From Candidatus Falkowbacteria bacterium (lineage in GTDB: Bacteria; Patescibacteriota; Patescibacteriia; Patescibacteriales; UBA12465), in the NCBI GenBank assembly GCA_037132255.1, contig JBAXPN010000001.1, positions 191,395 through 255,394 on the forward strand: 64,000 nt of DNA. Direction: 5' to 3'. Made by a program: the position numbers and the translations under genes. The notes under the pieces were generated by a model. The model saw only the letters and a program-made list of their open reading frames with translations. It had not been told where the DNA came from and made no database searches. Positions 1 to 64,000 of this stretch are shown here, piece after piece. Numbering within the stretch: the stretch's first letter is position 1; the number at the start of each line of letters is the position of its first letter.

Positions 1-4
1 TTAC

Positions 5-3000
5 ATGTCTTGGTACAATGACTTCAATGGCGTTGTAACTATCCCTGCTTCTGAATTACAAAGCTACCCATTAGGTGGCAATGTAGTAATGAGAGCGGGC
101 ACCAAGTTAGTGAAAATCACAACTGATCCTTCCGTTTACGCTGTTGAACCTAATGGCGTTTTAAGAAAGATCCAAAGTGAAGCACAAGCTGCAGCTTTAT
201 TCGGCACCAACTGGAACAAGAGAGTTGTTGACGTTTCTGACGCTTTCTTCACTAACTACACTATTGGCGCAGTTTTAGCTAATGGTGTTATCCCAGCTGG
301 TTCCTTAGTAAAAAATGCAAGCGGTGCTGAAATCTTTTACTTCGACGGAACTAACTATCGTTCAATCGCTAACGAAGCTGCTTTCAATGCAAATAGATTT
401 GCTTGGGGCAACATTATTACTGCTAGCTCTACTGTTACTGCTGGTGGTTCTAATCTTTCAAGCGGTGAATTCGTTAACGTCGCACAAAATGGCGGCACTG
501 GAATTGTTATTACTGGTTCTGGTTTAATGGTTTCATTAAATGCCAGCACTCCAGCTGCAGCTTCAGTACCACAAAATGGTGCACGCGTTCCAATGGCTAA
601 AATCAATTTGACTGCAGCTAATGATGGCGCGGTAAGCGTTAACTCAATTCTTGTTAAGAGAATTGGTTTATCTTCATATAGTGATGTTAACCAAGTTTGG
701 ATGGAAAAGGACGGTTCTATCGTTGCTTCCAAAAAGACTGTTAACTCCAATGACGAATCTATCTTAACTTTCTCCCCAGCTTTAATCGTTAATGCTGGCC
801 AAACTGTTACTTTAGATTTAATTGCTTCTTTGAAGGGTTCAGGCGGCAACATGGGCTTCAGTATTGCTTCTGCTTCTGCAGTTAGTTCAACTGGCGCTAC
901 TGTTTCCGGTTCTTTCCCTGTTAGTGGCAATGTAATGTCATTGACTAGCTATAACGTTGTTAACCTTTCAATCACTACTACTGCCGCTACTCAATCTGTA
1001 AAGGTTGGTGACGAAAAGGTAGAATTAGGTAGTTTTGAATTAGGTTTCAATAGTACTGCTAAGGACGTTACTGTTAGCTCAATCATGTTAAAGAATAATG
1101 GCGTTGAGGATCTTTCCAAGACTGCTATGAATCTTTACTTAGAACAAGCTGGTAATAAGGTTTCAACTGGCGTAACCGTAAATGGCCGCTATGTTACCTT
1201 TACTTTCGGTTCTGGTTTAAATTTACTTAAAGATGACTCTTCCAAGATCTTCAAGATCAAGGGTGATGTCATTGGTAAAGAAAATACCGGTACCCCTAGT
1301 TATACTTTCACTTTGAACAAGAGCACTGATTTGATTGCTTATGAAAAGAGCACAGGTTTTGGCGCTAATGTTTTAAATGGTACATCTGGCAGCGTTTCTG
1401 CTGACAACATGACTATTTCTAATGTTAACATCACTTCCGGCGCAATTTCTGTTTCTAAGAAATCAACTTCACCATCTGACACTACTATCGTTAAGGGTTC
1501 AGACAACATTGTTTTATTAGCTAACGTTAAGACTGACGAAGCGATGAATGCTGATGGCTTAAACATTAGCTACTCTTCAGACGGTTCACAGGCTCTTACA
1601 ACTGATCAATTTGAGAACGTAAGAGTTTACGTCAATGGCGTACTTTTGGATTCTTTTGATCCAGCTACGACTACAGCTGTAATTTCCAAGTCTATTGATT
1701 CAAACTTATCCTTAGTTAAGGGTGATAATGAAATCAAGGTCATGGCTAAGGCTAAGACAAATGCTACTAACAATGCAGCTTTCATTGCTAAATTAGTTAC
1801 TGGCGTTGGTTCTGATGCTTTATTTGCATCTAAGAATCCTACCTATGTTTCATCTGGTAACGCTATTGCTGCAGGCAGCATTGGTGGAAGCGCAACTGGC
1901 GCAACCTTCACTGTCGCTGGTGCAGTTATCTCTGTTACAAGAAATGATGGTTATTCCGCTGGAAAGACTATCGTTAAAGGTAGTAATGATGTTTCTTTAG
2001 GTAAGTTTACCTTAAAGGCAACTAATGATGCTTTAACAGTTACTTCTATTTCTTTAGCTGGTAACTCAACTGCATCTACTTCTACTACTACTGATTCTTC
2101 AATTTTTGACGCTAAGGTCTATGTTGATGGCGTTCAAGTTGGTAATACTGTAGATTTCACATCTACTGGTGCTAATTTCTCGTCATTAAATTTCTCCATT
2201 GCTAAGGATACTACAAAGAGTGTCGAAATTAAGGCATCCTTTGATTCTTCTGCAACTGGCGGATTTAAGACTGTTATGACTGTCAATGCTCAAGATTCAC
2301 GTGGTAAGGAAATCACAACAAACAACACTGCTTCTACTGTCGACTTCAATGTCACATCTGCTGGTTCTTTGAACGTAGCTTTAGGTGGTAATACTCCTGC
2401 TGCTGCAATCTTAGTAGCTAAGGCTGCTGAACAAGAAGTTGCTCAGATTAAGTTCACTGCTATCAACGATAGCGCGAGCATTACTGAAATCAATGTTATT
2501 AATTGGGATGGCGTATCTGCTACTTCCACAACTGCTGACCCAAGAATCGCTTCTGTCAAATTATATGATGGCAGCAATTTATTAGATTCTTTCGTTCCAG
2601 TTAACGGTGCAGGCAAATTCACTATCTCCAATGATGCAGCTTTAATCGCTGCTAATAACAGCAAGACTTTATCAGTTAAGGTTTCTTTGAACCCTATTGA
2701 TAATGACTCTGCTGCAACTGATAAGGATTTAATGATCAGAGTAACTACTGTTAAATCCAAGTCATCTGCTGGTTCTGTTACAAGCTTAACTGCTAATGTA
2801 AATGCAAATAGCTTCCGTATCAGAAAGACTGTTCCTACTGTTACTTTAGCTGCTTTACCTTCAACTTTATTAACTGCTGGTAACACAGTAGTTTCCAAGT
2901 TCACTGTAAGCGCTGATAGTAATGGTGACGTTGCTTTAGGAAAGATTGTGTTAAATTATTCTACTTCATCTGATGTAGTTCTTAACACAGCTGTTCTAGC

Positions 3001-3331
3001 CAACGCTGTTAAGGTTAATGGTGTAACCAAGTCTGCAACTTCTACTGTTAGCATTGCAAACAAGACTATCACTATCGACTTCACACAGTCTGCTGAAGAA
3101 ATTGTTTCTGCTGGTACTTCTAAGACAATTGAAATCTTAGCTAATATCGTTTCTGTTGGTAATAACTCACAATCTTTGACAACAACGATTGCTGAACCTT
3201 CTACCTACACTGATGGTGGCAGCACTACTTTCCAATGGTCTGATGGAGCTTCCATCACTGCAGCTACTTATTCTAGTGGCCGAAGAGTACCTGGCTTAAG
3301 CACGGACACTCAGGTTCTATCTAAGAACTAA
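5..3331 (+). CDS. Cell-surface protein with tandem Ig-like beta-sandwich repeats; the N-terminus lies upstream of the window (5'-partial)
   Basis: The ORF is open from the window edge. The 1108-aa translation is Thr/Ser/Val/Asn-rich and built of repeated ~100-aa beta-strand modules (e.g. VxVxDxxLxxxxxT, KGD...G). It is followed by a clean rho-independent terminator. Confidence 0.5.
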   Translation: MSWYNDFNGVVTIPASELQSYPLGGNVVMRAGTKLVKITTDPSVYAVEPNGVLRKIQSEAQAAALFGTNWNKRVVDVSDAFFTNYTIGAVLANGVIPAGSLVKNASGAEIFYFDGTNYRSIANEAAFNANRFAWGNIITASSTVTAGGSNLSSGEFVNVAQNGGTGIVITGSGLMVSLNASTPAAASVPQNGARVPMAKINLTAANDGAVSVNSILVKRIGLSSYSDVNQVWMEKDGSIVASKKTVNSNDESILTFSPALIVNAGQTVTLDLIASLKGSGGNMGFSIASASAVSSTGATVSGSFPVSGNVMSLTSYNVVNLSITTTAATQSVKVGDEKVELGSFELGFNSTAKDVTVSSIMLKNNGVEDLSKTAMNLYLEQAGNKVSTGVTVNGRYVTFTFGSGLNLLKDDSSKIFKIKGDVIGKENTGTPSYTFTLNKSTDLIAYEKSTGFGANVLNGTSGSVSADNMTISNVNITSGAISVSKKSTSPSDTTIVKGSDNIVLLANVKTDEAMNADGLNISYSSDGSQALTTDQFENVRVYVNGVLLDSFDPATTTAVISKSIDSNLSLVKGDNEIKVMAKAKTNATNNAAFIAKLVTGVGSDALFASKNPTYVSSGNAIAAGSIGGSATGATFTVAGAVISVTRNDGYSAGKTIVKGSNDVSLGKFTLKATNDALTVTSISLAGNSTASTSTTTDSSIFDAKVYVDGVQVGNTVDFTSTGANFSSLNFSIAKDTTKSVEIKASFDSSATGGFKTVMTVNAQDSRGKEITTNNTASTVDFNVTSAGSLNVALGGNTPAAAILVAKAAEQEVAQIKFTAINDSASITEINVINWDGVSATSTTADPRIASVKLYDGSNLLDSFVPVNGAGKFTISNDAALIAANNSKTLSVKVSLNPIDNDSAATDKDLMIRVTTVKSKSSAGSVTSLTANVNANSFRIRKTVPTVTLAALPSTLLTAGNTVVSKFTVSADSNGDVALGKIVLNYSTSSDVVLNTAVLANAVKVNGVTKSATSTVSIANKTITIDFTQSAEEIVSAGTSKTIEILANIVSVGNNSQSLTTTIAEPSTYTDGGSTTFQWSDGASITAATYSSGRRVPGLSTDTQVLSKN

Positions 3332-3371
3332 GTAAAGTCTTCCCGATTTTCTTTAATTAATCGGAACAATA

Positions 3372-3399
3372 AAAGAGCCCCTTTGGGGGCTCTTTTTTG
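3372..3399 (+). terminator. Rho-independent terminator
   Basis: GC hairpin AGAGCCCC-TTTG-GGGGCTCT followed by a T6 run, immediately after the stop of the surface-protein gene. Confidence 0.8.
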
Positions 3400-3426
3400 T
3401 CGGTAATTTTTGCTAATTTTATTGAA

Positions 3427-3455
3427 TTGAAGCAGACAGGGAATTATGATATAAT
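3427..3455 (+). promoter_or_regulatory. Sigma70-type promoter with extended -10 (TTGAAG-17-TGaTATAAT)
   Basis: -35 TTGAAG at 3427-3432, a 17-nt spacer, then -10 TATAAT at 3450-3455 preceded by TGa. It sits upstream of the 3576 and 3873 genes. Confidence 0.5.
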
Positions 3456-3575
3456 TTTTTATACCTCCCCGATATTTAACTTGAGATTTAACGAGCTACC
3501 GGAGGCAATTATTTATTAATTGCCGTATACCATTTATCATTATCTTCTCCTAATGTTAGATGGTGGGCCAAAATT

Positions 3576-3791
3576 ATGTCCCAATTAGCGCCAGTTATGT
3601 TAACAGCTGATCAATTTAATCAGCTCGCAACAAAAGAAGACATCAAAGAGTTGTCGGAAAAAATGGAAGAAAGATTCAATATACTTGATTACAAAATAGA
3701 CACAAACGGGGCGCAGAGCTACAAAGATACAAACGCCGCGATATTAAACCATGAAATTAGGATAAAAAAACTTGAATCAAAATATATTTAA
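3576..3791 (+). CDS. Hypothetical small protein (71 aa), predicted coiled coil
   Basis: ORF lying between a strong promoter and the next gene. It has no recognisable family; the sequence is charged and helical. Confidence 0.35.
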   Translation: MSQLAPVMLTADQFNQLATKEDIKELSEKMEERFNILDYKIDTNGAQSYKDTNAAILNHEIRIKKLESKYI

Positions 3792-3872
3792 ATTAAGCAT
3801 AATAGCCGTCGACAGCCCATCGACGGCTATGTTATAATAACCTTGTTATATATTTGCTAAATTATTAAAATT

Positions 3873-6131
3873 ATGTCGCCAAAAACTTATTTAAGAATTT
3901 TGCAGGGTGGTATTATCGCATCGCTATTTATCATTCTTCTTGTCTTTAAAAATTTGCTTTTCCCGTATATTACCTCGAAGCAACTGCCGTTTAATATTAT
4001 TATGGAGATTCTCTTCGCGCTCTGGGCTGTATTTATGCTTCGATATCCGGAGTATCGACCGAAGAAGAGTTTTATTTCTTATGGATTAATTGCATATTTT
4101 GCCGCTATTCTCGTTTCTTGTTTTATTAGTGTTGATTTTAATTTAAGTTTTTGGGGTGACGCTGAAAGAATGCTTGGCTTCTTTCACTTGGTCCATTTCT
4201 TAATCTTTTACTTTATATTGATAACAGTTTTCCGCACTTGGAAAGAATGGCGCTTGCTCTTTCAGGCATCCGTCGCGATTGCTACTATTGTCAGTTTCGT
4301 TGGTTTATGGGGCGCTAATTCTTATAGCACAATTGGTAACACAGCTTACGTTAGTGGCTATTTAATATTTAGCATTTATTTTATTATTCTGCTTTTCTTC
4401 CGTTCCCAGGATAAGTTGGCTCGTTGGCTTTATATTTTACCCTTAATACCGATGGTGATAGAATTTTGGCGAATGCATACCTCCGGAGCAATTATAGGCT
4501 TGACTCTTAGCATCCTCCTGATGATTTTATTATTCGGCTTATCCCATGTTAATAAAATAATTCGACGTAGCTCTCTAATTATATTTATTCTAGCAATCCT
4601 AGGTATAGTTTGGATATTTTCACAATCAAGTTCCTCTTGGTTTCAAAATAGTTTCTTAAGAAATTTAACTTCACAAAAAGTTACTTTCCAAACCCGTTTA
4701 ATTTCTTGGAAGGGAGCAGCGGCTGATTTTAAGTATCATCCAATTTTTGGCACCGGCTTTGGTAATTATGCCATTATTTTTGATAAGCATTTTACTTCCG
4801 ACTTTTATAACTACACGACCGGAGATACTTATTTTGATCGCGCTCATAATAATTTAATTGATATTACTTCAACCACTGGTCTTGTTGGGCTCGCAACTTA
4901 TCTCAGTATTTTCCTGGCTGCTATTTATTATCTTTGGAAAGAATTTAAGCTTAACGGGAAGAGAACAAGCTCTGATATTGGTGGTCTAAATAATATTGAA
5001 ATTATTATTGCCGTATCTCTCATTGCTGCCTATTTTATTCAAAATTTGGCAATATTTGACTCCTTCTCGACGCTTTTAGGGCTTATTAGCATCCTAGGCT
5101 TCGTTTATTGGCTTGATTATCGTCGCGGCGCAGGTAGCGAGATTAAGAAAGAACCACGCCTTGCTATAAAGGGCGACAATGCGGAATTGATTTGTCTAAT
5201 CGGCTTCTTAGCAATTGCCTATATTTTTACTAATTATTACAACGTCCGTACCTGGAAAATGTTTACCGGATCAATTGATGGCTATGCGCAAATTGCTAAT
5301 GGTCAATTAATCAGTGGCGTAGAGGCCTATAAGTCGAGTTTAACGGGGCGACCGATGGAACGTGACGCACGGGTAACTTTGATTAATCTTGTTATTTCAA
5401 ATCCTAGTTTATTATCAAATCTTGATAGTAAAAAAGCGGGCGAGATATTGGATTATGTAATTGGACTAGCCGAAAAGAATGTCTCTTATAATGTCGAGGA
5501 TAGCATGCAGCAAATGCAATTGGCACAAATTCTTGATGCGGCTGCACGCTATAATTACCGTAATGCCGAGAAATTTAATTTCTACTCAAGTCAGGCAATG
5601 TCGGCCATTGACGCTTCTATCGCGGCAAGCCCGGGACGTGCCACAACCTACTTTGTTAAAGCTCAGATGCAACTTATGCGCATGGAGAATGAGGATGCCA
5701 TAAACACTATGAAGGTCGGCATCGCTTTGAATCCTAATTATTATGAAGGTCATTGTCGTTTAGCGCAGATGTACTTTGTTCTTAAGGATCCGAAGTATGA
5801 AGCCGATAAAGGTTTGGCCTTAAATAACTGCGTTGACAAGGGAGGGGTTGATCAGATTGGTTCAGATACCCTATTAAAGTTAGCGATTAATTATTACTCA
5901 GACGCGAAAGACTATTCACGCGCGGCAATATTAACTGAGCGCCTTGCTGTTGTTACCGGAGCTGACCCAGAAGTTTGGTATAATTTAGCCAAGCTTTATG
6001 CTGTTATTGGTAGTTCAACTAAGGCTGAGGAATCATTTCAAAAGGCTTACGCGCTTGATTCTACGATTTCCGTAAAAGATTGGCAGGCATTTAAGACTAC
6101 TATTGAAACAAATCGAAAGGCCGTGAAATAA
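3873..6131 (+). CDS. O-antigen ligase (Wzy_C)-like polytopic membrane protein fused to C-terminal TPR repeats
   Basis: The N-terminal ~450 aa has about 10-12 hydrophobic helices and a large loop typical of WaaL/Wzy-type ligases. The C-terminal ~280 aa carries TPR-like motifs (...AKLYAVIGSSTKAEESFQKAYALD...). This Wzy_C-TPR fusion is a common architecture. Confidence 0.6.
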   Translation: MSPKTYLRILQGGIIASLFIILLVFKNLLFPYITSKQLPFNIIMEILFALWAVFMLRYPEYRPKKSFISYGLIAYFAAILVSCFISVDFNLSFWGDAERMLGFFHLVHFLIFYFILITVFRTWKEWRLLFQASVAIATIVSFVGLWGANSYSTIGNTAYVSGYLIFSIYFIILLFFRSQDKLARWLYILPLIPMVIEFWRMHTSGAIIGLTLSILLMILLFGLSHVNKIIRRSSLIIFILAILGIVWIFSQSSSSWFQNSFLRNLTSQKVTFQTRLISWKGAAADFKYHPIFGTGFGNYAIIFDKHFTSDFYNYTTGDTYFDRAHNNLIDITSTTGLVGLATYLSIFLAAIYYLWKEFKLNGKRTSSDIGGLNNIEIIIAVSLIAAYFIQNLAIFDSFSTLLGLISILGFVYWLDYRRGAGSEIKKEPRLAIKGDNAELICLIGFLAIAYIFTNYYNVRTWKMFTGSIDGYAQIANGQLISGVEAYKSSLTGRPMERDARVTLINLVISNPSLLSNLDSKKAGEILDYVIGLAEKNVSYNVEDSMQQMQLAQILDAAARYNYRNAEKFNFYSSQAMSAIDASIAASPGRATTYFVKAQMQLMRMENEDAINTMKVGIALNPNYYEGHCRLAQMYFVLKDPKYEADKGLALNNCVDKGGVDQIGSDTLLKLAINYYSDAKDYSRAAILTERLAVVTGADPEVWYNLAKLYAVIGSSTKAEESFQKAYALDSTISVKDWQAFKTTIETNRKAVK

Positions 6132-6155
6132 AGAAAAAATAAAGAGAGAATTTAA

Positions 6156-6188
6156 AAAATCAGATCTTCGGGTCTGATTTTTTTTATT
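6156..6188. terminator. Rho-independent terminator
   Basis: Hairpin AATCAGATC-TTCG-GGTCTGATT followed by T8. Confidence 0.8.
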
Positions 6189-6313
6189 GTCGTAAAACTC
6201 AATAAATATGGCAGAAATACTATTGATATCATTTAATATTATTTAGAAATATTTTAATTATCCATAAGTAGGGACTTGCTATAGTATTTAGACTTAAAAT
6301 TAATTCTAAACAT

Positions 6314-7243
6314 ATGAAATTATCTTTTTATCGCCAAGTAAAAATTAATCGAAAAATATTAATAATCGCCTCAGTGATACTTGTGCTTATGACGATTATT
6401 AGCTACTACCTGATTCGATTATTTAGTCTTAGTGGTTCGGAAATTGCCCTAGCCGAGCTTGAGAAGTCGTATTCGGCGGAACCAATTTGTCACGTTAAAT
6501 GTGATATTTGGCGAAGAGAAAAGGAACAAATAATAATTAAAGATTTAAAGAAGTTCTCCCCTAAAGCGACTAAAAGAATGGAAAAATATTGGTCATTTCT
6601 CCCTGACGATTCCCGATTTAAGATTGAAATTGCCCAGATTGCCCTTCTCGCTTATGGCGAAAATAATCCACCGGTTTATTTAAAAGAATACCTTGATAAT
6701 CCGTCGGCTGATTTAAAATTACTTCGCGAAATAATTATCAGATTTAATTCGCTGGCAGTTAATAATCGAATATTAATTAATAATTTATCTAAGATAGCGA
6801 AAAATGCGAGTTCAAGCGAAATAAAAATAGCGGCTATTCAAACATTAAAAGAAATTAATAACGACGGGGAAATAGGAAACTATTTCAAAATAATTAATTC
6901 GAATAGTGAGCTCAACGTTAAATTAGAATTAGTCAAAAATATAAGTAATATTCGTGATAAGCAAAATATATTCACGAAAGAGCAACTGGAAATTATTAAG
7001 AATATTATTGTGAAAGGGGATACTGAAAACCCCTTACGGCAATCATTGGTGCAATTATTAGGTGATTATTATTTGATATATCCGGATGAAAGTATCTCGA
7101 TTTGGCAATCAGTCTATAAAAATGAGGCTCTCGATAGTATCAGTCGTAGTTTTAGTGCCGACTATATAAATCACTTAACAAATACGAATTTAGATATACC
7201 GACTGTTAGCGATAATGAATGGCAAGATTATTATAATCAGTAA
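6314..7243 (+). CDS. Membrane-anchored protein with HEAT/ARM-like alpha-helical repeats
   Basis: One N-terminal TM helix, then repeated ~30-aa amphipathic helical units (...SEIKIAAIQTLKEIN..., ...PLRQSLVQLLGDY...). The family assignment is tentative. Confidence 0.35.
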   Translation: MKLSFYRQVKINRKILIIASVILVLMTIISYYLIRLFSLSGSEIALAELEKSYSAEPICHVKCDIWRREKEQIIIKDLKKFSPKATKRMEKYWSFLPDDSRFKIEIAQIALLAYGENNPPVYLKEYLDNPSADLKLLREIIIRFNSLAVNNRILINNLSKIAKNASSSEIKIAAIQTLKEINNDGEIGNYFKIINSNSELNVKLELVKNISNIRDKQNIFTKEQLEIIKNIIVKGDTENPLRQSLVQLLGDYYLIYPDESISIWQSVYKNEALDSISRSFSADYINHLTNTNLDIPTVSDNEWQDYYNQ

Positions 7244-10200
7244 TTATATGAAAAAAATATTGATAATTATATTCGGACTTATATTTTTACCCAAAATCTG
7301 TGGTGCTATGCCACCCGGAACTTTAGTCTATCGAACATCGGAAAATGGTCGGATGTTTGGTTATAGTGGCGATCCTTTAATATATTCGGAAAAAGGAATA
7401 GTAAAAAATATAAACTCCGGTCATGTTGGTATATACATCGGTCAGGAAAATGGCGTAGATTATATTGTTGAGGCCCTAGCTAATGGTATAGTAAAAACAC
7501 CGGCTGACAAATTTGTAAATTTAGGCGAGGGAGAAAAATATTTAGGAGCAAAAATTCCAAAAAATCTTTCCGCTATTCAACAGGCCAAGGTTGTCGCAAT
7601 TGCCAAGAGCTTAGTCGGAAAAAATCTGGCTTATGATTTTGATTTCAAAACTCAAAAGGGTCCGGAGTCGGGAGAATGGACTTGCGTCGGTCTAACAGAA
7701 AAGTTATACGAAAGTGCAAATATTTATAATCCAAATAATTTAGGTTCTCTAGAATATGAAACAAGCTATTACGCAATTGATATAACTCCTGACGGTTTTG
7801 ATAATTATAGTACTGTAAATTCCTACGGTGATTGTTTTTCGGCTGATTATGAATATTCAAAAATTGCTGCCCGTGTTGATATATTAATCCCCGCGCCCGA
7901 ATTAGTCGGATTCGATGTCGGTCTTATAAAAGATGATGAGCGCTATATATTTATCCCTTATACTCAATATCTTCAGCCCAGTTTAAGTGATATTACTACC
8001 GATATAACGATGGAATCATATTTTAATGGTTCGGAAGTTCGTGGTTCAACTTCTAAATATGCGCTTGCGCTGCGTTGGAGCTTAATTAATAATCCATCGT
8101 CGTCATTAAGCACAATCGCACGTAAAACAAAAGAGGCGGTAATAAGTTTGAAAAATAGAATATTCGGGAACGGAACAGACGCAGCAGAAATTGCGCTTGT
8201 TACTGAAAATACTTCAAACCAAAATGTCACGTCAGAAGACACAACTGCAAAAACCGGGGCGCTTATAAATAAAGCGACATCGACAAAATTAGAAGATGCT
8301 GAAATAAATGATCCTAAAACTACAAATACTGGTAAGCAAGCTACAACTGCAAAGACCAGTACGAGTAAAACGGTTTCTACTAAGACTAATTCAACCCAGA
8401 CTAATTCGGTTTCTAATAATAAAACGAATCAAAACACAAATACCATTAATGACTCAGTTGAGGCGGCTAGTTACTATAGTCCCGCTAAAGCGTCGGAAAA
8501 TACCGTTATAGCGGCGGATTCTAAAGTTATAGAGACGCCAAAAATTGCGACTGTAAGTAGAATATACGCGACGGGAAATAATAAATGGATTGAATTATAT
8601 AATCCGACGGATTTAGATTTTGATTTAGCGGCTGCTGGCTATCGTTTGGAAAAAGCCAAGACGGCAGCTGACCCAACTTTAATAATGCGCATCGGAAAGA
8701 CCGAAGATGGTTCTTATCCCGGAGGAACAATTATTAAAGCGCGTGGCACATATATGATTGTAAAAAGTACGGCGAGTGATTATTACTTACGACAGGCTGA
8801 TGCCGTAGCCACGCGTGATGATTTTACTTGGCCAAGTTCTGGATACACAATATATTTGGGCACGGGAGCGATAAGTTCTAATACCGATCCCGACATAGTT
8901 GAAGCTCTTGGCTATGGCGCGAATGCGACCTATTATCAAGGGGACGCTCCAGCTCCTGAAATCACTGATAATTATAGTCTTAATCGCCAAAAGGGTAGTG
9001 GAAATAATAATCTTGATTTTAAACTCGTTAAGTCCGATGACCCAACAATTGACTGGACAATTGATAATGAAGAAGAAACATCAAATACAGCAACAAGCAC
9101 GATAATAAATACAGCAGCTAGTACAAGTACTATTTCGACTACTACACATATTATTGCAACTACAACGCCAAGCATATCAAATAGTACTAATAATATTGCT
9201 TCGACGACAAGTAATATTGCGACCTCAAGCCCGAATCAGGCCAACACGCTTCCGCTTCTTATAAATGGAATTTATGGCAGCGGTGTAAATGATTGGATAG
9301 AATTGTATAACCCGAATAATTTTGCAATTGATTTGTATTCAAATGAATATCGTTTAGAAAAAACTAAAACGGCGATAGACCCAGCTCTTATCATGAGAAT
9401 TGGTGATCCGCTAGATGGTTATTATCCCGGGACTACAATCATAAACGCCAATGGTAAATATCTGATTGTGCGCGATGATGCCGATCAATTTTTTAAAGAT
9501 AAAGCCAGCGCCATTGCGACTCGTTTAGATTTTAGCTGGTTAAATTCCGGATACACATTATATTTAGCTAGCGGCCCAGTTAGTTCAAGTACCGATGAGG
9601 ATATTATCGACACCCTGGGCTTCGGACTTAATGCAACTTTTTGGCGCGGTTATAATCCAGCAGAAGCGATGAAAGACGGTTATAGTTTAAGCAGAACTTC
9701 AAATACTGGTAATAATAATTTAGATTATAATTTATTGAAGTCTGATGATCCTAGTATTGATTGGTCAGAGGAAAATAGTGATACTGGGACATCGATGAAT
9801 ATTTACAATTTTTCCACCTCTTCTTACGACCTATTTTCTTTTCCGGAACCAATAAATTCCGCCGGCTTAGAATATGTCTGGCATTTCGATGAATGCACGG
9901 GGTCTACAACTGCGAGTAGTTTAGGCAATTCTACTCTAAACGTAGCTAATCATTGGAAGTCGGGGAAGTATATTTGCTCTAAGGAAGCGGGATATGACTA
10001 CGGGAAGATAGTTGGGCCACTGGATAAACAAATTGATATAAATAATTTCACAATTAGCTTTTGGTTTAAAGCAACTCAAAGCTATCCGCGATTAAGTTTA
10101 ACTCTCGCAAACGATCAGAGTGATTCAATAAATGTAACCCTGGAACAAGGATTGATGCAATTTAGTGGCTTAGCAAATCCGAGTTGGCGATATTATCAAG

Positions 10201-11081
10201 ATTTTGCTTTTGATAATACATGGCGGCAAGCAACGCTGGTTGTTAATCGTAATGATGGTTATTGGGCTTTGTATATTGACGGGGAAGAAGTATTTTATAT
10301 TGATACTTATAAAATGATGCCTGCGATGGATTTAATTGAGCTGGGCGGCGATAATGGTCCTTTTGCTGTAGACGAATTAGCGATTTGGAGTCGTGCATTA
10401 ACGCCTGACGAAATAATTGATATCAGAAATTCTGAAGCTCCGTTTAGCCCTGTTTATTTGCCAGAAGCACAGCAAATTCCAAAATTAAAACATTTTTGGA
10501 ATTTCAATGAAGGCATTGGCACGACAACTCGAGATTTAATTGGAAACACTGACTTGCCGATTGATAAAAACGCTTGGACTAATATTGATGTTAACAATAG
10601 TGCATTAAATAATAATTCAGGTCGAATAATTAATGTAAATTTTCCCGAAATTGATTCGTCCGACCTTTCCTTAACCTTTTGGTGGCGAAGTTCTAATACC
10701 TATTATCGTAATGAATCGAGGGTAGCTCTGCGCAATGAAACAAGCGCCAATATTTTATCTCTAATTCCGAGTCAATTTGTTTCAGGCTATGTCTATAGTA
10801 ACGCCTATAGTTATTTTAGTAGTGGCGAGAATCAAACAATCCCTAATGACTTAAATTGGCATCTTTTAGCTTTAAGTTATGATTCTTATCGTAATTTACT
10901 TCGATTTTATGTTGATGGAGTTGAAAAGGGTAGTCGAAGTTATATTTGGGGAGCAGAAATACCACTCATTAATGCCTTAGAAATTGTCTCAGAGCAGGGC
11001 CAAACAGAAATTGACAATTTAGGTATTTGGGAAGGTGCGCTTAGCCCTGCCCAAATTCAAGAAATATTCGCTAATAATTGA
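7215..11081 (+). CDS. Giant secreted multidomain protein: signal peptide, permuted papain-like (YiiX/LRAT-like, His-then-Cys) domain, Thr/Asn-rich linker, two lamin-tail (LTD) domains and two LamG/concanavalin-A-like domains
   Basis: N-terminal signal/TM (KKILIIIFGLIFL). SGHVGIYIG...EWTCVGLTEKLYE has the His-before-Cys order of permuted papain-fold enzymes. WIELYNP...YRLEK...YT(I/L)YL occurs twice, which is the LTD signature. WHLLALSYD...LRFYVDG and WRQATLVVNRNDGYWALYIDG are LamG_3-like. Confidence 0.6.
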   Translation: MNGKIIIISNYMKKILIIIFGLIFLPKICGAMPPGTLVYRTSENGRMFGYSGDPLIYSEKGIVKNINSGHVGIYIGQENGVDYIVEALANGIVKTPADKFVNLGEGEKYLGAKIPKNLSAIQQAKVVAIAKSLVGKNLAYDFDFKTQKGPESGEWTCVGLTEKLYESANIYNPNNLGSLEYETSYYAIDITPDGFDNYSTVNSYGDCFSADYEYSKIAARVDILIPAPELVGFDVGLIKDDERYIFIPYTQYLQPSLSDITTDITMESYFNGSEVRGSTSKYALALRWSLINNPSSSLSTIARKTKEAVISLKNRIFGNGTDAAEIALVTENTSNQNVTSEDTTAKTGALINKATSTKLEDAEINDPKTTNTGKQATTAKTSTSKTVSTKTNSTQTNSVSNNKTNQNTNTINDSVEAASYYSPAKASENTVIAADSKVIETPKIATVSRIYATGNNKWIELYNPTDLDFDLAAAGYRLEKAKTAADPTLIMRIGKTEDGSYPGGTIIKARGTYMIVKSTASDYYLRQADAVATRDDFTWPSSGYTIYLGTGAISSNTDPDIVEALGYGANATYYQGDAPAPEITDNYSLNRQKGSGNNNLDFKLVKSDDPTIDWTIDNEEETSNTATSTIINTAASTSTISTTTHIIATTTPSISNSTNNIASTTSNIATSSPNQANTLPLLINGIYGSGVNDWIELYNPNNFAIDLYSNEYRLEKTKTAIDPALIMRIGDPLDGYYPGTTIINANGKYLIVRDDADQFFKDKASAIATRLDFSWLNSGYTLYLASGPVSSSTDEDIIDTLGFGLNATFWRGYNPAEAMKDGYSLSRTSNTGNNNLDYNLLKSDDPSIDWSEENSDTGTSMNIYNFSTSSYDLFSFPEPINSAGLEYVWHFDECTGSTTASSLGNSTLNVANHWKSGKYICSKEAGYDYGKIVGPLDKQIDINNFTISFWFKATQSYPRLSLTLANDQSDSINVTLEQGLMQFSGLANPSWRYYQDFAFDNTWRQATLVVNRNDGYWALYIDGEEVFYIDTYKMMPAMDLIELGGDNGPFAVDELAIWSRALTPDEIIDIRNSEAPFSPVYLPEAQQIPKLKHFWNFNEGIGTTTRDLIGNTDLPIDKNAWTNIDVNNSALNNNSGRIINVNFPEIDSSDLSLTFWWRSSNTYYRNESRVALRNETSANILSLIPSQFVSGYVYSNAYSYFSSGENQTIPNDLNWHLLALSYDSYRNLLRFYVDGVEKGSRSYIWGAEIPLINALEIVSEQGQTEIDNLGIWEGALSPAQIQEIFANN
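8559..9770 (+). repeat. Intragenic tandem duplication encoding the two LTD domains (copies about 8559-9055 and 9261-9770)
   Basis: The protein segments IYATGNNKWIELYNPTDLDFDL...NNNLDFKLVKSDDPTIDW and IYGSGVNDWIELYNPNNFAIDL...NNNLDYNLLKSDDPSIDW are collinear with about 50% identity. Confidence 0.6.
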
Positions 11082-11084
11082 TAA

Positions 11085-11111
11085 AAAAAGCCACTTTCGG
11101 GTGGCTTTTTA
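11085..11111 (+). terminator. Rho-independent terminator
   Basis: Hairpin AAGCCAC-TTTCGG-GTGGCTT followed by T5. Confidence 0.8.
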
Positions 11112-11149
11112 CTTGATTTATTTCTCGTTTTCTTGTATTGTGTAATTGT

Positions 11150-11545
11150 TATTAGGGCAAGCGGGCAATCGCTCTTTTTTGTAGTTTACTATAAAAGGGA
11201 GAGGAAAGTCCGGACTTCATCGCTTGGTAACAAGCGGAGACGATAGTGGGTAACGCCCACCGAGGTGTTTAATTTATTAAACGCTTTAGGGAAAGTGCCA
11301 CAGAGACAATACTAATTCTGGAATTTATTGACAGAATCAAAGGTGAAAAGATGCTGGGTGTTTCTTCTTGAAGCTACTGGCATCGGCCTCCGGTGACGGA
11401 GATGCCGTGGTAAACCCTATCAGAAGCAAGAGCAAACTTTTGCCAGTTTGGCAAAAAGACAAGTAGCTCGCATGAGCTTATTAGTAATAATAAGCCTAGA
11501 TAAATGATTGCTAGAACAGAATCCGGCTTACGGCTACCCTAATAA
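11150..11545 (+). ncRNA. rnpB: RNase P RNA, bacterial type
   Basis: Carries the universally conserved P4 strands GAGGAAAGTCCGGACTTC (5') and ACAGAATCCGGCTTACGGC (3'), plus GGTAACGCCCACC and GGTGAAA elements. The 5' ATTAGGG... and 3' ...CCCTAAT ends can pair as P1. The length of about 395 nt fits. Confidence 0.85.
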
Positions 11546-11548
11546 CAA

Positions 11549-12985
11549 ATGTTATCCATTAATTTATATATGAAAAAAATTGAAACTTTTTTTTCCACCT
11601 TATTTATTCCCGTTGATTTTATTCTCTTGGTTTTAGCCGGTCTCTCCGCTTACTACCTAAGATTTTCGAATTGGTCGGCAAATATTAGACCGATTATTTT
11701 TAATTTGCAATTCTCATCCTATTTTCGATCATTGCTTGTTGTCGCCTTGCTTTGGATAATTATTTTAGCCGTCTCTGGCGTCTATAGTATTCGCAGTGCG
11801 CGTAAATTAGCACAAGAAATTCGCAAAATTTTCTTTGCTTGCGCAGCTGGCCTCGCCTTAATCGCCATTATTATCTTTTTTCAACGTGAACTATTTGATT
11901 CACGTTTTATTGTTTTAGTCGGCTCTGTATTCGCCTTTCTCTATTTAAGTATTGCTCATGCCTTTATTCGTTGGCTGCAAAGACGTTTATATGGATATGG
12001 AATTGGCGTTCATAAAGTCATTTTAGTTGGTAATTCAAAAACTACTGATAATTTAATCGCTGAATTTTCGAGCAATAAGAAATCCGGTTACGAAGTTATA
12101 AAAAGAGTTAGAGATTTTTCTCTTGAAACTGCTCAGGAAGTAGCCGAATTTATTTCTGGCAGGGAAGTTGATGAAATTATTCAAAGTGATCCAAACTTAA
12201 CTAAAGCAGAAACCTTACGTCTCTACGATTTTACTAATGAAAACCATATTACTTTTAAATATGTCGCTGATTTACTCGAAGTAAAAGTTTTACGCACTGA
12301 AGTGGCAGAAATTATTGGTATTCCAGTCGTTGAAGTTAAGCGTACCACTTTAGAAGGTTGGGGAAGAGTGTTTAAACGAATTTTTGATATTGTCGGATCA
12401 GGTCTGCTTATTTTAATTTTTTCTCCAATTATTCTTTTAACAATGTTAGCTATTTCGCTCGATTCTCGCGGACCGATATTTTTTTCCCGCCGTGATGATG
12501 GTAATCCTGTTTATCGCGTCGGTGAAGGTGGAACGACTTTTCGTTATTTTAAATTTAGATCAATGATACCGAATTCAGATAGTATGCGCTATAACGAGCT
12601 CGCTGATCGCAATTTACGAAGCGAAGGCCCATTAGTTAAGATTCAGGATGATCCTCGCGTTACTCGTATTGGCCAACTTATCCGCCGTTGGTCGATTGAT
12701 GAATTACCGGAATTATTTTTGGTGTTCATTGGTCGTATGAGTTTAGTAGGGCCGCGCCCACATTTACCAGAAGAGGTCGCTAAATATGAAAATTATCATC
12801 GCAAAACTCTGACCATTAAGCCGGGAATAACGGGCTTAGCTCAAGTTTCGGGGCGTAGTGACTTACTCTTCGAAGAAGAGGCAAAACTTGATATTTACTA
12901 TATTGAAAATTGGTCTCTTCTACTCGATATTTCTATATTATTTAAAACACCCTTCGCGGTCTTTAAACATCGCCAGGCTGAATAA
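11549..12985 (+). CDS. Polyprenyl-phosphate sugar phosphotransferase (bacterial sugar transferase; WbaP/WcaJ-like initiating enzyme)
   Basis: N-terminal TM helices, then the C-terminal Bac_transf signature: ...RIFDIVGSGLLILIFSPIILL...FKFRSM...DELPELFLVFIGRMSLVGPRP...PGITGLAQVSGRS. The annotated ATG abuts the rnpB 3' end, so the in-frame ATG at 11570 may be the true start. Confidence 0.8.
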   Translation: MLSINLYMKKIETFFSTLFIPVDFILLVLAGLSAYYLRFSNWSANIRPIIFNLQFSSYFRSLLVVALLWIIILAVSGVYSIRSARKLAQEIRKIFFACAAGLALIAIIIFFQRELFDSRFIVLVGSVFAFLYLSIAHAFIRWLQRRLYGYGIGVHKVILVGNSKTTDNLIAEFSSNKKSGYEVIKRVRDFSLETAQEVAEFISGREVDEIIQSDPNLTKAETLRLYDFTNENHITFKYVADLLEVKVLRTEVAEIIGIPVVEVKRTTLEGWGRVFKRIFDIVGSGLLILIFSPIILLTMLAISLDSRGPIFFSRRDDGNPVYRVGEGGTTFRYFKFRSMIPNSDSMRYNELADRNLRSEGPLVKIQDDPRVTRIGQLIRRWSIDELPELFLVFIGRMSLVGPRPHLPEEVAKYENYHRKTLTIKPGITGLAQVSGRSDLLFEEEAKLDIYYIENWSLLLDISILFKTPFAVFKHRQAE

Positions 12986-12993
12986 TCAAACAA

Positions 12994-14106
12994 ATGAAAG
13001 TTGCTTTAATACACGATCACTTAGCCCAAGATGGCGGTGCTGAAAAAGTTTTAAAAGTCTTTTCTGATATGTTTCCGGAAGCGCCGATTTATACTTTATT
13101 ATATGAAGATAAAAATGTCGCTAAGTATTTTAAAGATAAGCGAATCGAAACATCTGTTATCCAAAAACTTCCCGGAGGCATTAAACATTATCAATGGTAT
13201 CTTTTTTTCATGCCAATGGCGGTGGAATTTTTTGATTTATCATCATATGATTTAGTAATCTCAGATACTAGCTCATTTGCGAAGGGGGTAATAACTAAGC
13301 CTCATTGTCTGCATATTTGCTATTGTCATACTCCTACCCGCTACTTATGGAGTGATACTCATCAATATATAAACGAACTTAAATATAATAAGTGGTTTAA
13401 GAAAATCATTTCTTTGATTTTAAACCGCATCAGACTTTGGGATCGTTTAGCGGCCGATCGCGTTGATGTCTTTATTGCAAACTCAATAACTGTTCAGGAG
13501 AGAATTACCAAGTATTATCGTCGCGATTCGACTGTTATCTATCCACCCGTTGAGACGGAAAGATTTTCTGTTATCGATATTAGTAAGCAAGCCCGGGAAG
13601 AGAAGTATTTTTTAGCCGGTTGCCGCTTGGCTCCCTATAAACGGGTCGATCTAGTTGTTGAGGCTTTTAAAAAATTAGGATCAGCTTATAAATTGAAAAT
13701 TTTCGGTGACGGGGTAGACTTAGAACGTTTAAAGATGATTGCCGGAAAAGCGGAGAATATCGAATTTTTAGGACGAGTTAGCGAGGATAATAAGGCAAAA
13801 CTATTTCAAGGCGCGCAGGCTTTTATTAATCCCCAAGAAGAAGATTTTGGTATTACTGTTGTTGAATCTATGGCGAGTGGTCGTCCAGTTATCGCTTATC
13901 GTCTCGGAGGCGCAACGGAAACAATTATTGAAGATCAAACTGGTGTATTTTTTAATGAGCAGAGCGCCGATTCTTTAATCGCTGCAATTAAAAAATTTGA
14001 AACAATTGATTTTAATTCTCAAGATATACGTCATCATGCCGAAAAGTTCTCAGTTGCTAACTTTAATCAACAAATATCCGATTTTATTGCCAGCCATAAA
14101 AAATAG
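12994..14106 (+). CDS. Glycosyltransferase family 4 (GT-B, group 1)
   Basis: C-terminal EDFGITVVESMASGRPVIA...GGATETI motif typical of GT4. Confidence 0.75.
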   Translation: MKVALIHDHLAQDGGAEKVLKVFSDMFPEAPIYTLLYEDKNVAKYFKDKRIETSVIQKLPGGIKHYQWYLFFMPMAVEFFDLSSYDLVISDTSSFAKGVITKPHCLHICYCHTPTRYLWSDTHQYINELKYNKWFKKIISLILNRIRLWDRLAADRVDVFIANSITVQERITKYYRRDSTVIYPPVETERFSVIDISKQAREEKYFLAGCRLAPYKRVDLVVEAFKKLGSAYKLKIFGDGVDLERLKMIAGKAENIEFLGRVSEDNKAKLFQGAQAFINPQEEDFGITVVESMASGRPVIAYRLGGATETIIEDQTGVFFNEQSADSLIAAIKKFETIDFNSQDIRHHAEKFSVANFNQQISDFIASHKK

Positions 14107-14109
14107 TTT

Positions 14110-15252
14110 ATGAAGATTGGAGTCGACATTAGAGTATTAATGGATGAATACTATAGCGGTGTCTCTCAATACACCGCTAATTTATTGACGGCAATTTTGG
14201 CTGCTGATAAAAAAAATAATTATAAATTATTTTATAATTCATGGGATAAACTTGATAAAAAATTGAGTATTTGGCGAAGAGATAATGCCAGCGTTATAGG
14301 TAGCCATATTCCTAATAAGATATTCAATTATTTTGGTCAAAGTGTATTAGCTTATCCTAAAATTGATAAATTATTAGGTGGCGTTGATATTTTTTGGGCT
14401 CCGCATTTTAATTTTTCGAGTCTTGGTGCAGAAACAAAAAAAATCATCACCGTTCATGACTTATCGTTTTTAAGATATCCAGAATTTTTTAGTTTGCGAA
14501 AAAATTGTTGGCACAAGGCTTTACGGGTCAGGAATATCCTCCGTAATGCTGATAAGATAATTGCCGTTTCCGAAAATACCAAAAATGATATCGTTGAACT
14601 CGTTGGTGTTCTACCTGAAAAAATTAGAGTTATTTACTCGGGTAATAATGCGATTAAAAAAGACGTAGATAAAGATAAGGCCGACAAATTCTTGCAAAGT
14701 CATAATATTTCCGGCCGTTTAATTCTATATTTAGGCACAATCGAGCCACGAAAAAACATCATTGGTTTAATTGCAGCTTACGAAGAGTTGCGCGCAAAGA
14801 ATTCTGAACTTAATGATGTAAAATTACTTTTAGTGGGTGCTAAGGGCTGGAAAAATAATCAGACCTACTCTAAATGGAAGAAATCGCCATACAAAAAGGA
14901 TATAATATTTTTAGGATATATTAATGAGGAGGAAAGAGATATTCTTTATGCTGAATCGAGTGTTTTTGCTTACCCCTCCTTTTACGAAGGTTTTGGTTTC
15001 CCACCGCTCGAGGCAATGACATATGGTTTGCCCGTTGTTTGTTCGAATGTTTCAAGCCTACCTGAAGTAGTTGGCGCGGCCGCCATAACCGTTAATCCAT
15101 ACGAGTCGGAGGAAATTGCCGATGCCTTAAGACTAGTTTTAACAGATAAGTCATTGCGCGAACTACTAATAAGCCGCGGCTATGAGCAGGCTAATAAATT
15201 TACCTGGGCTAAAACAGCAAGTGAATATCTAGATGCATTTGAAAAGATTTAG
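14110..15252 (+). CDS. Glycosyltransferase family 4 (GT-B, group 1)
   Basis: [32 protein letters not shown] motif (E-x7-E signature). Confidence 0.75.
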
Positions 15253-15305
15253 ATAATAAAAAAGTGGCTTGCAAGCAAACCACTGAAACTTTTTAAGGCC
15301 GTACC

Positions 15306-15452
15306 TTATCGCTCATATTCGGAGCGTTCATCTAAAAAAATAAGATAATCTGGAAAGTTTTCGCAGACAACTACGTCGCCTGTGTTTAGAAACACGATAA
15401 TACTTTTACTAGTAATTGTAGTTTCATTCTGAGTTAAATTTAGTTCTTCCAT
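15306..15452 (-). CDS. Candidate small protein (48 aa, MEELNLTQNETTITSKSIIVFLNTGDVVVCENFPDYLIFLDERSEYER) inside a 338-bp intergenic gap
   Basis: Not in the ORF track. A minus-strand ORF with ATG at 15452 and TAA at 15306-15308. On the - strand it is followed by the hairpin GTGGTTTGC-TTGC-AAGCCAC plus T6 (plus-strand coordinates about 15268-15295). No Shine-Dalgarno sequence was seen. Confidence 0.2.
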   Translation of the reverse strand: MEELNLTQNETTITSKSIIVFLNTGDVVVCENFPDYLIFLDERSEYER

Positions 15453-15590
15453 TCGGTAATGATTTTTTTTATGTTAACTAGCTAGACCAGTTAACCGGGC
15501 AATATAATGTAAAGTACGATATTAAGGTACCGCCAGTATTATCCTATATTTAAGACGAATTGTCAAACTTAAAAAAATATAAATTCACAT

Positions 15591-16691
15591 ATGAAAGTAA
15601 TTAAGAAAAAAATAATCACCAAGAAAAAGGGTAAAGTTCTTGTTGCCATGTCAGGCGGAGTCGATTCTAGTGTGGCCGCTCAATTGTTAAAAAATCAAGG
15701 CTACGACGTTGCTGGAGTCTTTTTGCATTTCTGGAAAGATGAATCTGCCGGCTTAAACCACGAAAATCGTTGTTGCTCCTTAGAATCATTAATGGACGCT
15801 AAATTAGTCGCTGCTAAAATCGGCATGCCTTTATATACTTTTAACTTTTCCGAACCCTTTAAAAAGGCAGTGGTCGATAACTTTCTCAGCGAGTATGATG
15901 CCGGTCGTACACCGAATCCTTGTGTTGTTTGTAACCGGAAAATTAAAATTGGGCTTCTATTAAAGCATGCACGTGCGCTAGGTTATGATTATGTCGCTAC
16001 TGGTCATTATTTAACACTAAAGAAAGTCGGACGTGAGATTCAATTATTTAAAGCCAAAGATAAAAATAAAGATCAGTCATATTTTTTATATACCTTTAAA
16101 CCTGATGAGCTCAAACATCTATTATTTCCCCTCGGATCATATGTAAAACCAGAGGTCAGAAAATTAGCGGCTAAGTTCAAGTTAGTGGTTGCGGGTAAAG
16201 CTGAGAGTCAAGATATTTGTTTTTTAGCAGGCGATCATAATAATTTTCTAAAAAAATATTTGGATTTGAAGTCAGGCGATATTAAAATTTTGGAAACAGG
16301 AGAAAAAATAGGCGAACATCTTGGCCTACCACTTTACACAATCGGTCAAAGACGTGGCCTAGTTGGAGGAACGGGCCCGTATTACGTCGCAAAATTTGAT
16401 TATAAGAATAATATCCTCTACGTCGTTAAAAATTGGAATGAGAATATTCTCTATGAGAAAACGCTGATTGCTAAAGACGTTAATTGGCTAAGTGGACGTG
16501 CGCCTAAACGCCTTCTAGAATGTGAGGCTGTTATTCGCTATGGCCATAAAGCTGTTAAATGCACGGTAAGCCCAAAGAACAAAAATGATTACAACGTTGA
16601 GTTTAAAGCGGTTCAACGAGCCGTTACGCCGGGACAAAGCATTGTATTTTATAATAAAAAACAGGTTTTAGGCGGAGGCATAATTAAATAA
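15591..16691 (+). CDS. mnmA: tRNA-specific 2-thiouridylase (tRNA 2-thiouridine(34) synthase)
   Basis: PP-loop VLVAMSGGVDSSVAA, conserved NPCVVCNRKIK, and a typical C-terminal domain. Confidence 0.85.
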   Translation: MKVIKKKIITKKKGKVLVAMSGGVDSSVAAQLLKNQGYDVAGVFLHFWKDESAGLNHENRCCSLESLMDAKLVAAKIGMPLYTFNFSEPFKKAVVDNFLSEYDAGRTPNPCVVCNRKIKIGLLLKHARALGYDYVATGHYLTLKKVGREIQLFKAKDKNKDQSYFLYTFKPDELKHLLFPLGSYVKPEVRKLAAKFKLVVAGKAESQDICFLAGDHNNFLKKYLDLKSGDIKILETGEKIGEHLGLPLYTIGQRRGLVGGTGPYYVAKFDYKNNILYVVKNWNENILYEKTLIAKDVNWLSGRAPKRLLECEAVIRYGHKAVKCTVSPKNKNDYNVEFKAVQRAVTPGQSIVFYNKKQVLGGGIIK

Positions 16692-16753
16692 ATTTCACAT
16701 ATTAATATTTGTGCTATAATACACGAGTCTTAAAATATTAATTTTAAATAATT

Positions 16754-17110
16754 ATGTCTCAACAACTCCCCGATGTTTTTAAAAGAATTCAGGATAAGAA
16801 AAGGGAACAACGTGATCTGAAAACTATCTATCGCGACGCCCTCTCGGTCAATGGTGAATATCAGCAAGCCCTTGAAGAACTAGAAGCACTTAAAATCAAG
16901 AAGAAAAAAATTGAAGCCTCGGTGCAATCTGATTTTAAAGAAGAATTTGATAAATTAGAGGGACTGAAATTAAATATCGCCGGAGATAATCAATTACTTA
17001 GCGATTTAGCTTTAACCCAATTAACTAGCGGTGAACCGGTTAAAATTATTGATGAAAATAAGGTTGAGTACGAACCAGTATTTACCGTAAGATTTAAAAA
17101 AACCAAATAG
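16754..17110 (+). CDS. Hypothetical coiled-coil protein (118 aa)
   Basis: Charged heptad-like sequence with no recognisable family. It is followed by a terminator. Confidence 0.4.
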   Translation: MSQQLPDVFKRIQDKKREQRDLKTIYRDALSVNGEYQQALEELEALKIKKKKIEASVQSDFKEEFDKLEGLKLNIAGDNQLLSDLALTQLTSGEPVKIIDENKVEYEPVFTVRFKKTK

Positions 17111-17121
17111 AATAATTTGAA

Positions 17122-17155
17122 ACAAAAAACAGACCAAAATTGAGGTCTGTTTTTG
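17122..17155. terminator. Bidirectional rho-independent terminator
   Basis: Hairpin CAGACC-AAAATTGA-GGTCTG flanked by A6 upstream and T5 downstream. It lies between a + strand ORF and the - strand tRNA. Confidence 0.7.
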
Positions 17156-17159
17156 CATG

Positions 17160-17243
17160 TGCCGCGAGAGGGAATCGAACCCTCACTAGGTCGCCCCAAC
17201 ACGATTTTGAGTCGTGCGCGTCTACCAGTTCCGCCATCGCGGC
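17160..17243 (-). tRNA. tRNA-Leu (anticodon CAA)
   Basis: The reverse complement reads GCCGCGA TG GCGGAACTGGTAGACGCGC CACGA-CTCAAAA-TCGTG TTGGGGCGACCTAGT GAGGG-TTCGATT-CCCTC TCGCGGC A. This gives a 7-bp acceptor, U33, anticodon CAA and the long variable arm typical of Leu. No CCA is encoded. Confidence 0.85.
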
Positions 17244-17331
17244 ATACTAATTACGAAATTTAGTATAATAAATATATGTCTAATTGTCAAAGATTTTTCT
17301 TTAAGATATAATAAATATAGTTATAAATCCT

Positions 17332-18096
17332 ATGGGAAAAATCATTGCTATTGTTAATCAAAAAGGCGGTGTCGGCAAGACAACGACGGCCGTAAATTTA
17401 GGTGCCTATTTAGCTTATCTTGGTAAACAGGTTCTTTTGGTTGATATTGACCCTCAAGCTAATGCAACTTCAGGTCTTGGCCTAGATCATCGAAATTTAG
17501 AGGCGGGCGTTTATGAATCCTTAATTGGCGACAAACCAGTTTTTGAAGTTATTAAAAGAACGATGCAAGAAGGTTTAAAAGTCGCTCCAGCTACTCTTTC
17601 TCTCGCTGGAGCTGGTATAGATTTGGTTAATCTCGAAAATCGCGAATTTCGCTTGTCGATAATTTTAGAAGAAATTAGAAAAGATTATGATTATATAATT
17701 ATTGACGGTCCACCATCTCTCGGATTATTAACGGTTAATAGTTTAGTCGCGGCTGATGAGGTATTAATTCCGATCCAAAGTGAATACTTCGCGCTTGAAG
17801 GCTTGAGTCAATTACTTGAAACAATCAGCCTTGTTCAAAATAATTTGAAGCCATCGCTGGGCATTATGGGCGCGGTCATTACCATGTTTGATAAACGAAA
17901 TAAATTATCCGAGGCGGTGATGGAAGAACTTTATAAATTTTTTCCCAACCGAATATTTCGCTCGGTTATTCCACGAAGTGTTCGTTTGGCCGAGGCACCG
18001 AGCTACGGACGTTCCATTTTGCACTATGATCCAAAATCTCGTGGCGGAAAAGCATATGAAGGCTTAGCGAAAGAAGTGTTGAGCCTAGAAAAATAA
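17332..18096 (+). CDS. parA: Chromosome partitioning ATPase ParA/Soj
   Basis: Deviant Walker A motif KIIAIVNQKGGVGKTTTAVNL. Confidence 0.85.
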   Translation: MGKIIAIVNQKGGVGKTTTAVNLGAYLAYLGKQVLLVDIDPQANATSGLGLDHRNLEAGVYESLIGDKPVFEVIKRTMQEGLKVAPATLSLAGAGIDLVNLENREFRLSIILEEIRKDYDYIIIDGPPSLGLLTVNSLVAADEVLIPIQSEYFALEGLSQLLETISLVQNNLKPSLGIMGAVITMFDKRNKLSEAVMEELYKFFPNRIFRSVIPRSVRLAEAPSYGRSILHYDPKSRGGKAYEGLAKEVLSLEK

Positions 18097-18107
18097 TTAA
18101 GATTTTT

Positions 18108-18503
18108 ATGAAAGTCTACAAATTCAAATACGAAAAATTAGTCCGGGATATGATACCGACGAAAATAAAAAAATCTGGCGGGAAAGTAAAACAGAAGACG
18201 CTTAGCACTAACAAATACATTTACGAACTAAAAAGGAAATTGATTGAAGAGGGAGAAGAATTACTGGTCGCAAAAAATACAAAAGACACACTTGATGAGA
18301 TGGCAGATATTCAGGAGCTAATTGATTGCTTATTGGTTTCCTTGGGCAAGAAAACACCTGATTTAAAAAAGCTGCAAAAAGAAAAGAATAAAAAGAACGG
18401 ATCTTTTAAGGACAAGATATATATAAACAATATAAGCGCTGATGAGAATTTTGATTGGTTAGACTATCATTTAAAAAACAAACAGAAATATCCCCTAATA
18501 TAA
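18108..18503 (+). CDS. MazG-like / HisE-like all-alpha NTP pyrophosphohydrolase family protein
   Basis: The core motif E47-x2-E50 ...(13 aa)... E64-x2-D67 (EEGEEL...DEMAD) matches the ExxE-x12-28-ExxD metal-binding signature. The N-terminal KLVRDMIP resembles the KLVRDxIPE start of small MazG-like proteins. Confidence 0.6.
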   Translation: MKVYKFKYEKLVRDMIPTKIKKSGGKVKQKTLSTNKYIYELKRKLIEEGEELLVAKNTKDTLDEMADIQELIDCLLVSLGKKTPDLKKLQKEKNKKNGSFKDKIYINNISADENFDWLDYHLKNKQKYPLI

Positions 18504-18509
18504 TAATAT

Positions 18510-19388
18510 ATGCCTCAAGGATTAGGCCGTGGACTCGGCTCTCTTATTCCAAAAAAAACAATGACTTACGGCCAGAATCCATTTAAGTCAGAGATGGCCG
18601 AAGAAGAAACGGTTGTTCTTCATGATGGGGATAGAATTTTAAAAATTAATCCCAGCCGCATTTCAATAAATCCGCAGCAACCACGTACTTTTTTTTCGGA
18701 CACCGCTCTTAATGACTTAGCTGAATCTATTAAGCAGCACGGCATTATCTCGCCGCTTATCGTTACTAAAAAAGACGATGGCTATGAACTTATTGCCGGA
18801 GAGCGCCGCTTGCGAAGCGCCAAATTAATTGGCCTTAAGGAAGTTCCAGTTATTGTCCGCGAAGAAAAAGATCAGAAAAAATTAGAAATCGCTCTAATTG
18901 AAAATTTGCAACGCGAAGACTTGAACCCGCTCGAAACAGCTCGTGCTTACCAAAGATTAATCGATGAATTTAGTATCACCCAAGAAGAAGCAGCCCGTAA
19001 GCTAGGGAAAGCGCGCTCAAGTGTTGCTAATGCTTTGCGTTTATTAGCGCTTCCACTTGAAATCCAGGAAGCCTTAGCTAGCGGAAAGATTAGCGAGGCC
19101 CATGCTAAATATTTACTTGGTCTTGAAGGAGAGGCAAAGCAAATAAACATGCTTAAAAAAATAATGCGGCAGAATTTAACAGTTGCTGAAACTGATAAAG
19201 AAATTAAGCGACTAGGCGGTACGAAGGCGGCAAAAACAAAAGATTATTTCGACCGCGCTCGCGAAGAAGAACTCGGAGAACTACTTGCGACAAAAGTAGA
19301 AATAAAGCGCCAAGGTAAGGGTGGAAAATTAGTCTTTGATTTTTACTCGGAAGAAGAATTAAATGAAATTATTAAGAAAATAAAATAA
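18510..19388 (+). CDS. parB: Chromosome partitioning protein ParB/Spo0J
   Basis: ParB box LIAGERRLRSAKLIGLKEVPVIVRE and helix-turn-helix region. Confidence 0.85.
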   Translation: MPQGLGRGLGSLIPKKTMTYGQNPFKSEMAEEETVVLHDGDRILKINPSRISINPQQPRTFFSDTALNDLAESIKQHGIISPLIVTKKDDGYELIAGERRLRSAKLIGLKEVPVIVREEKDQKKLEIALIENLQREDLNPLETARAYQRLIDEFSITQEEAARKLGKARSSVANALRLLALPLEIQEALASGKISEAHAKYLLGLEGEAKQINMLKKIMRQNLTVAETDKEIKRLGGTKAAKTKDYFDRAREEELGELLATKVEIKRQGKGGKLVFDFYSEEELNEIIKKIK

Positions 19389-19426
19389 ATTTTAGGTGAT
19401 GATTTTTTAAAAATATTAGTATAGAT

Positions 19427-19463
19427 AAAAGTGGCAATTTCTAAAAGAATGCCACTTTTTTTG
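19427..19463 (+). terminator. Rho-independent terminator
   Basis: Hairpin AAAGTGGCA...TGCCACTTT followed by T7. Confidence 0.7.
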
Positions 19464-19565
19464 TTTAAAATTATATTTGCCATCCTGAACTTCTTATACT
19501 AAAATGATAATGGCTTGATGAGTTAATAATCACCAATTTTTAAGAATAAAATAAGCACATAATTA

Positions 19566-22500
19566 ATGTCTTTTGTCCACCTCCACAATCATAGCCATTA
19601 TTCATTACTCGACGGTTTAACTAAACTGGACGAGATGATTAATTTTGCCAAGGAGCAAGGATCGCCGGCGGTCGCTTTAACTGACCACGGTTCCATGTAT
19701 GGCGCTATAGAATTCTATCAGAAGGCTAAAAAGGCCGGAATTAAGCCAATTATTGGTGTAGAGACCTATTTAGCCCATAATTCTCGTTTTGATAAAAATA
19801 CCCGAGAAGATGCACGTAGTTTCCATCTTTTATTACTGGCTAAAAACGAAATAGGTTATAAAAATCTCATAAAATTAGTTTCCCATGCTCATATGGAGGG
19901 CTTTTATTATAAGCCACGTATTGATTGGGATTTGCTAAAAGAACATAGCGAGGGGCTTATTGCCTCAACAGCTTGTTTAGCCGGGGAAATACCACGCTTA
20001 ATCATGGCCGAAAAGCTTGACGAGGCTAAAAAGAGAATCAAGGAGTATAGTGAGCTATTTGGGCCGGGGAATTTTTATCTTGAGTTAATGGATCATCCTG
20101 AAATTCCCGAGCTTGTTAAAGTTAATGCTGTTCTCATTGAGCTTTCCAAAGAGCTAAAGATCCCCGTTATTGCTACTAATGATGTCCATTATTTAAAAAA
20201 AACCGATGCTGAGGCTCAGGATATTCTTTTATGTTTGCAGAATAAGAAAAAAATAACCGATACCGATCGCATGAAAATGATTGGCACTGGAGACTACTCG
20301 ATGCGTCCAAATGCGGAGATGATAGCCGCCTTCAAGCATATTCCAGAGGCGATTGAAAATACTCTGAAAATTGCCGATATGTGCAATTTAGAAATTGAAT
20401 TAGGTAATATCCAATTACCGCATTTTGAAGTTCCTGATGGTTATGACGGTAATTCCTATTTGCGTGAATGGTCAGAGAATGGAATCTTAAAACGTTTTCC
20501 AAATGCTACAAACGAGGAGCTAGTCCCTGTTCGCGAAAGACTTGATTACGAACTCGCCGTTATTGCTAAAATGGGCTGGCCATCATACTTTTTAATTGTC
20601 GCTGATTTTATCAATTGGGCAAAGGAAAATAAAATCGTCGTTGGACCTGGTCGCGGTAGCGCAGCGGGTTCTATGGTCTGCTATTTAACTGGTATTACGA
20701 ATTTAGATCCTTTAAAGTATGATTTACTCTTTGAACGTTTCTTAAATCCAGAACGTATCTCCATGCCTGATATCGATATGGACTTTGCTGATATAAGACG
20801 CGGCGAAGTTTTAAATTATGTCGGAGAAAAATATGGGCACGATCACGTCGCTCAGATTATAACTTTTGGAACTATGGCAGCCCGGGCGGCCGTGCGAGAC
20901 GTCGGCAGAGTACTTGATGAACCTTATGAATTTTGTGATAAAATTTCGAAGAGTATTCCGATGTTCATGAAGCTCGATGAGGCAATTAAAACGGTTCCAG
21001 AGCTTAAGGACCTATATAATAACGAGCCGGCAGCCAAGCGTATTTTAGATTATGCGCGCCGTCTTGAAGGAGTTGCTCGCCACTCTTCGACTCATGCCTG
21101 TGGTGTTTTAATTACCAAGAATCCCTTAACTGAATACGTTCCGATTCAATACGCATCGTCCTCTGATCGCAGTATTATTTCACAATACTCTTTGCATCCG
21201 ATTGAAGATCTCGGTCTCTTAAAGATGGATTTTTTAGGATTAAAAAATTTAACGATTATTGAATCCGCACTTAAAATTATTAAAAATACTCGCGGTCTGG
21301 AAATAAATATTGATGAAATTCCACTTGATGACAAACAGAGCTACAAATTATTTCAGGATGGGGAAACCACTGGTGTTTTTCAATTTGAATCATCTGGCAT
21401 GAAGCGTTATTTGCGGGAATTGAAGCCAACTGTTTTTGAAGATATTATTGCCATGGTTGCCTTATATCGTCCGGGGCCAATGGAGTGGATTCCCGATTAT
21501 ATTTCCGGAAAACATAAAACAAAAAAAGTTGTTTATTTGCATGAAAAACTTGCTCCAATTTTAGAAAAAACTTATGGGGTAGCTATCTATCAGGAACAAG
21601 TTATGCAAATTGCTCGTGATTTAGCTGGCTTCACTATGGGTCAGGCTGATGTTTTGCGTAAAGCGATGGGTAAAAAAATTGCATCGCTACTCGCCGAACA
21701 AAAGGAAAAATTCATTGAAGGTTGTGTAAAAAATGGTGTTTATAAGGAATTAGGGGAAAAGGTTTTCTCATTTATCGAGCCATTCGCTGGTTATGGCTTT
21801 AATCGGTCACACGCCGCTTGCTACGCGATGATTGGCTATCAAACCGCTTATCTTAAAGCTCATTGGCCGGTCGAGTTTATGGCCGCATTACTAACCTCTG
21901 ATCAAGGCGACACCGACCGCGTGGCGATTGAAATCGAAGAATGTCGGAATATGGGCATTAAGATAATGGCGCCTGATATTAATGAATCATTTGGAACATT
22001 CACGGTTGTTACTGCCGGCACAAAAGAAAATCGAATTGTGGCAGCCAATGAAAAAGTCGATACTGTTCGCTTTGGATTAAAAGCGATTAAAAATGTTGGC
22101 GAGCATATTGTCGATACCGTAATTCAAGAAAGAAAAGAGAAAGGTCCCTTCAAAGATATCTTTGATCTACTTGAAAGAGTGACTGATCGTGATTTAAATA
22201 AAAAATCACTCGAGAGTTTAATTAAGAGCGGAGCTATGGATAGTTTCGGCGAAAGGGGTGAGCTGCTCGCAAACATGGAAAAGCTTTTGAATTATAATAA
22301 AGAATTAGCAAAAAATCGTGATAGTCGGCAGAGTAGTTTATTCGGCGATCTTCCTGAAGGGTCGGGTTTAAGTCGGACAACTCTTACGCCGGCACCGCCA
22401 GCCGAGCAAAACGAAAAGTTGATTTGGGAAAAAGCCTTATTAGGTTTATATGTTAGCGAACATCCTTATAGCGTATTTCGACCTTATTTAGTAAATTATA

Positions 22501-23153
22501 CAGTTCCGCTAGTTAAACTTAGCCACCATAAGGGAGCAGAAAGAGTTATAACGGCCGGTATTATTTCGACGGTTAAAAAAATTATCACGCGTAAGGGCGA
22601 GTCAATGCTGTTTGTTAAACTTGAAGACGCTACCAATACGGTTGAATTATTAATATTTCCTCGATTATATAAGGAGACATTGAATCTTTGGGTTGAAGGT
22701 CAGGCGATTATTCTTGATGGCAAAGTCTCGGAAAAGGATCAGGAGATAAAAGTATTAGTCAATCGCGCGACTCCGCTTGATCCTGATGCACCAACCAAAT
22801 CAATTGACGACTTTAAGCGGATTATAATGGCTGCTGGGCCACCGAAACCAAGTTACATGAATAAATATCGTAACGCTAATGCTGTAATTGCAAAAAAAGT
22901 TGAAGTTGCCGAAGAAACATCGATGCCTAAAAATCCTTTGCGCCTTATTTTTCTTAGCGACCTCGATCAACAAGATTTATTAAATTTAAAATCCGTCTTT
23001 TCTAAATATCCCGGCGAAAACGAAGTATATTTTAAAATTACCGAGAGCGGTAAGGCAAAAATTCTTAAAACTGCTTTTCGCGTTGAAAATAATGATGACT
23101 TAATAAAGAAATTAAAAGAAGATTTTAAAGATCTTATTAAGATTGCAGAATAA
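19566..23153 (+). CDS. dnaE: DNA polymerase III alpha subunit
   Basis: N-terminal PHP domain HLHNHSHYSLLDG, followed by the polymerase core, an OB domain and a C-terminal tail. Length is 1195 aa. Confidence 0.9.
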   Translation: MSFVHLHNHSHYSLLDGLTKLDEMINFAKEQGSPAVALTDHGSMYGAIEFYQKAKKAGIKPIIGVETYLAHNSRFDKNTREDARSFHLLLLAKNEIGYKNLIKLVSHAHMEGFYYKPRIDWDLLKEHSEGLIASTACLAGEIPRLIMAEKLDEAKKRIKEYSELFGPGNFYLELMDHPEIPELVKVNAVLIELSKELKIPVIATNDVHYLKKTDAEAQDILLCLQNKKKITDTDRMKMIGTGDYSMRPNAEMIAAFKHIPEAIENTLKIADMCNLEIELGNIQLPHFEVPDGYDGNSYLREWSENGILKRFPNATNEELVPVRERLDYELAVIAKMGWPSYFLIVADFINWAKENKIVVGPGRGSAAGSMVCYLTGITNLDPLKYDLLFERFLNPERISMPDIDMDFADIRRGEVLNYVGEKYGHDHVAQIITFGTMAARAAVRDVGRVLDEPYEFCDKISKSIPMFMKLDEAIKTVPELKDLYNNEPAAKRILDYARRLEGVARHSSTHACGVLITKNPLTEYVPIQYASSSDRSIISQYSLHPIEDLGLLKMDFLGLKNLTIIESALKIIKNTRGLEINIDEIPLDDKQSYKLFQDGETTGVFQFESSGMKRYLRELKPTVFEDIIAMVALYRPGPMEWIPDYISGKHKTKKVVYLHEKLAPILEKTYGVAIYQEQVMQIARDLAGFTMGQADVLRKAMGKKIASLLAEQKEKFIEGCVKNGVYKELGEKVFSFIEPFAGYGFNRSHAACYAMIGYQTAYLKAHWPVEFMAALLTSDQGDTDRVAIEIEECRNMGIKIMAPDINESFGTFTVVTAGTKENRIVAANEKVDTVRFGLKAIKNVGEHIVDTVIQERKEKGPFKDIFDLLERVTDRDLNKKSLESLIKSGAMDSFGERGELLANMEKLLNYNKELAKNRDSRQSSLFGDLPEGSGLSRTTLTPAPPAEQNEKLIWEKALLGLYVSEHPYSVFRPYLVNYTVPLVKLSHHKGAERVITAGIISTVKKIITRKGESMLFVKLEDATNTVELLIFPRLYKETLNLWVEGQAIILDGKVSEKDQEIKVLVNRATPLDPDAPTKSIDDFKRIIMAAGPPKPSYMNKYRNANAVIAKKVEVAEETSMPKNPLRLIFLSDLDQQDLLNLKSVFSKYPGENEVYFKITESGKAKILKTAFRVENNDDLIKKLKEDFKDLIKIAE

Positions 23154-23256
23154 GTTCGCCTATAAATTGCTCGGAATAAAATATTCTGTTATAATAAAGT
23201 TAAATTAATATTTAACTTTTTTTAAATTAAAATAATTTTCATTTTCTTTTTGTCAT

Positions 23257-24768
23257 ATGCCAAGAGTTAAAAAAAATACTGACTTGAGTCCAGAAAAAAA
23301 GATTGTCAAGAAAAGTAAAACCAAAATCAAAATAAAGTCACCTGAAAAGAAAGCTGCCCCGAAAAAAAAGGCTCGCCCGGTTGTTATTGATGTAATTGAA
23401 GACGATGAACCGGAAATTTCTTTTCCAGAACTAAAAAAAGAGGCGATCGGGAGCTTTGCTCCAGATGAATCAAGCGAAGAAGATGACGAAGAAGAGGCAC
23501 CAGTGGAAATCGATCAGCAAAAAAAGTTTTTTTCAGAACTCGTAACTGAGATAAAGGAAAAAAATCCTAAGACTGCTTCGATTAGGCGTACTAATGGCGA
23601 TGAAGAGCTTGAAGATGAGCCGCGCGCTCGTAAAAGTGTCAGTCTTTATCGTCGTTTAGTTTGGCGCTTCATCGCTTTTACGGTTATTTTACTATTAGTT
23701 GTTTTTTATTTTTCCTTTTCTAAGCTGACTATTTATATTTCTCCAAAAGGTGAAACCATAAATGATAATCTTTTATTAAAAGTTGGACCAGTGGAGTCAG
23801 CTGGCGAAAATTCAGAAACAGATTTTCGTGAACAGGTTGCCGGAACGGCAAAAGAAGTTAGTGTGACCGATGAAAAATCGTTTCCAGCAACAGGTGAAGA
23901 GTTTACCGGCGAAGAAATCTCGGGACAGGTCAGTATTATTAATAATTCTGCCAAAAGTCAGGCTCTCGTTGCAACAACCAGAATATTAAGTCCAGACGGT
24001 AAGCTGTTTAGAATAAAGGATGCTGTGAATGTTCCGGCTGGCGTGGAAGTTAATGTCGATATCTACGCCGAGAAGCCGAGCGAGGATTTAGCTATTGCCG
24101 CGACTACTTTCACAATTCCAGGACTTTGGCTGGGCTTGCAGGATAAAATTTATGCTAAGAGTAAGACTGATTTTGTCTTCCGTCAAAAAATTAAGAAATA
24201 CATAAAAGCTTCAGATATCGAGCAGGCAACTAAGGATATGAATGATCTATTAGTAGCAAAGGCTAAAATAAGCGTTGATTCAACGAGCACTAACGCCGAA
24301 ACTCTTTATGAAAGTTTAGATACGGCGAGTTTTGAGATTGATGCTAAGGCCGGTGAAACAAAGGATAGTTTTACAATTAAAGCTAAGGGCAGCTTAGCAA
24401 TTGTCAGTTTTTCAAAGGATGAAGCGGCGAAATTAGCGTCTGCGAAATTAGCCTTACTTGTGCCTGATGATAAAGAGCTTGTTGATTATAGTGCTGACAA
24501 TATAAGTTATACATTCGATAATTACGACACTAAAACGGGAGTTGCTTCAGTTAAGGCAAGTTTTAGCGGCACCATGGTCTTAAAGAGTGATACTCAAATC
24601 ATTGATAAGAAACAGTTAGTAAATTTAAATCGGCAGCAATTAGAAAACTACCTTAAATCTTTTCCGGAAATTAAAAATTATGAATTTAAATTTTTTCCAT
24701 CATTTATAAATCGAGCACCAAGACTACCGGAAAGAATCCAGATTGAAGTAAAAGGATTAGAGAAATAG
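23257..24768 (+). CDS. Hypothetical membrane-anchored protein with a Lys-rich N-terminal tail
   Basis: About 120 aa of basic, low-complexity sequence (KKSKTKIKIKSPEKKAAPKKK) and an acidic stretch, then one TM helix (FIAFTVILLLVVFYF) and a ~350-aa extracytoplasmic domain. Confidence 0.4.
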   Translation: MPRVKKNTDLSPEKKIVKKSKTKIKIKSPEKKAAPKKKARPVVIDVIEDDEPEISFPELKKEAIGSFAPDESSEEDDEEEAPVEIDQQKKFFSELVTEIKEKNPKTASIRRTNGDEELEDEPRARKSVSLYRRLVWRFIAFTVILLLVVFYFSFSKLTIYISPKGETINDNLLLKVGPVESAGENSETDFREQVAGTAKEVSVTDEKSFPATGEEFTGEEISGQVSIINNSAKSQALVATTRILSPDGKLFRIKDAVNVPAGVEVNVDIYAEKPSEDLAIAATTFTIPGLWLGLQDKIYAKSKTDFVFRQKIKKYIKASDIEQATKDMNDLLVAKAKISVDSTSTNAETLYESLDTASFEIDAKAGETKDSFTIKAKGSLAIVSFSKDEAAKLASAKLALLVPDDKELVDYSADNISYTFDNYDTKTGVASVKASFSGTMVLKSDTQIIDKKQLVNLNRQQLENYLKSFPEIKNYEFKFFPSFINRAPRLPERIQIEVKGLEK

Positions 24769-24784
24769 TTCTAAAACATACAAA

Positions 24785-24813
24785 AAAAGCCTCGCGCATA
24801 ACGAGGCTTTTTA
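24785..24813. terminator. Bidirectional rho-independent terminator between convergent genes
   Basis: Hairpin AAGCCTCG-CGCATAA-CGAGGCTT flanked by A and T runs. Confidence 0.8.
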
Positions 24814-24823
24814 TATAGATTTT

Positions 24824-25729
24824 CTAAAATATTCCTAAGAAATTTGAATTAGCTTTCTTCTTTGGGCTGTGAATAACCAAACTTAAATCATTAGCTAATT
24901 TAATTGCATCAGCGAGTGAGCGCTGGTGAAGATTACGTCCAATAGCTAGACCGTTTGTTCCGGCAATACTTAATTGTTCACCTGTAGTTTGAAGCATTTC
25001 TTTGTTTGTTCGTTTTTCGCCGCCGACACATATTACTTTTGTTCGACCAGCCGCTAAAATAACCTCCTTAAATTTCTCGGCAATTAACTTATTATTTTTA
25101 GCGCCGTATGGGTATTTTACTTTTACGAAATCAGCCCCAAGACAGGCGGCCATCCCTGCACCACCGGCAATTGTATGAATATCTTCCTCTTTAATATTTT
25201 TCGCTCGTGGATAAACCCAGAGTACAGCAATCAAGCCATTTTGATGTGCATCGTTAATAGCTCTAGCAACTTTTGCAAGCATTTTGGACTCAAATTTACC
25301 ACCAAGATATAAAGTATAGCCGATGCCAACGACATTCAGGCTGGACTGCTTTTTAAAATCAACAATATCTTTTACTTTCCACCAGCATTTACTTGAATCT
25401 TTCTCTTCGTTTAAACCGATGTTTGATTTACCGTTGAGTTTTACCAAATAAGAAATACGACGATAATCCATTCCATATTGTGCAATTAAACCCAAATGTG
25501 TTGCAAATAGCGCACCTTTTGTACCGGCCGCAATTTTAAATAGATGTTCTGGACTGGCATCATCTTTTGATATACCGGTGCCAAAAAAATCATCATTTAA
25601 ATGCTCAACCTTTTGATCACCGGCAATAAGTAATAATTTGCCCGTACCGGATGTAGCGAGTTCGTAATTGCGACGAAATTCACTCTTTTTAGCTGATGGA
25701 ACACTCAAGGGAAATTTGATTTCTAACAT
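24824..25729 (-). CDS. Class I fructose-bisphosphate aldolase (DhnA/FbaB, DeoC-fold) family
   Basis: TIM-barrel aldolase signature, including the ...DFVKVKYP... Schiff-base lysine region and ...LLLIAGDQKVEH... Confidence 0.65.
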   Translation of the reverse strand: MLEIKFPLSVPSAKKSEFRRNYELATSGTGKLLLIAGDQKVEHLNDDFFGTGISKDDASPEHLFKIAAGTKGALFATHLGLIAQYGMDYRRISYLVKLNGKSNIGLNEEKDSSKCWWKVKDIVDFKKQSSLNVVGIGYTLYLGGKFESKMLAKVARAINDAHQNGLIAVLWVYPRAKNIKEEDIHTIAGGAGMAACLGADFVKVKYPYGAKNNKLIAEKFKEVILAAGRTKVICVGGEKRTNKEMLQTTGEQLSIAGTNGLAIGRNLHQRSLADAIKLANDLSLVIHSPKKKANSNFLGIF

Positions 25730-25794
25730 ATAAATATTTATAAATTTATGAAAATATGCTATGCTATTTTTGTTAGAGTAATTATATCATAATT

Positions 25795-26694
25795 ATGTCA
25801 AAAGATAAAAATAATCTCGAAATTGATTTAAATAAATATAAGGATCTTGAAGGACTGAGTTTGAAAAAAATGAATTTCGGGCTTTGGTTATCCGAACATC
25901 GTGCGCAAATCGGAAAATTTTTTATAATTTTTTTAATTGCGATTTCCGCTTTTTTCTTTATTTTTACTTCCTATAATTATTTTGTTTATTTTCGCAATAG
26001 TTCTCTTAAGGCAGACGACATCGCATCAACAATTAGTAACGTTGTATCCCAGCGGAATATCGCGTCTGATATTACTTATGGCATACCGCAAATTTTTCGA
26101 AGCGGAGAAAATTATGATCTCGTTGTCTTAATAAAAAATCCAAACGATAAATTTACTGCCCATTTTCAATATTGTTTTGCCACCAGCGAAAAGAATATTA
26201 AATGTAGTAGTGGGTTTATTATGCCACTGGAAGAGAAATATATTTTTGCTTTAGGACAAAAAATTCAAACTGCTTCTCCGGTTGTTAGCTTTAAAATAAC
26301 GAGTACTTCTTGGCAGAGAATAGACACTCATCAAATTGCCGATTGGTCAAGCTATTTTAATAGCCACATTAATTTTGCTTTTGAAAATATTAACTTGGCA
26401 CTAGCTGATGAAAGTGGTCTATCTGAAAAAATCGGTTTAGACTCTCTTGAATTTACGGCTATAAATCGTTCAAATTTTGGTTATTACGAAGTACCATTTA
26501 ACATCTCTTTTTATAGCGGTTCCGAGCTCATCGGTGTAAATCGTTATATTATTAAAAACTTTTTAGCCGGCGAAAGCCGAACCGTTCGCATGAGCTGGCT
26601 TGGCGGCCTATCGAGCAATATTAGAACAGAAATTCGCCCCGAGCTTGATCTACTTGACGATAGTATTTATCTGAAGTATCAGGGCGCAAAATAA
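25795..26694 (+). CDS. Hypothetical membrane-anchored protein
   Basis: One N-terminal TM helix (FFIIFLIAISAFFFIF). No recognisable family. Confidence 0.4.
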   Translation: MSKDKNNLEIDLNKYKDLEGLSLKKMNFGLWLSEHRAQIGKFFIIFLIAISAFFFIFTSYNYFVYFRNSSLKADDIASTISNVVSQRNIASDITYGIPQIFRSGENYDLVVLIKNPNDKFTAHFQYCFATSEKNIKCSSGFIMPLEEKYIFALGQKIQTASPVVSFKITSTSWQRIDTHQIADWSSYFNSHINFAFENINLALADESGLSEKIGLDSLEFTAINRSNFGYYEVPFNISFYSGSELIGVNRYIIKNFLAGESRTVRMSWLGGLSSNIRTEIRPELDLLDDSIYLKYQGAK

Positions 26695-26724
26695 AAACCT
26701 TAAACCGATAAATGATTATAAAAT

Positions 26725-27831
26725 ATGCTTAGTCGCTTCAGGCTATATCTGAAAAATTTTGATTGGCTGATATTTTCCGCAGTAATTCTTCTTATTGCTT
26801 TTAGCTTAGTAGAAATTTATAGCGTGGCCTTAGGTCAGGAAAAATTTAGTTTGCTTAATTTTCAAAAGCAGATTTTTTTTGCCGCTTTTGGTATTATTTT
26901 GCTTTTTTTATTTGCTTTCATCGATTCTTATTTTTTAAAAAGTTTAAGCCGTTATTTCTATATATTTGGAGTTATTGTTCTTTTGGCTGTATTAATGTTT
27001 GGCTCAACGATTCGCGGCACCAAGGGCTGGTTTAATATTTTTGGCTTTGGTTTGCAACCAGTTGAGTTTATTAAAATAATCCTCATTTTATTTTTAGCCA
27101 ATTATTTCTCGGGGCTAGCCACTAAGGTTAAAACAGCGCGCCATTTTTTTGTCTCCGCCGCGAGTGCATTTTTTTTGATCTTTTTAGTCTTGATGCAGCC
27201 CGATTTTGGCTCTTCTTTAATTCTCGGTAGTATTTGGCTTATTATTATTATGGCAGCCGGATTTCCCAAAAAATATTTTATTATTATTGGCGTCGCCGTT
27301 GTGATCGTTTTTACGATTTCCTGGTTTTTCCTTTTTAAACAATACCAAAAAGAGAGAATTCAAACTTTTCTTGATCCAACGGCCAATTCTTTGGAATCGG
27401 GATACAATATCTCTCAAGCCATGATTGCTGTCGGCTCGGGCGGACTAATTGGGAAAGGCGTAGGATTCGGTTCTCAATCACAATTAAAATTCTTGCCCGA
27501 AGCACAAAATGACTTTATTTTCGCCGTTATTGCAGAGGAATTGGGTCTTTTAGGAGTACTATTGGTTCTTGGTTTCTATTCGCTCTTCTTTTTTCGCTGC
27601 TTCGCAGCCCTCAAGAAAGTCGGTAACGATTTCGGCATATATTTTATAATTGGCGCCTCAGGCTTGATTTTTATTCAAATGTTTATTAATATTGGTATGA
27701 ATCTAGGAATTATGCCTGTCGTGGGCCTACCGCTGCCTTTTGTCAGCTATGGTGGCAGTTCCTTATTATCTTTACTAATATTAGTCGGGATAATTGAAAA
27801 TATTATAATTAAATCAAAAATTAGCTATTAA
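26725..27831 (+). CDS. SEDS-family peptidoglycan polymerase (FtsW/RodA)
   Basis: About 10 TM helices; the conserved ...DFIFAVIAEELGLLG... and C-terminal ...LPFVSYGGSSLL... motifs are present. Confidence 0.8.
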   Translation: MLSRFRLYLKNFDWLIFSAVILLIAFSLVEIYSVALGQEKFSLLNFQKQIFFAAFGIILLFLFAFIDSYFLKSLSRYFYIFGVIVLLAVLMFGSTIRGTKGWFNIFGFGLQPVEFIKIILILFLANYFSGLATKVKTARHFFVSAASAFFLIFLVLMQPDFGSSLILGSIWLIIIMAAGFPKKYFIIIGVAVVIVFTISWFFLFKQYQKERIQTFLDPTANSLESGYNISQAMIAVGSGGLIGKGVGFGSQSQLKFLPEAQNDFIFAVIAEELGLLGVLLVLGFYSLFFFRCFAALKKVGNDFGIYFIIGASGLIFIQMFINIGMNLGIMPVVGLPLPFVSYGGSSLLSLLILVGIIENIIIKSKISY

Positions 27832-27835
27832 ATCT

Positions 27836-28468
27836 ATGGAATTAAAGTTAAAGGCAGAGAAGAGAACTGATAATGAAAAATTATCAGCAGAATTCATTCC
27901 GGCAGTTATTTACGGGAAGGGTGTTTCTAATCAAAATTTAAAAATTAAACGTGTCGATTTTGAAAAGGCTTTTGCCGCCGCCGGTGAATCAAATTTAATC
28001 AGTCTAGATTTCGGCGAAGGTGCAGTTAAGGTTTTAGTCAAAGAAACACAACGTGATGTTTTGAAATATACTTTTACTCATGTCGATTTTTATCAAGTCA
28101 ACATGAAGGAAAAAATTACTACTGAAATCCCATTACACTTTATCGGCGAATCAAAAGCAATTAAGGAATTAGGCGGCATGTTGATGAAAGAAATCAATGA
28201 GCTCGAAGTTGAATGTTTGCCTAGTGATTTAGTTGACCACATCGATATCGATATTTCGGTATTAGCAACTTATGATGACGTTATTAAGATTGCGGATCTA
28301 GTTTTACCTAGCGGTTTCAGACTAACTCATAACCATCCTTCTGATGTCGTCGTAGTTGTTGTTGAACCAAAGGCGATAGTGGAAGAAGTTAAGCCAGTTG
28401 AGGCTGCTCCGGTTGCTTACGCGAAAGATGCCAAGAAGGACGCAAAGAAAGAAGAAACAAAGAAATAA
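27836..28468 (+). CDS. rplY: 50S ribosomal protein L25 (Ctc-form with C-terminal extension)
   Basis: The N-terminus (RTDNEKLSAEFIPAVIYGKG) matches the L25/Ctc family. The acidic/Lys-rich C-terminal tail is typical of Ctc-type L25. Confidence 0.8.
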   Translation: MELKLKAEKRTDNEKLSAEFIPAVIYGKGVSNQNLKIKRVDFEKAFAAAGESNLISLDFGEGAVKVLVKETQRDVLKYTFTHVDFYQVNMKEKITTEIPLHFIGESKAIKELGGMLMKEINELEVECLPSDLVDHIDIDISVLATYDDVIKIADLVLPSGFRLTHNHPSDVVVVVVEPKAIVEEVKPVEAAPVAYAKDAKKDAKKEETKK

Positions 28469-28487
28469 ATCTACAATAGATCAAATA

Positions 28488-28524
28488 AAAAATATCCCTG
28501 GTATTTGCCTGGGATATTTTTTAT
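28488..28524. terminator. Bidirectional rho-independent terminator between convergent rplY and prmC
   Basis: Hairpin ATATCCC-TGGTATTTGCCT-GGGATAT flanked by A6 and T6. Confidence 0.75.
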
Positions 28525-28525
28525 T

Positions 28526-29395
28526 TTAACTTATAATTGTTTCAATTATTGCTAAACGTCGCTTGCCAGCTAAATCTTTTTTAATTTTAATGAATCCATG
28601 CGGAAAATACTTTTTTGCGAGGAGTGAAATTGATATATGCTGACTATCATCGATCTCGCACAATACACTAGCGCCAAGCTTGAGAGTTTTTAACTCATTA
28701 AATAGCTCGCGATAGCATTTTAAACCATCTCTACCGGCCACCAAGGCTTGCCCTGGCTCTTTGCTGATACTTGGTGATGACTTTATCTGTAATGGACTTA
28801 AATACGGCAAATTAGCCGCTATTAGCAATCTCTTGCTATATAATTTTGTGAAGTCACGTTTATTTACTAATGGTTCTAATAAATTTCCCAAAAGAAAATC
28901 AATTTTCTTAGCTTGTTTATTAGTTTTAGCGTTTTCTCGTGCTATTTTTAGTGCTGAACTCGAGATATCTATTGCCTTAAACTCCGTCTTATTATAAATA
29001 GCTTTATTTAATTTACTGAGTTCATGTGCTAGAGAAATAATTATAGCGCCAGAGCCGGTACCTAAATCAATTATCATGCTTGGCGTATTTTCATTAAGAG
29101 CCAAACTCAATAATTCTTCGACCATTAATTCTGTTTCCGGGCGGGGAACTAAAACATTTTTATCAACCTTAAATTCCAAGCTAAAAAATTCTTTTTTTCC
29201 AATTAATACCGCGATTGACCAATCCTCCAAACGTTTTCTTTCTAAAACTTTATATTTACTATAAATAGCTGTTTTAACATCAAGTTCAAGATGGCTGATT
29301 AAATATTCCTGACGACATTTCAATAAATAGGCCAACAATAACTGACTTTCTTTTATTGATATTTTTGAAGACTTTAGTATTTCTGAAACTTTCAT
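28526..29395 (-). CDS. prmC: Release-factor glutamine N5-methyltransferase
   Basis: SAM-binding IIDLGTGSGAI and an NLPY(L) substrate motif (a variant of NPPY). It sits next to prfA. Confidence 0.75.
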   Translation of the reverse strand: MKVSEILKSSKISIKESQLLLAYLLKCRQEYLISHLELDVKTAIYSKYKVLERKRLEDWSIAVLIGKKEFFSLEFKVDKNVLVPRPETELMVEELLSLALNENTPSMIIDLGTGSGAIIISLAHELSKLNKAIYNKTEFKAIDISSSALKIARENAKTNKQAKKIDFLLGNLLEPLVNKRDFTKLYSKRLLIAANLPYLSPLQIKSSPSISKEPGQALVAGRDGLKCYRELFNELKTLKLGASVLCEIDDSQHISISLLAKKYFPHGFIKIKKDLAGKRRLAIIETIIS

Positions 29396-29412
29396 CTTTT
29401 ATTATTTCAAAA

Positions 29413-30459
29413 TTATTTGCGATTATCACGATCAGCCTTTTTCAAAGCACCAACAATTTCCGCAATATCACCATCCATAATTCTGATAATACTATGCCAA
29501 GAGATATTAATGCGATGATCGGTAACGCGATCCTGTGGAAAATTATAGGTACGAATTTTATCAGATCGATCGCCGTCACCAATTTGAGTTTTACGCGCAC
29601 TAGAGTCGGCTGCTAGACGCTCCGCCTCTTGTTTAGCAAGTAAGCGTGAGCGCAAAACCTGCAGAGCTTTCTCTTTATTTTGATGTTGAGATTTTTGATC
29701 TTGGCAAGAAACAGTTATCCCGGTTGGGATATGAACAATACGGATTGCCGAATAAGTTGTATTAACACATTGACCGCCAGGACCGCTTGAGCAAAAAGTA
29801 TCGATTCTAATTTCATTTGCTTTAATTTCAACATCTACTTCTTCCGCTTCAGGCAAAGCAACAACTGTCGCCGTTGATGTATGAACACGCCCTTGCTTCT
29901 CGGTTTCGGGAACACGCTGAACACGATGTGTCCCGGCCTCAAATTTAAGTAAACCGAAAGCGCCCTCGCCCTTAACGGCAAAAATAATTTCCTTATAGCC
30001 ACCAATACCGATTACAGATGAGTCGATTAAGCTTAATTTCCAGCCCTGGCGCTCACAGAAGCGTGAATACATTCGGAAGAGATCACCCGCGAAGAGAGCC
30101 GCCTCGTCACCACCGGCGCCAGCCCGAATTTCGATAATGGTATTCTTTTTATCATTAGGGCTTGAGGGATTAACCTCTTCGTCAATTTCTTCTTTTAGTT
30201 TTTCAACTTTTGCATTTAGTGTAATTAATTCCTCGCTTGCCATTGTTGCATACTCATTATTCGCCTCGGTTTTAAGAATTTCATTATTTTGTTCGATATC
30301 TTTTTCTGCTTTTTCCAAATCTAAAATAAGCGCGATTGCTCGCCTTAGACTGGCGTGCGCCTGAGAAACTTTAACAGTCTCCTTCGCATCTTTCAAAAGC
30401 TCGGGATCCATTAATTTTTGTTCTAGGTCGGCAAATTTTTGTTTTATCTCCTCAAACAT
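29413..30459 (-). CDS. prfA: Peptide chain release factor 1
   Basis: GGQ motif (SSGPGGQCVNTT) and a P-x-T (PET) tripeptide anticodon motif in RVQRVPETEKQGRVHTS, which is diagnostic of RF1 rather than RF2. Confidence 0.85.
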   Translation of the reverse strand: MFEEIKQKFADLEQKLMDPELLKDAKETVKVSQAHASLRRAIALILDLEKAEKDIEQNNEILKTEANNEYATMASEELITLNAKVEKLKEEIDEEVNPSSPNDKKNTIIEIRAGAGGDEAALFAGDLFRMYSRFCERQGWKLSLIDSSVIGIGGYKEIIFAVKGEGAFGLLKFEAGTHRVQRVPETEKQGRVHTSTATVVALPEAEEVDVEIKANEIRIDTFCSSGPGGQCVNTTYSAIRIVHIPTGITVSCQDQKSQHQNKEKALQVLRSRLLAKQEAERLAADSSARKTQIGDGDRSDKIRTYNFPQDRVTDHRINISWHSIIRIMDGDIAEIVGALKKADRDNRK

Positions 30460-30574
30460 ATTAATACGATTAATTCTTATCTATTATAGATGATTTACTT
30501 AACAAAAAAGCAATCTATTGTAACATTGTAGCATGTTAATACTACAAAATTAAAGTCGATTGCTTTTTATGAGG

Positions 30575-30907
30575 CTATTTTTTGTTTAATTTTACTTGAG
30601 CTATTTTTTTGATATCCTTGGTTTTAACAACCACTTCTTTCTTAGCACGAGCTTCCGCGCGCGCAGCACGCTTAACTTTCTTTCCTTTTACTTCTTTAAC
30701 GCTATCCTTAGCCTTAACTTTAGCTTCAAATTTTTCAACACGACGAGCCGTATCGACTAATTTTTGCTTACCAGTATAGAATGGATGGCAGGCAGAACAT
30801 AGTTCAACCTTAATTTCCGGTTCAGTCGAGCCGGTTGTAAAAGTGTTGCCACAAACGCAGATTACTTTGCAGTTGGGGTAATATTTTGGGTGGATGTCTT
30901 TCTTCAT
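30575..30907 (-). CDS. rpmE: 50S ribosomal protein L31 with a ~40-aa Lys/Ala-rich C-terminal extension
   Basis: [10 protein letters not shown]...CxC...C..CHPFYTG is the L31 zinc-ribbon signature. Total length is 110 aa, versus about 70 aa for a typical L31. Confidence 0.8.
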
Positions 30908-31037
30908 ATAAATAAAAAAAATTCTATTGATATTTAATAAAATTTGAACTATTGAATATCTTTAAATTATGGTAGTATTATGTTATCATAACTTTGAAAT
31001 TTAATCAAGAGTTGCCATAATACACTCCAGAAGACGT

Positions 31038-32471
31038 ATGACCAAAATAAGTAATATTGCTAAAAATACTTCATATTTAACTATAGCACTGATTTTTCAA
31101 AAAATCATTTCTTTTACCTACTTTACACTTTTGGCTCGTTATGTTGGTCCAGCTAATCTCGGTAAGTACTATTTTGCCTTATCTTTCACGACAATTTTTG
31201 CCATATTTATTGATCTTGGCTTCGCTAATGTCCTAACCAGGGAAGTGGCGAAGGATTCGTCTCGCGCTGAGACTTGGTTAGCCAATATACTATCATTAAA
31301 AGTTCCGCTCGCTTTTTTATCATTAGCAGCGGTTTTTATTTTAATAAATGTTCTTGGTTATGACCCTTTAACGCGTAATTTGGTTTATATCTGTTCTATC
31401 TGCATGGTGTTAGACTCGTTTACGGCCACATTTTTTTCCGTTGTTCGCGGCTTTCATAATTTAAAATATGAGAGCATTTCTTCAGTTATATTCCAGATTA
31501 TTGTTTTAACTATCGGCTATAGCGCCTTATTACTTGGTGGTGGTCTTATTCCAGCGATGTTCGCGCTAGCAATAGCGAGCGCTTATAATTTTATCTACGC
31601 GATAATCATTCTAAAAAATAAAATTAAAGTTGCGATTAAGCTTATTTACGATAAGCATCTGACCAAGGAAATAATCACCATCTCTTGGCCCTTTGCTGTC
31701 TACGCAATATTCCAACGACTGTATACATATTTAGATTCAGTATTTTTATCAGTGTTGGCCGGGGACGAACAGGTCGGATTATACCAAATTGCTTTTAAAA
31801 TTATATTTGCTTTACAATTTTTGCCCATGGCGTTCACAGCCTCGCTTTACCCGGCCATGAGTTCTTATTGGCATAATAACCGCGAGCAATTAATTATTTC
31901 CTTTGAGAGAGCTTTGAGTTATTTGATTATTATTTCGCTACCGATTATTGTCGGTGCAGTCGTTCTGGCTGACAAAATTATTTTATTATTCAAAGCTGGT
32001 TACGGCGGAGCTCTATTGCCTTTGCAAATATCGATTATTTCTCTATTTTTTATCTTTATTAATTTTCCCATCGGCTCTCTCCTTAACGCTTGTGATAAAC
32101 AAAGAAAGAATACCTTAAACATGGGAATCGTAACAATTACCAGTATTATCCTTAACTTATTATTAATTCCTCATTATCAAGCCGTCGGTGCCAGCGTAAC
32201 CGTTCTTATTACTAATGCCTTAATGTTCATTTTGGGAATATATTGGGTGAAAAAAATTATTCCTTATCGAGCAGCCAAAAATTTGTTGATCTTTACTAAG
32301 GTTCTCTTTGCCTGTTTAGTCATGGGTGTAATAATATATTTCGGAAAAAGTTATTTAAATGTTTTTGTCGCGACGATAATTGGTTCCTTAATTTATTTTA
32401 CTTTATTACTAGGGCTCGGAGCTTTCAAGCGAGCTGATCTAAATAGCATTCTACAATCATTTAAGCGTTAA
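31038..32471 (+). CDS. Polysaccharide biosynthesis protein / Wzx-like oligosaccharide flippase (MOP superfamily)
   Basis: About 12-14 TM helices and 477 aa. It sits at the head of a glycosyltransferase operon. Confidence 0.65.
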   Translation: MTKISNIAKNTSYLTIALIFQKIISFTYFTLLARYVGPANLGKYYFALSFTTIFAIFIDLGFANVLTREVAKDSSRAETWLANILSLKVPLAFLSLAAVFILINVLGYDPLTRNLVYICSICMVLDSFTATFFSVVRGFHNLKYESISSVIFQIIVLTIGYSALLLGGGLIPAMFALAIASAYNFIYAIIILKNKIKVAIKLIYDKHLTKEIITISWPFAVYAIFQRLYTYLDSVFLSVLAGDEQVGLYQIAFKIIFALQFLPMAFTASLYPAMSSYWHNNREQLIISFERALSYLIIISLPIIVGAVVLADKIILLFKAGYGGALLPLQISIISLFFIFINFPIGSLLNACDKQRKNTLNMGIVTITSIILNLLLIPHYQAVGASVTVLITNALMFILGIYWVKKIIPYRAAKNLLIFTKVLFACLVMGVIIYFGKSYLNVFVATIIGSLIYFTLLLGLGAFKRADLNSILQSFKR

Positions 32472-32474
32472 TAT

Positions 32475-33557
32475 ATGAAAACTCTCTTATTTACTTTAGA
32501 ATATCCACCATTTCATGGTGGCGTCGCAAATTATTACGGTAATTTGGCGAAGTACTGGCCAATCTCAGAAAAAATGAGCATTCTTAACAATGATAAGGGC
32601 GAGCTTAGTCGCGGCACTGGCTTTTTTTCCTGGTGGCCAGCCCTGTTCTCTCTATATAGAAAATTGAGCAGGGAAGAATTTGAGTCATTACTAGTTGGTC
32701 AAATTCTACCATTGGGAACAGTCGCCTATTTAATATCACGTCTTATCCCGATAAAATATACCGTTTTTTTGCACGGCATGGATTTTGCCTTAGCAATTAA
32801 AACGCCATGGAAACAATTTTTAAGTAAATTAATACTTCGTCGGGCCGATAAAATTATTTGTGCTAATAGTTATGTACGGGATAGATTAATTGAATTTCTT
32901 CCTGAGTCTTCAATCAAAACTAGAATTGTTAATCCTGGAATCGAAGGTGGAGCACCTGAAATAGACGCCAAAGATATTGCGGAAATTAAAAATGAGTATC
33001 ATCTGGAAAATAAAACAGTTTTACTCAGTCTTGGCCGCTTAGTTAAAAGAAAGGGAGTCGACATGACTATAGACGCCTTGGCCTTGATTCCCGAAGAAGA
33101 AAGTAAAAATTTAATGTATTTTATCGCCGGCGCCGGTCCGCGTGAGGAATTTCTAAAAAAATTAGTTCCGCCAAGATTACTCGACAAAATTATTTTTCTC
33201 GGTAGCTTAAATGATCAAGAAAAATGGACCTGGCTAAAAATATGCGATATTTTTGTTATGCCTTCACGCGATATTTCTGGAGACTTCGAGGGTTTCGGTA
33301 TCGTTTATCTTGAAGCTAACTTAAGTGGTAAGCCTGTCATTGCCGGTAATTCCGGAGGTGTCCGCGACGCTGTCGTTGATGGAGTAACGGGCATAATGGT
33401 TGATCCCGAAAGGATAGAGGAAATTAAAGAAACAATAGTCACTCTTGTTAAAAATCCAGAATTAAGAAATAAGCTAGGACATGACGGAAAAATGCGCGCC
33501 ATGGAAGATTTTGATTGGGAAAACCAAGCTATTAAGGTTTGGCAATTTATAAAATAA
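32475..33557 (+). CDS. Glycosyltransferase family 4
   Basis: FEGFGIVYLEANLSGKPVIAGNSGG motif. Confidence 0.7.
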   Translation: MKTLLFTLEYPPFHGGVANYYGNLAKYWPISEKMSILNNDKGELSRGTGFFSWWPALFSLYRKLSREEFESLLVGQILPLGTVAYLISRLIPIKYTVFLHGMDFALAIKTPWKQFLSKLILRRADKIICANSYVRDRLIEFLPESSIKTRIVNPGIEGGAPEIDAKDIAEIKNEYHLENKTVLLSLGRLVKRKGVDMTIDALALIPEEESKNLMYFIAGAGPREEFLKKLVPPRLLDKIIFLGSLNDQEKWTWLKICDIFVMPSRDISGDFEGFGIVYLEANLSGKPVIAGNSGGVRDAVVDGVTGIMVDPERIEEIKETIVTLVKNPELRNKLGHDGKMRAMEDFDWENQAIKVWQFIK

Positions 33558-33563
33558 TAAATT

Positions 33564-34265
33564 ATGATTTCGATAATAATACCGGTTTATAACCAAGCTA
33601 CAAAATTAATTAAAACACTAGAGAGTATTAATAATCAGAGCTACCAAGAGTTTGAAGTAATAATTGTTAATGATGGTTCTAGTGATGGCGTTGAAATTCT
33701 TTGTGGCAATTATTTGAATAAGTTAGGCTCAACGAACTCTTATCTTTTTTTAAACCAAACAAATCATGGTGCCCCTGCAGCCCGCAACCGTGGTTATGTG
33801 CAAGCTAAAGGTAATTATTTATTTTTTTGCGATGCCGACGCGATACTGCACCCGCAAGCTTTAGAAATACTTCTTAAAACATTAGAAGCAAACCCAAATG
33901 TAAGTTACGCTTACTCTTCATTTTTATGGGGAAAGAAATTATTTAAACTTGGCGAATTTGACGCAGAGAAATTACAGAGCATGCCGTATATCCATACCAT
34001 GTCTTTAATTCGACGCTCCGATTATACTCCGACTGGTTGGGATGAAAGCATTACGAAACTTCAAGACTGGGATTTGTGGCTTACAATGCTTGAACAGGGA
34101 AGAATCGGCATATTCGTTTCTGAAGTCTTATTCACGGTAACGCCCGGCGGAACAATCAGCACTTGGCTTCCGGCTGTTGCTTACAAATATTTACCTTTTT
34201 TATCGCAAGTTAAGAAATATAAAAGAGCATTAAAAATTGTTAAAGACAAACATGGCCTTAAATAA
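33564..34265 (+). CDS. Glycosyltransferase family 2 (GT-A)
   Basis: N-terminal ISIIIPVYN, then ...VNDGSSDG... and a DAD (DxD-type) motif in FFCDADAIL. Confidence 0.7.
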   Translation: MISIIIPVYNQATKLIKTLESINNQSYQEFEVIIVNDGSSDGVEILCGNYLNKLGSTNSYLFLNQTNHGAPAARNRGYVQAKGNYLFFCDADAILHPQALEILLKTLEANPNVSYAYSSFLWGKKLFKLGEFDAEKLQSMPYIHTMSLIRRSDYTPTGWDESITKLQDWDLWLTMLEQGRIGIFVSEVLFTVTPGGTISTWLPAVAYKYLPFLSQVKKYKRALKIVKDKHGLK

Positions 34266-34725
34266 CAAAAAACGATATTTTATAATTTTACTGGTGTTAA
34301 TTGTATTTATTTTTATTGTAATTTACAGTACTTTTCGAGTTACAAATAAAAATATAAATACTAAATATTCAGTTCGAATTAATAATATTAAAATTGCCAT
34401 TGAGGTCGCATCAAGTCCGCTGCAACAATACCTTGGTTTAAGTAACCGTGAATCATTGTGCCCTAATTGTGGAATGTTGTTTATATTTAAAGATAAAGAA
34501 GAGCAGATATTTGTCATGCGGGATATGAAATTTCCGCTTGATATCGTTTTTATTGATGACAATAAAATTATCAATATTGAAAATAACTTAGTCCCCGAAG
34601 GGGATAAACCGAAAATGCTATACAAAAGTTTAACGCCCTCAAATCGAGTACTTGAATTACCTGGCGGCTTTTGTGAACAAAATAAGATTAAAGCTGGAGA
34701 CGCAGTAAATATTTTTGAGAATTGA
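34237..34725 (+). CDS. DUF192-family protein (COG1430)
   Basis: Signal anchor plus ...MLFIFKDKEEQIFVMRDMKFPLDIVFIDDNKII..., typical of DUF192. Confidence 0.6.
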   Translation: MLKTNMALNNKKRYFIILLVLIVFIFIVIYSTFRVTNKNINTKYSVRINNIKIAIEVASSPLQQYLGLSNRESLCPNCGMLFIFKDKEEQIFVMRDMKFPLDIVFIDDNKIINIENNLVPEGDKPKMLYKSLTPSNRVLELPGGFCEQNKIKAGDAVNIFEN

Positions 34726-36197
34726 CTATGAATAGCCTAAATATAAAAACAAAAATCGCCATTTACTTGGGAATTATAATTATCCTCGAATTTTTGTCTT
34801 ACGCTTCATTATTATCACAAAATCTAAGTGCACTTATTTTTATTATAATTATTACCGCTAGTTTAGCACTTACAGTATATCGTTTAGAATATGGCTTATT
34901 AGTTGTAATTGCCGAACTTTTAGTCGGTTCAATGGGGCATTTATTTATGCTTCATATTTCTGACCAACAAATTTCTATTAGAATTTGCCTTTGGTTTATT
35001 ACTTTAACAATTTTTTTCCTGAAGTTTATTGGACAAATTATTTGCGACGGAAAGGAATCAAAATATCTAAAAGCGCTCCTGAGTTTTTCCGGAGCTAAAT
35101 ATTTTATAATTCTGGCCATCTTTGCGTTTATTGGTCTCATAAACGCATTGCTACGCGGACAGCAATTAAATTTAATCGTCAGTGACTTTAATTCTTGGTT
35201 ATATTGGTTACTAATGCTTCCCGCAATTGTAACTTTTTCGGGCGATAGTAAAAAAAGTTTTGAAAATTTGAAAACAATTTTTTTGAGCGCTACAATCTGG
35301 CTAAGCTTAAAAACCTTAATTTTGCTTTACATCTTTACCCATAATTTAGTAATCGCGCCTGATGTTTATCTCTGGCTGCGTAAAACTTTAGTCGGGGAAA
35401 TGACCCCAACTTTATCTGGCTGGCCACGCATATTTATTCAAGGGCAAATATTTTCCGGCGTTGCCTTGTTTTTAACATTTTGGCTTAACAATAAAAGATT
35501 GAAAAATATTTCCAGCTTACTATTGGGGGCCGTATTTTCCAGCGCTCTTCTTATTAGCTTTTCTCGAAGTTTTTGGGTAGCCCTAATTGTCTCCATAATA
35601 TTTAGTTTAATAATTATTTGGCGTCTTTACTATTTTAAGGCTGCGCTAAAGAGTGCGCTTTGGTTCGCAATTAGTTTTTCGCTTGGCTTAGTCTTAATTA
35701 TTTTAGTTGCTATTTTTCCATACCCTGAGTCGGGGAAATTTAATGCTGATTTTATTAGTCGCGTTAGCAACGGAAATGAGGCGGCGCTTGCTTCTCGTTG
35801 GTCGCTATTACCGATATTAACGCAGGAAATAAAAAAAGAGCCCTTCTTTGGTCAGGGCTTCGGGGCAACTATCACCTATAAATCGAGTGATCCGCGCGTA
35901 TTAGAGAATGACCCGAGTGGTAAATACACGACCTACGCCTTTGAATGGGGCTATCTTGATTTATGGCTAAAAATTGGGCTCTTTGGCCTCTTGGCCTATC
36001 TTTTTTTAATATTATATTTAACAAATAAAGCAATTAAATATGGAGCTAAAAATAGCGATTATTTACTTTTAGGTCTGGCTGCAAGTTTCGTATTTTTAGC
36101 TATTACAAACATCTTTACGCCCTACTTAAATCATCCATTAGGGATGGGAATTCTGCTTATCGGGGCTTGTCTAATTCGAAAAGATAGGGTATATTAA
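34722..36197 (+). CDS. O-antigen ligase (Wzy_C)-like polytopic membrane protein
   Basis: About 12 TM helices with a large extracytoplasmic loop near the C-terminal third. It lies in the glycan operon. Confidence 0.5.
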   Translation: MTMNSLNIKTKIAIYLGIIIILEFLSYASLLSQNLSALIFIIIITASLALTVYRLEYGLLVVIAELLVGSMGHLFMLHISDQQISIRICLWFITLTIFFLKFIGQIICDGKESKYLKALLSFSGAKYFIILAIFAFIGLINALLRGQQLNLIVSDFNSWLYWLLMLPAIVTFSGDSKKSFENLKTIFLSATIWLSLKTLILLYIFTHNLVIAPDVYLWLRKTLVGEMTPTLSGWPRIFIQGQIFSGVALFLTFWLNNKRLKNISSLLLGAVFSSALLISFSRSFWVALIVSIIFSLIIIWRLYYFKAALKSALWFAISFSLGLVLIILVAIFPYPESGKFNADFISRVSNGNEAALASRWSLLPILTQEIKKEPFFGQGFGATITYKSSDPRVLENDPSGKYTTYAFEWGYLDLWLKIGLFGLLAYLFLILYLTNKAIKYGAKNSDYLLLGLAASFVFLAITNIFTPYLNHPLGMGILLIGACLIRKDRVY

Positions 36198-36231
36198 AAA
36201 TTAACTAATCTTCAATAAATAAAATAAAATT

Positions 36232-36690
36232 ATGAACGAGCAAATCATCTCACAAGAGGGTTACGATAAATTAAAAGACGAGTTAACCCTACTTACAACC
36301 GTAAAACGAAAAGATATTGCCGAAAGAATTGAGCGGGCCAAGGAATTAGGTGATTTAAGTGAGAATGCCGAATATAGCGAAGCTAAAGATGCTCAGGCTT
36401 TAAACGAAGGTAGAGTACTTGAACTAACTAATACCTTAAAGAACGTCACCGTTGTTCAACACGAAGATTCAAATGAACAAGTTGTCATGGGTTCAAAAGT
36501 AACAGTAAAAACTGGTGACAAGGAAAAACAATACACCATCGTTAGTTTTAATGAGGCCGACCCCTTGGATGGTAAAATCTCAAATGAATCTCCGCTCGGA
36601 GTAGCATTCTTAAACAAGAAGAAGGGAACATCTGTTGAGGTTGAGACTCCAAAAGGATTAGTAAAATATAAAATCTTAAAAATCGAATAA
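36232..36690 (+). CDS. greA: Transcription elongation factor GreA
   Basis: N-terminal coiled coil with the acidic tip ...LGDLSENAEYSEAKD... and a C-terminal FKBP-like domain. Confidence 0.85.
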   Translation: MNEQIISQEGYDKLKDELTLLTTVKRKDIAERIERAKELGDLSENAEYSEAKDAQALNEGRVLELTNTLKNVTVVQHEDSNEQVVMGSKVTVKTGDKEKQYTIVSFNEADPLDGKISNESPLGVAFLNKKKGTSVEVETPKGLVKYKILKIE

Positions 36691-36698
36691 AGGAATTT

Positions 36699-38189
36699 AT
36701 GTCCGAGAAGAAAGAGATTGAGCAGAAAACTGCGGCGCCAGTTAGCGAACGCGGCGATAGAATTAAAAAATTAGAAGAGCTTATTAAAGCTGGAATAAAT
36801 CCATATCCGGCTAAAGTTAAGCGTGATTTTGAAATTAAAGAAATTATCAAAAATTTTGATTCATTATCCGAGTCTCAAAAAGAATTTTATATTGTCGGAC
36901 GACTGCGTTCAAAACGTGAACATGGTAATTTAGCCTTTGCGAATCTCGAAGATGCATCAGGCACAATCCAATTAGCATTTTCAAAAAAAGATTTAGGTGT
37001 TGATTTGTATAAAAATTTTTTAAAGTTGATTGATATCGCTGATTTTATTCAGATTCAGGGGGCATCTTTCTTGACTCATAAAGGTGAGAAGAGCGTCATG
37101 GTGAAAGATTGGCAATTGCTCTCAAAAGCATTGCGACCGATTCCGGATTCTTGGTACGGGCTAAAGGATGAAGATGAAAAGATGCGTAAGCGCTATCTTG
37201 ATTTACTACTTAATCCCGAACTTCGTGATTTATTCTATAAAAAATCTCTATTTTGGGAAGTTACTCGCGATTTCATGAAAAAGCGTGGATTTTTTGAAGT
37301 CGAAACTCCAACTATCGAAGTAACAACAGGAGGTGCTGAAGCTAATCCATTTAAAACTCATCACGACGATTTTGATCTCGATGTTTATTTAAGAATATCC
37401 GTCGGTGAACTTTGGCAGAAAAGATTAATGGCGGCCGGTTATGAAAAAGTTTTTGAAATTGGTCGCGTTTACCGCAACGAGGGGTCTAGCCCTGATCATC
37501 TTCAAGAATTCACCAACATGGAATTCTACTGGGCCTACGCTGATTATGAAATGGGCATGAAATTAACCCAAGAACTATATCAAGAAATTGCGCAAAAAGT
37601 TTTCGGCACCATGAAATTTAAAACGAAAGGTTTTTCATATGATTTATCAGGCGAGTGGCCAAGAATAGATTATTGTGAAGAAGTTTTAAAACAGACTGGA
37701 ATTAATATTTTAAAAGCGAGTGAAAAAGAAATGGCCTCAAAGCTCGATGAATTAAAAGTTAAATACGAGGGAACTAATCGCGAACGCTTAATGGACTCTC
37801 TCTGGAAATATTGTCGTAAAAGTATTTCTGGCCCGGTATTTCTTATTAACCATCCAAAACTCGTAAGCCCCTTATCGAAAGCAAAAACTGACAACCCGGA
37901 ACTAACTGAACGTTTCCAAGTAATAATTGCTGGCAGCGAACTCTGTAATGGTTTCTCCGAATTAAATGACCCTATTGATCAGAACAACAGATTTAAAGAA
38001 CAACAAAAACTAATTGATCGCGGCGATAAAGAAGCGATGATGCCAGATTTTGAATTTGTCGAAATGCTTGAACATGGCATGCCACCAACTTGTGGTTTTG
38101 GCTTTGGAGAAAGACTATTCGCCTTCTTAGTTGATAAACCAATCAGAGAAACCACGCTATTCCCGCTGATGAAACCAAAATTAGACTAA
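36699..38189 (+). CDS. lysS: Lysine--tRNA ligase (class II)
   Basis: N-terminal OB anticodon-binding domain, class II motifs 1-3, ...FEVETP... and ...GFGFGERL.... Confidence 0.9.
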   Translation: MSEKKEIEQKTAAPVSERGDRIKKLEELIKAGINPYPAKVKRDFEIKEIIKNFDSLSESQKEFYIVGRLRSKREHGNLAFANLEDASGTIQLAFSKKDLGVDLYKNFLKLIDIADFIQIQGASFLTHKGEKSVMVKDWQLLSKALRPIPDSWYGLKDEDEKMRKRYLDLLLNPELRDLFYKKSLFWEVTRDFMKKRGFFEVETPTIEVTTGGAEANPFKTHHDDFDLDVYLRISVGELWQKRLMAAGYEKVFEIGRVYRNEGSSPDHLQEFTNMEFYWAYADYEMGMKLTQELYQEIAQKVFGTMKFKTKGFSYDLSGEWPRIDYCEEVLKQTGINILKASEKEMASKLDELKVKYEGTNRERLMDSLWKYCRKSISGPVFLINHPKLVSPLSKAKTDNPELTERFQVIIAGSELCNGFSELNDPIDQNNRFKEQQKLIDRGDKEAMMPDFEFVEMLEHGMPPTCGFGFGERLFAFLVDKPIRETTLFPLMKPKLD

Positions 38190-38190
38190 G

Positions 38191-38631
38191 ATGAGACTTT
38201 GGAGTATTAGCCCTATATATTTAGATACTAAGGGGCTATTGGCTGTATGGCGCGAAGCCTTGCTGGCGAAAAAAGTTCTCGAAGGAAATACTAATGGTTA
38301 TAAGAACCATCCGCAATTAATAAGGTTTAAGGAAAGCAAAGATACCGAAGCTAATATTAACGCTTACTTGTTTGGCATCTATTTAGAAGCCGAGTCTCGC
38401 GGATATAAGTTTTCTGCAGACAAGATTAAGACCTTGAAAATTTTAAATAAAAAGATTAAGGTAAATAAAGATCAGCTAGATTACGAATTTTCACATTTAC
38501 TTAATAAGTTAAAGGCTAGAGATACAAAAAAATATAGAGAGATTAAAGATATTAAACGGCCGGAAGCCCATTTTTTATTTGAAGAAATACCAGGCGGAGT
38601 AGAGAAGTGGGAAATAGTTAAGGACAATTGA
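38191..38631 (+). CDS. Pyrimidine-dimer DNA glycosylase (T4 endonuclease V-like) family protein
   Basis: The N-terminus MRLWSISPIYLDTKGLLAVWREALLA aligns with T4 endoV (T)[25 protein letters not shown], including the catalytic Glu in (Y/W)RE. This is recalled from memory, not searched. Confidence 0.55.
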   Translation: MRLWSISPIYLDTKGLLAVWREALLAKKVLEGNTNGYKNHPQLIRFKESKDTEANINAYLFGIYLEAESRGYKFSADKIKTLKILNKKIKVNKDQLDYEFSHLLNKLKARDTKKYREIKDIKRPEAHFLFEEIPGGVEKWEIVKDN

Positions 38632-38637
38632 ATACAT

Positions 38638-38708
38638 TCGGGGATCGTCTAACGGTAGGACAACAGGTTCTGGTCCTGTTTATTGGGGTTCGAATCCCTA
38701 TCCCCGAG
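38638..38708 (+). tRNA. tRNA-Gln (anticodon CUG)
   Basis: TCGGGGA acceptor (U1:A72, typical of bacterial Gln), anticodon arm ACAGG-TTCTGGT-CCTGT giving anticodon CTG, and T-arm TGGGG-TTCGAAT-CCCTA. No CCA is encoded. Confidence 0.85.
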
Positions 38709-38847
38709 CACTGAAGAAAAATCGCTTTTATTGATGATTTCACCGAAGGATTATGATAATTTTTTCAATAAATTAAGAAATGGTAAATGGAATGATTTTG
38801 TTTCTACCCTGGAAATTGACTTAGAACAAATATAAAAAAACTCTAAC

Positions 38848-39558
38848 ATGAGCTTAAAATCCTTTATTGATAATTGGAAAAAGAAACGGATAGAGAGAGC
38901 CGCGGAACAGAAACGCCTAAAGGATCTTTTCGAAAAGTTTTTAGTTGAAACACGACCATTAGCTCCTAAAGCACCAAAATATCATGAGGCAGCAATCCTT
39001 CGTTATGCTTGGAAGCGAGCTGTTATCCTTAGCTTTTTATTTGAAGATATTCCAAATTCAGAAAAAAATTATCTATATCGAAATTTTGCACAAATTGCAT
39101 CAAGAAAATATAATCGTATCGCACCAGAAAATGCCTATGGTAAAGTTAGGCTAAGTATTGAGCAAAATGCAGCCATGAAACTTTTTGAAAAGGAAAAGGG
39201 AATGCTTTTTCCTCAAAAAGTGGCGTCGGCTTATTCTCGAGAACTCGCCTGTATCTACTTGGGGACCGATGATCAAGGCAAATGTTATATTGGACAAACA
39301 TTAGGAGCTCCAGAGTTTCGCTGGGTGCAACATAGGGCGGGCAATACAGGACCCTTTAAAAAGGGCGCTACTTATGTTAAATGGGAAGTTTTAGAGCGTA
39401 ACGTAGACCCCTTTGACTTGAATAAAAAAGAAGCTTACTATATTGGTCTTTACAATTCATTAACAGATGGTCATAACGATAATCGGGGTAATGATTTTGA
39501 AGCTTATGAAAAGGGTCTCAGTGAGAATCGTATAAAAAATATCGGAACTATAGCCTAA
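38848..39558 (+). CDS. GIY-YIG nuclease-domain protein with an unknown N-terminal domain
   Basis: ACIYLGTDDQGKCYIGQT is GIY-x9-YIG. It is followed by the conserved Arg (EFRWVQHR) and ...YYIGLYNS.... The gene lies 140 bp downstream of tRNA-Gln. Confidence 0.6.
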   Translation: MSLKSFIDNWKKKRIERAAEQKRLKDLFEKFLVETRPLAPKAPKYHEAAILRYAWKRAVILSFLFEDIPNSEKNYLYRNFAQIASRKYNRIAPENAYGKVRLSIEQNAAMKLFEKEKGMLFPQKVASAYSRELACIYLGTDDQGKCYIGQTLGAPEFRWVQHRAGNTGPFKKGATYVKWEVLERNVDPFDLNKKEAYYIGLYNSLTDGHNDNRGNDFEAYEKGLSENRIKNIGTIA

Positions 39559-39585
39559 TTATTTGATAATTTTTATTTTAAAAAT

Positions 39586-40419
39586 ATGAAATTTAAAAAA
39601 CTAGGTAAGTTGAGCCTAACGGCAATCTATTATTTTGTAAATTTAGTTATTATATTGATTGGAATATTATTTTTTTGGCCCATAAGTCCTTTTATAAGTC
39701 AACCTTATGAAATATATTCAACAATTTCTTTTCTAGCTTTAATTTTGATTCCTATTTACGCGATTTTTTATAAAAATAAAATAATGAGTAAATCAGTAAG
39801 AGTTATATTATTATTAATTTTATTTACTTTATTATGCTCAGCTGAATTTTATATTTTAAGCTTTTTTGAGATATTACCGATAATATTAGTACTATTAGCT
39901 TTAATTTATTTTAACAGAATTAGTTTAAAAAAATGGTTATCGTCTGAAAAAAATAATCTTTCGATGGTATTTCGTAAAAAATCGAATATACTAAATAAAA
40001 ATATCAACAAGCTGTTAACTAAAATTTTACCACTTATTATTCTCTATTTATTATTTATTATTTCCTTCCTCGGAAATAGCGATTATGAGCTATTGATTGT
40101 TTTACTAGCCGCAATTCCTCTAATTATTTATATATTTACCGAGAATGGCAATCTTAAAAAGTATCTTCAGTACCTACTATACCTATTTATTATTGGTATT
40201 ATATTTTATTGGGTGAAAGATTCTTATGGTTATGTCTGGTCAATATTTAATGGTTATTTTTCATTTTCTTGGCCTTCTTGTTACTTTGCAGGATGTTATG
40301 GTGAGACAGGACGGAATGTTTTTATTCAGAGTGGTGTTTTTTATGGAGATTTAAAGGTTATATTTTATTTAGGAGTTATTTATTTAGCTATTAAAAATAA
40401 GAATAGAATTAAGGATTAA
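39586..40419 (+). CDS. Very AT-rich polytopic membrane protein (277 aa), probably horizontally acquired
   Basis: About 7-8 TM helices. Estimated gene GC is about 20-25%, markedly below the neighbouring genes. No recognisable family. Confidence 0.45.
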   Translation: MKFKKLGKLSLTAIYYFVNLVIILIGILFFWPISPFISQPYEIYSTISFLALILIPIYAIFYKNKIMSKSVRVILLLILFTLLCSAEFYILSFFEILPIILVLLALIYFNRISLKKWLSSEKNNLSMVFRKKSNILNKNINKLLTKILPLIILYLLFIISFLGNSDYELLIVLLAAIPLIIYIFTENGNLKKYLQYLLYLFIIGIIFYWVKDSYGYVWSIFNGYFSFSWPSCYFAGCYGETGRNVFIQSGVFYGDLKVIFYLGVIYLAIKNKNRIKD

Positions 40420-40542
40420 AATCTTATTTATTACTAGTCATCCAAGTTCTAAAGCAATCCTTCTAGGAGAGAAAATAGCCAAAATTGCACGTTCTTATGA
40501 TTTTTTTTGAAAGAGCGTATTAATAAATATAAATAAAAAAAT

Positions 40543-40791
40543 ATGAATCAACCAGAAATAAAACAACAAGAAATAGAGACCGTTAAAGAAACTAGATCAA
40601 ATTTAACAGTTGGAAATGGATTTAATTTTGGCCTTGGTTTTGGAATCGGATTTTTTATTTCCGGAGTCATCATTTCTATTATAACGGGCTTTATTGTATT
40701 TACTCTTTTTGCGTCAACTATCACTTCTTTTCAGAAAGCTATAACTGACCCATTCGGATTTAAAAGCAGCAGTCAAAGCTTATTTAAATAG
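40543..40791 (+). CDS. Small membrane protein with a Gly-zipper TM segment (82 aa)
   Basis: GNGFNFGLGFGIGFFISGVIISIITGFIVF, a GxxxG-rich hydrophobic helix. Confidence 0.35.
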   Translation: MNQPEIKQQEIETVKETRSNLTVGNGFNFGLGFGIGFFISGVIISIITGFIVFTLFASTITSFQKAITDPFGFKSSSQSLFK

Positions 40792-40936
40792 CAAATGGGT
40801 CACGACTTAGATCCTAAGTTCAGATGGAACAAGAATACAAATTGACAAAGTAGGGCATTATCACCGTTCCAACTATACCCCAAATTCCAAGCAATACATT
40901 AAATAGGCTTAAATTAGCCTATTTTTTGTTATAGTA

Positions 40937-40965
40937 TTGACAAATATGATATAATATGATATAGT
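40937..40965 (+). promoter_or_regulatory. Near-consensus sigma70 promoter (TTGACA-17-TATAGT)
   Basis: -35 TTGACA at 40937-40942, a 17-nt spacer, and -10 TATAGT at 40960-40965. It lies about 115 bp upstream of the small TM peptide genes. Confidence 0.55.
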
Positions 40966-41081
40966 ATTCTTGTTAGAATATGAACCTTAAAAATATATTT
41001 TATTTGGATTAATCACTAAGAGCGCCTAAAAAGACGAGCTTGGTAATTAATCCAAATATTCATACACAAACAAATTTTAGC

Positions 41082-41219
41082 CATGAAAAACAAAAGAACA
41101 ATGCTAATTATTAAACTGGCCCTAATACTGGGCTTTACAATCGGAATGTTACTGATAATTAACAACATGACGGGCCCGACATTGGATCCGCCGCGCACAA
41201 TTAAGTCAGTTAAATAAAA
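41082..41219 (+). CDS. Small hydrophobic peptide (45 aa, MKNKRTMLIIKLALILGFTIGMLLIINNMTGPTLDPPRTIKSVK)
   Basis: Not in the ORF track (under 60 aa). It has a single TM helix and lies downstream of a strong promoter. Confidence 0.3.
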
Positions 41220-41238
41220 CCATATAAAGTAAAAGGCA

Positions 41239-41433
41239 ATGACGCAATTTTGGAAAGTAATAATGTGGATCACATTCGTGACCATGATCGGCGGAGTGAC
41301 ATACTCTGCAGCTATAATGTTCTTAGAACACAAAGCGGTACTAATATTGCCGTCCTGGCTAGTATTTATAGCAGCAGTACTCGGTCTAATCGCCGCCATA
41401 ATGACAATTACTCGATTAGATTTGGAAGATTAA
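41239..41433 (+). CDS. Small two-TM membrane protein (64 aa)
   Basis: Two hydrophobic helices. It is followed by a clean terminator. The overlapping 127-aa minus-strand ORF is judged spurious. Confidence 0.4.
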   Translation: MTQFWKVIMWITFVTMIGGVTYSAAIMFLEHKAVLILPSWLVFIAAVLGLIAAIMTITRLDLED

Positions 41434-41447
41434 CATCTTTCCATTTC

Positions 41448-41480
41448 TGGCCCCGGAAACAAATCGGGGCTTTTTTATTT
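41448..41480 (+). terminator. Rho-independent terminator
   Basis: Hairpin GCCCCG-GAAACAAAT-CGGGGC followed by T6. Confidence 0.8.
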
Positions 41481-41538
41481 TTCCAATTTTTCATATATTA
41501 GGTTATAATATATAAATAATGTCCTAAAAAGAATTATT

Positions 41539-42168
41539 ATGATTCGTTTTAAAACTATCTCTATTTTTGTCGCGATTTCGCTAATTTTATTTATAGCTGT
41601 CTTTTTCTACGGTCGTTATCTGGGGCAAAAAAATGTTTCATTAGAAGCTCAAAAGCCGACCATAAATTCTCAAACAGTTTTAGAGCGGATAACAAGCCAA
41701 TATTTTTTAGTTACAAAAACTGTTTTTGTTAATAGTAAGGCCGAAATTGAAACACCAAAAAATAACAATTGGACCGATATATTTACCGGAAAGAAAATTA
41801 CAGTTGACGGCTTAATTAGGGTCGATGTCGGTGTCGAGATGAAAAATATGCGCCCGGAAAATATCGTCGTCGATTCTGAACAAAAAACGGTAACGATCAG
41901 CCTTCCACACGCCGAAATACTTGATGCCTCGTTATCTGGTGAATTAAATATCGATGAAGATAAAGCAATTACCGAGAAGCTCAAAGATGTTTTTAAGAAT
42001 ACGCAAAATGATGATTATAACTTAGCCCTCCAAACATTAATCGACAGCGCAAAAAGCCAAGTAACAGCCGACGAGAATATATTTAATTCTGCGCGAAGCG
42101 ATTCATTAAAGTTAGTCGAATTGATAGTTTCTGGCATGCTTGATGGATACAAATTAATAATTAAATAA
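41539..42168 (+). CDS. DUF4230-like membrane-anchored protein
   Basis: N-terminal TM, then ...SQYFLVTKTVFVNSKAEIE... and ...KITVDGLIRVDVGVEM..., resembling DUF4230. Confidence 0.45.
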   Translation: MIRFKTISIFVAISLILFIAVFFYGRYLGQKNVSLEAQKPTINSQTVLERITSQYFLVTKTVFVNSKAEIETPKNNNWTDIFTGKKITVDGLIRVDVGVEMKNMRPENIVVDSEQKTVTISLPHAEILDASLSGELNIDEDKAITEKLKDVFKNTQNDDYNLALQTLIDSAKSQVTADENIFNSARSDSLKLVELIVSGMLDGYKLIIK

Positions 42169-42179
42169 AAAATCTATTT

Positions 42180-43721
42180 ATGATATTTTGGGTATTGTAT
42201 TTTAGTGCTATAGCGTATTTTCAGATATCCAATACGATTAACGCGAATGCCTTTCTTAATCTGGGACTCTGCCTTTTTGTATTTATTCCGGTTCCTGAGA
42301 ATTTAAAGAGTAAAAAAATAATAAATATTATACGGACGCTTATTGCCTATATTCTTGCAATAACTTTATTATGGTCCGAATCTTATTTACCCCCCTTTAA
42401 AGTTATTTGGAATTTTTTTGTGCGTCCTGAGCTGCGACCAAGCCTGAGCTATATTTTGAATTTTGTGAACTCATTTTTCCAAATAAAATCTCTTCTTATT
42501 GTTTTAGCGATAATTACCATAGCATTACTTTTTAAATATACTAAACTAAAAAAAATCTCTCCAGCATTTTTTGCGATTTGCATCTTGATTCTATTCATTA
42601 CACAAAAGACAGCCATCAGCAAGGATTTTATTGATCGTTTCTATGCGAAAGAAGCGGCAAGATCATTCAGTATTTCGGAAAATCCGCAGAATAATTTCGA
42701 TGTAATAATTCTACAAATATGTTCGTTGTCCTGGGATGATTTGCAATACGCCAATACTGACGCAAAGTCTTTATTACGAAAATTTGATTATGTTTTCACC
42801 AATTTTAATTCAGCTACCCCATATAGCGATCCAGCAGCTCTTCGATTATTACAATCGGGTTGTGGACAAAAAACTGAGGGAGAATTATTTGCCACAGCTC
42901 CTGACAAATGTTATCTTTTAAACAATTTCCGAGCTCTAGACTATTCGACCTATTCCGCCTGGAATCATGATGGAAATTATTCAGACTTTAAATCCATAGT
43001 TCCTAAATACGGCAAGGCAGACCAGCCAATCAATATCAGCAGCCTGAAGCCGACTGAATTAAGTTTTGATAATGCGCCTATTTACCGTGATGGGGAGGTC
43101 TTGGATTTATGGCTCAAACAAAGAGAAACTAGCGGTAAGAAGTCTCTATTATTTTATAATAGTATTAGCCTGCATACAGGTTCGAGCTACATAGACGGCC
43201 AAAAATTATCTGAAAAGGATGAATATTCTTTGGCTTCAAAAAATGTTTTTAGCGATCTTGATAGTTTCCTGGATAAAATTAAGGCCAGTCAGCGCAATAC
43301 AATCGTTATATTATTAGGTGAACACGGGGCGGCGATTAGCGGCTCTAGCGTCCAGCCATCGACGGTCAGGGATATTCCGCTACCTTCGATCACGCAGGTG
43401 CCAGCGGCTGTAAAAATATTTGGACCTGGCTTTAATAGTGAAAACCCAAACAAAACAAGCATTATTAGTGATCCGGTTAGTTATACAGCTTTAGTCAAAA
43501 TTATCTCAAATGTTTTAGAAACCAACCCACAAAGTAGGCAAGAGCTACAAAATGCTAAGGTTGATAATAATTTACCGTTAACCGATCTTGTATCAGAATC
43601 TGAGAGCAGTATTGTATTCCAGGACGCGAGCGGGGTATTCTATAAATCTAAAAAAGATAAAAATTGGAATCAATTACCAAGCTCTTTTATGGTCAAGCCA
43701 GCGAACTATTTAGCGAATTAA
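42180..43721 (+). CDS. Membrane protein with a C-terminal alkaline-phosphatase-superfamily-like domain; candidate BcsG-like (phosphoethanolamine transferase) homologue
   Basis: Four or five N-terminal TM helices, then a ~350-aa extracytoplasmic domain containing ...VIILQICSLSWDDLQY... and ...VILLGEHGAAISG.... The Glu-His pair (rather than Asp-His) and a CSLSW-like nucleophile motif match what I recall for E. coli BcsG. It lies immediately upstream of the cellulose-synthase-family GT2. Confidence 0.4.
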   Translation: MIFWVLYFSAIAYFQISNTINANAFLNLGLCLFVFIPVPENLKSKKIINIIRTLIAYILAITLLWSESYLPPFKVIWNFFVRPELRPSLSYILNFVNSFFQIKSLLIVLAIITIALLFKYTKLKKISPAFFAICILILFITQKTAISKDFIDRFYAKEAARSFSISENPQNNFDVIILQICSLSWDDLQYANTDAKSLLRKFDYVFTNFNSATPYSDPAALRLLQSGCGQKTEGELFATAPDKCYLLNNFRALDYSTYSAWNHDGNYSDFKSIVPKYGKADQPINISSLKPTELSFDNAPIYRDGEVLDLWLKQRETSGKKSLLFYNSISLHTGSSYIDGQKLSEKDEYSLASKNVFSDLDSFLDKIKASQRNTIVILLGEHGAAISGSSVQPSTVRDIPLPSITQVPAAVKIFGPGFNSENPNKTSIISDPVSYTALVKIISNVLETNPQSRQELQNAKVDNNLPLTDLVSESESSIVFQDASGVFYKSKKDKNWNQLPSSFMVKPANYLAN

Positions 43722-43817
43722 AAAATGAGCCGCGAGGCTCTTTTTTGAAATAGCAAGCTTATTTAATATATGGTATATTAAATATGTGGAATTTAAGCAA
43801 AACTAAAGCCTTGCCAG

Positions 43818-45356
43818 GTGAAGAAAAGAACTCGAATATATTTAATTCTATTCAGTCTAGCAGCGCTAGGCTTATTTGTGTATTTTGGGGTTCGCCTCTA
43901 TGTCTTTTTTTCCAATGGTCATGGATTCTTAAACGTTACAATTTCCTTTTTTCTTTTACTAGCCGAAACTCATTCTATTCTGCATTCACTGGGTTTTATA
44001 ATTGGTCTTATTAGACTTCGTAATACTAGTGACGAACACAACCGTCACGCAAAGCTTGATCGAAATAATTTACCATCCGTCAGCATTCTGATACCAGCGA
44101 GAAACGAACCTTTAGACATACTCGAGATTACCTTTATCTCAGTTGTTTCTCTGGATTATGTAAATAAAAAAATTGTCTTTCTGGATGGCTCGGATGAAAA
44201 ATATTTAGCCGATAATAAAAACCTTGCCCTAAAATACGGTATCGACTACTTTCATCCAAACGAAAAACCAAAAAGTAAAGCAGAAATAGTAAATAAGTAT
44301 TTGCCGAGCATTTTAAGTAAGTACATAACAATTTTTGATGCCGATCAAAACCCCTTACCAGAATTTTTAATGGAAACTGTCGGACTAGCTGAGTATTCAA
44401 ATAAAATCGGCTTCATTCAAACGCCACAACTATACTCGAATCTTAACGCCAGTCCGATCGCCCGCGGCGCTGCCCTCCAGCAATCAATTTTTTATGAAAA
44501 TGTCTGCGAGGCGAAAGGGAAGTCTGGCGCTATGTTTTGTTGTGGCACGAACTTCCTTATGCAAACAGTTGCCTTGAAAAAAGTCGGAGGATTTGACGAG
44601 GACTCTGTGACTGAAGATTTTGCAACCTCCGTTAAAATTCATTCTTTAGGCTATCGTTCAATATACTATAACCACGTCAGAGTTTTCGGTATGGCTCCTG
44701 AAACTTTACCAGCCTATCTTAAACAACAATTTCGCTGGTCTGCGGGTTCGGTTGGTGTTTTACGCCGCCTGGTGATTGATTCTTGGAATGGTAAATTACA
44801 CCTCCGCATTTCCCAAGTTTGGGAATACTTTCTTTCAGCAACCTATTATTTCGTTGGCTGGTCATTCTTAATTTTAATGCTTTGTCCGATTCTTTATTTA
44901 TTATTTGATGTGCCGACATACTTTGCGAGTCCATATCTTTATCTCGGAACATTTATCCCTTACTACGTTCTAATGATGATTACTTTCTATTCAACCATGA
45001 AAAGAAGGCATTATAAAATGAAAGATGTTTTCAATGGCATTATCATGGGTTCATTAAGTTATCCGGTACTCATAAAATCAACCACGGCCGCAATTTTAGG
45101 AAAAAGAGTAACTTTTGAAATCACTGATAAAGGCAAATCAGGAAAACTAAGTTTTCTCAGTTTATGGCCTTGGACAATAATGATCGCCTTAAATATACTC
45201 GCAATCACTAACGGCCTACTTCATTTTTCTGAAAACCCCTACGCAATAATCGTAAATATTGTTTGGTGCACTTACCACGCCTTACTACTTTCACGTGTAT
45301 TTAAATTAAACAGAACTCCAATAATAGAAAAAAATAATGTCCTAAACTATACTTAA
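43818..45356 (+). CDS. Processive family-2 glycosyltransferase of the cellulose synthase (BcsA/CelA) family, with no PilZ domain
   Basis: IQTPQ, MFCCGTNF (similar to FFCGS), VTEDFATSVKIHSLGYRSIY (the TED ... H..GW.S.Y block) and QQFRWSAGS (QxxRW). TM helices flank both sides of the catalytic domain. Confidence 0.7.
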   Translation: MKKRTRIYLILFSLAALGLFVYFGVRLYVFFSNGHGFLNVTISFFLLLAETHSILHSLGFIIGLIRLRNTSDEHNRHAKLDRNNLPSVSILIPARNEPLDILEITFISVVSLDYVNKKIVFLDGSDEKYLADNKNLALKYGIDYFHPNEKPKSKAEIVNKYLPSILSKYITIFDADQNPLPEFLMETVGLAEYSNKIGFIQTPQLYSNLNASPIARGAALQQSIFYENVCEAKGKSGAMFCCGTNFLMQTVALKKVGGFDEDSVTEDFATSVKIHSLGYRSIYYNHVRVFGMAPETLPAYLKQQFRWSAGSVGVLRRLVIDSWNGKLHLRISQVWEYFLSATYYFVGWSFLILMLCPILYLLFDVPTYFASPYLYLGTFIPYYVLMMITFYSTMKRRHYKMKDVFNGIIMGSLSYPVLIKSTTAAILGKRVTFEITDKGKSGKLSFLSLWPWTIMIALNILAITNGLLHFSENPYAIIVNIVWCTYHALLLSRVFKLNRTPIIEKNNVLNYT

Positions 45357-45357
45357 T

Positions 45358-45615
45358 ATGAAAAATAAACCAAATATTATGTCCCCAGAGCTAGTTTTAC
45401 AGCTCATTAACGAGGCAAGGATAAAAGAAGAGTTAGCTATCCCGATTTATACTAGCCATATAAAACAAACCCTGTTTTGGTCTGGACTACCTAATGCTAA
45501 GCAAGAAAAAATAATAGCGAGTTTAAAATTACTAGAAGCGGATTCGCAGAAACACGCTAAAATCTTAAAAATGGTCGCAAATAATTACACTAAATATCTT
45601 AAAAAATATGTTTAA
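45358..45615 (+). CDS. Ferritin-like half-domain protein (85 aa); possibly the 5' part of a frameshifted gene
   Basis: Helix pair with E...E and ExxH (LEADSQKHAKIL). It overlaps the next ORF by 8 nt at an A6 run (45601-45606). Confidence 0.4.
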   Translation: MKNKPNIMSPELVLQLINEARIKEELAIPIYTSHIKQTLFWSGLPNAKQEKIIASLKLLEADSQKHAKILKMVANNYTKYLKKYV

Positions 45616-45796
45616 TAATAACGATTATCGTACATATTTTAAGCAGCTTTACGAAGTTGAATTAATGATGAAGCGTGAAGGCGAGGAATTATTAAAATTA
45701 GTTCCCGACGAAGAATCGCAATTAATTCTAAAAAGTCTAGTCGCTGATGAAATAAGACACGCTAAAATAGTTAAAGAAATGATGGCACTTATTTAA
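45608..45796 (+). CDS. Ferritin-like half-domain protein (62 aa); possibly the 3' part of the same frameshifted gene
   Basis: Helix pair with E...E and ExxH (ADEIRHAKIV). It is in the +1 frame relative to the upstream ORF. Confidence 0.4.
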   Translation: MFNNNDYRTYFKQLYEVELMMKREGEELLKLVPDEESQLILKSLVADEIRHAKIVKEMMALI

Positions 45797-45806
45797 CAAT
45801 AATCTT

Positions 45807-46697
45807 ATGTCTAAAATAAAAACTGCAGTTATACCAGTCGGTGGTTGGGGTACTAGATTCCTTCCAATTACTAAAAGTATCCCAAAAGAGATGCTTCCGC
45901 TCGGCAACAAACCTATAATTCTTCACGTTGTCGAAGAAGTAGTTGCATCCGGCATCACCAATATTATTTTCGTCGTTTCGCAACATAAGCAAGTTATTGA
46001 AAGTTTCTTTTCCAGCAACGAAATGCTCGAAGATTATTTTCTTAAAATTGGAGCTAAGGCACAGGCGGAAAATCTGAAGAAAATTACCGAGATGGCCAAT
46101 TTTACTTTCGTCTACACTAAAAATCCTCACGGAAATAGCGGCGCTCTTGGAGCTGTTCGTAATTTAGTTAAAGATGAACCATTTATAGTTATCTGGTCAG
46201 ACGAAGTAATTATTTCGAAAGAAAAAACACGTGTCAAGCAATGTCTTGAAACTTTCGAAAAATATAATAAGCCAGTTATCTCAGCTGTGAAAATACTTGA
46301 CCCGAAAAAACGACAGCGCTATGGCATGGCTGAATTAGCTGACATGGAAGGCGAAACTGATATTAAAGAAATCAAAAGCATCGTCGAAAAACCGGCCTTC
46401 GGAACCGAACCATCGGAATACGCAACACATGGTGCTTATGTCCTAACTTCAGAAATATTTACTGCACTTGATACAATTCCTGATAATGAGGAAAAGGAAA
46501 TTAGCCTTGTTGATGTAATCAATATCATGAAGGAAAAAACCGGTTTAATCGCAAAAATTATTCCCGATGCACATTATCTTGATTGTGGTAATCCGCTCGA
46601 ATATCTGTATTCGCAAATTGACTATTATGCCAATTACTCGGAATACTCCGCTGACGTTCTTGATTACCTGGGAAAGGGAGTTTGCAAACGAGTCTAA
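45807..46697 (+). CDS. galU: UTP--glucose-1-phosphate uridylyltransferase
   Basis: AVIPVGGWGTRFLPITKSIPKEMLP, the G-x-G-T-R-x-L-P-x-T-K nucleotidyltransferase motif. Confidence 0.8.
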   Translation: MSKIKTAVIPVGGWGTRFLPITKSIPKEMLPLGNKPIILHVVEEVVASGITNIIFVVSQHKQVIESFFSSNEMLEDYFLKIGAKAQAENLKKITEMANFTFVYTKNPHGNSGALGAVRNLVKDEPFIVIWSDEVIISKEKTRVKQCLETFEKYNKPVISAVKILDPKKRQRYGMAELADMEGETDIKEIKSIVEKPAFGTEPSEYATHGAYVLTSEIFTALDTIPDNEEKEISLVDVINIMKEKTGLIAKIIPDAHYLDCGNPLEYLYSQIDYYANYSEYSADVLDYLGKGVCKRV

Positions 46698-46708
46698 ACA
46701 ATATACGA

Positions 46709-46742
46709 CAAAAAAAACGAGCGCTTGGCTCGTTTTTTATTT
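46709..46742. terminator. Bidirectional rho-independent terminator between convergent genes
   Basis: Hairpin AACGAGC-GCTTG-GCTCGTT flanked by A8 and T6. Confidence 0.8.
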
Positions 46743-46748
46743 AAGAAA

Positions 46749-47522
46749 TTATTTTGTTATTAGACTCCGCATCGAAAGGCTTTTATTTGAGATTCCTTCG
46801 CTGAATGATTTTATCTCTTCATTCTCATATTGAAGTCCGAGAAAATATATTAATGGTAAATAATGTTCTGGTGTCGGAATAGATGATTTCGCCTCTGGGC
46901 CTAATTTTTCGAAATCAATTAATTTTTTATAGTCATGACTATTTATGAGTTGCGAGACGTGTTCATCAAATTTAGAAGCCCAAGAGTAGGGAATAGCGCT
47001 TTCATCAAAGTCGATAAGTCCAAGATTATGAACAATATTCCCGCTACAGACGATTAAACATCCATCTTCACGCAAAGCGCGTCCAATCTGAAAATGATAA
47101 TCAGAAGGCTTGCTGCCGTTTATACTTAATTGAGCTACCGGAATATCGGCCTTCGGGAATAAGCGTGACAGTGGAACCCAGGCGCCATGATCAATGCCCC
47201 ACGAATTATCAAATTCAATATTTTCTATCGGTTCGAGCAACTCTTTTATCTTTTTCGCAATTTCCGGCGAACCAATTACAGGATATTTAAGCACGTATAG
47301 TTCTTCGGGAAAACCATAAAAATCATTAATCTGCTTTGGTTGTTTTGTATCCGAGGTCACCGTCTTATCAGTATACCAATGCGCAGAGATGCATAAAATT
47401 GCCTTTGGCCTAACAAGATCTTGCCCGATTTTTTCCCAGGATGCAGTATAGACATTATTCTCAATTGCGTTCATCGGACTTCCATGCCCAATAAATATAG
47501 CTGGCATTCTTGATTTTGTCAT
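46749..47522 (-). CDS. Class III extradiol dioxygenase (LigB/YgiD-type, 4,5-DOPA-dioxygenase-like)
   Basis: MPAIFIGHGSPMNA... and ...ILCISAHW... are characteristic YgiD-family motifs. Confidence 0.7.
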   Translation of the reverse strand: MTKSRMPAIFIGHGSPMNAIENNVYTASWEKIGQDLVRPKAILCISAHWYTDKTVTSDTKQPKQINDFYGFPEELYVLKYPVIGSPEIAKKIKELLEPIENIEFDNSWGIDHGAWVPLSRLFPKADIPVAQLSINGSKPSDYHFQIGRALREDGCLIVCSGNIVHNLGLIDFDESAIPYSWASKFDEHVSQLINSHDYKKLIDFEKLGPEAKSSIPTPEHYLPLIYFLGLQYENEEIKSFSEGISNKSLSMRSLITK

Positions 47523-47605
47523 AGATTTTATATATTTCGATTAATATTCTTAATTAATTATATTCCAGTTTTCAAATAAATACACGATATTTCTAAAAAT
47601 TTTCA

Positions 47606-47634
47606 TTGACCACGCCCAATTTTAAGTCTAAAAT
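47606..47634 (+). promoter_or_regulatory. Sigma70-like promoter (TTGACC-17-TAAAAT)
   Basis: -35 at 47606-47611 and -10 at 47629-47634, about 35 nt upstream of the permease start. Confidence 0.4.
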
Positions 47635-47669
47635 AATTATAAGAAGACATAAATTATAATAAAAATATA

Positions 47670-48635
47670 ATGTTTTATCCCCTCGAACTATTTGCAAATT
47701 GGCTAACATTCTCAGTTTTTAGGCTTGCGCAGAATACGAAAAGCGGAGAAGTTCTGAGCTATTTTATTTTCGATACCTTAAAAATTATCATTCTTCTGTT
47801 CATTATTATCTTTCTTGTTTCCTTTATCAGGACGTACCTTCCAGCAGATAAAGTTAGAATATTTCTAGCGAAGAAACGAAAACTAAGCGCACATATTTTA
47901 GCCTCACTACTGGGCATAATAACACCATTTTGTTCCTGTTCGGCTGTGCCCCTATTTTTAGGGTTCGTTGAGGCGGGCATACCGCTTGGCGTAACTTTCT
48001 CTTTTTTAGTAGCATCACCAATGATTAACGAAGTCGCTTTAGTTTTATTATTAGGACTCTTTGGCTGGAAAATCGCTCTCATATATATTATTAGTGGACT
48101 ACTTATCGCAATAATATCCGGTCTTATAATCGGTCGTTTAAAAGTGGAGCATCTCATCGCTGATTTTGTCTGGACTAAAAATGAAAACAAAATTAAAACA
48201 AATAGCACTCAAAAGACATTTAATGAAAGGGTTCGTTATTCAAAAAAATATGCCCTGAATATTATTAAAAATGTCTGGGCATATATTATTATTGGAGTCG
48301 GCCTTGGCGCCTGGATTCACGGATACGTGCCAGCTGATTTTTTAATAAAATATGCTGGGGCGGGAAAATGGTATGCCGTCCCCTTAGCCACATTAATCGG
48401 AATACCATTATACTCAAATACTGCTGGGGTCATCCCGCTTGTTAGCGCCCTCACAGAGAAGGGTCTAGCGATTGGCACAACCCTAGCGTTTATGATGGCC
48501 GTAACCGCGCTTTCGCTTCCCGAGTTTATGATTTTAAAAAGAATCATGAAAACAAAACTTATTGTTATATTTGCCTCAGTTGTTGGCTCAGGCATAATTA
48601 TCGTCGGCTACCTATTTAATTATATTTTAAAATAG
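47670..48635 (+). CDS. DUF318/ArsP-like permease
   Basis: About 8 TM helices and a TPFCSCS motif (ILASLLGIITPFCSCSAVPLF), which is the signature of the ArsP organoarsenical-efflux-permease family. Confidence 0.65.
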   Translation: MFYPLELFANWLTFSVFRLAQNTKSGEVLSYFIFDTLKIIILLFIIIFLVSFIRTYLPADKVRIFLAKKRKLSAHILASLLGIITPFCSCSAVPLFLGFVEAGIPLGVTFSFLVASPMINEVALVLLLGLFGWKIALIYIISGLLIAIISGLIIGRLKVEHLIADFVWTKNENKIKTNSTQKTFNERVRYSKKYALNIIKNVWAYIIIGVGLGAWIHGYVPADFLIKYAGAGKWYAVPLATLIGIPLYSNTAGVIPLVSALTEKGLAIGTTLAFMMAVTALSLPEFMILKRIMKTKLIVIFASVVGSGIIIVGYLFNYILK

Positions 48636-49108
48636 TGTTAATAATATTAACTTCTAAATGTATGGAAGATAAACAAATTTTTTCAAACAATAAAGAAAAA
48701 AATGAGACTAAGACCTGGCACGAGAAACATATTGTAAGCTCAAGTTGGGGACAAAAAGTCGCCGATAGCACAGCAAATTTGATGGGCTCTTGGAAATTCA
48801 TTATTGGTCAGACAATTTTTGTCATCCTCTGGATGTCGCTAAATACAATTGCCTATATAAACCATTGGGATATTTATCCATTCATTCTTCTCAATCTAAT
48901 ATTTTCTACTCAGGCGGCGTATGCTGCGCCGATAATTATGATGGCACAAAATCGCCAAAATGACCGTGACCGCTTTCAAGCTAAAGAAGATTATTCCACC
49001 AATCTTTCGGCAAAAAAAGAAATTGAAGACTTGCAAACTTCTTTAGCGCGAATCGAAACCGAAAAATTAGATAAAATTATTGATATTCTAAATAAATCAA
49101 CAAAATAA
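48635..49108 (+). CDS. DUF1003 membrane protein
   Basis: Carries LNLIFSTQAAYAAPIIMMAQNRQNDRDR, the conserved DUF1003 core. The annotated start is a GTG overlapping the upstream stop; the in-frame ATG at 48662 is an alternative start. Confidence 0.65.
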   Translation: MLIILTSKCMEDKQIFSNNKEKNETKTWHEKHIVSSSWGQKVADSTANLMGSWKFIIGQTIFVILWMSLNTIAYINHWDIYPFILLNLIFSTQAAYAAPIIMMAQNRQNDRDRFQAKEDYSTNLSAKKEIEDLQTSLARIETEKLDKIIDILNKSTK

Positions 49109-49113
49109 TTGAA

Positions 49114-49275
49114 ATGGATAAAAAAATTATAATTTTAGGAATGTGCTTTGGTTCGATAATAGGATCATATTTGCCGACACTATTCGGGGCAAACATTTTT
49201 TCAATTGTCAGCGTATTAAGCGGCGCTGTCGGGGGATTACTGGGCATCTGGTTATCATATCGGATATTAAACTGA
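49114..49275 (+). CDS. Small membrane protein (53 aa), GlsB/YeaQ/YmgE-like
   Basis: Not in the ORF track. Sequence MDKKIIILGMCFGSIIGSYLPTLFGANIFSIVSVLSGAVGGLLGIWLSYRILN has the Gly-rich two-helix pattern of this family. Confidence 0.35.
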   Translation: MDKKIIILGMCFGSIIGSYLPTLFGANIFSIVSVLSGAVGGLLGIWLSYRILN

Positions 49276-49307
49276 TCATTTCATAACAAATATGTTATAA
49301 TCATCTT

Positions 49308-50111
49308 ATGAAAAGAAAAACAAAAATCAAACATTATAAAATATATATACTGATATTTATCGGCGGAATTATTATTGGATCTGGTATTTTTTGTCTGTAT
49401 TCTATTTTAAAAAACAAAGACACAATAGCCCAAAACGATTCTAATATAAATTACGCTGTCTTCAATTGCGTAAATAGCAAAACAATCCAAGCAATTTTTT
49501 TTAATGGCAAGGTTGAACTTATACTAAATGATGGGCGGAATCTGCTTCTTGAACAGGCGATTTCCGCTTCTGGCGCCAGGTATGCGAATAGCGACGAAAG
49601 TATTGTTTTTTGGAATAAGGGAAATACCGCCTTTATCGAAGAAGCTGGCCAAGTAAGCTTTTCTGACTGTAGTGAAGGGAACAAAACAGATTCAACGCTA
49701 GCTGGTTTAAATTCTCAAGAAAGCGGAAATAATCAAATCGATTCAAGCTCGCCAATTTTACCACTATACCCAAACTTAACTTGGAATAAGGAAGTTGCCA
49801 CAACAACTGTTGCTTTTGGCATGTATCTAACTGGAACGAGAATTAATTCTAAGCAAATTAGCGATAGCGCCTATTATAAATCAACTTCTTTATTCGATAA
49901 GTATTACGACAACCAATTAACGGCTAATGGCTGGGGAAAAAATAAAGATTATGTCGCCGATGGGCCAGGCACATCTATCTGGGCGTATACAAAGGGTAGT
50001 AAGATTATTGTTCTGTCTTATACGTCCGAAGAATTAAATCCAAGCACGAATCGACCTTTCTCATGTCCCTGTCAAATGACATTCTCGATATTTTACGGTG
50101 AAATCAAATAA
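49308..50111 (+). CDS. Membrane-anchored protein with an N-terminal MliC-like (C-type lysozyme inhibitor) domain
   Basis: After the signal anchor: ...FNCVNSKTIQAIFFNGKVELILNDGRNLLLEQAISASGARYANSDESIVFWNKGNTAFIEEAGQVSFSDC.... The Cys...SGARY...W.KG...C pattern is MliC-like. The C-terminal ~130 aa is unknown. Confidence 0.5.
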   Translation: MKRKTKIKHYKIYILIFIGGIIIGSGIFCLYSILKNKDTIAQNDSNINYAVFNCVNSKTIQAIFFNGKVELILNDGRNLLLEQAISASGARYANSDESIVFWNKGNTAFIEEAGQVSFSDCSEGNKTDSTLAGLNSQESGNNQIDSSSPILPLYPNLTWNKEVATTTVAFGMYLTGTRINSKQISDSAYYKSTSLFDKYYDNQLTANGWGKNKDYVADGPGTSIWAYTKGSKIIVLSYTSEELNPSTNRPFSCPCQMTFSIFYGEIK

Positions 50112-50751
50112 ACCTATGAAAGAAAACCGCGAAAATTTTTGCACTTTATATATTGTGAGACACGGTGAAACCGAATGGAACGCCGCCAAAATAACACAGG
50201 GGCAAACCGATTCGCCACTAACTAATAATGGCATTAGCCAAGTATTAACGACCGCCAAAGAACTTAAAAATATAAAATTTAATGCAATATATTCTTCAGA
50301 TTTAGGCCGAACAAAACAAAGTGCCGAAATTCTTAAAATGGAAAGGGAATTAGCCATAGAAACTTCTAAGGCACTCCGAGAAAGAAATTATGGCAGCTTC
50401 GAAAGTCGACCTTCGACTGACTTTAAAGACGCCTTTCGCGATATAAGGGAAAATATAATGCAATTATCTGAAGAGGAGAGAGTAAATTTTAAATTCGCTG
50501 ACGATATTGAAAGTGATGCCGAAATTATTGCCCGATTTATCACTAAACTTCGAGAAATATCAGTCGCTAATCCCGCACAAAAAATTCTCGTAAGCACCCA
50601 TGGCGGCCCAATACGTCTCTTATTAATCCATACTGGATATTATAAACGCGGTGAATTGCCACCGGGCTCGATTGCCAACGCTGCTTATGTTAAACTTCTT
50701 TGTGATGGTATAGATTTTTTCATCGAAGAAGTAAAAGGTATTAAAAAATAA
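50098..50751 (+). CDS. Histidine phosphatase family protein (phosphoglycerate-mutase-like)
   Basis: LYIVRHGETEWN (RHG catalytic motif) and ...STHGGPIRLLL.... Confidence 0.75.
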   Translation: MKSNKPMKENRENFCTLYIVRHGETEWNAAKITQGQTDSPLTNNGISQVLTTAKELKNIKFNAIYSSDLGRTKQSAEILKMERELAIETSKALRERNYGSFESRPSTDFKDAFRDIRENIMQLSEEERVNFKFADDIESDAEIIARFITKLREISVANPAQKILVSTHGGPIRLLLIHTGYYKRGELPPGSIANAAYVKLLCDGIDFFIEEVKGIKK

Positions 50752-50763
50752 TAAATAAACCAT

Positions 50764-51168
50764 ATGACTAAAAAAATGAAAATAATTTCGATTTTACTCG
50801 CTTCGGCAATTATTGTTGTAGCCGTGCTTGTATATTCCAATTCAAAATCAAAAACTAATTTAAATATTCAAAACACCAACAGCAATTCTTCCGTTTCCTT
50901 CGCCCAGTGTCTAAAGAACCAGGGAGCCTTGTTCTATGGCGCTTTTTGGTGCTCACATTGTCAAAATCAAAAAGCAATGTTCGGCTCAGATGCGAAAGAT
51001 TTACCATTTGTTGAATGCTCAACTCCTGACGGTCAGGGTCAATTAGCAATTTGCCAACAAAATAACATTCCTGGCTATCCAACCTGGGTTTTTAAAGACG
51101 GCTCTCGCCTATCAGGCGAATTAACGCTAACACAGCTCGCTGAAAAAACTGGATGCACCCAAAAGTAA
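50764..51168 (+). CDS. Membrane-anchored thioredoxin-fold (DsbA/BdbD-like) protein
   Basis: N-terminal TM and the active site FWCSHCQ (CxxC). It is paired with the downstream DsbB-like gene. Confidence 0.6.
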   Translation: MTKKMKIISILLASAIIVVAVLVYSNSKSKTNLNIQNTNSNSSVSFAQCLKNQGALFYGAFWCSHCQNQKAMFGSDAKDLPFVECSTPDGQGQLAICQQNNIPGYPTWVFKDGSRLSGELTLTQLAEKTGCTQK

Positions 51169-51186
51169 ATTAAAAGAAAAATTGAT

Positions 51187-51729
51187 ATGATTGAAAATTT
51201 TAATCAAGTTATCGGAGCCCTAACAATATTTGCTCAAATAGCAAGCATCAGCGGCCTCGTCTATTTATTCTTACCAAATATAAAGCATAATATCCGTCTC
51301 GATAATTTTATTAGAAACTGGGGAGTTCCGCTCACATTTATAATCGCTTTAACAGCTACACTGGGAAGTCTTTTTTATTCTGAGATTGCCGGTTATCCAC
51401 CCTGCGAATTATGTTGGTATCAAAGAATATTCATGTACCCTCAGGTTCTCCTACTCGGACTTGCCTCTTGGCGGAAAGAAAATAATATAATCCGCTACAG
51501 TCTAATTCTAACTGTCATCGGTTTTATTATTGCCGCATACCATAGCTATATTGCCTATGCTGGATCAAGCTCAGCTGCTTGCTCAGCCGTCGCCTTTACG
51601 GGAATATCCTGCCTGCGCCGATATGTTTTAACTTTTAACTATATAACCATCCCCATAATGGCCGCCAGTGCTTTCGCGCTTATGATTGTTATCCTATTAA
51701 ATGTGAATAAAATTCGCAAAAGAAACTAA
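51187..51729 (+). CDS. Disulfide bond formation protein B (DsbB/BdbC family)
   Basis: Four TM helices. CELCWYQRIFMYP is the first periplasmic CxxC loop, and a second Cys pair is in ...SAACSAVAFTGISC.... Confidence 0.7.
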   Translation: MIENFNQVIGALTIFAQIASISGLVYLFLPNIKHNIRLDNFIRNWGVPLTFIIALTATLGSLFYSEIAGYPPCELCWYQRIFMYPQVLLLGLASWRKENNIIRYSLILTVIGFIIAAYHSYIAYAGSSSAACSAVAFTGISCLRRYVLTFNYITIPIMAASAFALMIVILLNVNKIRKRN

Positions 51730-51817
51730 TAGCGGTCGCAATTTAGCTAAAAATAAACAAATATATAAAAAACACTCTCTCCGGAAAGTGGTTTTTTTAT
51801 TATAGCTCTCACATCTA

Positions 51818-51846
51818 TTGACAAATATCAAATTAGGTGATATTAT
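51818..51846 (+). promoter_or_regulatory. Consensus-like sigma70 promoter (TTGACA-17-TATTAT)
   Basis: -35 TTGACA at 51818-51823, a 17-nt spacer, and -10 at 51841-51846. It lies downstream of the dsbB terminator-like hairpin and about 110 bp upstream of the DUF1294 gene. Confidence 0.5.
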
Positions 51847-51958
51847 AGAATGTTAAACAAAAAATATATGGGATTCTTAGACGCATTAATCGGCCAAATT
51901 CTTGGCGGAGCGAAAAAATAATTTAATAATTTGTTGATTAAAAACGCCAAAAAGCGCC

Positions 51959-52315
51959 ATGATTTTTTTGTGTCTTAAAAAGCGACCCCCGATGTCGTTT
52001 TATGTTATAATTTTATATATGGCAATTGAAGTAATTATAAAATATTTAACTTATCTAATTATTGCAATTAATCTGCTTTCATTTTTTATTGTTTTTTTGG
52101 ATAAGAAAAAAGCAGAAAATGAAACAGAGAGAATTAGCGAAAAGACCTTATTTGCCTTGGCTATTCTTTTTGGTGGTATCGGAATATATTTTGCTATGTT
52201 TAGCTTTCATCATAAAACAAAAAAATGGTATTTCGTTTTAGGAATACCATTTATAATCGCCGCTAATATTTATCTACTGAATATTGCTTTAAACTTTTTA
52301 AATAGACAAGTCTAA
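51959..52315 (+). CDS. DUF1294 membrane protein
   Basis: ...ISEKTLFALAILFGGIGIYFAMFSFHHKTKKWYF... matches the DUF1294 core. Confidence 0.55.
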   Translation: MIFLCLKKRPPMSFYVIILYMAIEVIIKYLTYLIIAINLLSFFIVFLDKKKAENETERISEKTLFALAILFGGIGIYFAMFSFHHKTKKWYFVLGIPFIIAANIYLLNIALNFLNRQV

Positions 52316-54091
52316 CCATTCCTCCTCAAGGGATTTAATTTCTGCCTCAATATTATCTAATTCGGCTTTTTTGTTTGAATCGTAATTTACAATATTATCC
52401 AAAAAATATTGATGAATTGCTGAGCGCTCCTCAGATAGTTTTGTTAATTTACTTTCTAAACTTTTTATTCTTTTCTTATTTTCTTTTTTTAAATCATAAG
52501 ACGAGTTAGCTTTAGCGGACACCGAAACATTTACATCCTCATTACTTGCGACCAGTCGCTTTTCTAATTGAGAAACATAATCTTCGTAGTCATGATAATG
52601 GCGCTTAACTCGACCTTCAGTAATTTCAATTATTTCGCTTGCCAGCATATTCGCAAAGGTTCGGTCATGGCTTGTAAATATTATGGTGCCATTGAACTCA
52701 ACTAAGGCCGCCCCTAGAGCCTCTATAGTCTCAAAATCAAGATGATTAGTCGGTTCATCGAGAATTAGGACGTCTGGCTTGCCAAGCAACAGGCCGGCCA
52801 ATATTAGGCGTGATTTCTCGCCGCCGCTTAAAACACCGACGGTCTTTTTTAAGTCATCACCGGAAAACAGAAAATCACCCGCCATTTGCAAAACTTTTTC
52901 GGTTTTTAAATTAACATCAGCCAAACGACGTAAATAATCACCGAGTTGTTCGTCCGGATTTAAGTCGTGAGCGGATAGTTGAGCATAGTAAGCAATTTTT
53001 AAATCGGCGAACCAGGAATATTTACCGGTAATCGGCGTTAATTCTCCTGCTAATGTTTTTAAAAAAGTACTTTTGCCCTGACCGTTATCCCCAACAACAA
53101 TTATTTTTTCTCCGCTTTTGACATCAAAATCAAAACCCGAGGCTAATACTTTGCTATCATAACCAATAGCCATATCTCGAATCGCTAAAACGCGATTTTT
53201 CTTTTTTTCAATCGGCGGAATATTTATTCGGACATTACTTGAATTATGTTCGATACTGATTTTATGCGTTTGTAGTTTATCAATTTTCTTGATGAAAGCC
53301 TGAGCCTGAGCCGCCTTCGAAGACTTATAGCGAAAACGGTCGACGAAATCTTGCATATGTTTCTGCTCGCGAACTAATTTCTCGTTTATTTTATGTTCAC
53401 TCGCCGCACGTTGTTCCTTGTAAGCCAAGTAGGCTTCAAGGGGCTGTGGAAAAGCTAAACAACGATGCGGAGTGATTTCCATTGTTTCTAAGCAGGTATT
53501 TTTCAAAAACTCCCGATCATGAGAAATTATCAGAAAACCGCCTTTATATGTTTTTAAAAATTCTTCGAGCAATAATATAGTTCCTAAGTCTAAATAATTA
53601 GTTGGTTCGTCAAGTAGAAATAGATTAGGTTCAAGAAGTAACATGGCACTTAACTTTAAACGCATTTGCCACCCGCCCGAAAGCTCAGTAATCGAACACT
53701 CTAATTGCTCGGCCGTAAATCTAAAACGACTTGCTACCTTTCGGCATTGCCATTCTTCTCTTGCGCTCATCCTCATAAGATAAGTTAAACCATTTTCGCT
53801 CACTAGAAAATTATTCTCTTGCTCAATATAGCCGATCTTTGCCTCACGACTAATAATGACGTTACCGCCATCAGCCTCTTCGCTGCCAAGGATAATTCTA
53901 AACATTGTTGATTTACCGGCGCCATTTCGTCCGATAATACCAATCTTCTGCTTTGGAAAAACACTAAAAGAGAGGCCAGAGAAAATTGTCTGACCACTAT
54001 ATTTCTTGCTCAAATTATTAACTTGAAGAAAGGGAACCATAAAATATGTATTTAATACTAATATAATAGATATATTCTGGTAATTGAGCAA
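52298..54091 (-). CDS. ABC-F family ATPase (tandem ABC domains, no TMD; EttA/Uup-like translation factor)
   Basis: Two Walker A motifs (GRNGAGKST, GDNGQGKST), two ABC signature motifs (LSGGWQMRL, LSGGEKSRL), and an inter-domain linker plus C-terminal coiled coil. Confidence 0.85.
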   Translation of the reverse strand: MLNYQNISIILVLNTYFMVPFLQVNNLSKKYSGQTIFSGLSFSVFPKQKIGIIGRNGAGKSTMFRIILGSEEADGGNVIISREAKIGYIEQENNFLVSENGLTYLMRMSAREEWQCRKVASRFRFTAEQLECSITELSGGWQMRLKLSAMLLLEPNLFLLDEPTNYLDLGTILLLEEFLKTYKGGFLIISHDREFLKNTCLETMEITPHRCLAFPQPLEAYLAYKEQRAASEHKINEKLVREQKHMQDFVDRFRYKSSKAAQAQAFIKKIDKLQTHKISIEHNSSNVRINIPPIEKKKNRVLAIRDMAIGYDSKVLASGFDFDVKSGEKIIVVGDNGQGKSTFLKTLAGELTPITGKYSWFADLKIAYYAQLSAHDLNPDEQLGDYLRRLADVNLKTEKVLQMAGDFLFSGDDLKKTVGVLSGGEKSRLILAGLLLGKPDVLILDEPTNHLDFETIEALGAALVEFNGTIIFTSHDRTFANMLASEIIEITEGRVKRHYHDYEDYVSQLEKRLVASNEDVNVSVSAKANSSYDLKKENKKRIKSLESKLTKLSEERSAIHQYFLDNIVNYDSNKKAELDNIEAEIKSLEEEWLDLSI

Positions 54092-54157
54092 ATCTTGCCA
54101 TAATTATGAAAATACCCTATGCTGTAAAAGTGAATAAGCTTATAAGATAAATTCCAT

Positions 54158-54280
54158 ATGGCTAAAAGAGACACCGGGGTCGGGAAAATGAAAAAATCCC
54201 ACTCCCATAAAACAGCAAAACGGTTAGAAATCAAGCGTTTAATGCTTGCCGCCCTTGCCGCAAAAAGAAGTCATCGATAG
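54158..54280 (+). CDS. Candidate small basic protein (40 aa, MAKRDTGVGKMKKSHSHKTAKRLEIKRLMLAALAAKRSHR), with a possible bL28-like N-terminal motif
   Basis: Not in the ORF track. Very basic sequence in which SHSHKTAKRL resembles the bL28 signature SH(s/a)n.KTkRrf. It is far shorter than bL28, and no Shine-Dalgarno sequence was seen. Confidence 0.25.
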   Translation: MAKRDTGVGKMKKSHSHKTAKRLEIKRLMLAALAAKRSHR

Positions 54281-54429
54281 ATAATTGAGGACATATTTTT
54301 GATTAACCTGCTATTTAGTGGGTTTTTTTGTTGGTTATTACTCTTATAGCTTAAATATTAGTAATAAATTTTAGATAGTGCTATATTTTTAATGGCATTG
54401 TACTTTATTTAACTTATCTAAAAAGGGAG

Positions 54430-54633
54430 GTGAACATGGATTCGCAAATTAGAGAAGAAGACAAATTCAAAAAAGCATTACAAAAGACAAATTCAAAAAA
54501 GCTAAAAAGGCAAAAATATGAGGAGCTTTTAGCCGAATCAGAAAAAGAACCTGGATTCTTCCGCAAAATTTTCTCGAGATTAACTATAGTCCCGGGCTTT
54601 GCCCTAAATAGTCCAGTTCCGACCGAAGAATAA
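54430..54633 (+). CDS. Small Lys-rich hypothetical protein (67 aa)
   Basis: Strong Shine-Dalgarno sequence AAAGGGAGGTGAACATG and a terminator directly downstream. The overlapping minus-strand ORF 54414-54803 is judged spurious. Confidence 0.45.
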   Translation: MNMDSQIREEDKFKKALQKTNSKKLKRQKYEELLAESEKEPGFFRKIFSRLTIVPGFALNSPVPTEE

Positions 54634-54647
54634 ATCAAAAACATCAT

Positions 54648-54676
54648 TAACCGCTCAAAAAAGGGCGGTTTTTTAT
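54648..54676 (+). terminator. Rho-independent terminator
   Basis: Hairpin CCGC-TCAAAAAAGG-GCGG followed by T6. Confidence 0.6.
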
Positions 54677-54768
54677 AACTTGACTTATTTCGATAAATGT
54701 AGTATATTTTAATATCGAACTTTAAAAATAAATTTCTAACCAAATATCTAACCAAAAAACGACGAACG

Positions 54769-55494
54769 ATGAAAACATCAGATTTAGTTAACAGAAGCGC
54801 CAAATATTCATGGTATTATCTCCTCCTAGCAGTATTAATTTTTTTCGTTGCAACGAAAGTAAAATTAATATACGGCGTGAACGTTTCCGATTACCAGATA
54901 AATGATACTAGGCTTTGGCTCTATTTAGCCGCCTCATTTTATCTCGTAAACTGGATATGTGGCGCGTTTTACTTTCCGATTAAGTACCGCAAGGTGCTCA
55001 ATCGTTATTGGCTTAAAGATGCTGAACATCTCGATCTATCATTTATGCGCGGCTATATTGCTGCAATTATTACTTTTATCTATTTTATCATTCCTTGCAG
55101 CAACATCGGGTTCTGGGCCGTTCCACTTTCTATTATTTGGTTGTGTCTGCACATTCTTTTAGCCCAAACAGTGCGCACCGACAAACTATTCAAAAGGACT
55201 TCGGTAATGATAAATGAGCTAATTCTCATGCCCTTTATTACTCGACCTGCGGAAATAAAAGGCGTCTTCACTAATGTTGAATACATTCTTCCTCTTCAGG
55301 AAAATAAGGAAGAATGGATAAGGAAAACTGTCGTCGCCTACGCTTCGCATCGCCGCGCTGGCTATTTTGACTTCCTAAAAAGTCCAGAATACCCAGAAAT
55401 CATACGTCAAAATGAAGCTGAACGTCTAAAAAGACATCTTGGGGAGCAAGAAGCTTCTGATTTGTCCGCAAACATCTACAATTACTGCAACTAA
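54769..55494 (+). CDS. Hypothetical polytopic membrane protein
   Basis: Four or five hydrophobic helices and a charged C-terminal tail. No recognisable family. Confidence 0.45.
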   Translation: MKTSDLVNRSAKYSWYYLLLAVLIFFVATKVKLIYGVNVSDYQINDTRLWLYLAASFYLVNWICGAFYFPIKYRKVLNRYWLKDAEHLDLSFMRGYIAAIITFIYFIIPCSNIGFWAVPLSIIWLCLHILLAQTVRTDKLFKRTSVMINELILMPFITRPAEIKGVFTNVEYILPLQENKEEWIRKTVVAYASHRRAGYFDFLKSPEYPEIIRQNEAERLKRHLGEQEASDLSANIYNYCN

Positions 55495-55518
55495 GTAAAA
55501 AGCTCTTCGAGTTAATTT

Positions 55519-55548
55519 TAAACCCCCGATCAAACTGGGGTTTTTTAT
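55519..55548 (+). terminator. Rho-independent terminator
   Basis: Hairpin CCCCC-GATCAAACT-GGGG followed by T6. Confidence 0.7.
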
Positions 55549-55603
55549 TCTAGAAAAATAAGTCAATTTGTGCTAGAATGCGATTATAATTAATAATAAC
55601 TAT

Positions 55604-56374
55604 ATGAACACATTTTCAATCATTATCGGACTCGTTATTTTTATCTTAGCGATCTCGCTCAAAGTCGTTAAACAGTACGAACGCGCCGTTATTTTTTTCC
55701 TCGGAAAATATACCGGCATGCGCGGACCAGGTTTGATTTTTCTTGTTCCGGTGTTCGAAAAAATGTCACGCGTCGTCCTGCGAACTGTTACGATGGATAT
55801 TCCATCGCAAAAGATTATCACGCGGGATAATGTATCAATCGATATTGCCGCGGTCGCTTATTATCATATCGTTGATGCCTCTAAGGCGGTAATTGCGATT
55901 GAAAACATTTATCAAGCAGTTAATCAAATCAGCCAAACAACGGTCCGCAATGTCGTCGGGCAATTTAGCCTTGATCAACTCTTGTCGCAAACAGCACAAA
56001 TTAATGAACAAATAAAAAATGTTATCGATACCCATACCGAACCCTGGGGAGCGCAAGTAACAGCTGTTGAAATTAAAGATATATTTCTTCCGGAAAATAT
56101 GCAGAGAGCGATGGCTAAAGAAGCGGAAGCGGAGCGCGAACGTCGCGCCAAGATTGTTGCCGCTGAAGGAGAATTCCAGGCTGCCGAAAAACTTGGTCAG
56201 GCCGCTGATTTAATTTCGGCCCATCCAGTTGCATTGCAATTAAGAACTCTGCAAACTATGGCGGAAATTAGTGTAGAAAAAAATTCTACAATCATTTTTC
56301 CCGCACAATTTATGACAACCGTTGAAGAAGCCATTAAAACAATAAGACGTGAAGAAAATATTATTAAACAATAA
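55604..56374 (+). CDS. SPFH/band-7 (stomatin/prohibitin-like) membrane protein
   Basis: N-terminal TM, the SPFH core (...TRDNVSIDIAAVAYYHIVD...) and a C-terminal coiled coil rich in AEAERER. Confidence 0.8.
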   Translation: MNTFSIIIGLVIFILAISLKVVKQYERAVIFFLGKYTGMRGPGLIFLVPVFEKMSRVVLRTVTMDIPSQKIITRDNVSIDIAAVAYYHIVDASKAVIAIENIYQAVNQISQTTVRNVVGQFSLDQLLSQTAQINEQIKNVIDTHTEPWGAQVTAVEIKDIFLPENMQRAMAKEAEAERERRAKIVAAEGEFQAAEKLGQAADLISAHPVALQLRTLQTMAEISVEKNSTIIFPAQFMTTVEEAIKTIRREENIIKQ

Positions 56375-57302
56375 TAACTATAATCGTATGTTAAAAAAGA
56401 ATATCTTCAAGATAATCGCGGTTATAGCTATCGCCGTTTTAGCTTACTTTGTTTTACAAACTAAGCCAGCAATTAATGAAGCAGTCGTTGTTCCTGGTAT
56501 TAACAATGATAATCTTTTTAACGTAAAAACCTGCGAATACTTGATTGACAAAAATATATCATCTAATTCTCAGTATTTCGGAAATGACGTTAAAGCTGAT
56601 TTTAATAAGGATGGTTTAGAAGATGACGCCTTAATTATTATCCAGAATTCAGAGGGAAGCGGTGTGTTTTATTATATTGTTGCCGCGCTCCGTAGCGAAA
56701 CAGGATGTATTGGCACAAACGCGATTTTGCTAGGAGACCGAATCGCTCCGCAAAATACTGAATATGTAAACGGCGAGATTGTCGTTAATTATGCCGATCG
56801 TCGAGTAAGCGAGGCGATGACCGTCACACCTTCTATTGGTGTATCGCGCTACTTTAAAGTTGAGAACGGAAAATTAATTGAAATTATAAAGGAAGCAGCT
56901 AAAACTCCAAATAATTATAAAAACAGCGAATACGGATTTGAATTAAACTTGCCCGATTCTTGGCTCGGATATTCAATTGTCACTGAAAACTGGAACGGTC
57001 AATTACTTATTGAACCGAACACAAAGTATCAAGGTCCAAAAATATTAATTCGTAATCCGAAGTGGTCAGCGAAAGCACATTGGCAAGATATTCCAGTATT
57101 AGTTTTCACACCAGCGGAATGGAAATTAATCCAGGAAGAGAACTTGGGTATTAGTGCCGCTCCAATTGGTCCAAGCAAGCTCGGAGAAAATTCTGCATAT
57201 ATTTTTGCTCTACCACCACGTTGGCTTGGCTTTACTGATGATTTAGGCCAAGATGAAGCAGCTGAAATTGTAAAAACATTTAAAGCATACGGGATTAAAT
57301 AA
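56349..57302 (+). CDS. Hypothetical membrane-anchored / secreted protein
   Basis: One N-terminal TM (IIAVIAIAVLAYFVL). No recognisable family. An internal ATG at 56388 is an alternative start. Confidence 0.45.
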   Translation: MKKILLNNNNYNRMLKKNIFKIIAVIAIAVLAYFVLQTKPAINEAVVVPGINNDNLFNVKTCEYLIDKNISSNSQYFGNDVKADFNKDGLEDDALIIIQNSEGSGVFYYIVAALRSETGCIGTNAILLGDRIAPQNTEYVNGEIVVNYADRRVSEAMTVTPSIGVSRYFKVENGKLIEIIKEAAKTPNNYKNSEYGFELNLPDSWLGYSIVTENWNGQLLIEPNTKYQGPKILIRNPKWSAKAHWQDIPVLVFTPAEWKLIQEENLGISAAPIGPSKLGENSAYIFALPPRWLGFTDDLGQDEAAEIVKTFKAYGIK

Positions 57303-57370
57303 GCAGAGACACTTGTTTTATTCTAACTTTGAGACTAAACTATTTATACGTTAATCAATTAATTAATATT

Positions 57371-58045
57371 ATGAAAAATTTTAATCGTGATGGGGGAGGA
57401 GATCGTAAATTTGGCGGCGACCGAAAATTCGGTGGTGACTTTAAAAAACGTGGATTTGGTGGAGGAGGCGGAGGCTTCGGCGGAGACAGACGTGACCGTG
57501 GCGACAGACCAGAGATGTTTAAGGCTGTCTGCGCTGATTGTGGCGCTGCTTGCGAAGTTCCATTTAAACCAAGTGGCAATCGACCCGTTTTATGCAGTAA
57601 TTGCTTCAAGGGAAGTGATCGGCCAGAAGGACGTCGTGAAGAAAGAAGATTCAGCGATAAGCCAATGTTTACGGCTACCTGCAGTTCTTGCGGCAATAAC
57701 TGCGAAGTTCCATTTAAGCCAACTAGCGGCAAACCTGTTTTCTGCAGTAATTGCTTCAAGCAAGGCGATGCTCCAAGCGCAGCTCCAAGACATGAGCACC
57801 ATCAAGCTGACAACAGCAAATTAGAAGAAAGACTAGAGGCAATTAACTCTAAATTGGAGAAAATATTAAAGTTTTTGAACCCATCTATTGTTTCTGAGCC
57901 TGTTAAAATCGTTAAAGAAGAAAAGGCAATTGTTAAAGAACTTAAACCGGTAGTAAAACTTAAGGCTTCCAAGCCAGAAAAGAAAGAAAAAGTCGAAACA
58001 AAAAAAGCGATCAAAAAACCAGTAAAAAAATCTGCAAAGAAATAG
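57371..58045 (+). CDS. RGG-box protein with two tandem CxxC-x17-CxxC zinc-ribbon domains and a Lys-rich C-terminal tail (putative nucleic-acid-binding protein)
   Basis: N-terminal RDGGGDRKFGGDRKFGGDFKKRGFGGGGGGFGGDRRDRGDR. Two copies of C-x2-CG-x2-CEVPFKP-x5-PV-x-CSNCF (CADCGAACEVPFKPSGNRPVLCSNC and CSSCGNNCEVPFKPTSGKPVFCSNC) each have exactly 17 residues between the CxxC pairs. The C-terminal tail is KKxKxxKK-rich. The ORF-track start at 57329 is probably too far upstream. Confidence 0.6.
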   Translation: MKNFNRDGGGDRKFGGDRKFGGDFKKRGFGGGGGGFGGDRRDRGDRPEMFKAVCADCGAACEVPFKPSGNRPVLCSNCFKGSDRPEGRREERRFSDKPMFTATCSSCGNNCEVPFKPTSGKPVFCSNCFKQGDAPSAAPRHEHHQADNSKLEERLEAINSKLEKILKFLNPSIVSEPVKIVKEEKAIVKELKPVVKLKASKPEKKEKVETKKAIKKPVKKSAKK

Positions 58046-58168
58046 GGGTTTACTTATTAGTAAATACGTGCTATTATAAAAGGGCATAATTTTATTGGTT
58101 AGAAAAGTCGTCGAGTTTCAAAAATATATCAAAAAAAATTGCAACTTTATTTACTAAGTCTAAAATAA

Positions 58169-58366
58169 ATGACTGGTGTTATCAAAAGTTTAACTGACAA
58201 AGGATTTGGCTTCATCACTGTTGAAGGCCAAGAGAAAGATTTATTCTTTCACAGCAATGCTTTAGTTGGAGTTTCATACAATGAACTTCACGAAGGTCAA
58301 ACTGTTTCTTTTGAGCAGGAACAATCAGCTAAAGGAATGAACGCGGTAAACGTTAAGCTTGCCTAA
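58169..58366 (+). CDS. Cold-shock protein (CspA family)
   Basis: GVIKSLTDKGFGFITVEGQEKDLFFH contains the RNP1/RNP2 motifs. Confidence 0.85.
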   Translation: MTGVIKSLTDKGFGFITVEGQEKDLFFHSNALVGVSYNELHEGQTVSFEQEQSAKGMNAVNVKLA

Positions 58367-58378
58367 TCAATCTTTTAC

Positions 58379-58414
58379 CAAAAAACCCTCTGGTTCAGCC
58401 AGAGGGTTTTTTGT
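58379..58414 (+). terminator. Rho-independent terminator
   Basis: Hairpin CCCTCTGG-TTCAG-CCAGAGGG followed by T6. Confidence 0.85.
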
Positions 58415-58468
58415 TTTCCGAACAAAAATTTTGTGATATAATAATGCTTATTAAATAAATACAAAATT

Positions 58469-59272
58469 ATGAAAAAATTTCTACTAGCGATGATGATTTT
58501 TTCAATTATTTTTGCAGTAAGCGGCGTTGTGCTTGCTCAAGAATTAGAAAAAATTCCTTCTCCTGATCAAATTAAGAATTTTAAAATGATCAAGAAAGAT
58601 GGCGGTGCTTTATTCGGAGTACGAATAAACACAAGTTCAAACCCACTAATACCAAGACAAGAGAGGGCCACTGGCACGCTTGAAAGACAAGAACGCGCTT
58701 CAAGCGAAGTAATACGAGCAACAGGCACATCCCCAATTCTTGAAAAAATATTACATCCAGGTGAAATAAAATTATTTGAAAAAATAAAACAAATCGGAAC
58801 TGCTCTGTGGGGGATTAGAAAGGGTGATGTAAAAAATCCTAATGAGAGCCCAAAGCCAATGGAAGCGAGACCAATATTAGTTAAGCCCGTCGCTGTTCAA
58901 TGCGTTAAAAGCGCAATTGATAAAAAGGATACTTCTTTAACCAGCTCTATGGCTAGCAGTAGCGAGGCGCTGATTTCAACCATTAACAATCGAAATGCCT
59001 GTCAAAAATCAGCTCTAGATAAAACTACTGAGCAAGAACAATTCGAAGCTAATAAGATCTGTGTTAATTCTTTTCAGACAAGCAGCAAAAACACCAACGA
59101 ATCCTTAAAAAAATCCCGGAATGATGCTTGGAAAATTTACCGAGACGATCTTAAAGAGTGCTCAGTATTGCAAAGAGAAAGTAACGCTACTAGCACAATA
59201 TCCGGCGCTACTAGTGCTAATAATGAAATCATGATTAATGATGGCGAAGAAAATAACGAAATTGTTAAATAG
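58469..59272 (+). CDS. Hypothetical secreted protein with an internal duplication
   Basis: Signal peptide; (P/H)(S/G)(D/E)IK.F(K/E)(M/K)IKK.G.ALWG(V/I)R occurs twice (aa ~30-55 and ~95-120). Confidence 0.45.
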   Translation: MKKFLLAMMIFSIIFAVSGVVLAQELEKIPSPDQIKNFKMIKKDGGALFGVRINTSSNPLIPRQERATGTLERQERASSEVIRATGTSPILEKILHPGEIKLFEKIKQIGTALWGIRKGDVKNPNESPKPMEARPILVKPVAVQCVKSAIDKKDTSLTSSMASSSEALISTINNRNACQKSALDKTTEQEQFEANKICVNSFQTSSKNTNESLKKSRNDAWKIYRDDLKECSVLQRESNATSTISGATSANNEIMINDGEENNEIVK

Positions 59273-59296
59273 ATATTTATCTAAATAGTAAAACAA

Positions 59297-59322
59297 AAGA
59301 GAGGACAAAACCTCTTTTTTGT
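59297..59322 (+). terminator. Rho-independent terminator
   Basis: Hairpin GAGAGG-ACAAAA-CCTCT followed by T6. Confidence 0.6.
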
Positions 59323-59380
59323 TTGTTCACGAATATCGGCCATGATATACTTAAAATGAAGTTAACGCCAAAATAATCTT

Positions 59381-60628
59381 ATGAAATACGATTTAGCGAT
59401 AATTGGAGCCGGGCCGGCTGGCCTTATGGCTGCCTGCCGCGCCACTGAACTTGGCGCCTCAGTTATTATTTTAGAAAAAAACAAAAGACCAGGAATAAAG
59501 CTTCTTACGACAGGTGGCGGGCGTTGTAATTTTACCAATAATATTCCCGACCCAAAAATCTTAGCCTCTTATTATCTTCCCAATAATAAATTCCTTATTT
59601 CCGCTTTTTCCCGTTTCGGAAGCAGAGAGACAATTAATTTCTTTAATACTCACGGAGTAACTACAAAAATAGAAGCAAACGGCCGCGTATTTCCGCTTAG
59701 TAATTTAGCGACTGATATTCTAAACGTTCCTCTAAATATAATCAAAAATAATTCCTGCGAGCTGAAATACGGCGCTGAGGTAAAAAAAATTACGAGTCGC
59801 CAGAATAAGATAGAGAAAATTATTTTAAATAATGGAGAAAGTATCACAGCAGATAATTATTTAATTGCGACTGGCGGTCGCTCTTATCCGCTGACCGGAT
59901 CCAGTGGGGAAGCTTACGGCTGGCTCACGCAATTAGGCCATAAGATTATTAAACCCCGACCGGCTTTAGTTGCAATTCACCTCAAAGAAAAATTTATTCC
60001 TGACTTAGAAGGTTTAAGCCTTGAGAATATTAAACTAAATCTTTACGGAAATAATAAAAAAATAAGTGCCGCTCGCGGTGATATAATATTTACGCGAAAT
60101 GGACTAAGCGGTCCCGCCGCTCTTAATCTTAGCCGAGAAATTGATTTGTTTTCGAATCAAAAATACCGCCTTGAACTAGACTTTAAACCGGAAAGTACTG
60201 AGACGGAGTTAGCTAATTATCTCCAAAAAATATTTCACTCCGGACAAAAAATATTTCGCAATATTTTAGAGGGCCTGATTGCGCCAAAATTTATTCCGGT
60301 CTTAATTAAACTTACTGGCATTAATCCCGAGAAGCAGGCAAATTCTATTACCAAAGATGAAAAGACTATAATTATCAATTGTTTAAAAAAATTAGAATTA
60401 ACAGTTCTTGGTCTGGGCGATTTTGATCAGGCCATGGTCACGGCCGGAGGAATCGATTTAAAAGAAGTCGACCCGAAAACCATGCGCTCAAAAATAATTT
60501 CGAACTTATTCTTTGCTGGAGAAATACTGGATTTGACCGGACCAACTGGAGGCTATAATCTGCAACTCTCTTGGTCAACGGGCTATATAGCAGGGGAATC
60601 ATCCATTGACAAAAATATTCACTCGTGA
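59381..60628 (+). CDS. HI0933-family FAD-dependent flavoprotein (BaiN-like / aminoacetone-oxidase-like)
   Basis: DLAIIGAGPAGLMAA Rossmann motif, ...LTTGGGRCNFTN..., and a C-terminal ...FFAGEILD.TGPTGGYNLQ.... Confidence 0.75.
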   Translation: MKYDLAIIGAGPAGLMAACRATELGASVIILEKNKRPGIKLLTTGGGRCNFTNNIPDPKILASYYLPNNKFLISAFSRFGSRETINFFNTHGVTTKIEANGRVFPLSNLATDILNVPLNIIKNNSCELKYGAEVKKITSRQNKIEKIILNNGESITADNYLIATGGRSYPLTGSSGEAYGWLTQLGHKIIKPRPALVAIHLKEKFIPDLEGLSLENIKLNLYGNNKKISAARGDIIFTRNGLSGPAALNLSREIDLFSNQKYRLELDFKPESTETELANYLQKIFHSGQKIFRNILEGLIAPKFIPVLIKLTGINPEKQANSITKDEKTIIINCLKKLELTVLGLGDFDQAMVTAGGIDLKEVDPKTMRSKIISNLFFAGEILDLTGPTGGYNLQLSWSTGYIAGESSIDKNIHS

Positions 60629-60686
60629 TATTATTCTAGTCTAACAAAAGATTCGAATCTCCTTCATATATAAAGTCTATCTAAGT

Positions 60687-60726
60687 AAGTGGCCTTTGAG
60701 AGAAATCGGGTCACTTATTTTTTATT
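60687..60726 (+). terminator. Rho-independent terminator
   Basis: Imperfect hairpin AAGTGGCC...GGTCACTT followed by an A/T-interrupted T run. Confidence 0.5.
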
Positions 60727-62217
60727 ATGAACACTATTACAAGCTCAAAACAAGCTATCTCTTTAAGTAAAAAAACCGCAGAAATTACATTTTCTGATCT
60801 CGGCATCAGTAAATCAATTCTTGAGATTCTGAAGAATCTTAAACTCGAAACGCCAACTCCAATTCAACATCAAGCAATCCCAATCGCTCTCAAGGGACAA
60901 GATATTATTGGAATCGCTCAAACCGGGACTGGCAAAACATTTGCTTTTGGTATCCCAATTTTGCAACGTCTCGGCCTGGAAAAAGGTCAGGCGCTTGTTG
61001 TTGTACCAACCCGCGAATTAGCAATCCAAGTTGGCGATAGTTTAAAAAAATTAGGCATGAGTTTAGGACTCCGAATCGCGACTCTTATTGGTGGCGAAGC
61101 AATAGACCGTCAATTATTCATGCTAAGAAAGAAACCGCATATTATTGTCGCTACCCCCGGTCGTTTACTGGATCACTTAAAACGCCATACTGTTAAACTC
61201 GATCAAATTAAAATACTTGTACTTGATGAAGCCGATATGATGCTTGATTTAGGTTTTGCTCCACAAGTCGAAGAAATTCTCAAGCAAACTCCGAAAGAAA
61301 AACAAACAATGCTATTTTCCGCGACCATGCCAGCAACTATTGCGAAACTTGCCGCTAACCATTTGAAATTACCAATCAGTATTGAAGTTGCACCGCAGGG
61401 AACAACCGCAGAAAGAGTTGAACAAGAAGTCTTTGTTGTTAAACCAGCTGATCGCTTTTCACATCTTGAAAAAATTATTAAAGAACATGAGGGTTCAATC
61501 CTGGTTTTTGTTCGCACCAAACACGGCGTTAAAGAAGTAACCCAAAAATTATTTAACCTCGGACATAAGGCGACTGAGATTCATTCAAATTTATCTTTAA
61601 GTCGTCGTCGCGCCGCGCTTGATGCTTTTAAAAGTATGCACTCAAGAATTCTTGTGGCGACAGATGTGGCTGCGCGTGGTTTAGATGTTAATGGGATCGA
61701 ATTAGTTGTAAATTATAATTTGCCTGACGCATCTTCAGATTATGTCCATCGTATCGGTCGGACTGGTCGTGCGGGAAAAATTGGTAAAGCAATTTCATTT
61801 GCGACTCCTAATCAATTAAAAGATGTTAGAGATATTGAACGCTTAATTAATAAGACATTAGCGATCAAAGAATTTGCTCATTTTGACCAAGTTTCGAGCC
61901 GAAGCTTTGGGCCCCGTTCAGGCGGTGGACGCTCAAATTCAGGCCGACCAAATTCAGGTCGCTCAGGTGGCGCGCGCCAATCAAATAGTGGTCGCTCAAT
62001 TCTTGGACAAAGGCCAAGCGGTTCATATCAATCTAGCCAACCAGGCCAGTCTGGCCAATCAACAAACCAAAGCTCACGACCATCAGGTGTAAGCTCGACC
62101 AACTCTCGATTCGGTAGCGCAAAACCCGGCTTCAAAACAGGCTCCGGACGAACAAGCGGCTCAGCTAGCCGTCGACCTAATCCTCATTTTTTCAGTCGTA
62201 AAAATAACGAAAAATAA
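60727..62217 (+). CDS. DEAD-box ATP-dependent RNA helicase with a ~120-aa C-terminal RGG/SG-rich tail
   Basis: Q-motif; AQTGTGKT (motif I), DEAD (II), SAT (III) and HRIGRTGRAG (VI). The tail reads GPRSGGGRSNSGRPNSGRSGGARQSNSGRS.... Confidence 0.85.
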   Translation: MNTITSSKQAISLSKKTAEITFSDLGISKSILEILKNLKLETPTPIQHQAIPIALKGQDIIGIAQTGTGKTFAFGIPILQRLGLEKGQALVVVPTRELAIQVGDSLKKLGMSLGLRIATLIGGEAIDRQLFMLRKKPHIIVATPGRLLDHLKRHTVKLDQIKILVLDEADMMLDLGFAPQVEEILKQTPKEKQTMLFSATMPATIAKLAANHLKLPISIEVAPQGTTAERVEQEVFVVKPADRFSHLEKIIKEHEGSILVFVRTKHGVKEVTQKLFNLGHKATEIHSNLSLSRRRAALDAFKSMHSRILVATDVAARGLDVNGIELVVNYNLPDASSDYVHRIGRTGRAGKIGKAISFATPNQLKDVRDIERLINKTLAIKEFAHFDQVSSRSFGPRSGGGRSNSGRPNSGRSGGARQSNSGRSILGQRPSGSYQSSQPGQSGQSTNQSSRPSGVSSTNSRFGSAKPGFKTGSGRTSGSASRRPNPHFFSRKNNEK

Positions 62218-62242
62218 TTGAATATATAAATGGATATTAAAA

Positions 62243-62270
62243 GAGAGGACTGTTTGGCCCTCTTTTTTTA
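62243..62270. terminator. Terminator between convergent genes
   Basis: Hairpin GAGGAC...GCCCTC followed by T8. Confidence 0.55.
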
Positions 62271-62286
62271 TTTATCTTTCAACGAT

Positions 62287-63321
62287 TTACTTTTTCACTA
62301 ATTGCTGCAAACTTTTATACAAAATTTGTGCAAGTGATTCTTCGACAAAAATATCATGGATCTTACCTCCCGTTCTTTTTGAGTAATCACGGGGAATCGT
62401 ATTTCCCATTAATATCTTATCAAAGGGGTTATTATCAAATAACTTCCGGCGCCAAGATCTAACTAAGACAGGGTGCATGGCTAAAAAAATAATTAGCCTT
62501 GATCCTAATTCTTTTAACCTTTCTCCAGTCGAATTGGCGGTTTCGCCCGTGCAAACTTCATCCTCAGTTACAACGATCGCCTGGTCTTTAATATGCTCTA
62601 TATCAGCATATGCTATATCAGGGAAGTTAAAGTTTGCTTGGTAGTACTTAATTAGCTCAGTGATTTCTAACTCATCTTCAGCTTTAATTGTTATTGCATT
62701 ATTTAAGCCACGTTCTTTTAAGCTAAAAATAACTCTACTCCCAGTTAACTTAGCCAAACCAATAGCACGAACAATTGAACCTTTATCAGGAGCATAGATT
62801 TCCGGAATTTCGTCGAGGTAGGTTTTGATAGCAGATGAGAAGAGGGGCGATGGATCAAGTTCACGCATTACAATTCCATACTCGTCGCAAAATTGCTTCA
62901 TCTTGGGTGAATGTGGTGACACGGTGATGATTTCATCGACACCAGCATGTTTTAAGCGGTCAATAACCATGCGCAAACGGCAAACTTCATCAAGTTTTTC
63001 TTCGTGATCCTGACGCCTAAAAATTAAAAAGGCAATTACTGCAATCAAGTATTTCGCTTTATACTGTCGCTTTAAGGCCCAGATTGCTTCCAGCGCTTCT
63101 TCAAGCAATTCGCGATTATAAATACTTTGAAAATATACGACTGTTCTATTCTCGATTTCCTCGTAATGAGGAAATTTATCATCACATTCTTCGTCGGTAT
63201 ACTCAGCGATGTCGACATGACTAAAGACAAGCTCTTTGCCATGATATTCACCCAAATGTTTTAAAGTCGCAGCTGCCAAATGATGGTTTCCGCGACCACT
63301 GTAATAAAGGACTTTTTCCAT
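62287..63321 (-). CDS. Divergent ribose-phosphate pyrophosphokinase (PRPP synthetase)-like protein
   Basis: Collinear with Prs: LYYSGRGNHHLAAATLKHLG...VFSHVDIAEY aligns with LFSGNANPELAQKIA..LG...VSRFSDGE; IFRRQD with YARQDR; and VTEDEVCTGET with the PRPP loop VDDMIDTGGT. The motifs carry non-canonical substitutions. Confidence 0.5.
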   Translation of the reverse strand: MEKVLYYSGRGNHHLAAATLKHLGEYHGKELVFSHVDIAEYTDEECDDKFPHYEEIENRTVVYFQSIYNRELLEEALEAIWALKRQYKAKYLIAVIAFLIFRRQDHEEKLDEVCRLRMVIDRLKHAGVDEIITVSPHSPKMKQFCDEYGIVMRELDPSPLFSSAIKTYLDEIPEIYAPDKGSIVRAIGLAKLTGSRVIFSLKERGLNNAITIKAEDELEITELIKYYQANFNFPDIAYADIEHIKDQAIVVTEDEVCTGETANSTGERLKELGSRLIIFLAMHPVLVRSWRRKLFDNNPFDKILMGNTIPRDYSKRTGGKIHDIFVEESLAQILYKSLQQLVKK

Positions 63322-63490
63322 TTTTACCTGTTTTAGTGAAAATTTATGTTAATTTTAAATGTACTAATCAAAATTATTAATATTAAATTTAATCACTATT
63401 TAGCCATTTAGTCAAATATGTGGGATAATAATAAATAAGTAATGCGTAGTAATATTATAGATAAATGATTCCTAAATTTACTTTATATAT

Positions 63491-64000
63491 ATGATTCATA
63501 TAATTAAATATATTAAAACCGAAAATCTTGCGAACGAAACCGCCGCTTTCTATTTTGAAAAGCCCAGTAGTTTTACATATCGTGCAGGGCAATTTGGCGA
63601 TTTTACTATTATTAACCCGGTTGAAAGCGACGCGGAAGGGAATACGAGAACTTTTTCCCTCGTAAGCTCGCCTGAAGAAAACCATATTTCAATCGCGACG
63701 CGACTACGCGACACGGCGTTTAAACGCAATTTAAAAAAATTCACTCCTGGAATGGAAATTATATTCGATGCTCCTATGGGAATATTTACACTCGATAAAG
63801 ACATGGAGCGACCTGTAGTATTCTTGGCTGGAGGAATCGGTATAACTCCTTTTAAAAGTATTATTACGGATGCAAGCCTAAAAAAATTAAAGCAGAAAAT
63901 CTACTTATTTTATAGCAACAAAAAACCAGAAGATGCACCTTATCTTGAAGAGCTTAATTCTCTTGAGAAACTAAATCCGAATTTTAAAATGATAGCCATA
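63491..64000 (+). CDS. Ferredoxin-NADP-reductase-like FAD/NAD(P)-binding oxidoreductase, 3'-truncated by the window end
   Basis: The ORF runs open from ATG 63491 to the window end. It has RAGQFGDF...RTFSLVSSP (R-x-F-S FAD motif) and VFLAGGIGITPF (NAD(P) GGxGxxP motif). Confidence 0.6.
   Translation, partial: MIHIIKYIKTENLANETAAFYFEKPSSFTYRAGQFGDFTIINPVESDAEGNTRTFSLVSSPEENHISIATRLRDTAFKRNLKKFTPGMEIIFDAPMGIFTLDKDMERPVVFLAGGIGITPFKSIITDASLKKLKQKIYLFYSNKKPEDAPYLEELNSLEKLNPNFKMIAI

Follow-up and report, generated by a model that had tools for sequence, protein, structure and literature searches.

The permuted NlpC/P60 proteins characterized to date are phospholipases or acyltransferases: LRAT/HRASLS, Tox-Act1, TseH and LnsA (PMC3142127; PMC12994826; PMC7387801). 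Tox-Act1 cleaves PG and PE, TseH has phospholipase activity (PMC12994826), and lipoprotein N-acylation requires LnsA (PMC7387801). The crystal structure of YiiX has a fatty acid in the hydrophobic S1 pocket; fusion to membrane-targeting modules is frequent among permuted members (PMC3142127). The amidase activity of YiiX on lipopeptides is a proposal of Xu et al., made from the bound ligand only; the four catalytic residues Cys, His, Glu and Tyr are used here as defined by Xu et al. 2011. A second point of reference is the lamin-tail domain (LTD) of ExeM/NucH-type secreted hydrolases, which has been proposed to target those enzymes to the membrane or to membrane-associated structures (PMC6085458).

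The 64,000-nucleotide stretch of a Candidatus Falkowbacteria bacterium genome analyzed here (GCA_037132255.1, JBAXPN010000001.1:191395-255394; hereafter the window) encodes an exported protein, here called the C92 protein, which resembles each of these systems in part. YiiX, YaeF and Bacillus cereus BcPPNE (PF05708; 2if6, 3kw0) share with it the permuted core with His, Glu, Tyr and Cys all present, and an extracytoplasmic location behind a signal peptide. However, they stand alone at ~200 aa, whereas here the domain is the head of a ~1280-aa protein with two LTDs and two LamG domains, and is accompanied by a conserved extension of ~130 aa; its gene is obligately paired with one for a HEAT-repeat protein. 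LnsA of the Staphylococcus aureus LnsAB system is likewise an extracytoplasmic YiiX-like permuted protein that needs a second, membrane-embedded protein (PMC7387801), but it is small and single-domain, and its likeness to the C92 protein is one of description. LnsB belongs to the CPBP family, is polytopic and has its gene elsewhere in the genome, whereas the partner found here is a single-pass HEAT-repeat protein encoded adjacently, and Pfam detected no LnsB-like CPBP-family protein among the neighboring genes scanned. Tox-Act1 and TseH have in common with the C92 protein the permuted His...Cys core, extracytoplasmic action on membranes and a membrane-associated partner (immunity) protein encoded alongside. 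Unlike the C92 protein, a Sec-exported fusion with LTD and LamG domains whose gene has a conserved place in the core genome, they are T6SS-delivered, polymorphic and found in conflict-system contexts, and the Tox-Act1 and TseH/DUF6695 clades are separate from the YiiX clade. The LRAT/HRASLS (PLA-AT) enzymes have the permuted NlpC/P60 fold and perform Cys-thioester acyl transfer or PLA1/2 chemistry on phospholipids; they differ in being eukaryotic, in acting at the cytosolic face and in being C-terminally membrane-anchored (PF04970), a family that Pfam did not match in the C92 protein. The ExeM/NucH-type proteins are similar in joining a secreted hydrolase to an LTD (PMC6085458), but their catalytic domain is a nuclease (EEP) and their LTD, the role of which is a proposal there too, is single and N-terminal.

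The open reading frame at positions 7215-11081 of the plus strand had been taken in the first-pass annotation to encode 1288 aa and to overlap the upstream HEAT-repeat gene by 29 nt. The start codon is likely the ATG at 7248, because the length of the NCBI protein record (P0001, 1277 aa) and the signal peptide found across the family both agree with it. The protein would then have 1277 aa, counted throughout from this methionine, and the gene would start 4 nt past the upstream stop codon in the window, so the overlap is in all likelihood an artefact. From ATG 7248 the N terminus reads MKKILIII...CGA↓MPPG; the start codon and the Sec signal peptide MKKILIIIFGLIFLPKICGA, cut before MPPGT, occupy 7248-7307 (+), as judged from the sequence, the NCBI record and the family pattern. 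The cleavage-site pattern common to the family is ...LPxxC[RK]A↓MPPGTLLYR, that is, C-x-A↓MPPG. Lipoprotein anchoring through the conserved cysteine at -3 was considered and rejected: the preceding residues do not form a lipobox, and several members lack the cysteine. With a Sec signal peptide, and an NCBI record that names Candidatus Falkowbacteria, the proposal of a secreted multidomain protein of a Patescibacterium stands. So does the proposed domain order, namely Sec signal, PF05708 domain, Ser/Thr/Asn-rich linker, two LTDs and two LamG domains.

The permuted papain-like catalytic core of YaeF/YiiX type lies at 7308-7727 (+), as delimited by Pfam, profile alignment and Foldseek. When the N-terminal 287 aa were scanned alone, they matched Peptidase_C92 (PF05708) at 35.8 bits (cut-off 27), a match that is masked in the full-length scan, and 40 of 41 orthologous N-terminal domains matched the same family at E<=0.01. 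In a profile alignment the order His59, Glu75, Tyr129, Cys146 aligns with His49, Glu64, Tyr115 and Cys128 of YiiX. The corresponding codons were checked at 7422-7424, 7470-7472, 7632-7634 and 7683-7685 (+), and all four residues are invariant in 120 of 120 homologs. His59 precedes Cys146, and in the AF2 model of the protein (pLDDT 81.5) Cys146 begins the helix 146-155. A Foldseek search with this model returned YiiX (2if6, chains A and B) as the only PDB matches with E<=0.001, with a probability of 1.00 and a TM score of 0.63 normalized on YiiX. In sequence the head is only remotely similar to YiiX (15-22 bits), with weak but specific matches to the NCBIfam model and to PDB 2if6. The NCBIfam YiiX model NF007458 scores 22.1 bits against an equivalog cut-off of 216, and the head is therefore a distant relative of YiiX and not its ortholog. 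A profile of the N-terminal region only recovered YiiX weakly from the PDB (E=0.063) with all four catalytic residues aligned; with the full-length family profile the YiiX match was lost, and the LamG match alone was returned, to the C-terminal LamG-like domain of the Geobacillus arabinanase 5hon (E=6e-5). Neither canonical NLPC_P60 (PF00877) nor CHAP (PF05257) gave a Pfam match even at E<=1, and the head, with its permuted order, belongs to neither family. These alignments and the model show a catalytic head that is intact, with an invariant tetrad and a YiiX-like predicted fold, which bears out the earlier description of a permuted papain-like domain with His before Cys.

Downstream of the catalytic cysteine helix is a family-specific extension of the catalytic domain, delimited by conservation and the model (residues ~161-290; 7728-8117, +) and covered by no Pfam family. 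It is modeled mostly at good pLDDT in the same globule as the core, and its ~130 aa include many invariant polar and aromatic residues (N161, P162, Y170, Y175, D182, E202, S204, E218, R232, Q240, Q243, N282, P283 and S285). The rest of the protein consists of flexible-looking linkers and non-catalytic domains. Composition and the model place a long helix, followed by a low-complexity linker rich in Ser, Thr, Asn and Lys, at 8118-8552 (+); this first linker is 41% S+T+N, with a mean identity of 22% across the family. It leads to LTD1 (8553-9080, +), a second, Ser/Thr-rich linker identified by composition (9081-9260, +; 66% S+T+N) and LTD2 (9261-9785, +), the LTDs being matched by PF00932 in two stretches at 44.9 bits (cut-off 34.3). 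The LTD copies are 54% identical over 185 aa (BLASTP, E=9e-71), and the intragenic duplication noted previously is clear. About 20 of 120 homologs align to one LTD copy only and are shorter proteins of ~1070-1180 aa; LTD2 is aligned in 119 of 119 other homologs. The C-terminal part consists of two LamG/concanavalin-A-like domains, at 9843-10433 (+) and, with the stop codon, at 10470-11081 (+), matched by Laminin_G_3 (PF13385) in two stretches at 76.6 bits (cut-off 27.6). They are 24% identical to one another (E=2e-14), and LamG1 carries a conserved cysteine pair, Cys883 and Cys910.

The family is nearly confined to the Patescibacteria, with ~119 species representatives. We did not find it described in the literature on Patescibacteria lamin-tail, LamG/concanavalin or PF05708 proteins. 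Mean identity to the reference is 73% in the catalytic core, the most conserved segment, 61% in the extension, ~41-42% in the LamG domains, which are the most variable globular parts, and 22-33% in the linkers. Because the head is at 73% and the LamG domains are at ~41%, the strongest constraint is on the enzyme activity, not on adhesion alone; this is not the diversification expected of the adhesin that had been envisaged, although host attachment through the LamG or LTD domains is possible.

The gene immediately upstream (6314-7243, +) encodes a 309-aa single-pass membrane protein, characterized here by AF2, Foldseek and a family HMM. A positively charged N terminus and a transmembrane helix at ~13-37 are followed by a HEAT/alphaRep-like alpha-solenoid that is predicted to be extracytoplasmic, and the motif C59-H60-x2-C63 is conserved in the alignment. 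Its AF2 model is all-alpha (pLDDT 87.8), and the best Foldseek matches are alphaRep/HEAT-like repeat proteins, a fold type of protein-binding solenoids. When orthologs were gathered from the loci with a purpose-built HMM, all 76 evaluable loci had the partner gene directly upstream of the C92 gene: the pairing is obligate, and the companionship with a HEAT-repeat membrane protein that had been noticed at this one locus extends through the family. A word-based protein search with the partner found only six proteins, the query included, and its phmmer scores are 26-280 bits, compared with ~340-1640 for the full-length enzyme protein at the same loci, which suggests that the partner evolves much faster than the enzyme head. 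A partner homolog (E=6e-26) is also present upstream of a variant with a beta-helix, in an unrelated gene context. In the Portnoybacteria variant the upstream gene encodes a 313-aa protein with a transmembrane segment and helical structure, for which homology to the partner could not be demonstrated.

The wider neighborhood is rich in genes for surface glycans, which adjoin the C92 gene in most Falkowbacteria-like genomes. The recurrent order is Wzy_C-TPR, HEAT, C92, PGT, GT4, GT4; 50 of 65 loci have Wzy_C-TPR on the upstream side, and 55 of 60 have PGT and two GT4 genes on the downstream side. However, the glycan genes are probably neighbors and not operon partners of the HEAT-C92 pair, since predicted terminator-like hairpins flank the pair and rnpB intervenes. 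One such hairpin past the Wzy_C-TPR gene (6154-6183, +) forms the upstream border of the two-gene unit. The unit would end at an intrinsic-terminator-like hairpin, GCCAC-TTTCGG-GTGGC followed by a T run (11085-11110, +). Of 60 loci, 39 have a comparable hairpin past the Wzy_C-TPR gene; of 66 loci, 38 have one within 90 nt past the C92 gene and none has one past the partner gene. The RNase P RNA gene accounts for the apparent 470-nt gap 3' of the C92 gene, and rnpB lies between the C92 and Bac_transf genes in the window and in seven of seven loci tested. The housekeeping genes mnmA, parAB and dnaE are equally syntenic around the locus, and much of the conservation of the neighborhood is therefore backbone synteny. 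Distant variants keep the enzyme-partner pair without any glycan genes nearby. A single operon with the glycan genes was rejected on the basis of the bracketing hairpins, rnpB in the gap and these distant variants; the hairpins, rnpB and backbone synteny likewise weaken the case for the functional cluster with Wzy_C-TPR and surface genes that had been suggested. The protein further upstream that had been described as an Ig-repeat surface protein is a large putative surface protein without any Pfam match.

We propose that 6314-7243 and 7248-11081 form a single two-gene module, conserved in Falkowbacteria-type Patescibacteria, and that its large product is a surface thiol acyl-hydrolase or acyltransferase that acts on membrane lipids or lipoproteins, is targeted by its LTD and LamG domains and is anchored or restrained by the HEAT partner. 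We give this reading as a whole a probability of roughly 0.4. The large protein would leave the cell through its cleavable Sec signal peptide, and the mature N terminus would be a thiol enzyme in which Cys146 forms an acyl-thioester with the help of His59, Glu75 and Tyr129. By analogy with every characterized permuted member, the scissile bond would most likely be a fatty-acyl ester or amide, and the enzyme would be a phospholipase A/acyltransferase or a lipoprotein/lipid amidase at the membrane surface, not a peptidoglycan endopeptidase. Flexible Ser/Thr/Asn-rich stalks would join the head to the two LTDs and the two LamG jelly-rolls, which most plausibly place the enzyme on a membrane-proximal or glycan-bearing surface, of its own envelope or of the host's. 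The presumably co-transcribed HEAT partner, with its solenoid facing outward, most plausibly binds the enzyme and could tether it to the membrane of the producer, hold it inactive as self-protection, or both. We infer the lipid substrate, the targeting roles of the LTD and LamG domains and the physical interaction with the HEAT partner; the domain composition, invariant tetrad, YiiX fold match, export signal, gene pairing and phyletic restriction are direct results of the analysis.

The alternative that survives best, although we consider it improbable, is a cell-wall hydrolase, the head of which would cut stem peptides or amides of peptidoglycan in its own wall or that of a host while the LamG and LTD domains bind wall glycopolymers. 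Peptidoglycan endopeptidases are the best-known NlpC/P60 enzymes, a polysaccharide-degrading enzyme has a LamG-like C-terminal domain similar to LamG2, and the many invariant polar residues of the catalytic-domain extension could just as conceivably serve recognition of a peptide or a sugar. The surface-polysaccharide genes (Wzy_C, Bac_transf and two GT4) around the gene in most genomes also make a glycan- or wall-related role possible, but the hairpins and rnpB part them from the pair, and none are present around the distant variants in which it is retained. Against wall hydrolysis, the head is of the permuted YaeF/YiiX type and not a canonical peptidoglycan-cleaving NlpC/P60 domain, and the hydrophobic S1 pockets of the permuted members studied have been judged unsuitable for a peptide. 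Because the characterized permuted enzymes act on lipids, the cell-wall modification of a host that had been suggested for this protein is the less likely activity.

A lipid-directed enzyme could also form one half of a toxin-immunity pair, a secreted phospholipase used against hosts or competitors, with the HEAT protein as the cognate immunity protein guarding the producer's own membrane, which is built of host lipids. The partner is predicted to be extracytoplasmic and membrane-anchored, is strictly adjacent and co-oriented, and has the rapid divergence and narrow recovery in word-based searches already described; a membrane-associated immunity protein is also known for Tox-Act1, a phospholipase toxin of the permuted NlpC/P60 type. 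The enzyme, however, is N-terminal behind a Sec signal, unlike C-terminal polymorphic toxins, and is highly conserved at a fixed core-genome position by rnpB, mnmA and dnaE. The loci examined showed no T6SS, T5SS or T7SS genes next to the pair, the lone secretion-type neighbor being a gene for a T2SSE-family ATPase that closely follows the beta-helix variant in locus L088. We regard such a pair as rather unlikely. It is comparably doubtful that the protein is a structural surface glycoprotein or adhesin with an accessory enzyme head, its stalks O-glycosylated by the Wzy_C-type, PGT and GT4 neighbors and its LTD and LamG domains serving attachment: the long Ser/Thr/Asn-rich linkers, the frequency of these neighbors, which recall S-layer glycosylation clusters, the putative surface protein further upstream and the variability of the LamG domains, as expected of ligand-adapting modules, would fit, but purifying selection is strongest on the catalytic head, where the tetrad is invariant, and the glycan genes are in separate predicted transcription units and missing around the distant variants.

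The preferred reading, an acyl-hydrolase or acyltransferase at the cell surface, bears on a feature of the Patescibacteria, which are unable to synthesize fatty acids or phospholipids. A 2024 perspective stated that the mechanism of lipid uptake or breakdown had not been identified in this group and proposed lysolipids from neighboring bacteria as the source (PMC11665869; bioRxiv 10.1101/465690). It is conceivable, albeit speculative and on present evidence unlikely, that the two-gene module is a lipid-harvesting device of Falkowbacteria-type Patescibacteria. The surface thiol phospholipase A/acyltransferase, directed by its LTD and LamG domains to host membranes, would free acyl chains or make lysolipids there for incorporation by the symbiont, the own membrane of which, composed of the same host lipids, would be shielded by the HEAT-repeat inhibitor or anchor. 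Since only one part of the Patescibacteria has the family, it cannot be a phylum-wide solution. As a conserved exported permuted enzyme of lipid type, with near restriction to the phylum and a constant putative binding partner, it is nevertheless a concrete, clonable candidate for lipid handling in one large lipid-auxotrophic lineage. If the substrate is wall or glycan related, the family would still represent an envelope enzyme specific to its lineage, unusual in its enzyme-LTD-LamG design and obligately paired with a HEAT protein, and would add a data point on the role of YiiX-type enzymes. Across the architectures, the enzyme stays coupled to an LTD, and the C-terminal modules differ (LamG, beta-helix, DUF2341, fn3 or Ig).

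The open reading frame at 7215-11081 (+) noticed in the first-pass annotation is real, and its product is established as an exported, multidomain protein. Position 7215 is the start of the longest open reading frame, and the actual start probably lies elsewhere. The ATG at 7248, 4 nt past the stop codon of the upstream gene, begins a textbook signal peptide, MKKILIIIFGLIFLPKICGA, followed by MPPGT; the NCBI protein record is 1277 aa, and homologues have in common the signal-peptide pattern ...LPxxC[RK]A followed by MPPGTLLYR. Because all three favor the later start, the 29-nt overlap with the upstream gene that had been described is an artefact. An 89-aa antisense open reading frame within the gene (7973-8242, -) is without support and most likely spurious.

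The permuted papain-like domain, two LTDs and two LamG domains proposed for this protein were all recovered by Pfam. Laminin_G_3 (two copies, 76.6 bits) and LTD (two copies, 44.9 bits) scored above the gathering score, and the N-terminal region scanned alone matched PF05708, described as 'permuted papain-like amidase, YaeF/YiiX, C92 family', with 35.8 bits vs a cut-off of 27. The intragenic LTD duplication is clear and fairly recent, the copies being 54% identical (E=9e-71); LamG1 and LamG2 are 24% identical (E=2e-14), and LamG2 is similar to the LamG-like domain at the C-terminus of an arabinanase. The duplication is not family-wide, since roughly 20 of 120 close homologues, shorter proteins of about 1070-1180 aa, align to a single LTD copy. 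More distant variants have between 1 and 4 LTD copies.

Residues 1-325, the N-terminal head, were modelled with AF2 from 54 sequences (pLDDT 81.5), and the sole significant PDB matches of the model were both chains of Escherichia coli YiiX, 2if6 (Foldseek probability 1.00). In a profile built from the N-terminal domains of 41 orthologues, His59, Glu75, Tyr129 and Cys146 (codons at 7422, 7470, 7632 and 7683, +, numbering from Met 7248) align with the YiiX His, Glu, Tyr and Cys, the four catalytic residues of permuted NlpC/P60 enzymes as defined by Xu et al. (PMC3142127), and they are invariant in 120/120 homologues. It is established that the head holds the complete catalytic apparatus of a permuted NlpC/P60-type thiol acyl-enzyme. 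The head is nevertheless remote from YiiX, scoring 22 bits vs an equivalog cut-off of 216. Residues 161-290 form a conserved extension, about 130 aa long, with many invariant polar and aromatic residues, which is covered by no Pfam family.

The chemistry of the clade suggests a substrate. In the YiiX crystal a fatty acid occupies the S1 tunnel, which is narrow and hydrophobic, and hydrophobic S1 sites and fusions to membrane-targeting modules are general among permuted members (PMC3142127). LRAT and HRASLS act as acyltransferases or PLA1/2 enzymes. Tox-Act1 cleaves PG and PE, phospholipase activity has been seen with TseH (PMC12994826), and lipoprotein N-acylation requires LnsA (PMC7387801). 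By analogy, we infer that the C92 enzyme may attack a fatty-acyl ester or amide at a membrane surface. Bacterial LTDs have been proposed to direct proteins to membranes (PMC6085458), and the LTD and LamG modules would position the head. Set beside this acyl chemistry, a role for the NlpC/P60-type head as a peptidoglycan hydrolase appears less likely.

A word-based search returned 264 relatives; the best 120 of these are mostly full-length, 37-61% identical and alike in architecture, and every organism name attached to a match is of the Patescibacteria group. Exhaustive searching of 1.84 billion cluster representatives with HMMER gave only 137 matches for the N-terminal domain, nearly all with the domain straight behind a signal peptide in proteins 1000-2500 aa long, and scanning GTDB at one genome per species yielded 119 encoding loci. 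Mean identity declines from the N- to the C-terminal parts of the protein: 73% in the catalytic core, 61% in the extension, 61% in LTD1, 53% in LTD2, 41-42% in LamG and 22-33% in the linkers. Distant variants, such as a Portnoybacteria member, retain the enzyme and 1-4 LTDs and have the C-terminal modules replaced by beta-helix, DUF2341, fn3 or Ig-like modules. The enzyme head is the constrained portion; adaptability lies with the distal modules. The linkers, with Ser+Thr+Asn contents of 41% and 66%, might suit a protein that is mainly a structural glycoprotein or adhesin, a reading we regard as improbable beside the invariant catalytic residues.

A Patescibacteria-type block of C92 protein, rnpB, PGT, GT4 and mnmA is also carried by many MAG records that third parties assembled under the title 'uncultured Gammaproteobacteria bacterium' (among them L008 and L012-L015); these titles have the look of placeholders or wrong labels, and the taxon names in such records are not to be relied on. 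The N-terminal domain has weak relatives (P0233 and P0223) in a protein whose name points to a Candidatus Pacearchaeota (DPANN) MAG (E=2e-6) and in short groundwater contigs labelled Deltaproteobacteria; they could reflect transfer between ultrasmall symbionts or else faulty binning.

Co-location with a HEAT-repeat membrane protein and with glycan genes had also been claimed, and the first of these associations held. A family HMM placed the 309-aa gene (6314-7243, +) directly upstream of the C92 gene in 76/76 evaluable loci, and a clear homologue (E=6e-26) precedes the beta-helix variant in a wholly different neighborhood. The truly constant unit is the 309-aa gene with the C92 gene. The partner combines a positively charged N-terminus, a single TM helix and an outward-facing solenoid of HEAT/alphaRep-like type (AF2 pLDDT 87.8), and evolves much faster than the enzyme. 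A conserved C-H-x2-C motif (partner residues 59-63) just outside the membrane could be a disulfide or metal site; it is still recognizable as C-x3-C in the distant homologue at L088, the beta-helix locus. Just upstream of that homologue, L088:1891-4890 (+) encodes a second secreted-looking protein, of 999 aa, with three LTDs and PKD domains, and LTD-rich proteins seem to cluster there.

The partner would tether the enzyme head, restrain it, or both. Since the patescibacterial membrane is presumably made of scavenged lipids, holding a lipid-cleaving enzyme in check with a protein would, speculatively, be plausible. An enzyme so constantly paired might also, less probably, be one half of a toxin-immunity pair.

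None of the three domain families is new, and the protein already has a generically named database entry, NCBI labelling it only 'LamG-like jellyroll fold domain-containing protein [Candidatus Falkowbacteria bacterium]'. Our literature search found no description of the C92-LTD-LamG family or architecture. What is new is the divergent, extended YiiX-type head fronting an LTD-LamG protein, the near restriction of the family to Patescibacteria, and the obligate HEAT-repeat partner. The protein is an uncharacterized, well-defined candidate relevant to an acknowledged gap, lipid handling in Patescibacteria (PMC11665869), a link we draw by inference.

The glycan genes probably lie beside the pair without belonging to its operon. 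The gene order, Wzy_C-TPR (3873-6131), 309-aa protein, C92 gene, Bac_transf, GT4 and GT4, reads at first sight as a surface-glycan cluster that includes the C92 gene. However, the apparent 470-nt gap between the C92 and Bac_transf genes is filled by the gene for RNase P RNA (bacterial class A, 11153-11545, +, 196 bits), placed alike in 7/7 other related loci tested. Terminator-like hairpins lie just past the Wzy_C-TPR gene (6154-6183) and just past the C92 gene (11085-11110). Across species, such hairpins occur 3' of the Wzy gene in 39/60 loci, 3' of the C92 gene in 38/66 and 3' of the 309-aa gene in 0/66, and they appear to bracket the pair, a predicted bicistronic unit. Because the housekeeping genes mnmA, parAB and dnaE also hold their order, much of what is conserved in the neighborhood is backbone synteny.

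The Wzy_C-TPR gene (+) encodes a membrane protein with a Wzy_C (O-antigen ligase/polymerase-like) and a C-terminal TPR domain. The organism that encodes it is not expected to make LPS; protein O-oligosaccharyltransferase and glycopolymer ligase are its candidate activities. The open reading frame at 5-3331 (+), which may be cut by the window edge, encodes at least 1108 aa rich in Ser, Thr, Ala and Val. It has no Pfam match of any kind, the Ig repeats of the first-pass annotation included, and lacks an obvious signal peptide when read from the listed start. Many related loci have relatives of it, 1185-1235 aa long, upstream of the Wzy_C-TPR gene, and the protein could be an S-layer or surface protein.

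Follow-up and report, generated by a model that had tools for sequence, protein, structure and literature searches.

The parA-parB Locus and Its Third Gene

The window analysed here, a 64,000-nt stretch of a Candidatus Falkowbacteria genome, carries a parA-parB pair with a third, unrelated gene lodged between the two. The parA gene encodes a soj-type partition ATPase of 254 aa (17332-18096, + strand; Pfam AAA_31, E = 1.2e-64, and CbiA, 1e-30). The parB gene encodes a spo0J-type protein of 292 aa (18510-19388, +; ParB_N, 1e-29, HTH_ParB, 2.3e-35, and ParB_C, 2e-10), which scores 193 bits against TIGR00180, where the cut-off is 58, and its translation includes an N-terminal LGRGLGSL peptide and a GERRLR box. 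The intervening open reading frame (ORF) of 131 aa has an ATG start (18108-18503, +) and encodes a predicted all-alpha NTP pyrophosphohydrolase. It is separated from parA by an 11-nt spacer, TTAAGATTTTT (18097-18107, +), and from parB by 6 nt (18504-18509, +), and both the coordinates and the profile matches of the flanking genes bear out the arrangement given in a preliminary description of this DNA. Below, W denotes the window locus, L-numbers denote related loci and P-numbers denote family members.

The spacers are also short in relatives. The parA-ORF spacer measures 10-16 nt in five aligned related loci and reaches 22 nt in L077 and L079, while the ORF-parB spacer is 3 nt in the five aligned loci and 4 nt in L079. 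The latter is shorter than in the window because the ORF of the relatives has one extra codon (…PLIK*), the site being a TAA stop in the window and AAA in L005.

A promoter-like site, TTGTCA-17 nt-TATAAT, matching at 11 of 12 positions in what was a consensus scan only (17284-17312, +), lies 20 nt upstream of the parA start in the gap between parA and a tRNA-Leu gene (17159-17243, -) and is likely to be the operon promoter. Downstream of parB, a terminator-like hairpin, AAAAGUGGCA…UGCCACUUUU, followed by a U-run (19427-19466, +), likely marks the end of the operon; the 95-nt stretch containing it has a centroid energy of -13.6 kcal/mol and a z-score of -2.07. It was missed by the consensus scan, possibly because its central unpaired stretch exceeds the loop limit of the scan. 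The scan yielded no terminator-like site in either ORF spacer, and its two matches, both within parB (18525-18540, +, and 18685-18673, -), were dismissed as chance occurrences, since 2.9 were expected from shuffles. The sequence is thus consistent with co-transcription of parA, the ORF and parB. No canonical parS was found in the window with up to three mismatches allowed, and hence none lies in or near the insert.

The locus shares with canonical chromosomal parAB (soj-spo0J) operons both genes and their order, the ParA-activating peptide at the ParB N-terminus, the GERR box, one promoter-like site and one terminator-like hairpin, but it differs in the intercalated gene. A literature search produced no report of a gene located between parA and parB.

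Assignment to the MazG/HisE Superfamily

The ORF product had initially been described as a MazG/HisE-like enzyme. Taken alone, the window protein matches Pfam PRA-PH with E = 0.009 and 16.8 bits, below the gathering score of 21.3, and it has no match to Pfam MazG or MazG-like and none to any NCBIfam model. The superfamily assignment therefore rests on family-level evidence. In the NCBI databases the identical protein carries the product name "nucleoside triphosphate pyrophosphohydrolase", and RefSeq gives Bacillus relatives the same name.

A profile built from 12 close homologues detected 8238 representative clusters, 3491 of them at E <= 1e-10. Nearly all of the matches are full-length proteins of about 130 aa, aligned over positions 5 to 131 approximately, and they share the signature F-x-F-x-KLVRDKI … EExxE … E(L)AD(I/V)xE … K-x2-K-x-G-x-F … W-x2-YY … YP(E/L)I. 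We refer to them as the KLVRDKI family, which we take to correspond to COG4997 (CDD NTP-PPase_COG4997). The window protein is a full-length member with all of the signature motifs (profile E down to 1e-43), the codons of the N-terminal K10-L11-V12-R13-D14 segment occupying 18135-18149 (+). A literature search revealed no description of the family and, to our knowledge, no member has been assayed, so that the substrate, and even the activity, discussed below are inferred.

Among 136 diverse family members, PRA-PH matched 66 (best E = 4.6e-8), MazG 31 (1.2e-7) and MazG-like 27 (2.9e-8). When the family profile was compared with sequences in the PDB, HisE 1yvw (E = 0.004) and HisIE 7bgm (E = 0.007) led, followed by 5ie9, YpjD 2gta, 3c90, 1y6x, 1vmg, 1yxb and 2a7w, and all of these best nine matches are all-alpha NTP pyrophosphohydrolases. 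This signal emerged only with the 136-sequence profile; single-sequence and 12-sequence profiles gave coiled-coil noise. Together with the residue conservation considered below, these family-level comparisons support the identification of the ORF product as a pyrophosphohydrolase of the MazG/HisE superfamily with conserved catalytic Glu and Asp residues, even though the window protein alone remains below threshold.

Predicted Catalytic Residues and Fold

The ExxE-x13-ExxD motif on which the initial description was based is literally present, as E47xxE50-x13-E64xxD67, but the acidic residues can also be read in a second register, E48xxE51-x12-E64xxD67. Of the two, only the x12 register is conserved, since homologues differ at E50. 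When the protein was shuffled 20,000 times, a motif with the exact spacing arose in 0.2-0.3% of cases and a generic ExxE-x12-28-ExxD in 4.2%, so that the motif alone is weak evidence and it is the conservation that counts. The predicted Mg2+-binding residues E47/E48, E51, E64, D67 and E70 (codons E47 to E70, 18246-18317, +) were found, with both E47 and E48, to be invariant in the 12 close homologues. Across the 136 diverse members, R13, E48 and D67 never vary, and conservation reaches 90% or more at E47, E51, E64, E70, K10, K93, G98 and F100; conservation of the catalytic Glu and Asp residues, in the form E48xxE51…E64xxD67, thus withstood examination well beyond the immediate relatives.

In the profile alignment to HisE 1yvw, the EEaeE of the family pairs with EEcaE and its E..AD with E..D. 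An equivalent four-residue site, ExxE…ExxD, binds Mg2+ in the Mycobacterium tuberculosis MazG, where the ligands are Glu119, Glu122, Glu138 and Asp141 (PMC10014863). An AlphaFold2 model of the window protein is all-helical with a pLDDT of 94.3 and places the acidic residues on consecutive helices (34-54 and 58-78). Foldseek comparison of the model with the PDB again put HisE structures first, but with a best E-value of 0.3, which is not significant, and the fold support is accordingly suggestive only.

Comparison with HisE and MazG Proteins

HisE (PRA-PH, PF01503), represented by the Bacillus cereus 1yvw and M. tuberculosis 1y6x structures, is the best Pfam, PDB-sequence and Foldseek match and shares the two-helix acidic core with the window family. 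These matches might suggest that the ORF encodes a true HisE or, alternatively, a canonical MazG regulating (p)ppGpp or a mazEF module. We consider either identity extremely improbable. TIGR03188, the HisE domain model, gives family members 16-20 bits against a cut-off of 42.7 and does not match the window protein. Moreover, the family has two additions relative to HisE, the KLVRD segment at the N-terminus and about 35 aa at the C-terminus, the latter beyond every stretch matched to HisE or MazG chains (query positions 36-97), and no his, mazE or mazF genes flank the gene in the loci examined, which thus lack any histidine-biosynthesis context. Canonical E. coli-type MazG is a mazEF-linked protein of tandem domains, whereas the window protein is a single domain of 131 aa with parA and parB as its flanks.

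Among MazG-like proteins, the comparison is with single-domain house-cleaning enzymes, including B. subtilis YpjD (2gta), a Bacillus MazG (5ie9), the S. solfataricus protein 1vmg and the phage MazZ (7ody). They belong to the same superfamily and have the same Mg2+ site as M. tuberculosis MazG (PMC10014863), and the conversion of NTP to NMP and PPi is presumably common to them and the window family. The PDB profile E-values are, however, only 0.1-0.65, and the window family differs in the shorter spacing of its acidic pairs (x12) and in its terminal extensions.

Indications of a House-Cleaning Role

Some family members are fused to other domains, namely NUDIX (P0031, P0069), Ham1/ITPase (P0080, L064) and uracil-DNA glycosylase (UDG; P0045), and the first two represent two of the other superfamilies of house-cleaning enzymes (PMC10014863). 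These fusions make a house-cleaning (d)NTP pyrophosphohydrolase the best reading of the family. Among the 63 distant loci, 11 have the gene immediately downstream of ligA, separated from it by -8 to +5 nt. In the cell, the enzyme most likely serves to clear non-canonical or surplus (d)NTPs from the supply for DNA synthesis.

Conservation and Loss of the Insertion

The tight parA-ORF-parB arrangement recurs at related loci (L001-L008, L076, L077 and L079-L081) down to an ORF identity of 48%, and ParA proteins of related loci are 85-99% identical to that of the window. The insertion junctions are clean and occur at the same position across the aligned loci. In five of the 13 sampled lineages (L072, L073, L074, L075 and L078), on the other hand, parA is joined directly to parB, with 3-52 nt between them and otherwise the same synteny, and their ParB proteins are 80-92% identical. 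Two of these ORF-less loci, L072 and L078, branch within the carriers (bootstrap 90-99.8% and 89-97%, respectively), and the ORF copy of L077 (GCA_964648205.1, CAZYNT010000005.1) contains an in-frame TAA nonsense codon. The insertion is conserved in relatives, but its presence is patchy. L005 appeared to offer a counter-example, with the order parA-ORF-FemAB, but it was rejected; its contig is probably chimeric because the "FemAB" gene starts with the first 45 residues of ParB.

Further afield, 92 more distant family loci (63 + 29) were inspected over 3-4 kb of flanking sequence on either side, and none has a ParA or ParB gene in that span. The parA/parB-flanked position was seen only in this Falkowbacteria-like lineage, whereas other family members follow ligA, lie beside NUDIX genes, form Ham1, NUDIX, UDG or GNAT fusions, or occur in unrelated contexts.

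Selection on the ORF

Selection was assessed by the NG86 method and trees were constructed by neighbour joining with bootstrap. For the ORF, pN is 0.13-0.26 and pS 0.6-0.9, giving a pN/pS of about 0.15-0.3, and omega is about 0.11-0.12 where dS was measurable, compared with 0.01-0.05 for parA, parB and dnaE. In almost every pair the synonymous sites are saturated, and a finite dS was obtained for only three ORF pairs. The ORF is a real gene under purifying selection.

A spurious or pseudogenised frame, decaying and without function, might have been suspected from the G+C content of the ORF (0.32-0.33, against 0.38-0.44 for its neighbours), and from the nonsense codon in one relative and the clean deletions in two. 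The frame is, however, intact in nine distinct lineages, and the evolutionary rates above, the conserved catalytic residues and the confident structure model all speak against decay; selection and conservation together refute it in large part, and we attach almost no credence to it. The low G+C content was also set aside as a sign of foreign origin, because weakly conserved neighbours, such as a 118-aa ORF, have similar values.

Lateral Exchange, Phages and Defence

The ORF tree broadly tracks that of the flanking genes: W groups with L076 and L001 with L003, and L079 branches deepest. The exception is L077, whose ORF groups with those of L001 and L003 (91% bootstrap), and with that of L007 in none of 1000 replicates, while its ParA, ParB and DnaE group with those of L007 (99.8-100%). 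For the L007-L077 pair the pS of the ORF, 0.86, exceeds that of the flanks (0.55-0.58). This well-supported conflict is a hint that related lineages have exchanged the ORF laterally.

The ORF might, by extension, be a laterally moving accessory cassette that is spread or replaced when the very conserved parA and parB flanks of related genomes recombine homologously; in a variant of this explanation the gene could be selfish or engaged in genetic conflict, acting, for example, against phage-modified nucleotides. Such mobility would fit the patchy presence of the gene as well as the behaviour of L077, and a short relative on a Bacillus plasmid sits among DUF1524, HNH and TIGR02679 genes. Nevertheless, there are no repeats, integrase or transposase at the locus and the junctions are clean and identically placed, apart from L077 the ORF tree broadly follows that of its flanks, and the L077 metagenome assembly may be chimeric; an omega of about 0.11 is moreover not suggestive of an arms race. 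We regard a mobile cassette as unlikely.

Searches for phage and defence connections returned little. PADLOC gave no defence match, the window protein had no match in PHROGs, where two relatives weakly matched unnamed families (E = 0.0025-0.009), and tblastn against 50,697 phage records gave no match. The top fold match in BFVD was an unnamed RaK2 protein (E = 1.8e-3). Given these near-empty results a phage or defence function was set aside for the window locus, and the earlier proposal of an inserted selfish gene with phage or toxin-antitoxin associations found no support from repeats or from any of these searches.

Relationship to the ParABS System

ParB hydrolyses CTP and ParA hydrolyses ATP (PMC12462528, PMC9298525), and the window ParB retains its GERRLR box. 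A pyrophosphohydrolase encoded between them could be coupled to partition by hydrolysing or sanitising CTP or ATP, the respective cofactors, or by removing CDP- or CTP-like inhibitors, and the effect would be to tune ParB clamp loading or ParA cycling. Such coupling would account for the retention of the ORF exactly between parA and parB, where it is stable from 100% to 48% ORF identity with spacers that are always short, and under purifying selection. We nonetheless consider it very unlikely. The five lineages without the gene, of which two sit within the carriers, have ParA and ParB proteins not visibly different from those of carriers (85-99% identity), one copy has a nonsense codon, the 92 distant loci show no association with parAB, and the domain fusions indicate dNTP and DNA-repair chemistry. 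The suggestion, made from the gene's position, that nucleotide sanitation is tied to segregation or to the origin region is not supported by its distribution. Neither does the ORF behave as a third component of ParABS, since it does not always accompany parAB and its family is unlinked to parAB in the distant loci.

A narrower version, to which we give even less weight, is that the enzyme is a lineage-specific accessory factor of ParABS. Hydrolysis of CTP, or of a damaged or modified analogue, near the site of ParB synthesis would then set the nucleotide state of the clamp, and repeated loss would reflect alternative tuning of ParB. If true, the enzyme would be without known precedent in controlling a partition system via its nucleotide cofactor. 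The importance of the finding would be much greater only in the improbable event that the enzyme acts on CTP or ATP as the cofactor of ParB or ParA.

A Probable Dispensable Passenger of the Operon

The explanation that we favour, with a probability of about 0.7, is that the ORF encodes a functional house-cleaning NTP pyrophosphohydrolase and is a dispensable passenger of the parAB operon rather than a component of ParABS. Loss of the gene in sister lineages and the lack of parAB adjacency in the wider family make passenger status most likely. The product would be a Mg2+-dependent, single-domain, all-alpha enzyme converting (d)NTPs to (d)NMPs and PPi. By analogy with HisE and MazG, E48, E51, E64 and D67, with E47 and E70, would bind metal ions from two adjacent helices, and the bound metals would activate a water molecule to attack the phosphoanhydride bond between the alpha and beta phosphates. 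The triphosphate is probably held in place by R13, which is invariant, and by K10 and K93, which are nearly so, and the active form is probably a dimer.

As a passenger, the gene would have become lodged in the short parA-parB spacer in the Falkowbacteria-like lineage, where it lies next to dnaE and would be transcribed with the two partition genes from the parA promoter. It would have been kept there for a long time under purifying selection and yet have remained dispensable. The position persists over divergences that saturate synonymous sites, which might not be anticipated for a purely neutral passenger, and some positional benefit might therefore exist, for example through expression alongside genes of replication and segregation.

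Significance

The kind of enzyme is already known, and what is unusual is the position of its gene in the operon, which is lineage specific and most likely dispensable. If the passenger explanation is correct, its importance is modest: it would mean that the usually tight parA-parB junction can house an unrelated gene over long evolutionary time. The filled, deleted and nonsense states of the junction would provide a natural series for studying operon hitch-hiking in the reduced genomes of Patescibacteria. Moreover, the locus draws attention to a very large family of NTP pyrophosphohydrolases, with more than 8000 representative clusters, whose NUDIX, Ham1 and UDG fusions make it a good target for substrate discovery.

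Gene organisation around parA and parB

Gene calling and translation place an ORF of 131 codons, with an ATG start, at 18108–18503 on the plus strand of the window, between parA and parB genes of the same orientation. The former (17332–18096) encodes a ParA-type ATPase (Pfam AAA_31, 1.2e-64) and the latter (18510–19388) is complete, with ParB_N, HTH_ParB and ParB_C domains (TIGR00180, 193 bits), confirming the arrangement claimed in the preliminary description, including its spacers of 11 nt on the parA side and 6 nt on the parB side. A consensus scan located a near-consensus promoter-like site (TTGTCA-17-TATAAT, 17284–17312) before parA and placed no terminator-like site in either spacer, and a hairpin followed by a U-run (19427–19466) lies 3' of parB. 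Given these features, the anatomy fits a single parA-ORF-parB transcript. The sole two terminator matches fall within parB and are treated as chance occurrences (2 found against 2.9 expected from shuffled sequences).

A minus-strand tRNA-Leu(CAA) gene (17159–17243) divides the block from the genes upstream of it, occupying a gap between parA and a conserved 118-aa ORF lacking a Pfam match (16754–17110, plus strand). Relatives carry other extra genes in this gap, namely a minus-strand LAGLIDADG_3 endonuclease gene in loci L076 and L077, a 477-aa gene in L073 and DUF4202 in L074, so that gene content just ahead of parA is variable. The canonical parS sequence TGTTTCACGTGAAACA had no match in the whole window (1–64000), even with 3 mismatches; either parS lies beyond the window or the site used in this lineage has diverged.

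Family affiliation of the ORF protein

Searched alone, the ORF protein matches Pfam PRA-PH below threshold (E = 0.009, 16.8 bits, gathering score 21.3) and yields nothing meaningful in NCBIfam or among PDB sequences. An identical NCBI protein is annotated as 'nucleoside triphosphate pyrophosphohydrolase [Candidatus Falkowbacteria bacterium]', and a word-indexed search gave only 11 other relatives, at 49–76% identity. A profile built from those relatives and run against 1.84 billion cluster representatives matched 8238 proteins at E ≤ 0.001, of which 3491 reach E ≤ 1e-10; almost all are about 130 aa long and align end to end. Among 136 diverse members, PRA-PH is matched by 66 (best 4.6e-8), MazG by 31 (best 1.2e-7) and MazG-like by 27 (best 2.9e-8), so that Pfam supports the assignment through the relatives, but not through the window protein by itself.

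The nine best PDB matches of the 136-sequence profile are all all-alpha NTP pyrophosphohydrolases, led by HisE 1yvw (0.004) and HisIE 7bgm (0.007) and followed, in order, by 5ie9, YpjD 2gta, 3c90, 1y6x, 1vmg, 1yxb and 2a7w. In the 1yvw alignment, EEcaE and E..D of HisE stand opposite EEaeE and E..AD of the family. The confident AlphaFold model of the ORF protein (pLDDT 94.3) is helical and places the acidic residues on two successive helices, 34–54 and 58–78, and Foldseek ranked HisE structures first; since its E-value of 0.3 is not statistically significant, the fold evidence for superfamily membership is suggestive only.

The ExxE-x13-ExxD motif noticed earlier is present as E47xxE50-x13-E64xxD67, but this register relies on E50, which varies among homologues; the conserved register is E48xxE51-x12-E64xxD67. 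The generic motif arises from composition alone in 4% of shuffled sequences, and it is therefore conservation, rather than the presence of the motif, that carries weight. R13, E48 and D67 are invariant in the 136-member alignment, and conservation is at least 90% at K10, L11, D14, L41, K44, E47, E51, E64, E70, K93, G98 and F100, which bears out the predicted conservation of the catalytic Glu and Asp residues. In Mycobacterium tuberculosis MazG, Glu119, Glu122, Glu138 and Asp141 form a four-ligand Mg2+ site (PMC10014863).

HisE, MazG and dimeric dUTPase constitute one all-alpha superfamily (PMC10014863), of which, judging from the family profile and the conserved acidic site, the ORF protein is very probably a member; the MazG/HisE-type assignment was right at that level. 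It is most improbable that the protein is a true HisE or a canonical MazG, since TIGR03188 scores far below its cut-off and the protein is not tandem-domain, and both identities were rejected. It belongs to a distinct family whose members carry an additional KLVRD segment at the N terminus and a W…YP(E/L)I tail at the C terminus. This KLVRDKI family of enzymes, which is known and already annotated automatically, presumably corresponds to COG4997, and the ORF protein adds a new member to it. Some members (P0013, P0036, P0048, P0051, P0055, P0109 and P0112; 268–284 aa) consist of the entire ~130-aa module duplicated in tandem, recalling the two-domain architecture of Escherichia coli MazG.

Distribution and probable losses

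The parA-ORF-parB order recurs in L001/L002, L003/L004, L007/L008, L076, L081 (ORF identity 57%) and L079/L080 (ORF 48%, ParA 85%, ParB 81%), with 10–22 nt between parA and the ORF and 3–4 nt between the ORF and parB (6 nt in the window), and dnaE follows wherever the contig extends far enough. The position is conserved within the lineage of the window. An apparent exception, the 3.1-kb metagenomic contig L005, was set aside: the gene 3' of its ORF (2044–2994) joins the first 45 ParB residues to a FemAB-like body, and the contig is therefore probably chimeric, although a real fusion may be involved. Around more distant family members (≤47% identity, with one exception at 50%), ParA or ParB was found at 0 of 63 genome loci and 0 of 29 metagenome loci within the 3–4 kb fetched on each side, and over this range the linkage is not conserved outside the lineage. 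A literature search found no report of such a gene between parA and parB, and the arrangement is best seen as a peculiarity of this one lineage, not a new system.

Conservation of the insertion, which had been raised as a question, holds for these carriers and fails in five lineages of the same synteny (L072, L073, L074, L075 and L078), where parA is joined directly to parB with spacers of 3, 9, 15, 18 and 52 nt and ParB is 80–92% identical to that of the window. In neighbour-joining trees of ParA, ParB and DnaE (1189–1416 columns), L072 is nested in the clade formed by the window, L076, L001 and L003 (bootstrap 90–99.8%), L078 clusters with L007 and L077, both carriers (89–97%), and L079, the deepest carrier, lies outside several empty lineages. 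On the simplest account, the ORF would have entered the junction long ago and then been cleanly lost several times; the identical positions of the junctions make repeated gain less parsimonious. At codon 36 the L077 ORF (2599–2997; GCA_964648205.1, CAZYNT010000005.1) contains an in-frame TAA, the rest of the frame being undamaged; it is a recently formed pseudogene or else carries a sequencing error. The presence of the ORF is lineage-restricted and dispensable.

These observations bear on whether the enzyme acts directly in ParABS, for instance on the ParB cofactor CTP or the ParA cofactor ATP (PMC12462528, PMC9298525), a possibility that the position between the two genes would favour. The losses in sister lineages, the nonsense allele of L077, the fact that ParA and ParB are unchanged in non-carriers and the lack of parAB linkage within 3–4 kb either side of all 92 distant loci make such a role very unlikely, and the functional link to segregation suggested earlier is not supported. 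The ORF is probably a passenger in the operon.

Selection and possible allelic exchange

Synonymous sites of parA, parB and dnaE are saturated even in the closest pairs (dS > 1), with omega values of 0.01–0.05; the lineages are therefore old and the three proteins extremely conserved. Their protein identity (window 17332–23153, loci L001–L081) remains 80–99% despite this saturation and, on these comparisons, constraint on the partition proteins of the group is unusually strong. For the ORF, pN of 0.13–0.26 against pS of 0.6–0.9, and omega of about 0.11–0.12 in the three pairs for which dS is finite, clearly indicate purifying selection of a strength usual among bacterial proteins. That the frame is spurious or dead, an extremely unlikely reading, is therefore ruled out.

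In one well-supported conflict, the L077 ORF clusters with those of L001 and L003 (91% bootstrap) and with that of L007 in 0 of 1000 replicates, whereas its ParA, ParB and DnaE group with L007 (99.8–100%); between L007 and L077, pS is 0.86 for the ORF against 0.55–0.58 for the flanks. This conflict and the higher pS suggest replacement of the ORF allele by recombination through conserved flanks, an assembly chimera being less likely. The L077 discordance and the patchy distribution are the only supports for a laterally exchanged accessory cassette, which we consider rather unlikely and which overlaps, without excluding, the reading of a passenger gene. No repeats or mobility genes were found at the insertion junctions, and the G+C content of the ORF (0.32–0.33, against 0.38–0.44 for parA and parB) resembles that of other weakly conserved genes nearby.

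Predicted function

A literature search found no assayed family member. Family members are fused to NUDIX (P0031, P0069), Ham1/ITPase (P0080, L064), UDG-superfamily (P0045) and, once, GNAT (P0059) domains, and NUDIX and ITPase/Ham1 are among the other house-cleaning superfamilies (PMC10014863). At the 63 distant genome loci, from species-representative genomes, mostly of Saccharibacteria, the commonest immediate upstream neighbour is an NAD-dependent DNA ligase gene (11 loci: L029, L031, L043, L046, L050, L052, L058, L059, L061, L064 and L066; family match at about 4001 in most), encoded on the same strand, -8 to +5 nt from the family gene, and NUDIX genes adjoin that gene in three (L012, L053, L068). 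The window protein had no match in PHROGs, where two relatives weakly match unnamed families (E 0.0025–0.009); no match came from PADLOC or from tblastn against 50,697 phage genomes. A short 107-aa relative on Bacillus bombysepticus plasmid pBb (L113; NZ_CP007513.1, 562242–562565), annotated 'nucleoside triphosphate pyrophosphohydrolase', is flanked by DUF1524, TIGR02679-domain and HNH-endonuclease genes, a neighbourhood resembling a defence island. Taken together, the comparative evidence points to a predicted function in nucleotide-pool sanitation tied to DNA metabolism, and a house-cleaning role is somewhat favoured for the ORF protein.

Selection acts on the ORF, which belongs to the superfamily, retains the acidic site intact and is placed as in an operon. 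We assign a probability of roughly 0.7 to the overall picture of an NTP pyrophosphohydrolase, its activity predicted, that serves in house-cleaning and travels as an operon passenger. The protein would dimerise and bind two Mg2+ ions through E48, E51, E64 and D67, assisted by E47 and E70, while R13, K10 and K93 would hold the triphosphate; (d)NTPs, preferably non-canonical or surplus nucleotides, would be converted to (d)NMP and PPi. Read from the putative parA promoter and located next to dnaE, the ORF would be co-produced with replication and segregation proteins, and this may provide a modest advantage that keeps it in place.

Follow-up and report, generated by a model that had tools for sequence, protein, structure and literature searches.

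According to two published accounts (PMC2330249; PMC13096335), SegB of phage T4 is a GIY-YIG homing endonuclease that is encoded in a tRNA cluster and recognizes a motif of the T-psi-C stem-loop. The gene described here, from the genome of a Candidatus Falkowbacteria bacterium, resembles segB in that it encodes a GIY-YIG catalytic domain, is free-standing, lies outside any intron or intein, and is positioned beside tRNA genes. Its locus also resembles tRNA-associated islands and islets, which arise when integrases insert DNA next to the 3′ ends of tRNA genes and which then accrete and decay: the putative insert directly follows a tRNA gene, and a candidate repeat of the tRNA end bounds it on the far side. 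Results of our analysis of a 64,000-nt stretch of this genome (hereafter, the window) make it fairly probable that an accessory insertion of about 2.15 kb, mosaic in nature, occupies 38710-40863 in a hot spot at the 3′ flank of tRNA-Gln(CUG) and is composed of a selfish GIY-YIG gene and the genes of two other proteins, M277 and M82. Hot spots of this kind are already known, and the GIY-YIG gene is the one moderately new player in it.

Organization and base composition of the locus

The gene order given in a preliminary description of the window, namely a GIY-YIG gene, genes of a 277-aa and an 82-aa membrane protein, a promoter, two small ORFs, and a terminator, was reproduced, except that the first small peptide is of 44 aa and not of 45 aa. 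The features of the locus are as follows.

38638-38709, plus strand: tRNA-Gln(CTG), identified by ARAGORN and as Rfam RF00005 tRNA (56.6 bits); left boundary, its 3′ end being the putative insertion site
38710-38847, plus strand: 138-nt spacer upstream of the GIY-YIG gene; putative start of the inserted DNA
38848-39558, plus strand: free-standing GIY-YIG endonuclease gene, 236 aa (Pfam PF01541; GenBank MEI6529007.1)
39586-40419, plus strand: M277, polytopic membrane protein of 277 aa (ORF); the compositional outlier of the window
40543-40791, plus strand: M82, glycine-rich protein of 82 aa (ORF); last gene of the putative insert
40864-40892, plus strand: decayed copy of the tRNA-Gln 3′ end (CCGTTCCAACTATACCCCAAATTCCAAGC), a pseudo-attR recognized by alignment to relatives; putative right boundary of the insert
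40895-40932, plus strand: intrinsic terminator hairpin and T run (terminator scan; 9-bp stem at 40901-40924)
40937-40965, plus strand: sigma-70-type promoter TTGACA-17-TATAGT with TG (extended -10), 11/12 match
41001-41058, plus strand: long imperfect hairpin in the 5′ leader of the predicted p44/p64 transcript (self-complementary match, folding)
41083-41217, plus strand: p44, candidate ORF of 44 aa (ORF, hydropathy)
41239-41433, plus strand: p64, candidate ORF of 64 aa (MEI6529010.1)
41016-41399, minus strand: alternative ORF of 127 aa, antisense to p44 and p64, called in Logan contig L086
41449-41481, plus strand: intrinsic terminator ending the p44/p64 unit (8-bp stem with six G-C pairs, and a T run)

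Genes of the window have a mean GC content of 0.368 (sd 0.034) and a mean GC3 of 0.322. The drop in GC content that had been ascribed to the whole region past the tRNA is real for the stretch from about 39560 to 40800, but it does not start at the tRNA, since the GIY-YIG gene (0.376) is ordinary for the window. The values for M277 (GC 0.242, GC3 0.195) are about 3.5 sd below those of the window genes, and those of M82 are 0.317 and 0.220, respectively. The GC3 of the p44/p64 stretch is unusually high (0.44-0.48). In the spacer that separates the tRNA from the GIY-YIG gene there is no terminator hairpin and no similarity to what follows tRNA-Gln in relatives; a 50-aa ORF with a codon score of 0.23 bits per codon is called within it in L086. 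A search for domains detected no recombinase domain in the 38.7-49.1 kb region, in agreement with the earlier proposal of an integrase-less remnant of ~2.2 kb, whose extent corresponds to 38710-40863.

The 3′ flank of tRNA-Gln in related species

The comparison of the lysS-tRNA-Gln locus with that of relatives, which had been suggested as a check, concerned loci of 80 species fetched via LysS; the LysS identity among the compared species is 64-89%, and the comparison is one between species, not strains. The gene order lysS-(Pyr_excise)-tRNA-Gln is kept in 50 of these 80 loci. More than 50 species retain the synteny of four upstream genes, whereas all of them lack the downstream synteny. Neither the GIY-YIG gene nor the genes of M277, M82, p44, and p64 occur downstream of the tRNA in the 50 species loci of lysS-tRNA-Gln order, and the 149 ORFs found there represent 133 clusters, almost none of which is common between species.

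Contigs end no farther than 181 nt past the tRNA in 18 of the 50 loci (in nine of them, no farther than 6 nt), and eight contigs end anywhere in the 10 kb upstream. The contig of L086, which represents the same species as the window, begins 27 nt before the tRNA end, and the contigs of the closest LysS matches (85-89% identity) end 1.6-1.8 kb past the tRNA. The breaks of contigs at the tRNA could partly reflect co-occurring species with a common tRNA sequence and not strain polymorphism.

A large serine recombinase gene (Pfam Resolvase, Recombinase, and Zn_ribbon_recom) adjoins the tRNA in L006, a fragment of such a gene with Zn_ribbon only is present at the tRNA in L021, and L009, L017, and L031 have ORFs assigned to the cluster of the L006 protein. 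The 17-nt 3′ end of the tRNA occurs in 10 copies downstream, all on the plus strand, and in none in 570 kb upstream. In L004, a single-gene insert devoid of an integrase gene is flanked by this 17-nt repeat in exact form. The loss of synteny at the tRNA 3′ end, the adjoining serine recombinases, and the downstream-only occurrence of tRNA-end copies indicate that insertions have recurred at the 3′ flank of tRNA-Gln across Candidatus Falkowbacteria, making it a hot spot, and they bear out the earlier suggestion that the tRNA-Gln 3′ end serves as an integration site.

One could assume instead that the genes in question are ordinary lineage-specific genes, that the weak downstream synteny is a feature of fast-evolving small genomes, and that the tRNA-like and terminator-promoter similarities described below represent an intergenic consensus. 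The limited LysS identity of the compared species is compatible with such an explanation, and so are the chance-level direct alignment with the tRNA and the single far upstream occurrence of the hairpin-promoter part (in L028). However, it is highly unlikely in the light of the contrast between upstream and downstream synteny, the strictly downstream, uniformly oriented copies of the tRNA end (10 vs. 0), the accumulation of contig ends at the tRNA 3′ end, and the presence of recombinase genes next to the tRNA.

Putative right boundary of the insert

When the stretch 40864-40892 is aligned directly with the tRNA of the window, as had been proposed, the similarity does not exceed the chance level, and the stretch has no fold (z = +0.6). 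However, the genuine 3′ end of tRNA-Gln in L032 can be aligned with it, and so can partial copies of the tRNA end in L004, L037, L018, and L013, and in all five loci the tRNA end or its copy is followed by the same terminator-promoter module. In L004 this module is joined to the exact 17-nt tRNA-end repeat, 0.94 kb downstream. The L018 copy is 95% identical to 40863-40884 over 22 nt (E = 2.6e-5), which is its sole such match in the window. The region 40863-40994 matches many relatives, and a model of the module built with the window left out recovers 40879-40949 with E = 1e-14. Module copies that include the tRNA-end part are located downstream of tRNA-Gln in 13 of 13 cases, while the hairpin and promoter part alone was also found once far upstream (L028, at -10,985). 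The decayed attR claimed earlier thus fails in direct alignment but is homologous to a module which in other species comes after tRNA-Gln itself or after exact copies of its 3′ end. The derived form of the tRNA end is common to three species (those of the window, L018, and L037), and so, instead of a recent attR, it may be a sequence inherited from long ago or the terminus of an element. Given the homology of 40864-40892 to the module that follows tRNA-Gln in L032 and the 17-nt repeat of L004, an integrase-less insert of ~2.15 kb which ends at a decayed right-hand repeat appears to be a fair description of the region.

The hairpin 40895-40932 has a fold energy of -14.1 kcal/mol (z = -5.25). 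The same hairpin lies directly 3′ of the real tRNA-Gln in L032, and a related terminator module occupies this position in L013, L018, L023, L027, and L040. In our interpretation, it is the terminator that tRNA-Gln originally had, since displaced, and it would now end the unit of the GIY-YIG, M277, and M82 genes. The near-consensus promoter 40937-40965, noted already in the preliminary description, is the best match of the region. The number of promoter-like sites in the region is that expected by chance (21 found vs. 20.6 expected), and this one gains credibility because other species have it too: TTGACA and a TG-n-TATAAT-like box follow the hairpin with the same spacing in L004, L010, L023, and L028. 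We regard the promoter as part of the ancestral sequence that followed the tRNA.

The GIY-YIG gene

The product of the GIY-YIG gene comprises a helical N-terminal domain (residues 1-125) and a C-terminal GIY-YIG domain (residues about 135-215), in which residues 135-204 match PF01541 (25.1 bits vs. the cut-off of 22.6, E = 2.3e-5). It is also matched by PHROG families of homing endonucleases (E = 7e-5). Among 5.8 billion proteins it has 23 homologues at E ≤ 0.001, of which 22 are full length. The catalytic residues Y137, Y147, R158, H162, E195, and N210 are invariant in 22 of 22 aligned members, and the motifs have here the form C-I-Y137 and Y147-I-G. The AlphaFold model (pLDDT 83) contains the beta-beta-alpha-beta-alpha core at residues 135-201, although pLDDT within the GIY-YIG domain is only 55-90. 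Viral intron-associated GIY-YIG endonucleases are matched in Foldseek, in the catalytic domain only. The check proposed earlier for the N-terminal part, about 125 residues, gave no PDB match by sequence or Foldseek, and this helical domain is new. No full-length relative is present in 2.9 million viral contigs or in 50,697 phage records, and no intron was found around the gene with Rfam; the gene is intergenic, between tRNA-Gln and M277.

The family is under purifying selection (dN/dS = 0.08-0.16), and its copies are scattered. Between genomic contexts, DNA homology covers the ORF and no more than 105 nt upstream of it, with 73-93% identity; in comparisons of the window gene with other loci it begins 4-16 nt before the ATG, and in every pairwise comparison it ends at the stop codon. 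The copies in L087 and L097 are 93% identical in DNA sequence but adjoin different tRNAs. The GC content of the gene, 0.38-0.43, does not track that of its flanks (0.33-0.50), and the partner gene differs in every context. In five of nine close-clade contexts a tRNA gene of the same orientation (Gln, Ser-CGA, Leu, Asp, or Ser-GGA) is located 80-366 nt upstream, and one further context with a tRNA (Val) occurs in the distant clade. With a background of tRNA adjacency of 1.6% of genes, the probability of this association is about 1e-7. Three close-clade contexts (L081, L162, and L164) are without a tRNA. In L089 a piece of the tRNA-Asp 3′ end has been transferred along with the gene; the conserved leader and tRNA-fragment junction of L084, L087, L089, L094, and L097 is absent from the window copy. 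These features suggest that the gene transfers as a single ORF, favouring the 3′ flanks of tRNA genes, and a homing-type nuclease, one of the options considered previously, is the best-supported reading of it.

The repeated position in the same orientation 80-370 nt from tRNA genes and the strong purifying selection might also be expected of a protein with a cellular, tRNA-linked role (in processing, repair, or quality control) that is co-transcribed with tRNAs and is not selfish. Such a role is very improbable, as homologues are so few, their distribution is patchy across distant Patescibacteria, with protein identities of 72-77%, the tRNAs beside the gene vary and are missing from three contexts, and the catalytic domain is closest to those of homing endonucleases.

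M277 and M82

M277 has about seven hydrophobic segments and no match in Pfam, PADLOC, PHROG, or NCBIfam. Its seven homologues have a conserved C-terminal module with 41 invariant columns and occupy other variable contexts, never beside the GIY-YIG gene; the GIY-YIG and M277 families do not co-occur in any other contig examined. M82 has one hydrophobic segment (residues 35-53) and a codon score of 0.23 bits per codon, which is within the range of real genes; its only match in the protein collection is an identical sequence.

The contrast in GC content of the three genes (0.376, 0.242, and 0.317), together with the absence of the GIY-YIG and M277 families from each other's vicinity elsewhere, argues for the mosaic nature of the insert. 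This departs from the preliminary description, in which one mobile cassette was assumed: the GIY-YIG gene moves alone. That the three genes arrived together in a single integrative element by integrase-mediated recombination into the tRNA-Gln 3′ end, and that later deletion of the integrase gene left the tRNA as attL and the decayed repeat on the right as attR, is unlikely. Although the tRNA-end repeat at the right boundary, the use of the same tRNA by large serine recombinase elements in other species, and the integrase-less one-gene insert of L004 with its exact 17-nt repeat would be consistent with a single element, its adjacent genes differ by 13 percentage points of GC, the two families are neighbours in no other contig, and the homology of GIY-YIG genes stops each time at the stop codon.

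A defence function of the cassette had also been considered; in a joint anti-phage system, the nuclease might act as a sensor or effector and the membrane protein as an abortive-infection effector. Homologues of both genes are indeed found in defence-island-like regions: TIR_2 (L087), SLFN_AlbA_2 (L164), and RelA_SpoT (L081) are encoded next to GIY-YIG genes, and NERD, Macro, and HD domains as well as a Dam methylase with DUF4238 near M277 homologues. However, none of the GIY-YIG protein, M277, M82, p44, p64, and the DUF4230 protein matches any PADLOC-DB 2.0 family at E ≤ 1, and the two families never co-occur. The partner of the GIY-YIG gene changes each time, which fits a selfish passenger better, and a joint defence system is quite improbable.

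The p44/p64 unit

The two small ORFs, which had been included in the cassette, lie beyond the right boundary and downstream of the ancestral promoter. The p44/p64 unit is a predicted transcript of roughly 500 nt outside the insert. Its leader (40972-41090) folds with an energy of -27.4 kcal/mol (z = -6.4; none of 200 shuffled sequences is as stable), and the terminator that had been placed after the peptides was located at 41449-41471, with a fold energy of -13.1 kcal/mol.

The candidate p44 peptide would start with a charged stretch and continue into a single hydrophobic helix; its codon score (0.07 bits per codon) is below that of real genes, and it is neither annotated in GenBank nor present in the protein collection. 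The candidate p64 peptide has two hydrophobic helices and an ambiguous codon score (0.10-0.13 bits per codon), its GenBank version (MEI6529010.1) is of 56 aa with the start at 41263, and its only matches among 5.8 billion proteins are identical sequences. One public gene caller prefers the 127-aa minus-strand ORF to p44 and p64. This ORF has a codon score of 0.08 bits per codon and, in 1.84 billion cluster representatives, no match besides itself, while the evidence for a promoter and a terminator concerns the plus strand; it is probably spurious. A promoter scan revealed no convincing antisense promoter at p44/p64. Since p44 and p64 have no homologues, the toxin-like nature suggested for them is pure conjecture.

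Proposed origin of the insert

In the explanation that we find fairly probable, an insertion would have come between tRNA-Gln and the 3′ end, terminator, and downstream promoter that it originally had; these would now be located at 40864-40965, and the displaced tRNA end would then have decayed. The insert would contain two unrelated acquisitions. The one adjoining the tRNA would be a selfish element of one gene only, that of a free-standing GIY-YIG endonuclease, which, by analogy to SegB of phage T4, probably cuts conserved DNA of tRNA genes and is copied in during the repair of the break. The one farther from the tRNA would comprise the low-GC genes of M277 and M82, acquired from a more AT-rich donor. 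The three genes may be read through from the tRNA side, with transcription ending at the old tRNA terminator, and the p44/p64 unit, outside the insert, would be driven by the conserved post-tRNA promoter and have a strongly structured leader.

Comparison with known systems

Short ORFs of hydrophobic helices, a strong promoter, a structured leader, and a terminator of their own make p44 and p64 similar to type I toxin-antitoxin peptides. Unlike in those systems, however, neither homologues nor an antisense RNA were identified, and the codon scores are equivocal; the similarity is one of resemblance only.

As in tRNA-associated islands, part of the cargo is atypical in composition, the insert is absent from related species, and in relatives the same tRNA carries elements with recombinase genes. 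The locus differs from such islands in that there is no integrase in the window, the mosaic cargo amounts to a tiny 2.15 kb, and the repeat is badly decayed, its derived form being common to two other species. The recombinases of relatives are large serine recombinases, in contrast to the classical tyrosine integrases.

The catalytic fold and motifs of the GIY-YIG protein match those of phage endonucleases of the I-TevI/Seg type, and models of "intron associated endonuclease" in BFVD can be superimposed on it with Foldseek over about 100 residues (rmsd 3-4 Å). In the I-TevI/Seg type, an N-terminal GIY-YIG domain is followed by a linker and C-terminal DNA-binding modules. In the protein described here, unlike in SegB and I-TevI, this order is reversed, with the nuclease domain at the C-terminus and the new helical domain at the N-terminus. 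Unlike SegB, the family is encoded in cellular genomes of Patescibacteria and not in a phage, its sequence similarity to SegB is confined to the catalytic domain, and its cleavage activity is a prediction. Like segB, its genes are positioned beside tRNA genes, here 80-370 nt past the T-arm of six different tRNAs, and, as in the Seg type, their distribution is sporadic and the gene appears to be transferred as a unit, with the 23 homologues residing in unrelated contexts.

Gene order and base composition of the region

The genes inserted 3' of tRNA-Gln in this metagenome-assembled genome of Candidatus Falkowbacteria (Patescibacteria) are a real, integrase-less mosaic, situated at a tRNA-Gln insertion hot spot. 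The proteins of the region correspond to GenBank entries MEI6529007-11, and its features, in window positions, are as follows.

38638-38709: tRNA-Gln(CTG), preceded by greA, lysS and a Pyr_excise gene
138 nt: spacer between tRNA-Gln and the GIY-YIG gene
38848-39558: gene of a GIY-YIG protein of 236 aa
39586-40419: M277, membrane ORF of 277 aa
40543-40791: M82, ORF of 82 aa
291 nt 3' of M82: non-coding; terminator hairpin at 40901-40924, near-consensus promoter at 40937-40965
41083-41217: p44, ORF of 44 aa
41239-41433: p64, ORF of 64 aa
41449-41471: second terminator
3' of the second terminator: DUF4230, BcsG and BcsA-like genes, in this order

The islet is heterogeneous in composition. As compared with the 55 ORFs of the window (mean GC 0.368, sd 0.034; mean GC3 0.322, sd 0.039), M277 is an outlier at each codon position (GC 0.242, GC3 0.195) and M82 is low (GC 0.317, GC3 0.220), while the GIY-YIG gene is ordinary (GC 0.376); the GC3 of the p44/p64 stretch is high (0.44-0.48). 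The drop in GC noticed in the preliminary description is therefore real, but it begins about 850 nt past the tRNA and not directly after it. Only one other ORF of the window deviates strongly in composition, at 51959-52315 (118 aa, GC 0.263, 57% hydrophobic residues). A search of 36-44 kb of the window against Rfam recovered the tRNA alone; a hit to RAGATH-7 (23.7 bits vs. a gathering score of 111.8) was discarded as a chance match.

The tRNA-Gln 3' flank in related genomes

Retrieval by means of LysS (64-89% identity) provided 80 species-level loci. In 50 of them the order lysS-(Pyr_excise)-tRNA-Gln is kept, and so are the greA and O-antigen-ligase-like genes upstream of it. The GIY-YIG gene, M277, M82, p44 and p64 are absent from all 50 of these related loci, in agreement with the initial proposal of an islet. 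The loci have no common downstream neighbour, and their 149 downstream ORFs fall into 133 clusters. Contigs end within 181 nt past the tRNA 3' end in 18 of the 50 loci (within 6 nt in nine of them), as compared with eight contig ends anywhere in the upstream 10 kb, and a second assembly of the window's species starts 27 nt before the tRNA end (L086). Such breaks may be partly due to tRNA sequence common to co-occurring species. In locus L006 the tRNA is adjoined by a 530-aa ORF that encodes a large serine recombinase, with Resolvase, Recombinase and Zn_ribbon_recom domains, and ORFs similar to it, or parts of it, are present in L009, L017, L021 and L031. The final 17 nt of the tRNA recur in 10 downstream copies, all in the same orientation and eight of them exact, with no copy in 570 kb of upstream sequence, and in L004 a single AP_endonuc_2 gene (0.94 kb) is bounded by the tRNA and an exact 17-nt repeat. 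Synteny, contig ends, recombinases, the 17-nt copies and the L004 locus agree, as five lines of evidence, that the tRNA-Gln flank is a lineage-wide insertion hot spot, which bears out the early suggestion that this tRNA 3' end serves as an integration site. One tRNA-Gln gene is a common entry point for foreign genes throughout a family-level lineage. Bacteria of the Candidate Phyla Radiation have very small genomes, and to our knowledge little has been documented about their mobile DNA.

Further variability is possible on both sides of the tRNA. The Pyr_excise gene of the window (38191-38631, between lysS and tRNA-Gln), encoding a T4 endonuclease V-like pyrimidine dimer glycosylase, was found in no more than about 13 related loci, so that the 5' side of the tRNA may contain another variable slot. 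At 42180-46697, the window of this Patescibacteria genome contains genes of BcsG, a BcsA-like cellulose synthase and an NTP-transferase. The BcsA block lies 2.8 kb past tRNA-Gln in L004, and an ArsP permease gene (window counterpart 47670-48635) is immediately 3' of tRNA-Gln in L032 and L023, and thus the variable zone of the window may reach about 47.6 kb. Five related species have a GC-rich segment of 150-200 nt after tRNA-Gln and its terminator (L002 12010-12194; L007 2805-2997; L012 11995-12185; L025 11655-11870; L050 12650-12840). At its end this segment repeats the tRNA-Gln 3' end exactly over 17-19 nt, and a second terminator comes after it. The 5' GGGGA of the segment pairs with a 3' TCCCC, and an internal CAGGGAT/CTAGGAT covaries with a species-specific ATCCCTG/ATCCTAG. 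This segment, which matched no Rfam family, may represent either a structured RNA that resembles a tRNA or a tRNA-targeting miniature element.

Right boundary of the insert

The preliminary description suggested a possible decayed attR at about 40866-40883. When the 3' half of the tRNA was aligned locally to 38760-41540 and to 38760-48000, the best scores were no higher than those of shuffled sequence, and the proposed site scores only 11 in direct alignment to the tRNA, which is the chance level. However, window positions 40863-40994 match many relatives. The stretch CCGTTCCAACTATACCCCAAATTCCAAGC, with the hairpin and TTGACA promoter that follow it, aligns in L032 with the 3' end of tRNA-Gln itself and the hairpin and promoter after it, with an exact tRNA-end copy followed by the same module in L004, and with decayed copies in L037, L018 and L013 (95% over 22 nt between the L018 copy and window 40863-40884). 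All 13 module copies with the tRNA-end part detected by nhmmer are downstream of tRNA-Gln, six of them at the real tRNA end, and the single upstream match is devoid of this part; a model built without the window recovers 40879-40949 (E = 1e-14). The attR proposal, not sustained by direct comparison with the tRNA, is again regarded as plausible because of this homology to tRNA-end-linked modules in other species. We conclude from these alignments that the original tRNA end, terminator and downstream promoter have probably been displaced by about 2.15 kb. The tRNA-end-like fragment of the window has lost its folding, and the derived form of this stretch is common to three species, which suggests, with less certainty, an old event and a later turnover of cargo.

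Membrane genes and the p44/p64 transcript unit

Seven homologues of M277 were found, in which a C-terminal module is well conserved. They are located in other variable regions, near NERD, Macro or HD domains, or near a Dam methylase with DUF4238, and never next to a GIY-YIG gene in the contexts examined. No profile library provided a family name for M277 (PADLOC, NCBIfam and Pfam were all without a match), nor did it match phage records. PADLOC and NCBIfam searches of the islet proteins returned nothing, and Pfam gave only sub-threshold noise for M82, p44 and p64. The codon signal of M82 is gene-like, and a look-up in the protein collection found only an identical sequence.

The promoter of the p44/p64 unit is conserved within the module, and its transcript contains a very stable hairpin in the leader (z = -6.4) and ends at a terminator of its own. 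At 41001-41058 the leader (TTTGGATTAAT...ATTAATCCAAA) forms a long hairpin or palindrome, with imperfections. The search for p64 homologues yielded identical sequences only (P0033, a 412-aa member of its cluster, was rejected as an unrelated clustering artefact), p44 is missing from the protein collection and had no matches in the fetched loci, and the 127-aa ORF antisense to both (41016-41399, minus strand) retrieved nothing but itself in an exhaustive HMMER search. Codon log-likelihoods of 0.07-0.13 bits per codon are ambiguous for all three ORFs (real genes, 0.14-0.48; spurious ORFs, -0.02 +/- 0.17), and p44 and p64 are putative peptides that codon statistics do not separate from the antisense ORF; the presence of the promoter and terminator on the plus strand favours this strand.

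The GIY-YIG nuclease family and its relation to phage T4 SegB

The islet itself is a known, ordinary kind of feature. Moderate novelty lies in one component, the GIY-YIG family, which favours tRNA flanks and has a new N-terminal domain. Among 5.8 billion proteins, 23 homologues were found at E <= 0.001 (22 of full length; one annotated as Sungbacteria). The N-terminal domain is present and the catalytic residues are invariant in 22 of 22 aligned members, and the dN/dS of the family is 0.08-0.16. The protein model (pLDDT 83) comprises four long helices, after which comes the GIY-YIG core; matches to known structures, those of viral intron-associated or homing endonucleases, are limited to this core, and the N-terminal domain had no PDB match. 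Searches of phages and viral contigs revealed no full-length relatives, only domain-level matches of about 32% identity. Neighbours of the GIY-YIG gene differ from context to context without exception, DNA homology between contexts (73-93% identity) covers the ORF and at most 105 nt upstream of it, and the GC of the gene is independent of that of its flanks. A tRNA gene in the same orientation is located 80-366 nt 5' of the GIY-YIG gene in the window (Gln) and in L084 (Ser-CGA), L087 (Leu), L094 (Asp), L097 (Ser-GGA) and L103 (Val), and a 3' fragment of tRNA-Asp present in L089 is homologous to the one in L094; background levels are 1.6% of genes for tRNA adjacency and 0.03 T-arm-like hairpins per kb.

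Several of these contigs contain repeats. In L084 (9845-11720), L094 (1900-3460), L097 (990-1110) and L089 (5890-6033), each successive ORF, the GIY-YIG gene included, is preceded by a T-arm/acceptor stem/CCA-like sequence followed by AGAYAAYTTTTTATCGG and GACCCGAGTRGCC, an arrangement that looks like a cassette array. The window contains no copies beyond chance of the motifs GACCCGAGTRGCC and GGGTACTTAACCC from other GIY-YIG loci. Around the GIY-YIG homologue in TARA contigs (L095 5041-7661, also L090), each ORF comes after repeats of 46-88 nt, and a serine recombinase gene adjoins these repeats. A 225-aa ORF of L089 (5224-5901, between tRNA-Glu and the tRNA-Asp 3' fragment), without a Pfam match, combines a helix-turn-helix-like stretch in its N-terminal part with a 'LIGAALYWAEGY' motif reminiscent of LAGLIDADG endonucleases. 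The tRNA-rich contig L084 contains, besides its GIY-YIG homologue, a group I intron match between tRNA-Phe and tRNA-Gly (2966-3189; 46.4 bits vs. a gathering score of 50).

It is possible, but in our judgement unlikely, that the family is a cellular tRNA-gene-targeting endonuclease acting via the new N-terminal domain. Cuts in the T-arm/acceptor region would then make the tRNA 3' flanks of Patescibacteria integrase-independent sites of cassette acquisition, the mobile unit would consist of a tRNA 3' fragment, a leader of about 80 nt and the ORF, and the arrays of L084 and L094 (more loosely, L095) would be its products. If this is true, the N-terminal domain would be a new DNA-recognition module.

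SegB of phage T4 is a GIY-YIG homing endonuclease encoded in a tRNA cluster, which recognises a T-psi-C stem-loop motif (PMC2330249, PMC13096335). The small nuclease family described here, undescribed before, resembles SegB in that its genes cluster beside tRNA genes, but the order of its domains is the reverse of that in SegB. By analogy, we infer that the GIY-YIG gene of the window may act by a SegB-like mechanism, and if its product recognises tRNA-gene DNA via the new N-terminal domain, the family would be a cellular counterpart of the phage homing system.
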